This document shows positions 1 to 24,000 of a stretch of 24,000 nt of DNA, one piece after another (position 1 is the first letter of the stretch; each line of letters starts with the position of its first letter). The position numbers and the translations under genes were made by a program. Under the pieces are notes generated by a model that was not told the DNA's origin, did not search any database, and saw only the letters and a list, made by a program, of their open reading frames with translations. The stretch lies in assembly GCA_028285655.1 (NCBI GenBank), contig JANQOT010000210.1, positions 1 to 24,000 of the forward strand. Reading direction: 5' to 3'. This DNA comes from Gammaproteobacteria bacterium (GTDB lineage: Bacteria > Pseudomonadota > Gammaproteobacteria > UBA4575).

Positions 1-35
1 CCGACTGAATTTAGCTTTGAGGGGAGCGTTACGCT

Positions 36-752
36 ATGACTACGAAATCCGAAGTTCATGTGAGCACTCGGCGTAGAGATTCTGAAGATCTAATCGACCC
101 GGTCGCGGTCAAAGACTACTTGCTACAGCACCCGGAATTTTTTAATCAACACCCGGCATTGTTAAGAGATTTAAGCATCAAGCATGAGTCCGGCGATGCC
201 GTTTCCTTAATCGAGCGTCAATTGCAACTATTGCGGGAAAAGAACAGCAGCCTCGAAAAGAAGATTCTGCACCTGGTGCAAATTGCGCAGGATAACGAAA
301 TACTGGAAGAGCAACTACATAGAATTGCCAGAAGATTAATCGAGATCGACCATAACAATGAAATAATCCCCGTCATAAATGATTTGCTGATCAACGAATT
401 TCCTTCCTTGCAGATACGTCTGGGTTTATACGATCTGGCGCCCGAGTACGCAGTTCCAAGCGAAAACTACATTACGTCTTCTGATTTGCAATACGTGTTC
501 TATAAGCAAATTATTCTCGAAAATTATCGCGAATGTATATTTTTACGCGGTAAAGGCCTGGCAGACTTGTTTTCAAAACGGGTGGACGTGAAATCCGGTG
601 TCGCCATTCCGCTGCGAAGTAACAAAAACTTTGGTGTTTTGTTGCTGGGGAGTTCCAATGAAAATCGGTTTTATGAAGGTATGGGAACTTTATTTCTTGA
701 GTATCTGGCGGATTTGCTGGGTCGTAAATTAAAGAAAATGCTGAAGCAGTAA
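36..752 (+). CDS. DUF484 (YigA-like) family protein
   Basis: 238-aa ORF with a GAGGGGAG Shine-Dalgarno about 8 nt upstream of the ATG. It sits immediately upstream of xerC (2-nt gap), the conserved yigA-xerC arrangement of gammaproteobacteria. It has an N-terminal coiled-coil-like segment (QLQLLREKNSSLEKKILHL) and a GAF-like C-terminal half. Confidence 0.75.
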   Translation: MTTKSEVHVSTRRRDSEDLIDPVAVKDYLLQHPEFFNQHPALLRDLSIKHESGDAVSLIERQLQLLREKNSSLEKKILHLVQIAQDNEILEEQLHRIARRLIEIDHNNEIIPVINDLLINEFPSLQIRLGLYDLAPEYAVPSENYITSSDLQYVFYKQIILENYRECIFLRGKGLADLFSKRVDVKSGVAIPLRSNKNFGVLLLGSSNENRFYEGMGTLFLEYLADLLGRKLKKMLKQ

Positions 753-754
753 GC

Positions 755-1660
755 ATGGCGATGATTTCGAGTGACCATCTAGACAGTTACCTCAATTATC
801 TTCGCGATATCAAACATTATTCACAAGCGACGCTGGACAGCTACCAGCGTGATATATGCGGTTATCTGCAATACCTCTCGGCACAAGACGTGGCAGATAT
901 TACAGACGCAAGCATCCACAACGTACGATCGTACCTGGCGACGCGACGTCGACAGGGTTTAACCAGTGTCAGTATGCAGCGTGCGCTATCCTCCTTGCGC
1001 GGGTTCTATAAATATTTAATTAAGCAAAACTTGTTGGCGGCTAACCCCGCAACCGATGTGCGCGCACCGAAAGGCGCCAAAACTTTGCCAAAGGTGTTAG
1101 ACGTAGACCAGGTGGACCAACTGCTTAACTGCACCGCAACAAACCCGTTGGAAATTCGTGATAGCGCCATGATGGAATTAATATATTCCTCCGGTTTACG
1201 ATTGTCCGAGCTGGTAAATCTGGATTTACTCGATATTGATTTGCGTGCTGCGCAAGTCAAAGTGATCGGTAAAGGCAATAAAATGCGTTATGTGCCGGTT
1301 GGACAGCAGGCACGCGAGGCGATCACCGCCTGGTTGCGGGTACGAGAAGGTATGGTGCGACCAAACGAGCAGGCGGTATTCATTAATAACCGCGGCTCGC
1401 GTTTATCCCAGCGATCTGTACAAAAACGCTTGCGTGAACAGGCGCAACGCAGTTCGCTCGGAGTGCACGTGCATCCGCATATGCTACGCCATTCTTTTGC
1501 CAGCCATTTGCTGGAATCCAGCGGTGATCTGCGTTCTGTGCAGGAGTTGTTGGGGCATGCCAACATCAGCACCACCCAGGTTTATACCCAGCTTGATTTT
1601 CAGCATCTAGCCAAGGTGTACGACAAGACCCATCCACGGGCACGCAAGGGCCGTAACTAG
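755..1660 (+). CDS. xerC: Site-specific tyrosine recombinase XerC (chromosome dimer resolution)
   Basis: Collinear with E. coli XerC from recall. Catalytic-region motifs are HPHMLRHSFASHLLESSGDLRSVQELLGHANISTTQVYT and a C-terminal DFQHLAKVYDKTHPRA. The upstream DUF484 gene favours XerC over XerD. Confidence 0.9.
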   Translation: MAMISSDHLDSYLNYLRDIKHYSQATLDSYQRDICGYLQYLSAQDVADITDASIHNVRSYLATRRRQGLTSVSMQRALSSLRGFYKYLIKQNLLAANPATDVRAPKGAKTLPKVLDVDQVDQLLNCTATNPLEIRDSAMMELIYSSGLRLSELVNLDLLDIDLRAAQVKVIGKGNKMRYVPVGQQAREAITAWLRVREGMVRPNEQAVFINNRGSRLSQRSVQKRLREQAQRSSLGVHVHPHMLRHSFASHLLESSGDLRSVQELLGHANISTTQVYTQLDFQHLAKVYDKTHPRARKGRN

Positions 1661-1817
1661 AAATCGATCTTATACAACATTTCCAATACGGGAATGTGTC
1701 TCTATTGATAGATAAATCTTCCTACCGCTCTCGTGTACAATTCGCGCCTGTTTGTTTGACTGCGATCGGCGCTACAAGGACCGCTTGCAGCCAATTTATT
1801 ACCAAAAAGGCGTGTTT

Positions 1818-2351
1818 ATGCAGCAATATCGAGGTACTACGATAGTTTCAGTCCGGCGCAACAATCAGGTGGTTCTCGGCGGTGATGGTCAGGTCACGCT
1901 GGGAAATACGATTATGAAAGGAAATGCCAACAAAGTACGCCGGCTCTATAACGATAAAGTCCTGGCAGGCTTTGCCGGCGGCACCGCAGATGCATTTACA
2001 TTATTCGAGCGATTTGAAGGCAAACTGGAAAAACACAGCGGGCAACTGACGCGAGCGGCAGTAGAACTGGCCAAGGACTGGCGCACCGATCGCATGTTGC
2101 GGCGGCTGGAAGCGCTGCTGGCGGTTGCGGACGAGACTTCTTCGTTAATAATTTCGGGTAACGGCGATGTCATCGAACCGGAAGATGCGCTCATCGCGAT
2201 TGGATCGGGTGGACCCTTTGCACAGGCGGCGGCCAGAGCGATGCTGGACCATAGTGATCTGGATGCGCGCGCAATTGTCGAAAATGCGCTGGGGATTGCG
2301 GCGAGTATTTGTATTTACACCAACAGCAATCTCACTATCGAGGAACTGTAG
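1818..2351 (+). CDS. hslV: ATP-dependent protease subunit HslV (ClpQ)
   Basis: [58 protein letters not shown] closely matches E. coli HslV. I chose the ATG at 1818 ([10 protein letters not shown]). The track's TTG at 1752 adds 22 non-homologous residues. Confidence 0.9.
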
Positions 2352-2407
2352 CTGCCTCTTCGCGTATTACCGGAATAAGCGCAAATCAGTTTTAGAAGGA
2401 ACATTTG

Positions 2408-3751
2408 ATGTCAAATATGACACCGCGAGAAATTGTCGAAGAACTTAACCGGCATATTGTCGGGCAGGATGATGCAAAACGTGCAGTTGCCATCGCGCTG
2501 CGCAATCGATGGCGCAGAATGCAATTACCGGAGGCTATGCAAGTTGAAGTATCTCCGAAAAACATTTTAATGATCGGCCCTACGGGTGTGGGTAAAACCG
2601 AAATTGCACGACGCCTGGCAAAACTGGCCAATGCGCCGTTTATAAAAGTAGAAGCTACTAAATTTACCGAGGTCGGTTACGTCGGTCGCGACGTTGAATC
2701 CATTGTGCGCGACTTGATGGACAGCGCCATTAAAATGATTCGCGAGTCCGAGGTCGCCAAAGTTAAATATCGGGCCGAAGAGGCAGCAGAAGAAAAGATT
2801 CTCGATGTATTGGTACCGCCGCCGAAAGCAGAAAGTTTCGATGCAAGCGAAAACAATAGTCAGAGTGGATTCGCCAGCGAGACGAGGCAAAAATTTCGAA
2901 AGAAATTGCGAGAAGGTGATTTAGACGAAACTGAAATCGAGATCGAGGTAAGTACGAGCCCGATGGGTGTAGAAATTATGACCCCGCCGGGCATGGAAGA
3001 TATGGCCAGCCAGTTACAGGGCATGTTTCAAAATATAGGTTCGCATCGTAAAAGCAAACGTAAACTTAAAATCAAAGACGCGTTTAAAGTTCTCACTGAC
3101 GAGGAAGCGCAAAAACTGATTAATGAAGACGAAGTCAAATCACGCGCGTTAAATCAGGTCGAACAAAACGGTATCGTTTTTCTCGATGAAATCGATAAAG
3201 TCGCAAAACGCGGCGAGCACAGTGGTACCGATGTATCAAGGGAGGGCGTGCAACGTGATTTATTGCCGCTGGTTGAAGGTTGCACCGTTTCCACCAAGTA
3301 CGGCATGATTAAAACCGACCATATTCTGTTTATTGCCTCCGGTGCTTTTCATGTATCCAAGCCGACCGATCTTATTCCCGAGTTGCAGGGGCGGTTGCCG
3401 ATCAGAGTCGAATTAAGCGCGTTGCTCGCGCAAGACTTTGTGCGAATTTTAACGGAGCCGAATGCATCGCTTACCAAGCAATACACGGCACTGCTGGCAA
3501 CAGAAGGCGTCACTCTTGAATTTTCCGAAGATGCGGTTAAACGTATTGCGCAAATTGCGTATGATGTCAATGAGCGCACCGAAAACATTGGCGCCCGTCG
3601 CTTACACACAATTATGGAACGGTTGCTGGAAACCATTTCATTCGTTGCCCCGGATCAAGACGGTGAAAATCTTTTGATTGACGAAGCCTATGTTGACGAA
3701 CATGTGTCCGAGTTAAGTAAAGACGAAGATCTGAGCCGATATATTTTATAG
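2408..3751 (+). CDS. hslU: ATP-dependent protease ATPase subunit HslU (ClpY)
   Basis: The N-terminus [40 protein letters not shown] parallels E. coli HslU MSEMTPREIV. It has a Walker A motif ([15 protein letters not shown]), a Walker B motif (IVFLDEIDK) and the C-terminal EDLSRYIL. An AAGGAA RBS lies upstream. The ATG at 2408 is preferred over the TTG at 2405. Confidence 0.95.
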
Positions 3752-3778
3752 GTATGCAAAATCGTAACAGGAATTAAT

Positions 3779-4141
3779 ATGTCTAAAGTCACTCCCACTG
3801 AAATTCAGTTGCATCAAAAGTCCCGAATTCTGGAGATCGCGTTTGACGATGGCGCCAGATTCGACCTTTCTTGCGAGTATTTGCGGGTTTACTCGCCGTC
3901 TGCAGAAGTGGCCGGGCATGGTCCTGGACAGGAAGTGCTGCAAATCGGCAAAGAAGACGTGAATATTACGGCCATTGAACCGGTCGGAAACTATGCAGTG
4001 AAACTGGTATTTGATGATAATCACGACTCGGGACTTTATAGTTGGGAATATTTATATAAGTTGGGCCAGGAACACGAGCAGAGATGGCAGCAGTATCTGG
4101 AGCGTTTGGCAGAAGCCGGCCACGCGCGTAAAGCACATTAA
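3779..4141 (+). CDS. DUF971 domain protein (gamma-butyrobetaine hydroxylase-like N-terminal domain family)
   Basis: 120-aa ORF with an AGGAA RBS. The pattern LEIAFDDGARFDLSCEYLRVYSPSAEV...EPVGNYAVKLVFDDNHDSGLYSWEYL is typical of DUF971. It is tightly packed (12-nt gap) ahead of ubiE. Confidence 0.7.
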   Translation: MSKVTPTEIQLHQKSRILEIAFDDGARFDLSCEYLRVYSPSAEVAGHGPGQEVLQIGKEDVNITAIEPVGNYAVKLVFDDNHDSGLYSWEYLYKLGQEHEQRWQQYLERLAEAGHARKAH

Positions 4142-4153
4142 CGAGTGCATTGA

Positions 4154-4900
4154 ATGAACGATTCGCAACAAACAGATTTCGGCTATACCAAAGTCAGCCC
4201 GCGGCAAAAAACTGAAAAAGTACGCGAAGTTTTTGAATCCGTCGCAGGCAATTATGACTTGATGAACGATTTAATGTCGTTTGGCTTGCATCGTTTGTGG
4301 AAAAAATTCGTATTGCATATCGCGGGTGTCAGGCCGGGTTATACAGTGCTTGATCTGGCGGGCGGCACTGGTGATCTGGCGGCTGTTTTTTGTGATCAAG
4401 TCGGTGATCGCGGTAGCGTAGTTTTGTGCGACATCAATGCGAGCATGTTGAACGCAGGGCGTGAGAAACTGATCGATCAAGGTTGTATGCGCAATATTAC
4501 CTATGTGCAGGCTAATGCCGAACAGTTGCCGTTTGAGGATAATAGTTTTGATTGCATTACCATGGCGTTTGGTTTACGCAACGTAACTTTTAAAGACCAA
4601 TGCCTGGCATCTGTGTATTCGAAATTAAAGCCAGCCGGAAAATTTATTGTCCTCGAGTTTTCAAAACCGGTTGCCTGGGTGCGACCGGTCTACGACGCAT
4701 ACTCGTTTTCTGTTTTGCCGAAACTTGGAAAGTGGGTAGCCAAGGACGAGCAAAGTTATCGTTATCTGGCCGAATCCATTCGCATGCATCCTGATCAGAA
4801 CACACTGGAAGATATGTTCAAGCAGGCGGGATTCGACCGCACCCGCTATGTCAACATGAGCGGCGGTATAGTTGCAGCACATATTGGCTATAAGTATTAG
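4154..4900 (+). CDS. ubiE: Demethylmenaquinone / 2-methoxy-6-polyprenyl-1,4-benzoquinol C-methyltransferase UbiE
   Basis: It has the UbiE/MenG N-terminal signature ([42 protein letters not shown]) and the SAM-binding motif [10 protein letters not shown]. It heads the conserved ubiE-ubiJ-ubiB order. Confidence 0.92.
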
Positions 4901-4914
4901 TTGCGGTTGGTCTG

Positions 4915-5517
4915 ATGGAAAAACTAATTACTGCGGGACTAAATCGATACCTGGAATGCGATCCGGAACGCAGTAGCGAATTAAAACAGATCGACGGCAA
5001 AGTAATAGCGGTAAAAATCAGGGAATTTGATCTAACCATTACATTGCAAGTGGAAGGTTTGCAGTTACAAGAAGTTGTGGATACGGAAATCGAGGCCGAT
5101 GTCGAATTAAACCTGTCCGTAAAAACCTTGCCCAACTATTTGCTGGGTGTGGATCGAAATCAGCTAATCAAAAACGGTGACATAGAAATTACCGGAGACA
5201 CGCATGTAGCCAGCGTATTTCATAACGTATTAAGCGAAGTGGAAATCGACTGGGAAGAATTACTGGCAGCGCGTATAGGCGATACTATGGCCAGCCAGGT
5301 TGGATTTGGTGCTCGAAAAGTAAAAGGGTTTATGCACACCATGCGCGAAAACGTTCAGCTCGACACGCGAGATTATCTGCAAGACAATTTGCAAGTCGCA
5401 GTGACACAGGCGGAAGTAGACGGATTCGTGCAACAAGTAGATACATTGCGTGCCGATGTCGATCGCCTGGAGGCCCGCCTCAAACGTTTGGAAACATCGT
5501 CACAAGAAGCCGATTAA
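4915..5517 (+). CDS. ubiJ: Ubiquinone biosynthesis accessory factor UbiJ (SCP2 domain, YigP-like)
   Basis: 200-aa ORF between ubiE and ubiB, the same size and position as E. coli UbiJ. The C-terminal coiled coil (VDTLRADVDRLEARLKRLE) is typical. Its stop overlaps the ubiB start (TAATG), suggesting translational coupling. Confidence 0.75.
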   Translation: MEKLITAGLNRYLECDPERSSELKQIDGKVIAVKIREFDLTITLQVEGLQLQEVVDTEIEADVELNLSVKTLPNYLLGVDRNQLIKNGDIEITGDTHVASVFHNVLSEVEIDWEELLAARIGDTMASQVGFGARKVKGFMHTMRENVQLDTRDYLQDNLQVAVTQAEVDGFVQQVDTLRADVDRLEARLKRLETSSQEAD

Positions 5518-7085
5518 TGCGCCTCATTCGACAGTTTTTTCGTATTATTCACATCAACGTCGTATTGGTGCGGCACGGTCTGGAAGAAGTGATATTTGCC
5601 ATTCATTTGTTTCGACCTATTCGGTTTTTGTTGTTTCTGTTGCCCTGGCATTGGTTTCGACGCGTCGAAATTTCGCATGGTGTTCGCATTCGGCGAGTGC
5701 TGGAAGAGCTGGGCCCGATTTTTGTTAAGTTCGGTCAGGCTCTTTCCACCAGACGTGATTTGTTGCCGGACGATGTTGCAAACGAACTCGCCAAATTACA
5801 GGATCAGGTGCCGCCGTTTCCCGGAGAAGAAGCGCGTGCGATCGTTGAAAAGGCGTATGGCTGTTCCATTCACGACGTGTTCTCGGAATTCGATGAAACG
5901 CCGCTGGCATCGGCTTCGATCGCTCAGGTTCACGCGGCAAAACTTCTGGATGGTTCCAGTGTCGTCGTCAAAGTATTACGGCCCGATGTACACAAACTGG
6001 TTAAACGCGATCTGGATGTGCTGGAGCTGGTTGCCAGTCTGGCGCATCGGTATTGGGTGGACGGCCGGCGTTTGCGTCCGCGCGAGGTGGTAAAAGATTA
6101 TCAACAGACGGTGCTGGACGAACTCGATTTGCTGCGCGAGGCCGCCAATGCCAGTCAGTTGAAGCGTAACTTCGAAAACTCACCAGACTTATATGTGCCG
6201 ATCATTTACTGGGACCATTGCCGCGTCAACGTTATGGTCATGGAGCGTATTCACGGAATTGCTATCAGCGATATCGAACAGCTGAATAATCATAATGTAA
6301 ACATGAAGAAGCTGTCCGAGCGCGGGGTCAATATATTTTTCACTCAGGTTTTTCAACACAATTTTTTTCACGCGGATATGCACCCGGGAAACATATTTGT
6401 ATCGTATGAAACTCCAGAGGATCCAAAATACCTGGGAGTGGATTTCGGGATCATGGGCACCTTGTCTCCGCGTGACCAGCGTTATCTGGCGGAAAACTTT
6501 CTGGCGTTTTTCAATCGCGACTACCGAAGAGTGGCCGAGCTGCACCTTGAGTCCGGCTGGGTGCCCGCAGATACGCGTGTAGACCAGTTCGAGTCGGCAA
6601 TTCGAACTGTGTGCGAACCCATTTTCCAGAAACCCATTAGCCAGATTTCTTTTGGGAATTTATTGTTACGGCTGTTTCAAACCGCACGCAGATTTCAGAT
6701 GGAAGTGCAACCGCAGCTCGTGTTGCTGCAAAAAACATTGCTGAATATAGAAGGCCTGGGGCGTCAACTGGATCCCGATTTGGATTTATGGCAAACCGCA
6801 AAGCCGTTTCTTGATCGATGGATGAGCGAACAAGTCGGCGTACGTGCGTTGGTGCAAGGTTTGCGCACGCATCTGCCCAAAGCGTTGGAACAGGCTCCGG
6901 AGTTGCCGTCGCTTATTCATCACTATTTAAAACTCGCGGAGCAACAACCGAATGTTGAAAAAAAATTATTACGTCAGGAAATAGAGTTACTGCAAGGTCA
7001 ATTTAAGCGCCAGCAAAGACTAACGGCCCTGGTTTTATTGCTGGGTATCAGTGCGGCGCTGGCGATTGCCTTATATTTTCGGTAA
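5517..7085 (+). CDS. ubiB: Ubiquinone biosynthesis protein UbiB (ABC1/ADCK atypical kinase family)
   Basis: 522 aa with ABC1 family motifs (LGPIFVKFGQALSTRRDLLPDDVANELAKLQDQVPPF, ASASIAQVH, FFHADMHPGNIF) and a C-terminal TM segment. It lies in the ubiE-ubiJ-ubiB context. Confidence 0.92.
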   Translation: MRLIRQFFRIIHINVVLVRHGLEEVIFAIHLFRPIRFLLFLLPWHWFRRVEISHGVRIRRVLEELGPIFVKFGQALSTRRDLLPDDVANELAKLQDQVPPFPGEEARAIVEKAYGCSIHDVFSEFDETPLASASIAQVHAAKLLDGSSVVVKVLRPDVHKLVKRDLDVLELVASLAHRYWVDGRRLRPREVVKDYQQTVLDELDLLREAANASQLKRNFENSPDLYVPIIYWDHCRVNVMVMERIHGIAISDIEQLNNHNVNMKKLSERGVNIFFTQVFQHNFFHADMHPGNIFVSYETPEDPKYLGVDFGIMGTLSPRDQRYLAENFLAFFNRDYRRVAELHLESGWVPADTRVDQFESAIRTVCEPIFQKPISQISFGNLLLRLFQTARRFQMEVQPQLVLLQKTLLNIEGLGRQLDPDLDLWQTAKPFLDRWMSEQVGVRALVQGLRTHLPKALEQAPELPSLIHHYLKLAEQQPNVEKKLLRQEIELLQGQFKRQQRLTALVLLLGISAALAIALYFR

Positions 7086-7119
7086 ATCCTGCAGTTTCTA
7101 AACCCGGAAAAATACCAAC

Positions 7120-9306
7120 GTGGATGTTTCGCCAATACTAGATGGATTAAATCAGGAACAGCGCGAAGCAGTAACCGCGCCGGCCGGCGCAACTCTGGTG
7201 CTGGCAGGAGCGGGCAGCGGTAAAACTCGCGTATTGGTGCACCGTATCGCCTGGTTATGCAGTGTCGAGGGTGTATCCCCCTATGGATTGCTGGCGGTTA
7301 CTTTCACCAACAAAGCCGCTGCTGAGATGCGTGGCCGCGTGGAGGCCTTGCTCGAACGTCCGGCGAGCGGTATGTGGATTGGTACGTTTCATGGTTTAGC
7401 CCATCGCATGTTACGTGCGCATTGGCAGGAAGCGAACTTACCGCAGGCATTTCAAATTCTGGATTCCGAAGATCAGTTGCGGCTGGTGAAAAGAATTCTA
7501 AAAGGCCTGGAACTGGACGAATCCAAATGGCCGGCCAAACAGGCGCAATGGTATATCAATGCGCGTAAAGACGAGGCATTACGCGCCGATCAAATCCCCG
7601 ACAGCGGCGATTTAACTACTCGACAATTCACCCGTATCTACACTGCATACGAAGCGGCATGCGAACGTGCAGGCGTTGTCGATTTTGCGGAATTGTTATT
7701 ACGTTCTTTGCAATTGTTACGCAATAATCAGGATATTAAAAAACACTACCGGCATCGTTTTAGACACATCCTGGTGGATGAATTTCAGGATACAAATGCC
7801 ATTCAATACGATTGGTTGCGTATTTTGGCAGGAGATAAAAATCCGGTATTTGCCGTAGGCGACGACGATCAATCGATTTACGGATGGCGTGGTGCGCGAA
7901 TTGAAAATATTCTTTCCTTTAGCAAAGACTTCGATAATGCACAAACTTTTCGACTGGAACAAAACTATCGTTCAACCAATACGATTCTGTCGGCGGCCAA
8001 CGAATTAATCAGCAATAACCAGGGGCGATTGGGTAAAAAACTTTGGACCGAAGGCAACGAAGGCGCGCCGATTCAACTTTATGCAGCTTATAACGAACAA
8101 GACGAAGCGCGATTTGTTGTTGAAAGAATAAAAGAATGGTCCACACAGGAAGGCAGGCGTTATGAAGAATCAGCCATTCTTTACCGATCCAATTCGCAGT
8201 CGCGTGTGCTGGAAGAAAATCTGCTGGCCCAGGGCGTTCCCTATAGAATCTATGGCGGATTACGTTTCTTTGAACGCGCCGAAATAAAAGACGCATTGGC
8301 GTATTTACGCTTGATGTCGAATCGAATTGATGATCCGGCGTTTGAGCGTATTGTCAATCACCCGCCGCGCGGTATCGGTGATCGCACTTTGCAAGTAATT
8401 CGCGATGTGGCGCGAACAGAATTAATTTCGCTCTGGAATGCAACCCGGCAAGTAATTGATCGCAAACAGTTGTCGGCACGGGCGCATAATGCACTGGATC
8501 AATTTGTTGCGCTTATCGACCGATTGCATGAAGAGAGTAACGCTTTGGAGTTGTACGAACAGGTGGATACGGTTGTTCAGATTTCAGGTTTACAGGCGCA
8601 CTTTGAAAAAGACCGTAGTGAAAAAGGACAGTCCAGAGTAGAAAATCTGGCGGAGCTGGTGGAGTCCGCACGCAGTTTTCGCTACGAGAGTGAAGAAGGC
8701 GAAGACATAACTCCACTGGAAGCGTTTCTGGCCAATGCCGCGCTGGAGGCGGGGGAGGGTCAGGCTTCCGAGTGGGAAGATTGCGTGCAGTTAATGACCC
8801 TGCATGCTGCCAAGGGTCTGGAGTTTCCTCTGGTATTTATTGTTGGAATGGAAGAAGGACTTTTTCCAAGCAGCATGTCGATGGACGAACCCGGACGCGT
8901 GGAGGAAGAGCGCCGTTTGTGTTATGTCGGCATTACTCGAGCGCGAGAACATTTGATGATGACCTATGCAGAAGCGCGTCGTTACTACGGCAGCGATAAT
9001 TACAATCCGCCCTCGCGTTTTATCAGTGAAGTACCGGCTGATTTAATGGTGGAAGTGCGCCCGCGCGCAATGATTTCGCAACCAGTGCACCGCCCTGCAA
9101 GTATGGCGATTAATCATAAAAAACGAAATCAGGAAACCGAGACAGGTATCAAGATCGGTCAGCGGGTGGCGCATAAAAAATTTGGTGAGGGTATCGTGCT
9201 CGACCAGGAAGGCAGTGGACACAATGCGCGGGTGCAAGTGCAGTTCGCACGTGACGGCAGCAAATGGCTGGTCGTGGCGTATGCTAATTTGAATGTGTTG
9301 AATTAA
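7120..9306 (+). CDS. uvrD: DNA helicase II UvrD
   Basis: Collinear over its full length with E. coli UvrD from recall: MDVS..LDGLN..QREAV, LAGAGSGKTRVLVHRIAWL, ILVDEFQDTN, GDDDQSIYGWRGA, QNYRST, LMTLHAAKGLEFPLVFIVGMEEGLFP and C-terminal KFGEG...KWLVVAYANL. The start codon is GTG. No clear SD is present. Confidence 0.93.
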   Translation: MDVSPILDGLNQEQREAVTAPAGATLVLAGAGSGKTRVLVHRIAWLCSVEGVSPYGLLAVTFTNKAAAEMRGRVEALLERPASGMWIGTFHGLAHRMLRAHWQEANLPQAFQILDSEDQLRLVKRILKGLELDESKWPAKQAQWYINARKDEALRADQIPDSGDLTTRQFTRIYTAYEAACERAGVVDFAELLLRSLQLLRNNQDIKKHYRHRFRHILVDEFQDTNAIQYDWLRILAGDKNPVFAVGDDDQSIYGWRGARIENILSFSKDFDNAQTFRLEQNYRSTNTILSAANELISNNQGRLGKKLWTEGNEGAPIQLYAAYNEQDEARFVVERIKEWSTQEGRRYEESAILYRSNSQSRVLEENLLAQGVPYRIYGGLRFFERAEIKDALAYLRLMSNRIDDPAFERIVNHPPRGIGDRTLQVIRDVARTELISLWNATRQVIDRKQLSARAHNALDQFVALIDRLHEESNALELYEQVDTVVQISGLQAHFEKDRSEKGQSRVENLAELVESARSFRYESEEGEDITPLEAFLANAALEAGEGQASEWEDCVQLMTLHAAKGLEFPLVFIVGMEEGLFPSSMSMDEPGRVEEERRLCYVGITRAREHLMMTYAEARRYYGSDNYNPPSRFISEVPADLMVEVRPRAMISQPVHRPASMAINHKKRNQETETGIKIGQRVAHKKFGEGIVLDQEGSGHNARVQVQFARDGSKWLVVAYANLNVLN

Positions 9307-9361
9307 GAAACTTCGTTGTCCGTATAATTTTAACAAACATTAAACCTTGGAGTATTTAGCC

Positions 9362-10486
9362 ATGGGTAATTTAAAACGCAGAAAGTTTTTACAATACCTG
9401 GGTACCGGAGCTGCCGGTTGTATGGTCGGTGGTTGCCAGGAAGAGTCCGCGACTCAGACCGCTCAACCATTAACATCAAATGAAACCTTTGAGTGGAAAA
9501 TGGTAACGACCTGGCCAAAAAATTTTCCGGGACTGGGTACCGGCGCGGAATTTTTGGCAAAAACAATCCAGGAGATGTCAAACGGGCGTATAAAAATAAA
9601 AGTGTACGGTGCCGGTGAAATCGTACCTGCGTTTGAGATTTTCGATGCAGTCACCGCGGGTACCGCCGAAATGGGTCATGGCTCTGCTTATTACTGGAAG
9701 GGCAAGAATGCCGCTTTTCAGTTTTTTTCGACCGTACCGTTCGGCATGACGGTTAACGAAATGAACGCCTGGCTGTATCACGGCGGTGGAATGGAGTTGT
9801 GGCAGGAAGCGTATGCACCCTTCGGCCTGGTTCCCATGGCGGCAGGGAACACCGGTGTGCAAATGGGTGGATGGTTCAATAAGGAAATAAATTCTTTAAG
9901 CGATCTCGACGGATTGAAAATGCGTATTCCAGGGCTGGGCGGCGAAGTGTTACGACTGGCGGGCGGCACGCCGGTCAACGTACCGGGCGGCGATTTATTT
10001 GTGTCTTTGCAAAATGGCGTGATCGACGCCACCGAATGGGTGGGACCTTACAATGATCTGGCATTTGGTCTGCATAAAGCGGCACGTTATTACTATTCAC
10101 CCGGTTGGCACGAACCCGGCACTACGTTGGAATGCTTTGTAAACCAGGAAGCATTTGAAACATTGCCGGCCGATCTGCAACAAATTGTGCTTGTCGCCGC
10201 ACGAGTCGCCAATCAGGACATGATGCTGGAATACGTCGCCAGAAATAATGATGCATTGGAAGCGCTGGTTGACGAACACAAAGTGGATGTTCGCCGGTTC
10301 CCGAACGATGTGATCGAAAAGCTGCGCGAGTTATCCGAGCAAGTGGTAGCGCAAGTGGTCGGAGACGATCCTTTTGCACGTAAAATCTATGACTCCTATC
10401 AACGCTTTTTGAGTAAATCCAAGGCTTGGTATAATTTATCGGAGCGAGCGTATTTGAATCTGCGTGATCGAGATAACCCCTTGTAA
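9362..10486 (+). CDS. TRAP transporter substrate-binding protein (DctP superfamily, COG4663-like), Tat signal, possible lipoprotein
   Basis: GGAG lies 9 nt upstream of the ATG at 9362. The N-terminus MGNLKRRKFLQYLGTGAAGCMVGGC carries a twin-arginine motif (RRKFL) followed by Cys-containing lipobox-like motifs. FEWKMVTTWPKNFPGLGTGAEFLAK...AEMGHGSAYYWKGK is the pattern I recall for the COG4663 class of TRAP periplasmic proteins. Confidence 0.85.
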   Translation: MGNLKRRKFLQYLGTGAAGCMVGGCQEESATQTAQPLTSNETFEWKMVTTWPKNFPGLGTGAEFLAKTIQEMSNGRIKIKVYGAGEIVPAFEIFDAVTAGTAEMGHGSAYYWKGKNAAFQFFSTVPFGMTVNEMNAWLYHGGGMELWQEAYAPFGLVPMAAGNTGVQMGGWFNKEINSLSDLDGLKMRIPGLGGEVLRLAGGTPVNVPGGDLFVSLQNGVIDATEWVGPYNDLAFGLHKAARYYYSPGWHEPGTTLECFVNQEAFETLPADLQQIVLVAARVANQDMMLEYVARNNDALEALVDEHKVDVRRFPNDVIEKLRELSEQVVAQVVGDDPFARKIYDSYQRFLSKSKAWYNLSERAYLNLRDRDNPL

Positions 10487-10618
10487 AATAAAGATTTATC
10501 AGGAGTGTTCGATTACGGTCGAGCGCCAAATTTGCAAAGAAATTTTGTTTCCTGACTGCTATACTGCAATAAAATAACAAAATGATCGTAGCAATAACGC
10601 CATAACTCGGGAGGAATA

Positions 10619-10858
10619 ATGGACGATCTATACGTAAAATGGAAAACCATGTGGGATGCAAAAGAGTACACCACACAGTTGTTTTTCTTGGCGAATGTAA
10701 TTATTGCCTTAATCATTATGGCCAAGCCGTTTACCGGCGACAATGAAGGCAGCACCATTGCCAAGCGCGGCATTATGTTTGGATTGGGTGTCGGTTATTT
10801 AATTCTGGTACTGGTTGCCTACTTCCAGTTAGTACCGACAGTTTCTCCGTATCAATAA
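10619..10858 (+). CDS. Hypothetical small membrane protein (two predicted TM helices)
   Basis: 79-aa ORF with a strong GGGAGG SD 5 nt upstream of the ATG. It has two hydrophobic stretches (LFFLANVIIALIIMA and IMFGLGVGYLILVLVAYF). I do not recognise any family. An overlapping 86-aa minus-strand ORF lacks such signals. Confidence 0.45.
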   Translation: MDDLYVKWKTMWDAKEYTTQLFFLANVIIALIIMAKPFTGDNEGSTIAKRGIMFGLGVGYLILVLVAYFQLVPTVSPYQ

Positions 10859-10878
10859 ATTTCTCGGCGTAATTATAC

Positions 10879-12249
10879 TTACGCAGCAGCATTCATTTTA
10901 TTTGGAAGCCAGGTGGCCAGCTCGGGCCATCTGGCAAGTATTCCCAGCATAATCAATTGAATTATGACAAATGGAATCACGCCGCGATAAATCTGCCGGG
11001 TAGCCACCTGGTTCGAAGCGACACCTCGCAAGTAAAACAAAGCAAAACCGAACGGCGGTGTTAAAAACGACGTTTGCAAATTAATGGCAATCATAATACC
11101 CAGCCACACCGGATCAACGCCCATGGCCAGTAAAATCGGACCTACGATCGGCACTACTACAAATGTAATTTCAATAAAGTCGAGTACGAATCCAAGTAAG
11201 AACATCAACAACATGACGCTTGCAATCGCGCCGAACGCACCGCCCGGTAACTGGGTTAAAAATGCATGTACCGTATCGTCGCCACCGTAACCACGAAAGA
11301 CCAGCGAAAAAATTGAGGCGCCGATAAATATCGCAAACACCATGCACGTTACGCGTACCGTACTTTGCATAACGTGGCGCAGACACGCCAGGTTTAAACG
11401 TCGGTTAACTGCGGCCAAAACAAGCGCGCCAACTGCGCCCACCGAAGCGGCTTCAGTCGGTGTGGCAAACCCGGCAATGATAGAACCGAGTACGGCAACG
11501 ATTAGCGCAATCGGAGGAAACAGGGCTCGAATGCTTTCCAGAAACAAATTCGATTGCACTTGCTCGGTTTTAGTTGCCGGCATATAACCCGGTTTTACAA
11601 AGGCGAGTGCAATGACGTACGCAATATAAATTGCGACCAGAAATAAACCCGGTAACAAAGCACCGGCAAATAAATCGCTGACGGAAACTGTATCCGGTGA
11701 GTAAATTCCCTGGTCCAGTTGTGCCTGCTGGTAGGCGGTGGACATTACATCGCCCAGCAATACAAGTATTATCGACGGCGGAATGATCTGTCCCAGCGTT
11801 CCGGAAGCGCAAATAATACCGCTGGATAAACCGGGGTCGTAACCACGCTTTAACATCGTCGGCAGGGATAGCAAACCCATGGTAACCACAGTTGCGCCGA
11901 CAATTCCGGTACTGGCGGCCAGCAACATGCCAACGATAATGACCGAGAATCCCAGGCCGCCGCGCAAACTTCCAAACAAGCGTGCCATGGTGTCAAGCAA
12001 GTGCTCCGCGATTTGCGAGCGTTCCAGGGTGACACCCATAAATACAAACAAGGGAACGGCAATCAATGTTTCATTGGTCATGATGCCAAAGATGCGACTC
12101 GGCAAAGCATGCATTAGTGTCGCATCAAAACCACCGAGCCACGTGCCAAGCAAGGCAAATGCCAGCGATACGCCGGCCAGAGTAAACGCGACCGGATAAC
12201 CTGTCATTAATACCAGCACAACCACTAGAAACATGATTAAAGCGGTCAT
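10879..12249 (-). CDS. TRAP transporter large permease subunit (DctM family)
   Basis: 456-aa polytopic membrane protein of typical DctM length and composition. It lies 12 nt downstream of a DctQ-like gene. Confidence 0.9.
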   Translation of the reverse strand: MTALIMFLVVVLVLMTGYPVAFTLAGVSLAFALLGTWLGGFDATLMHALPSRIFGIMTNETLIAVPLFVFMGVTLERSQIAEHLLDTMARLFGSLRGGLGFSVIIVGMLLAASTGIVGATVVTMGLLSLPTMLKRGYDPGLSSGIICASGTLGQIIPPSIILVLLGDVMSTAYQQAQLDQGIYSPDTVSVSDLFAGALLPGLFLVAIYIAYVIALAFVKPGYMPATKTEQVQSNLFLESIRALFPPIALIVAVLGSIIAGFATPTEAASVGAVGALVLAAVNRRLNLACLRHVMQSTVRVTCMVFAIFIGASIFSLVFRGYGGDDTVHAFLTQLPGGAFGAIASVMLLMFLLGFVLDFIEITFVVVPIVGPILLAMGVDPVWLGIMIAINLQTSFLTPPFGFALFYLRGVASNQVATRQIYRGVIPFVIIQLIMLGILARWPELATWLPNKMNAAA

Positions 12250-12261
12250 GGCATGCTCACG

Positions 12262-12765
12262 TTATTTTTTTGCAGTAAAAATCTGTAGGCAACGGCACAT
12301 GGTTGCAATTGCCTGTAAAAGCAAAAGTGCCGGCATTAGCGGAACCAGCGTTTTAAGAATAAACACCAGCGGCAGGCCGCCGGCTTCACGCGAACCTTCC
12401 AGTAGTTTCCAGGAATTGTTTGCGTACTCCCAACTGCTGGCAATCAAGTAAATACAAAATGGCACCAGTAAAAAAAGCGTGCCTAGAAAATCCACCCACG
12501 CTTTTCTCGAATCGCTAAAACTCGCATAAAATATATCGACGCGAACATGTGCGTTATGCTTGTAGGTGTAGGCAATCGCCAGCATAAAAACGATCGCGTG
12601 GAAATACACCACACTTTCCTGCACAGCAATAGAGCCAAAGTTAAATCCGTAGCGCATGACCACAATTAAAAATGTGATGATCACCATGGCGGTGACCAGC
12701 CATGCAACACTGCGTCCCACCGCTTCGTTGACGGTATTAATTAATGTTTGAATTTTGTCTAGCAT
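12262..12765 (-). CDS. TRAP transporter small permease subunit (DctQ family)
   Basis: 167 aa with four hydrophobic segments, immediately upstream of the DctM gene on the same strand. Size and topology fit DctQ. Confidence 0.8.
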   Translation of the reverse strand: MLDKIQTLINTVNEAVGRSVAWLVTAMVIITFLIVVMRYGFNFGSIAVQESVVYFHAIVFMLAIAYTYKHNAHVRVDIFYASFSDSRKAWVDFLGTLFLLVPFCIYLIASSWEYANNSWKLLEGSREAGGLPLVFILKTLVPLMPALLLLQAIATMCRCLQIFTAKK

Positions 12766-12836
12766 TATTGCTGCAAGGCGAATTTGATTTTCAATGCCGA
12801 ATTAGCTGTATACCGCCGACAGGATCGCATTGGTAA

Positions 12837-13559
12837 TTATAATTCCAGAAGTTTTTCCTGTTCTTCAGTGGAAGGTTCAAACGTTCGGCCTTCGTAATAA
12901 TCAAATATGGCGGTAACCACTTCGCTAGGGTCGTCTATCACCTGTATCAAGTCGATGTCTTCGGCGGAAATTGTGCCTTCTTTTAACATGGTGTCTTCAA
13001 TCCATGCCAGCAAACCCTGCCAGAAGCTGGATTGCACCAGAATAATCGGAATCTTGCGTGACTTGCCGGTTTGTACCAGGGTAAGAATTTCCGCAAGTTC
13101 ATCCAGAGTGCCGAATCCGCCCGGCAGTACGACATAGGCGGATGCATACTTGACAAACATTACCTTGCGCGAAAAAAAATGCCGGAACTTTAATGTAATG
13201 TCCTGGTAAGGGTTGCCTGACTGCTCATGCGGTAAAGAAATATTGAGACCGACACTGGGCGATTTGCCTGCAAAAGCGCCCTTGTTGGCGGCTTCCATTA
13301 TGCCCGGTCCGCCACCGCTAACGACAGTAAAACCGGCATCCGATAATTCGCGCGAAATTTTTTCGGTCAGCTTGTAATAGGGGTGATCGTTTGGCGTGCG
13401 CGCGGAACCGAAAATACTTACCGAAGGCGCAATTTTAGACAGTCGCTCGAAACCCTCTACAAATTCGGCAATAATTTGAAAAATCTTCCAGCTTTCCCGA
13501 GTTAGTGCTCCCGAGTTTCCACGGCCGGCGAATCGATGTTCCAGTGATTTATCTTTCAT
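12837..13559 (-). CDS. LOG family protein (TIGR00730 Rossmann-fold, nucleotide 5'-monophosphate nucleosidase / cytokinin riboside 5'-monophosphate phosphoribohydrolase-like)
   Basis: It carries the signature motifs GGGPGIMEAANKGA and PGGFGTLDELAEILTLVQTGK. The ATG at 13559 is preceded by AAGGAAA. The track's GTG at 13586 would add 9 residues and remains an alternative start. Confidence 0.85.
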   Translation of the reverse strand: MKDKSLEHRFAGRGNSGALTRESWKIFQIIAEFVEGFERLSKIAPSVSIFGSARTPNDHPYYKLTEKISRELSDAGFTVVSGGGPGIMEAANKGAFAGKSPSVGLNISLPHEQSGNPYQDITLKFRHFFSRKVMFVKYASAYVVLPGGFGTLDELAEILTLVQTGKSRKIPIILVQSSFWQGLLAWIEDTMLKEGTISAEDIDLIQVIDDPSEVVTAIFDYYEGRTFEPSTEEQEKLLEL

Positions 13560-13644
13560 TTTGTGTTTTCCTTTGCGCGCGCGCACATGATACCGTTGTC
13601 TTTTATTGACTTACAGTCCTTACTGCGACCAAATTTGTTTTGAT

Positions 13645-16338
13645 ATGGCGAATAAAACCAAACCTCTGCTTGTTCTAGTCGACGGGTCCTCTTATCTATA
13701 CCGCGCATTTCACGCGTTACCGCCGTTAACTAACCGCAACGGTCAGCCGACCGGCGCAGTGTACGGCGTTATTCGTATGGTGCGAAAATTAATTGAAGAA
13801 CAGCAGCCGGATCGGGTCGCGGTTGTTTTCGATGCCAAGGGCAAGACATTTCGCCACAAGATTTACAGCGAGTACAAAGCGACTCGCCCGCCGATGCCGG
13901 AAGATTTGCAGGTGCAAATTGAGCCATTGCACCAATTAATTCAAGCGTTGGGCATTCCACTTTTATCTGAGAAAGGAGTGGAAGCGGATGATGTCATCGG
14001 TACTTTGGCTAAACAGGCCGTAGCCGAGAATCACCGTGTGCTTATCTCTACCGGCGATAAAGACATGGCGCAGTTAGTAAACAAACAGGTAACGCTGGTA
14101 AATACCATGAACGATGCGCATATGGATGTCGCCGGCGTGAGCGAAAAATTCGGTGTTGCACCGCAACAGATTATTGATTATCTGGCGTTGATGGGAGACA
14201 AGTCGGACAATATTCCCGGTGTTCCGGGCGTTGGTCCAAAAACCGCGACTAAATGGCTGCAGCAATATAAAAATTTATCCGGCGTCATATCGCATGCGGA
14301 AGAAATAAAAGGCAAGATCGGTGAAAAGCTGCGCAATGCATTAGATCAATTACCGCTTTCCTACGAACTGGCCACCATTAAGTGCGACGTGAAACTACAT
14401 TTCGAGTTGCCCGATCTGACTATGGGTACACGCGACGATGAGTTATTGGCGAATTTATATCGCGAACTGGATTTCAATACCTGGCTGGACGAACTCGGCG
14501 AAACCAATACCGACAAACAGCCGGCACAGGAACAGCATTACCAGTCAATATTGACAAAAAAAGAATTAAAAGCATGGAGTAAAAAACTCAAAGCAGCCAA
14601 GTTGATTGCGTTTGATACCGAAACCGATAATCTGGATTACATGCAGGCGAATCTGGTCGGCATGTCGTTTGCCGTACAAGCGGGTGAAGCGGCCTATTTG
14701 CCTGTTGCGCATGACTATCCCGACGCACCCGAACAGTTAACGCTAAAAGAAGTGTTAACCGAGCTACAGCCGCTATTGGAGGATCCGGCCAAAGCCAAAG
14801 TGGGACATAACTTAAAGTACGACCAATCTGTGTTGGCCAGACACGGCGTTAACCTTGCTGGTATCCAGCACGACACCATGCTTGAATCGTATGTGCTGAA
14901 TTCAACTGCCAGCCGACACGACCTTGATACATTGTGTGAATTGCATCTGCAACAAAAAAATATAAAGTTCGAGGAGGTTGCGGGCAAAGGTGCTAAACAA
15001 ATAACGTTTAACCAGGTATCCCTGGAACAAGCCGTTGACTATGCGGCCGAAGATGCCGATATGTCGTTGCGCTTACATGAATTTTTTTATCCGCAATTAC
15101 AAAAACTGGCGGGGCAAAAAAAATTATACGAAGATATCGAAATCCCGATGGTATCGGTTTTGTCTCGTATCGAGCGTAACGGTGTATTAATCGATGCCGG
15201 CTTGTTGCACAAGCAAGGCAAGGAGCTCAACAAGAAAATTAGTAAATTACAAGAGCAGGCATATGCAGAAGTAGGGCATTCATTTAATCTCGATTCGCCC
15301 AAACAATTACAACAAATCCTGTTTGAGCAGCTTGAGTTACCGATCATCCGCAAAACTCCGAAAGGGCAACCGTCGACTGCCGAAGATGTATTGCAGGAAC
15401 TGGCGCAGGACTACGATTTTCCCAAACTCATTCTCGATTATCGTTCTTTAAGCAAACTCAAGTCGACCTATGTCGACAAGTTGCCCAAGCAAATCTGCAC
15501 AAGCACCAATCGCATACACACTTCCTATCATCAGGCGGTGGCATCGACGGGCAGGCTTTCGTCCACCGACCCGAATTTGCAAAATATTCCGATACGAACC
15601 GACGAGGGCCGCCGCATCCGGCAGGCCTTTATCGCACCCGACCAACACGTGTTGCTGGCGGCGGATTATTCTCAAATCGAGCTACGCATCATGGCGCATT
15701 TGTCGCAGGACCAACGCCTGACCGACGCCTTTGCCCAAGGGGAGGATATTCATCGTGCCACCGCGGCTGAAGTATTCGGGCTGGCGCTGGAGGATGTCGA
15801 CCAGGAACAGCGAAGAGCGGCGAAGGCGATCAATTTCGGGTTGATTTACGGGATGTCCGCGTTTGGTCTGGCAAAGCAACTGGGTATTCCCCGCCATTCT
15901 GCACAGGAGTACGTGGATCTGTATTTTGAGCGCTACCCCGGGGTTAAAGACTATATGGACCGTACTCGCAAACTCGCCCACGAACAGGGATATGTAGAAA
16001 CCTTGTTCGGTCGCAGGCTTTATCTGCCCGAAATCGAATCGCGTAATGCACAACGGCGCCAGTACGCCGAGCGTACCGCCATCAATGCACCCATGCAGGG
16101 GTCGGCCGCCGACATCATCAAATTGGCGATGATTGCAGTGGATCAGTGGATCAGTGCATCAGGCGAACCGGTAAAAATGATCATGCAGGTGCACGACGAG
16201 CTGGTGTTTGAAGTGAAGCGACCTCGAGTCGAGGCCATAATGCCCGATATCATCCGTTGCATGACCGATGCCGCAAAATTATCCGTACCGTTGGTGGTGG
16301 ATGCCAACTTCGGTGCCGACTGGGACCAGGCACACTAA
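13645..16338 (+). CDS. polA: DNA polymerase I
   Basis: It has a 5'-nuclease N-terminus (LLVLVDGSSYLYRAFHALPPL), a 3'-5' exonuclease domain (IAFDTETD) and polymerase motifs (LLAADYSQIELRIMAHLS, RRAAKAINFGLIYGMSAFGLA, QVHDELVFE). The ATG at 13645 (MANKTKPLLVLVDG) aligns with the E. coli N-terminus. The TTG at 13606 is less likely. Confidence 0.95.
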   Translation: MANKTKPLLVLVDGSSYLYRAFHALPPLTNRNGQPTGAVYGVIRMVRKLIEEQQPDRVAVVFDAKGKTFRHKIYSEYKATRPPMPEDLQVQIEPLHQLIQALGIPLLSEKGVEADDVIGTLAKQAVAENHRVLISTGDKDMAQLVNKQVTLVNTMNDAHMDVAGVSEKFGVAPQQIIDYLALMGDKSDNIPGVPGVGPKTATKWLQQYKNLSGVISHAEEIKGKIGEKLRNALDQLPLSYELATIKCDVKLHFELPDLTMGTRDDELLANLYRELDFNTWLDELGETNTDKQPAQEQHYQSILTKKELKAWSKKLKAAKLIAFDTETDNLDYMQANLVGMSFAVQAGEAAYLPVAHDYPDAPEQLTLKEVLTELQPLLEDPAKAKVGHNLKYDQSVLARHGVNLAGIQHDTMLESYVLNSTASRHDLDTLCELHLQQKNIKFEEVAGKGAKQITFNQVSLEQAVDYAAEDADMSLRLHEFFYPQLQKLAGQKKLYEDIEIPMVSVLSRIERNGVLIDAGLLHKQGKELNKKISKLQEQAYAEVGHSFNLDSPKQLQQILFEQLELPIIRKTPKGQPSTAEDVLQELAQDYDFPKLILDYRSLSKLKSTYVDKLPKQICTSTNRIHTSYHQAVASTGRLSSTDPNLQNIPIRTDEGRRIRQAFIAPDQHVLLAADYSQIELRIMAHLSQDQRLTDAFAQGEDIHRATAAEVFGLALEDVDQEQRRAAKAINFGLIYGMSAFGLAKQLGIPRHSAQEYVDLYFERYPGVKDYMDRTRKLAHEQGYVETLFGRRLYLPEIESRNAQRRQYAERTAINAPMQGSAADIIKLAMIAVDQWISASGEPVKMIMQVHDELVFEVKRPRVEAIMPDIIRCMTDAAKLSVPLVVDANFGADWDQAH

Positions 16339-16519
16339 CTTACTGATTTTTTTTCCTGATAAATCAAGGCATTGCCGCTGATCGTTTCGCTGAGTCCGTT
16401 AATCTCATGACAAAGGCTGCGCGTCGGTCCTCTCATATAATGCGCCTATCTGTTCTGCCAATAGAAGCAGCCGAGACTGCGTGGCGGACTATTTACTCAA
16501 ACAGGACGAGGATATGAAC

Positions 16520-16891
16520 ATGGCGCATAAACTAGTTACAGCCGCTATTCTCCTGGCATTGTATAGCTCTGCCGGCTTAGCGTTGGATCTAGAACGTGAG
16601 CATTTGCTGGATTTATACCACGGCATCGATGATGGAACGTCGCATGTGAGCGGTACGCAACAGGAGTGGGTTAATCTGTCGGCAGGCATCGCTCCGAATT
16701 ACCGGGATGATTCCGAAGAGATTAAATTCGCACCTCTGGGCGACCAGGAACCGACCATGAAATTTGGTGTGTTTTCTGACGAGTTGCCAGAGTCAGAAGC
16801 CAGTGACAGCGACTACAAACCCAGTTCACCGACACAGTTTGGTCAGAGCGAAGACGAACGGTACGGTGTTTATATGCAAAAACGTTTTTAA
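16520..16891 (+). CDS. Hypothetical secreted acidic protein (orphan)
   Basis: GAGGA lies 7 nt upstream of the ATG at 16520. The predicted Sec signal peptide is MAHKLVTAAILLALYSSAGLA. The mature part is D/E/S-rich with no recognisable domain. Alternative starts are at 16514 and 16481. Coding status is unproven. Confidence 0.45.
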   Translation: MAHKLVTAAILLALYSSAGLALDLEREHLLDLYHGIDDGTSHVSGTQQEWVNLSAGIAPNYRDDSEEIKFAPLGDQEPTMKFGVFSDELPESEASDSDYKPSSPTQFGQSEDERYGVYMQKRF

Positions 16892-16915
16892 CCAATACGC
16901 ATAAAATTATTTAAC

Positions 16916-16942
16916 GAACTTATTTGCTCAATTCGAGTCTGA
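16916..16942 (+). promoter_or_regulatory. Putative extracytoplasmic-stress (RpoE/AlgU-type) promoter, GAACTT-N16-TCTGA
   Basis: GAACTT at 16916-16921, a 16-nt spacer, then TCTGA at 16938-16942. This is an exact match to the AlgU/sigmaE-type consensus GAACTT-N16/17-TCTGA. It lies 25 nt downstream of the preceding stop codon and faces a terminator about 90 nt away. Confidence 0.5.
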
Positions 16943-16948
16943 ACCAAT

Positions 16949-17068
16949 GTGTGCTTCTCAAGCACGAACCGCTTCCCTCCCTGAGCGGTTGCAGACTCGG
17001 GTATTTCCCCATACCGGGTCTATTTAATTTGCCCTGGAGCTTAGTGGTGAGCTCCAGGGCTATTTTTT
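16949..17068 (+). ncRNA. Candidate small regulatory RNA (positional analogue of Spot 42 / ErsA in the polA-engB spacer)
   Basis: The approximate 5' end is inferred from the promoter.
- Hairpin 1: 16951-16965 (GTGCTT/AAGCAC).
- Hairpin 2: 16967-16990 (AACCGCT/AGCGGTT), loop UCCCUCCCUG.
- Hairpin 3: 17000-17015, loop UUCCCC.
- AU-rich linker: 17019-17030.
- 10-bp GC-rich terminator stem followed by a U tract.
No ORF of note lies inside. Confidence 0.45.
17031..17068 (+). terminator. Rho-independent terminator
   Basis: GCCCTGGAGC (17031-17040) pairs perfectly with GCTCCAGGGC (17051-17060) and is followed by TATTTTTT. The T tract overlaps the engB stop codon on the opposite strand. The minus-strand reading lacks a comparable U tract. 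Confidence 0.75.
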
Positions 17069-17675
17069 ATCCGGGTTCCAGCCACTGCGCGAGCTTGATG
17101 ATCGCTTGATCCAAACCGGCGCCGGTTGCGGCTGAAAATGTTTGCGAGCTGATTTCGATATTGGTATCTGACGGTAGCTGACTTTGCAGAGAGTGCAATT
17201 GTTTGTGCGCCTGATTGCGACTTAGTTTATCTGCCTTATTGAGCAAAATATGCACATCGCAGGAATAGTGCATACACCAGTCCAGCATTGACCAATCCAC
17301 TTCGCGTAATGGATGGCGAATATCCATTACCAGCATAATGCCTTGCAGCGAACGTCGATTGGCGAAGTAGTGTTCAAGCAGTGCTGTCCACTGCCGCTGT
17401 TTTTCTTGACTCGCTTTGGCATAACCGTAGCCCGGCAAATCCACTAAACTCGCAGTGGTTGTTAGCGAGAAAAAGTTGATCAATTGAGTGCGCCCGGGTG
17501 TTTTAGACGTTCGTGCGAGCTGTTTACGACCGCACAATCGATTCAATACGCTGGACTTGCCCGCATTCGAACGGCCGGCAAACGCCACTTCGCAACCGGT
17601 ATCGGGCGGCAGATCATCAGGCCGCGCCGCACTGGACCTGAATTCGGCCTGGGCCAGTATTTGCTTTAATGTCAT
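17067..17675 (-). CDS. engB: Ribosome biogenesis GTP-binding protein EngB (YihA/YsxC)
   Basis: It has the G1 motif FAGRSNAGKSSVLN, then DLPGYGYA and the G4 motif NKADK. It is convergent with polA and divergent from cytochrome c4, as in Pseudomonas. Confidence 0.9.
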   Translation of the reverse strand: MTLKQILAQAEFRSSAARPDDLPPDTGCEVAFAGRSNAGKSSVLNRLCGRKQLARTSKTPGRTQLINFFSLTTTASLVDLPGYGYAKASQEKQRQWTALLEHYFANRRSLQGIMLVMDIRHPLREVDWSMLDWCMHYSCDVHILLNKADKLSRNQAHKQLHSLQSQLPSDTNIEISSQTFSAATGAGLDQAIIKLAQWLEPG

Positions 17676-17794
17676 AAATTGTACGGGCTTGGTTTTGCGG
17701 CGACAGATACTTTTGTGGTATACAAAGCGCGCATTTCAAAGGACGATGAAATTAAATGCGTAACCACTTACATTATGCACTTTGGGAAGGTCAC

Positions 17795-18424
17795 ATGAAA
17801 ATTTTAATCCAGCTTACAGTTCTTCTATTCGTATTCGGCGGTCATTCGGCAATGGCGCGCGGCGATGCGGAAGCAGGGAAAACGAAATCCGCTCCTTGCG
17901 CTGCTTGCCATGGCGTTGATGGCAACAGCACGAATCCGGAATGGCCGAAACTTGCCGGCCAGGGTGCACCGTATATGGTTGAGCAATTGCGTCTGTTTAA
18001 GAACGGCGGAAGACAAAACGCGTTAATGAGCCCCATGGCGGCCGCTTTGAGTGAACAGGATATGCACGATCTCGCTGCTTATTACGCAAGCCAAACGACG
18101 ACCCCGGAAGCAGCCGATCCGGAGCTGGTGGAACTCGGTGAGTCAATTTACCGTGGCGGTATTGTCGAAAAAGGCGTGGCGGCATGTACCGGATGTCATA
18201 GTCCTACCGGTGCCGGCAACCCGGCGGCAAAATTTCCCAAGCTAAGCGGCCAGCACGCAAAATATACCGAAATCCAACTCAAGGCCTATCGGGCGGAGGA
18301 TTTGCACGGCCACCAGGAAGGGCAACGCGAAACAGCCAACGCGAGAATCATGGTCAAAGTCGCCGAGCGCTTGACCGACGATGAAATACGGGCGGTGGCA
18401 CAGTATTCGGCCGGATTACACTAG
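17795..18424 (+). CDS. cc4: Dihaem cytochrome c4
   Basis: GGAAGG RBS upstream and a signal peptide (MKILIQLTVLLFVFGGHSAMA). Two CXXCH motifs (CAACH, CTGCH) each have a downstream Met ligand region. Size is about 200 aa. The ATG at 17795 is preferred over the track start at 17756. Confidence 0.88.
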   Translation: MKILIQLTVLLFVFGGHSAMARGDAEAGKTKSAPCAACHGVDGNSTNPEWPKLAGQGAPYMVEQLRLFKNGGRQNALMSPMAAALSEQDMHDLAAYYASQTTTPEAADPELVELGESIYRGGIVEKGVAACTGCHSPTGAGNPAAKFPKLSGQHAKYTEIQLKAYRAEDLHGHQEGQRETANARIMVKVAERLTDDEIRAVAQYSAGLH

Positions 18425-18513
18425 GGAACTCAAGGGCTTATCTCGACTCTAAAGGCAGAGCGGCATGCTCGTCCCCGGACCCATAATTTGCCATTTATAA
18501 GTGGAAAATAAAA

Positions 18514-19140
18514 ATGAAATTTGTTCTTAAGCTCGTATTCTTTGCTACTTTGACTCTGCTTGGCGGTGCTGTTGTGGCTGCCGGCAGCTATCAGGAAGGC
18601 ACCCACTATGTAAGGCTGGATCCAGCAATACCGCCGGTTGTGGAAAGTGAGGCCGCGCACGAAGTGGTTGAATTGTTTTGGTACGGCTGCCCGCATTGCT
18701 ATGAATTTGAGCCATACCTGGAGAAGTGGCACGCACAAACCAAAAATAGTGTAAATTTTGTACGTGTTCCGGCGATTTTTAATTCGCGTTGGGAACAACA
18801 TGCGCGAGCCTACTACGCATTGGAAATGATGGGCGAGCTGGATGCAGCGCATGCATTAATGTTTGACGGAATTCATGAACAGGGACGAGCACTTCCCGAC
18901 CTGGATTCCATGGCAAGATTTCTAGACGCGAATGGAGTGGACGCTGCAAAATTTCGTGAAAATTTTAATTCGTTTGCAATGGAAACCAAGATTAACCGGG
19001 CCAAGCAGTTAATCCGGCAATACCAGGTGACGGGTGTTCCCGCGGTAATCGTTAATGGAACGTACAAGACCTCCGCTTCAACTGCCGGAGGATATGCTCA
19101 AGTGATCGAAATTATCGAGAATTTAACTGCGGACAAATAG
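18514..19140 (+). CDS. dsbA: Thiol:disulfide interchange protein DsbA
   Basis: It has a signal peptide, the active site FWYGCPHCYEFEP (CPHC) and the cis-Pro region VTGVPAVIVNG. It follows cc4, as in Pseudomonas. Confidence 0.9.
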   Translation: MKFVLKLVFFATLTLLGGAVVAAGSYQEGTHYVRLDPAIPPVVESEAAHEVVELFWYGCPHCYEFEPYLEKWHAQTKNSVNFVRVPAIFNSRWEQHARAYYALEMMGELDAAHALMFDGIHEQGRALPDLDSMARFLDANGVDAAKFRENFNSFAMETKINRAKQLIRQYQVTGVPAVIVNGTYKTSASTAGGYAQVIEIIENLTADK

Positions 19141-19663
19141 GTTTAGCACAGGACAAGGCTAACTGCGTCGAGTGTGCTGGGGAAGATTGAATCGACGGCT
19201 TGCGTGGCCGGAATTTTCTGATTTGCCAAGTTCATTTTCCGATACTTCGGCTTTTCTTAGATCTTCACAATTTTTGAGTATCGTACGAAATACCGCCTTG
19301 GATTTTTCCCTTATTTTCTGATCCATAAATTAGCAATTCCATCGCAAATTTATTCAAGCATACTGAAAATTATTTTAAGCAGAGCCCGCGCGAGACGTGG
19401 GGTGACGAACGTGTGACAAGCGGATTGTGATGCCCAACCGGTGGTATATAAAAGCGAACGGAAGGAAACATTCATACCGGCGGGCTAGCTGCGGCCTCCG
19501 GAATTCACCTTTTACCACTGTGGGAGTTGCCAGAAAAAAATAACCACCGATACCCGGTTTGAAGCAAATTTCGCCTCGCAGGCTTTGACATGGTGATGGT
19601 TGAGCGAATGCTTTATAATCGCGCGCTCAAATTTAAGGCAAGATTTCTTGATCAGGAGTTAAC

Positions 19664-20146
19664 TTGGAAGACAAACAATTTACGACCCAGTTTATGGCAG
19701 TGCTGGTGATTTTGATCGGGATCACGATCGTAATCCTGGTAATCGCCAACTTTTTGTACAGTAGTGATTCCAGTGCCATGGATGAAGAAGAGCAACAACT
19801 TGTAGCGGAACGCATCAAACCGGTCGGCGATGTTCACATTGGCAGCGTACCGGCGTCCGAGGCGGCCGCACCGGCTGCTGCCGCAGAAGCGACGACTATG
19901 GTCGCCAGTGCCGAATTAAACGGTGAGGCCGTCTACCAGCAAGTATGTGCGGCATGCCACACCGCAGGTGTATTGAATGCACCCAAACCCGGAGATACAG
20001 CTGCTTGGGAGCCGCGCCTGGCCAAGGGTATGGATGCAATGTATGCCAATGCAATTAACGGGATCGGAGCAATGCCTGCCAAGGGTGGCCGCGCCGATAT
20101 GTCGGACGAAGCAATTAAGGCCGCGGTGGATTATTTGCTGCAGTAA
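19664..20146 (+). CDS. Membrane-anchored monohaem c-type cytochrome (cytochrome c5 family)
   Basis: AGGAG lies 6 nt upstream of the TTG start. There is an N-terminal TM anchor (FMAVLVILIGITIVILVIANFLY) and an Ala/Pro-rich linker. The haem domain has CAACH and GIGAMPAKGG (Met ligand). The ATG at codon 11 is an alternative start. Confidence 0.75.
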   Translation: MEDKQFTTQFMAVLVILIGITIVILVIANFLYSSDSSAMDEEEQQLVAERIKPVGDVHIGSVPASEAAAPAAAAEATTMVASAELNGEAVYQQVCAACHTAGVLNAPKPGDTAAWEPRLAKGMDAMYANAINGIGAMPAKGGRADMSDEAIKAAVDYLLQ

Positions 20147-20155
20147 ATTCGTAAA

Positions 20156-21673
20156 TTAACGCGAATTTAGTGCACGGTCGAACTGCCGGTAAGAAACCGC
20201 CTCGGTAATATAGTTCGTTTCAATACTCGGATTAGACTCCAGATCAGCGATAGTGCGCGCCACTTTCAACACGCCGTGAAATGCGCGCGCACTGATATTC
20301 AGACGCTCAAATAATTCCAGCGAAAACTTTTTTACTGAATCGCTCAGTTTGCAGATTTGTTGCAATTGTTTTCCCTGCAGGCGTGCATTCAGAACTCCTT
20401 GTCGTTGAAGTTGCAACTCGCTCGCAGACAAAATCTGTGATTGCAATTGGGCGCAATCACTCACATTGTTTAGGGGTTGTTCCAACAAATACTTGCTGGG
20501 TAATTTAGAGACATTGACCTGTAAATCGATGCGATCCAGCAATGGTGCAGAAATTTTATTTCGGTAGTTGCGTAATTCGCCGCTACTACACCCGCACTGT
20601 CCAAACTGGTCGAGATCACAACCGTTCGGACAGGGATTCATGGCAGCAATCAATTGAAAACGTGCCGGAAAGTCTACCTGTGCTGCCGCGCGCGAAATTG
20701 TAATTTTCCCCGTTTCCAGCGGCTCGCGTAAAATCTCCAACGCGCGTCGGTCGAACTCGGTAAATTCGTCCAGGAATAAAACACCGTTATGTGCCAATGA
20801 AATTTCACCCGGTTTTGGATTTGAGCCGCCACCGGAAAGGCCGACTGCCGAAACGGTATGGTGCGGGTTACGAAACGGGCGGGATTGCGGACTACGCAGT
20901 TTGTGGCCTGTATTTGCAATAGAGTAAATACTGCAGGTTTCCAGGATTTCATCCTGCTGCATGGGGGCCAACAAACCTGGCAAGCGGGTCGCAAGCATTG
21001 TTTTACCCGAACCGGGCGAGCCAATCATAAGCATGTGGTGTTGTCCTGCTGCGGCAATACATAGAGCGCGTTTTGCGCGTGGTTGCCCGATTACTTCATT
21101 TAGATCTGGATACGCAGGATCTTCTTCGGCAAATTTACCGACGTTAACCTGTGAAAGTTTTTGTAAACCGTTTAAGTGTGCGCAAACATCGAGTAAGTGT
21201 GTGGCGCAAAAAATATCGGCATGCTGGACCGGGTACAGCTCTGTTTCGTTTTCGATCGAGGTGATTAATATAGTACCCGCGTGGTGACATGCACACGCTG
21301 CCGGAAGAATTCCGTCGGTTTTACGCAATGTTCCACTTAAACTTAGTTCGCCGATAAATTCGTAGCCTTTTAGCGTGGTAAGGGGCAGTTGTGACGACGC
21401 TGCAAGTAAGCCAAGCGCAATAGGTAAATCGAAACGACCTCCGTCTTTGGGCAAATCGGCGGGTGCGAGATTGACGATGATTCGCCGTTTCGGAAATTCA
21501 AAGTTTGAATTGATAATCGCTGCGCGAACACGATCTCTACTTTCGCGAACTGCCGCTTCAGGCAATCCAACAATCGAAAAACCGGGCAGACCATTCGCCA
21601 GATGGACTTCCACCGATACGAGTGGTGCATCCAGCCCGGTTTGAGCACGGCTGTATAGTGTGGCTAAAGACAT
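20156..21673 (-). CDS. comM: YifB/ComM family Mg-chelatase-like AAA+ ATPase
   Basis: 505 aa. It has a Lon-protease-like N-terminal domain (VEVHLANGLPGFSIVGLPEAAVRESRDRVRAA), a Walker A motif (GSPGSGKTMLA), a Walker B motif (GVLFLDEFTEF), a cysteine cluster (CPNGC...CGC) and a C-terminal ChlI-like helix bundle. Confidence 0.9.
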   Translation of the reverse strand: MSLATLYSRAQTGLDAPLVSVEVHLANGLPGFSIVGLPEAAVRESRDRVRAAIINSNFEFPKRRIIVNLAPADLPKDGGRFDLPIALGLLAASSQLPLTTLKGYEFIGELSLSGTLRKTDGILPAACACHHAGTILITSIENETELYPVQHADIFCATHLLDVCAHLNGLQKLSQVNVGKFAEEDPAYPDLNEVIGQPRAKRALCIAAAGQHHMLMIGSPGSGKTMLATRLPGLLAPMQQDEILETCSIYSIANTGHKLRSPQSRPFRNPHHTVSAVGLSGGGSNPKPGEISLAHNGVLFLDEFTEFDRRALEILREPLETGKITISRAAAQVDFPARFQLIAAMNPCPNGCDLDQFGQCGCSSGELRNYRNKISAPLLDRIDLQVNVSKLPSKYLLEQPLNNVSDCAQLQSQILSASELQLQRQGVLNARLQGKQLQQICKLSDSVKKFSLELFERLNISARAFHGVLKVARTIADLESNPSIETNYITEAVSYRQFDRALNSR

Positions 21674-21748
21674 ATATTTCCCGCCATCCAGGCGTTATTT
21701 GCAGGCATGACCCGGCAACTGCAAAGAGTCGCAGGAAATATACGATTA

Positions 21749-21991
21749 TTATTTCTTTTCGAGAATAGAAATGCGTTGTTCTAGTTGTTCAACGCGCTCA
21801 CGTGTGCGTTTTAGTACCTCGGTTTGAACTTCATATTCTTCTCGAGGCACAAGTTCCAATTTTTGTAGCACACCCTCCAGTACCAGTTTTAATTTTTCTT
21901 CGCCGGCGCGTTTAAATTCGCCGACATCATCCGGTAGCGCATCTTTTAACTTTACCACTGCATCGTCGATTATTTTTGAATCAAATTTCAT
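21749..21991 (-). CDS. ubiK: Ubiquinone biosynthesis accessory factor UbiK (YqiC/BMFP family)
   Basis: 80-aa coiled-coil protein. LVPREEYEVQTEVLKRTRERVEQLEQRISILEKK parallels E. coli YqiC [32 protein letters not shown]. Confidence 0.75.
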   Translation of the reverse strand: MKFDSKIIDDAVVKLKDALPDDVGEFKRAGEEKLKLVLEGVLQKLELVPREEYEVQTEVLKRTRERVEQLEQRISILEKK

Positions 21992-22056
21992 CTCGTTCTT
22001 AATTGGTAAATCAAATAATTAATCACAGTGTAGCGCAGCCGTTGCGGTATCACTAC

Positions 22057-22107
22057 CGCACGGATGTGGTGCAAGAATGTTTTGCGACGGTGCACCAATT
22101 CTTTGCA
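22057..22107. promoter_or_regulatory. Two putative NtrC (NRI) enhancer boxes
   Basis: CGCACGGATGTGGTGCA (22057-22073) and TGCACCAATTCTTTGCA (22091-22107) resemble the NtrC consensus TGCACC-N5-GGTGCA. They lie about 65-115 bp upstream of the sigma54 element. Confidence 0.5.
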
Positions 22108-22169
22108 TGTTCTGTGAGAAACCACATTGATTAGAGTTAAAGCTTTGTTATTTCGAAAGAAAATTGTGC

Positions 22170-22185
22170 TGGCACAGCTTGTGCT
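22170..22185 (+). promoter_or_regulatory. Sigma54 (RpoN) -24/-12 promoter
   Basis: TGGCACAGCTTGTGCT versus the consensus TGGCAC-N5-TTGCW. The GG and GC dinucleotides are correctly spaced. It lies about 50 nt upstream of the porin start codon. Confidence 0.6.
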
Positions 22186-22236
22186 TTGGACCTAGGCGTT
22201 GACTAAAGCTAACGATTCCAAATGGAGAATTTTAAA

Positions 22237-22935
22237 ATGAATAAGAAAATAAGTAGTTTGTTGAGCGGTTCTGTATTCGCCGCAAGTGTGGCGTTTGCAC
22301 CAATTACGACTACAGCCGACGACGCAATTTTAACCGGCAATGCAGGCATTCTTTCGGATTACATCTTTCGAGGCATTCCACAGGACACCGGTGTAGGCAA
22401 CGGCGGACTTGATTTGGAGTACGCAGGTTTTTACTTGGGTACCTGGATTGCCGATGTCGGTGACGGTGTCGAATACGATTTATACGGCGGCTACATTTAT
22501 GAATTCGAAAGCGGATTTTATCTGGGTGCGGGTTATACCAGTTACCAGTATTCGGACGATTTTGATGACGAATACAACGAAATAAACCTGTACGCAGGCG
22601 GATCAGCCGGAGACGTTAGCCTGGATCTGGAATATACCACCGGCGAATACAATGGCGATTTCGGCGATGGTAACGGCGGTATCGAGGGAGATGAATATAC
22701 GTTTGTGGCCGGCACCATCGGTTACAACGGCGTGTATTTAACTTACGGCGATTTTGGCGATGATGCCGACGATGACCTCGGTAATTACTTCGAAGTGGGT
22801 TACACCATGGACCTTGCAGGCTTCGAAGTCACCGGTGCTGTTGTGCATACCAGTGACGCCGACATTTTGGGTACCGACGATGATGACGAAACCGAAGCCT
22901 ATGTTTCCATCTCTTGGGGATTCGATGTTTTGTAG
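22237..22935 (+). CDS. TorF-family putative outer-membrane porin (TIGR02001-like), extremely acidic
   Basis: GGAG lies 8 nt upstream of the ATG at 22237. The signal peptide is MNKKISSLLSGSVFAASVAFA. The N-terminal SDYIFRGIPQD motif and the alternating Y/G/aromatic beta-strand pattern are characteristic of this family. It is located directly upstream of glnK-amtB. Confidence 0.7.
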   Translation: MNKKISSLLSGSVFAASVAFAPITTTADDAILTGNAGILSDYIFRGIPQDTGVGNGGLDLEYAGFYLGTWIADVGDGVEYDLYGGYIYEFESGFYLGAGYTSYQYSDDFDDEYNEINLYAGGSAGDVSLDLEYTTGEYNGDFGDGNGGIEGDEYTFVAGTIGYNGVYLTYGDFGDDADDDLGNYFEVGYTMDLAGFEVTGAVVHTSDADILGTDDDDETEAYVSISWGFDVL

Positions 22936-22959
22936 TTGAAGAAGTTTTAAACCGGCAAG

Positions 22960-23017
22960 CATGACCGGAACGGTTGTATGCAATACAAACAGATTTCGGT
23001 CATGTGCACTCAGTTTT
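22960..23017 (+). other. Compound hairpin with a displaced T-run between the porin gene and glnK (possible partial terminator or processing site)
   Basis: CATGACCG (22960-22967) pairs with CGGTCATG (22997-23004). Inside is a TTGTAT-GCA-ATACAA hairpin (22974-22988). TTTTT at 23013-23017 lies 8 nt after the stem, which is atypical for an intrinsic terminator. Confidence 0.3.
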
Positions 23018-23078
23018 TCGTACGTCTGTTAACTGTGTAAGGAGCCGATGTTCGGTTGCCGGAAAGCATGCCGAATAG

Positions 23079-23444
<366 letters not shown>

Positions 23445-23475
23445 CTTTATGTGCAGAATTTTTTAGGAGGGAATT

Positions 23476-24000
23476 GTGGAAAACCAAGTGATTGAATTGG
23501 CCTATGCACTGGATACTTTTTATTTTCTAGTCATGGGTGCATTTGTAATGTGGATGGCAGCGGGATTTGCCATGCTGGAAGCTGGTCTGGTGCGTTCAAA
23601 AAGCACTGTAGAGATACTAACCAAAAATATCGCGTTGTATTCCATTGCATGCATCATGTATATGCTGATGGGATACAATATTATGTATAGCGGCACCGAC
23701 AGTTCGTGGTGGCCGTTTGCGTTTGATCTTTTAGGTTCGGAAGATAATGCCGCCGCCGATGTGATCGCAAGCGGAGGTGAAACCTATTATTCGAATCTGT
23801 CGGACTTTTTCTTTCAGGCCGTGTTTGTTGCTGCAACCATGTCGATAGTATCGGGTGCAGTGGCCGAACGAATGAAGCTGTGGTCGTTTTTGCTTTTTGC
23901 AATTGTTATGACCGGCTTTATTTATCCTGTTCAGGGTTTTTGGAAGTGGGGCGGCGGTTTCCTGGACCAGGCCGGTTTTCTGGATTTCGCCGGATCAGGA
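23476..24000 (+). CDS. amtB: Ammonium transporter AmtB (5' part; continues beyond the window)
   Basis: It is not in the ORF track because it has no stop within the window. AGGAGG lies 5 nt upstream of the GTG at 23476. My translation is MENQVIELAYALDTFYFLVMGAFVMWMAAGFAMLEAGLVRSKS..., the Amt family N-terminal signature. The frame stays open to position 24000. Confidence 0.9.
   Translation, partial: MENQVIELAYALDTFYFLVMGAFVMWMAAGFAMLEAGLVRSKSTVEILTKNIALYSIACIMYMLMGYNIMYSGTDSSWWPFAFDLLGSEDNAAADVIASGGETYYSNLSDFFFQAVFVAATMSIVSGAVAERMKLWSFLLFAIVMTGFIYPVQGFWKWGGGFLDQAGFLDFAGSG

Follow-up and report, generated by a model that had tools for sequence, protein, structure and literature searches.

Several short RNAs of Enterobacteria and Vibrio, among them MicA, RybB, MicL and VrrA, are transcribed from ECF sigmaE promoters, end at a terminator and repress the translation of envelope proteins. 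The promoter consensus of the RpoE/AlgU group is GAACTT-N16-TCTGA, and an AAC-containing -35 element is common to many ECF sigma factors. A different set of RNAs has been described next to polA. Spot 42 (spf, RF00021) of Enterobacteria and Vibrio is repressed by CRP, acts in carbon metabolism through single-stranded seeds and carries the embedded small protein SpfP. ErsA of Pseudomonas depends on sigma22 according to the experiments of Ferrara 2015, as these are cited in PMC7565897 and PMC13613067; its promoter has been mapped as a sigma22 promoter (PMC7565897), and it pairs with the ribosome-binding sites (RBSs) of oprD and mlaA (PMC13613067). In Xanthomonadaceae, the strongly structured sX13 (~115 nt) is always encoded downstream of polA, and its C-rich loops pair with G-rich RBS motifs, leading to repression of the targets (PMC3771888). 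It acts independently of Hfq and no sigmaE promoter has been reported for it; its downstream neighbor in X. campestris is a hypothetical gene and not a convergent engB.

A further family, anti-hemB (RF02837), goes back to a prediction in Betaproteobacteria (Weinberg 2007, PMC1950547) and is defined by its proximity to hemB (and ResB). It corresponds to ncS04 of Burkholderia cenocepacia J2315, a Northern-verified RNA of 105 nt that binds Hfq (PMC5688073) and whose level did not change significantly in any condition tested, among them osmotic stress and low pH (Table 2 of PMC5688073). A 2026 preprint describes anti-hemB near hemB and resB and speculates on heme regulation (10.64898/2026.09.01.748597). 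Neither a sigmaE link nor a function has been published for the family.

We studied a 24 kb stretch of gammaproteobacterial DNA, here called the window, in which a first-pass annotation made from the sequence had proposed a sigmaE-controlled small RNA between polA and engB. The region very likely holds a genuine gene for a small regulatory RNA of ~120 nt, preceded by a promoter motif of the stress-sigma type. On the plus strand, polA (DNA polymerase I) occupies 13606–16338 (NCBIfam NF004397, 1248 bits), although the start of this ORF, listed as a TTG, is probably set slightly too far upstream, since the family match begins at residue 22. It is followed, on the same strand, by a small ORF of ~124 aa (MAHKL...QKRF) at 16520–16891, listed as 16481–16891 in the mechanical ORF list, which has a signal-peptide-like N-terminus, is conserved in relatives and gave no Pfam or NCBIfam match. 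The ribosome-biogenesis GTPase gene engB/yihA lies on the minus strand at 17067–17675 (TIGR03598, 228.8 bits), convergent with the small RNA, and beyond it come a dihaem cytochrome c gene and dsbA. This context of polA, engB, cytochrome c and dsbA is a Pseudomonas-like arrangement. Because the small ORF intervenes between polA and the promoter, the real spacer holding the RNA is only 175 nt long (16892–17066), and the first-pass placement of the RNA directly in a polA–engB spacer needs correction for this clade.

The putative promoter, found by reading the sequence and by motif scan, consists of a sigmaE/AlgU-type (ECF) -35 element GAACTT at 16916–16921 and, 16 nt further on, a -10 element TCTGA at 16938–16942, both on the plus strand. 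The motif GAACTT-N16-TCTGA (16916–16942) is present exactly as first described, and a scan of the whole 24 kb that tolerated one mismatch returned no other match; dinucleotide shuffles gave an expectation of 0.22 matches at this stringency (≤1 mismatch). At the motif level, the element also agrees with the ECF02-type pattern GGAACTT-N16-TCNNA and is placed ~6 nt before the predicted 5′ end of the RNA. No sigma70-like promoter was found in 16300–17800.

The predicted transcript of ~121 nt runs from 16948 to 17068 on the plus strand, as delimited by the fold, a covariance model and conservation, and its 5′ end was estimated to within ~3 nt, based on its spacing from the -10 element and on where conservation sets in. 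The minimum free energy (MFE) of 16948–17068 is -55.8 kcal/mol, compared with -33.7 ± 3.3 kcal/mol for shuffled sequences (z = -6.7), and none of the 200 shuffles folded as well. The fold begins with hairpin H1 (UGUGCUU-CUC-AAGCACG, 16950–16966), continues with H2 (16967–16990), which exposes the anti-Shine-Dalgarno-like loop CCCUCCCU at 16975–16982 and is the part in common with Rfam anti-hemB, and with H3 (16993–17021), which carries the C-rich loop UUCCCC(A) at 17005–17011 (UUCCCC, 17005–17010). The AU-rich linker AUUUAAUUU at 17022–17030 is single-stranded, without pairing in either the MFE or the centroid structure, and may serve as an Hfq site. A terminator scan placed a Rho-independent terminator at 17031–17068, with a 13-bp stem and a GUGG loop, followed by UAUUUUUU; in the stem, 17031–17043 pairs with 17048–17060, after which comes TATTTTTT. 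The U-tail extends into the engB stop codon, which is TAA on the minus strand (17067–17069). The elements that the first-pass annotation had listed for the RNA body were recovered in this fold, namely three short hairpins, two of them with CU-rich loops (CCCUCCCU and UUCCCC), an AU-rich single strand just before the terminator, and a perfect 10-bp hairpin with a tail at 17031–17068, the last corresponding to the outer 10 of the 13 terminator pairs, all of which are perfect Watson–Crick.

The mechanical ORF list contains a 61-aa ORF (16924–17109) that starts with TTG and overlaps the RNA. We rejected a coding role for it because its frame is not conserved: neither frame nor length is kept in relatives, which differ by 1-nt indels, and these relatives do not maintain any reading frame through the RNA.

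A scan of the GTDB species representatives found no EngB relative above 55% identity. Close relatives came from a metagenomic series, using a protein homology search and then the encoding contigs, and seven loci were fetched with EngB proteins 69–85% identical to that of the window. The gene order polA, small ORF, RNA, engB, cytochrome c4, dsbA is kept in all seven, and so is the small ORF itself, with lengths of 121–150 aa and the conserved C-terminus SPTQFGQSEDERYGV. The RNA body is 81–98% identical to that of the window, the corresponding figures being 68–81% for the engB DNA and 63–90% for the small ORF DNA. The -35 element reads GAACTT or GAACTA in every one of the seven loci, and the -10 element is TCT-N-(A/G/T) at a spacing of exactly 16 nt throughout, while the 16-nt spacer between them is only 50–81% identical to the window. 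In the alignment of the close relatives, conservation sets in sharply ~6 nt past the -10 element. Hexamers and spacing that are kept around a drifting spacer are the pattern to be expected if an RNA gene is independently transcribed from a putative ECF-type promoter.

Six distant gammaproteobacterial metagenome-assembled genomes (MAGs) with EngB proteins 46–55% identical to that of the window have the same four-hairpin RNA in their polA–engB interval, in the orientation of polA (loci L002, L006 (Arenicellales), L007, L008, L024, and L025). The -35 element in most distant loci is GAAC(T/C)(T/A). Five of the six four-hairpin loci have a GGAACTT-like -35 element and a -10 element of the form TC(T/A)(A/T)(A/T) with 16 nt between them, and the sixth, L024, gave no match in the promoter pattern scan. 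The motif, its conservation and the precedent of ErsA together suggest a dependence on sigmaE/AlgU. The occurrence of the RNA in Arenicellales and several unclassified lineages, and the way it grades into anti-hemB, contradict the first-pass description of the RNA as lineage-specific; its core proposal, a discrete noncoding RNA on the polA strand and convergent with engB, is supported, and both the RNA and the ECF-type motif are conserved in relatives.

To assess covariation, we tested a four-helix model on 14 sequences aligned with MAFFT without regard to the structure. Base pairing was possible in 88.8% of the alignment cells, compared with 27–47% when the 3′ partners were slid by 1–3 columns. 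Changes on both sides were seen in 24 of the 36 base pairs, and none of 500 column shuffles reached the observed covariation. The signal is spread over all four helices: both sides change in 5 of the 7 pairs of H1, and compensatory changes affect 4 of 8 pairs in H2, 4 of 8 in H3 and 11 of 13 in the terminator. The stems vary, and the most conserved parts of the RNA are the C-rich loops CCCUCCCU and UUCCCCA. In the 14 sequences, CTCCCT of the H2 loop and GCGG are invariant, and the H3 loop CCCCA is nearly so, its CC and A columns being invariant. A comparison of spacers among relatives, which had been suggested as a check of the proposal, accordingly finds promoter, loops and terminator kept and compensatory changes in the stems. 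A covariance model built from the 14-sequence alignment, R1, scored 118.6 bits at 16947–17067, its only sense-strand match in the window, and found one copy in each of the related loci, always beside engB.

At gathering thresholds, no Rfam family matched the window. A permissive search of 901 nt gave one meaningful match, to anti-hemB, with 31.6 bits (E = 2.6e-5), which falls short of the gathering score of 49.5 bits. The alignment covers H2, with CCGC, the loop CCUCCCUG and GCGG, and the terminator. Across the group, anti-hemB scores are graded from 29.7 to 50.8 bits: L006, an RNA from an Arenicellales polA–engB spacer, is the only one above the threshold (50.8 bits), followed by L025 (47.4), L024 (46.2), L007 (40.6), L002 and L036 (both 36.3), L035 (33.8), the window and L029 (both 31.6), L034 (31.3), and L008 (29.7). 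Since the scores form a gradient, the window RNA is a divergent, unannotated gammaproteobacterial branch of anti-hemB-like RNAs. Common to both are a hairpin closed by CCGC/GCGG with the loop (U)CCUCCCUG, a variable middle part, and a Rho-independent terminator. The differences are that H3 of the window RNA is a 20-nt insertion relative to the Rfam model and H1 is missing from the model, and that anti-hemB has been described as betaproteobacterial and defined by hemB, not polA. The anti-hemB context, next to and divergent from hemB, is not that of the window RNA: hemB is absent from the 24 kb, and the neighbors of the RNA are polA, the small ORF and engB. The best anti-hemB-like RNA gave no blastn match to the plasmids of PLSDB.

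To compare the RNA with ErsA, we used the SPA0122 Northern probe from the literature: a metagenome scan for its reverse complement recovered ErsA loci. As a positive control, the recovered Pseudomonas loci matched RF01719 (Pseudomon-1/ErsA) at 129–137 bits. The same model gave no match at E ≤ 10 to 16300–17200 of the window and none to any of the non-Pseudomonas loci tested. In the opposite direction, R1 matched ErsA over its full length in every Pseudomonas locus, with scores of only 12–20 bits. We rejected these matches as evidence of homology, given that the reciprocal RF01719 search was negative and that R1 gave 16.8 bits on Escherichia coli Spot 42, a control equal to the ErsA scores; they reflect the terminator and are uninformative on homology. 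In other respects, ErsA resembles the window RNA closely. It lies downstream of polA on the same strand, converges with engB and has its terminator at the engB stop; its promoter, TGAACTT-N17-TCAGA, is of the same class as GAACTT-N16-TCTGA; its length is ~130 nt compared with ~121 nt; and C/U-rich anti-Shine-Dalgarno motifs are present in both, the terminator loop of ErsA containing CUUCCCCCUCCCCAUAC. The main seed of ErsA is an unstructured U-rich region between SL1 and SL2, whereas its counterpart in the window RNA is hairpin H2 with the seed in the loop; an unstructured U-rich seed of the ErsA type was not found at this place, where covariation supports H2. ErsA is the positional and promoter-type counterpart of the window RNA, with homology unproven, and the first-pass annotation was right to place the RNA in the ErsA locus and on the same strand.

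Spot 42 shares with the window RNA only the position between polA and yihA/engB on the polA strand. The window RNA has an ECF-type motif and no sigma70-like promoter or conserved ORF, and the covariance model RF00021 found no match in the window, in agreement with the lack of similarity to Spot 42 noted earlier; the proposed search with the Rfam models of Spot 42 and ErsA thus matched the window with neither. The closest architectural analogue is sX13, which likewise has several hairpins with apical C-rich loops. The window RNA follows the same design of stable hairpins with C-rich loops, encoded downstream of polA, although RF02232 gave no match to the window at E ≤ 10 and among the distant loci a weak one was seen in L007 (26.2 bits). 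MicA, RybB, MicL and VrrA, with their 5′ single-stranded seeds, are unrelated to the window RNA in sequence, locus and seed architecture, and their Rfam models found no match in the window.

We consider it likely that 16948–17068 encodes a trans-acting small RNA of ~120 nt with a sigmaE/AlgU-type ECF promoter, belonging to an anti-hemB-like branch, corresponding to ErsA in its locus, and blocking RBSs with its loops. The RNA would be made from its own promoter, GAACTT-N16-TCTGA, and would end at the Rho-independent terminator abutting the engB 3′ end. Envelope stress would activate the sigma factor and let the RNA accumulate. H2 and H3 present the apical loops CCCUCCCU and UUCCCCA, respectively, which are similar to the anti-Shine-Dalgarno sequence of 16S rRNA and could pair with G-rich RBSs (GGAGG or GGGG), so that translation initiation would be blocked. 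Pairing of the loops with Shine-Dalgarno regions is suggested by the precedents of sX13 and of ErsA with oprD and mlaA, and the invariance of the CU-rich loops within the family makes it plausible that they occlude Shine-Dalgarno sequences, as proposed at first pass. Hfq would probably assist by binding the AU-rich linker and the U-tail, as for ncS04 and ErsA; its involvement is not assured because sX13 works without it. A target prediction within the window returned one strong duplex, with the Shine-Dalgarno region of a DUF484 gene at 20–29 (-23.5 kcal/mol). As an unreplicated single match among 22 genes, it is not interpretable as target evidence and we kept it as a lead only.

No terminator-like site was found on the plus strand between 16338 and 17031, that is, from polA through the small ORF, and the upstream mRNA must therefore share the terminator of the RNA, which makes read-through likely. 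Such read-through from the small ORF probably contributes transcripts. This favors an explanation in which the region amounts to no more than the 3′ UTR and terminator of the small ORF/polA mRNA, with the promoter-like motif unused and the small RNA processed from read-through transcripts, but we consider it improbable, as read-through leaves the conserved promoter unexplained. The two hexamers and their exact spacing have been kept while the spacer and the upstream DNA drift, and conservation begins abruptly ~6 nt past the -10 element. Distant MAGs without the small ORF have the RNA directly after polA, and several Porticoccaceae loci have an unrelated gene upstream, yet promoter and RNA adjoin engB; moreover, ErsA has a mapped sigma22 promoter at the same position (PMC7565897). 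It is similarly improbable that the small RNA is genuine but its promoter is read by some other ECF or housekeeping sigma factor that responds to a signal different from envelope stress. The identity of the sigma factor is judged by the motif, AAC-containing -35 elements are shared by many ECF sigma factors, and ncS04, the anti-hemB RNA of B. cenocepacia, was not significantly changed in the tested conditions (PMC5688073). On the other hand, GAACTT-N16-TCTGA equals the consensus of the RpoE/AlgU group, 16300–17800 lacks a sigma70-like promoter, and the motif has been kept across orders and matches that preceding the sigma22-dependent ErsA.

Transcription of engB could end at no hairpin other than this terminator, which overlaps the stop codon of engB, and the initial classification of ErsA was as an engB antisense RNA (PMC3349714). 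One could thus see in the element a bidirectional terminator or a 3′-end antisense that serves engB in cis, or in the C-rich loops a decoy for G-rich RNA or for an RNA-binding protein. We find such roles very unlikely, considering that the overlap with engB is just 2 nt and that, read in the direction of engB, the hairpin leads into AAAUUAAAU and not into a U-run. A role as terminator would leave the conservation and covariation of H1–H3, the invariant loops and the dedicated promoter unexplained, and the characterized analogues, ErsA and sX13, act by pairing with mRNA. The region is also GC-rich, palindromic and intergenic, as a REP-like or mobile repeat or a chance fold might be, and the 14-mer CCTCCCTGAGCGGG occurs in many viral contigs. 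Almost all of these viral matches are not RNA-like (5 weak matches in 80 loci), and we dismissed them as mostly due to chance. R1 found the element once on the sense strand of the window and once at each related locus, in every case adjoining engB, and the element is therefore not a dispersed repeat; the covariation and the shuffle statistics speak against a chance fold, making an origin of either kind highly improbable.

The combination of an ECF-type promoter and a terminator beside engB extends beyond the four-hairpin RNA. In ~20 of 26 gammaproteobacterial engB loci, a terminator at the 3′ end of engB is preceded by GAAC(T/C)(T/A)-N15-17-TCNN(A/G/T) at a distance of 125–145 nt. In Porticoccaceae/SAR92, the RNA body is a different and largely unstructured one with a conserved UUCUCCCCC motif; the terminator is its only structurally conserved part, and no Rfam family matched it. 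Constant at the locus are engB, the ECF-type promoter, a C-rich anti-Shine-Dalgarno motif and the terminator, while the RNA body varies. Tentatively, anti-hemB, ErsA, the four-hairpin type, the CUCCCCC type of Porticoccaceae/SAR92 and perhaps sX13 could all be forms of one ancient proteobacterial gene, the ancestor of which would have been driven by sigmaE and mimicked the anti-Shine-Dalgarno sequence; we regard this as possible, though rather doubtful.

If our preferred reading of the locus as a sigmaE-controlled, RBS-blocking small RNA is correct, it adds a well-supported and unannotated small RNA gene to an uncultured gammaproteobacterial lineage. The Rfam families anti-hemB and ErsA would then each cover a small part of a wider set of engB-side RNAs that share a sigmaE-type promoter and C-rich anti-Shine-Dalgarno motifs. 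For several more orders, this answers the question raised in the sX13 paper, whether structurally related small RNAs exist at the polA locus of other bacteria. It also suggests that anti-hemB may be an envelope-stress-controlled translational repressor and not, as recently proposed, an antisense regulator of heme biosynthesis. Should the more tentative idea of a single ancient gene be true, anti-hemB would gain a function, as an envelope-stress riboregulator and not a heme regulator, and the engB/polA locus would be among the oldest conserved small RNA loci.

The Shine–Dalgarno (SD) sequence of the DUF484 gene, GAGGGGAGCG (window 20-29, with the gene start at 36), could pair without a mismatch along 10 nt with CGCUUCCCUC of the sRNA, a stretch made up of the 5' arm and loop of H2, one of the hairpins with a C-rich loop. 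For this candidate pairing, the predicted duplex energy of H2 with the DUF484 SD was -23.5 kcal/mol; none of the 21 remaining genes of the window gave a duplex stronger than -14.5 kcal/mol.

Between polA and the sRNA promoter, we identified a conserved small ORF of ~124 aa (16520-16891, + strand) that was found in all seven close relatives and is missing from the distant ones. The interval between this ORF and the sRNA contains no terminator, and the ORF product had no family match in Pfam or NCBIfam. The N-terminus of the product is signal-peptide-like, the middle is acidic, and the C-terminus is invariant (SPTQFGQSEDERYGV(Y/F)..KRF).

Two distant members of the sRNA family, L006 (3635-3758, - strand) and L007 (3589-3709, - strand), carry a CU-rich motif, GACUCCUCCCCUUUUU and UUUUCCCCCUUUGG, respectively, within the terminator loop, as does the Pseudomonas sRNA ErsA (CUUCCCCCUCCCCAUAC). 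One close relative, L036, has 50 nt extra between the sRNA terminator and engB (3609-3660); the terminator's 3' arm recurs in this stretch (GGTGAGCTCCAGGGTCTTTTT), which looks like a partial terminator duplication.

In Porticoccaceae/SAR92 and other Cellvibrionales (L009-L011, L013-L016, L018, L020-L023, L028, and L003), the same place, the 3' flank of engB on the opposite strand, is occupied by a different RNA of ~105 nt. Its promoter, TGAACTT-N15-TC(A/T)AA, is of the same type as that of the window sRNA. The body is mostly unstructured and contains a conserved motif, UUCUCCCCC; structural conservation is limited to the terminator, and no Rfam family matched. As the upstream gene is not polA in several of these loci, engB is the constant neighbor of this RNA. 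Separately, a contig labeled as a Flavobacterium sp. MAG (L001, JBLHIH010000028.1) encodes an EngB of gammaproteobacterial type (50% identity), beside which lie a GAACTT-N16-TCATA promoter and an RNA carrying C-rich motifs; the contig is probably mis-binned.

With filters off, R1, the covariance model built from 14 aligned sequences of the window-type family, gave 16.8 bits to Spot 42 of Escherichia coli (spf; L209 411-507), almost entirely from the terminator. Weak full-length matches of covariance models between terminator-ended sRNAs are therefore no evidence of homology. An element of ~100 nt common to three IMG/VR viral contigs (L161 333-428, + strand; L114 954-1070, + strand; L095 6909-7004, - strand) resembles anti-hemB-like RNA, scoring 21-29 bits with R1 and falling below the Rfam anti-hemB threshold. 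In order, its parts are a hairpin, UCAACCAAA, two more hairpins, of which the first is CCCCG..CCUCCUCCCUGAGCGGG, and a terminator. L161 also encodes a P4-like primase/helicase. The element may be a phage- or satellite-borne sRNA with an anti-SD loop.
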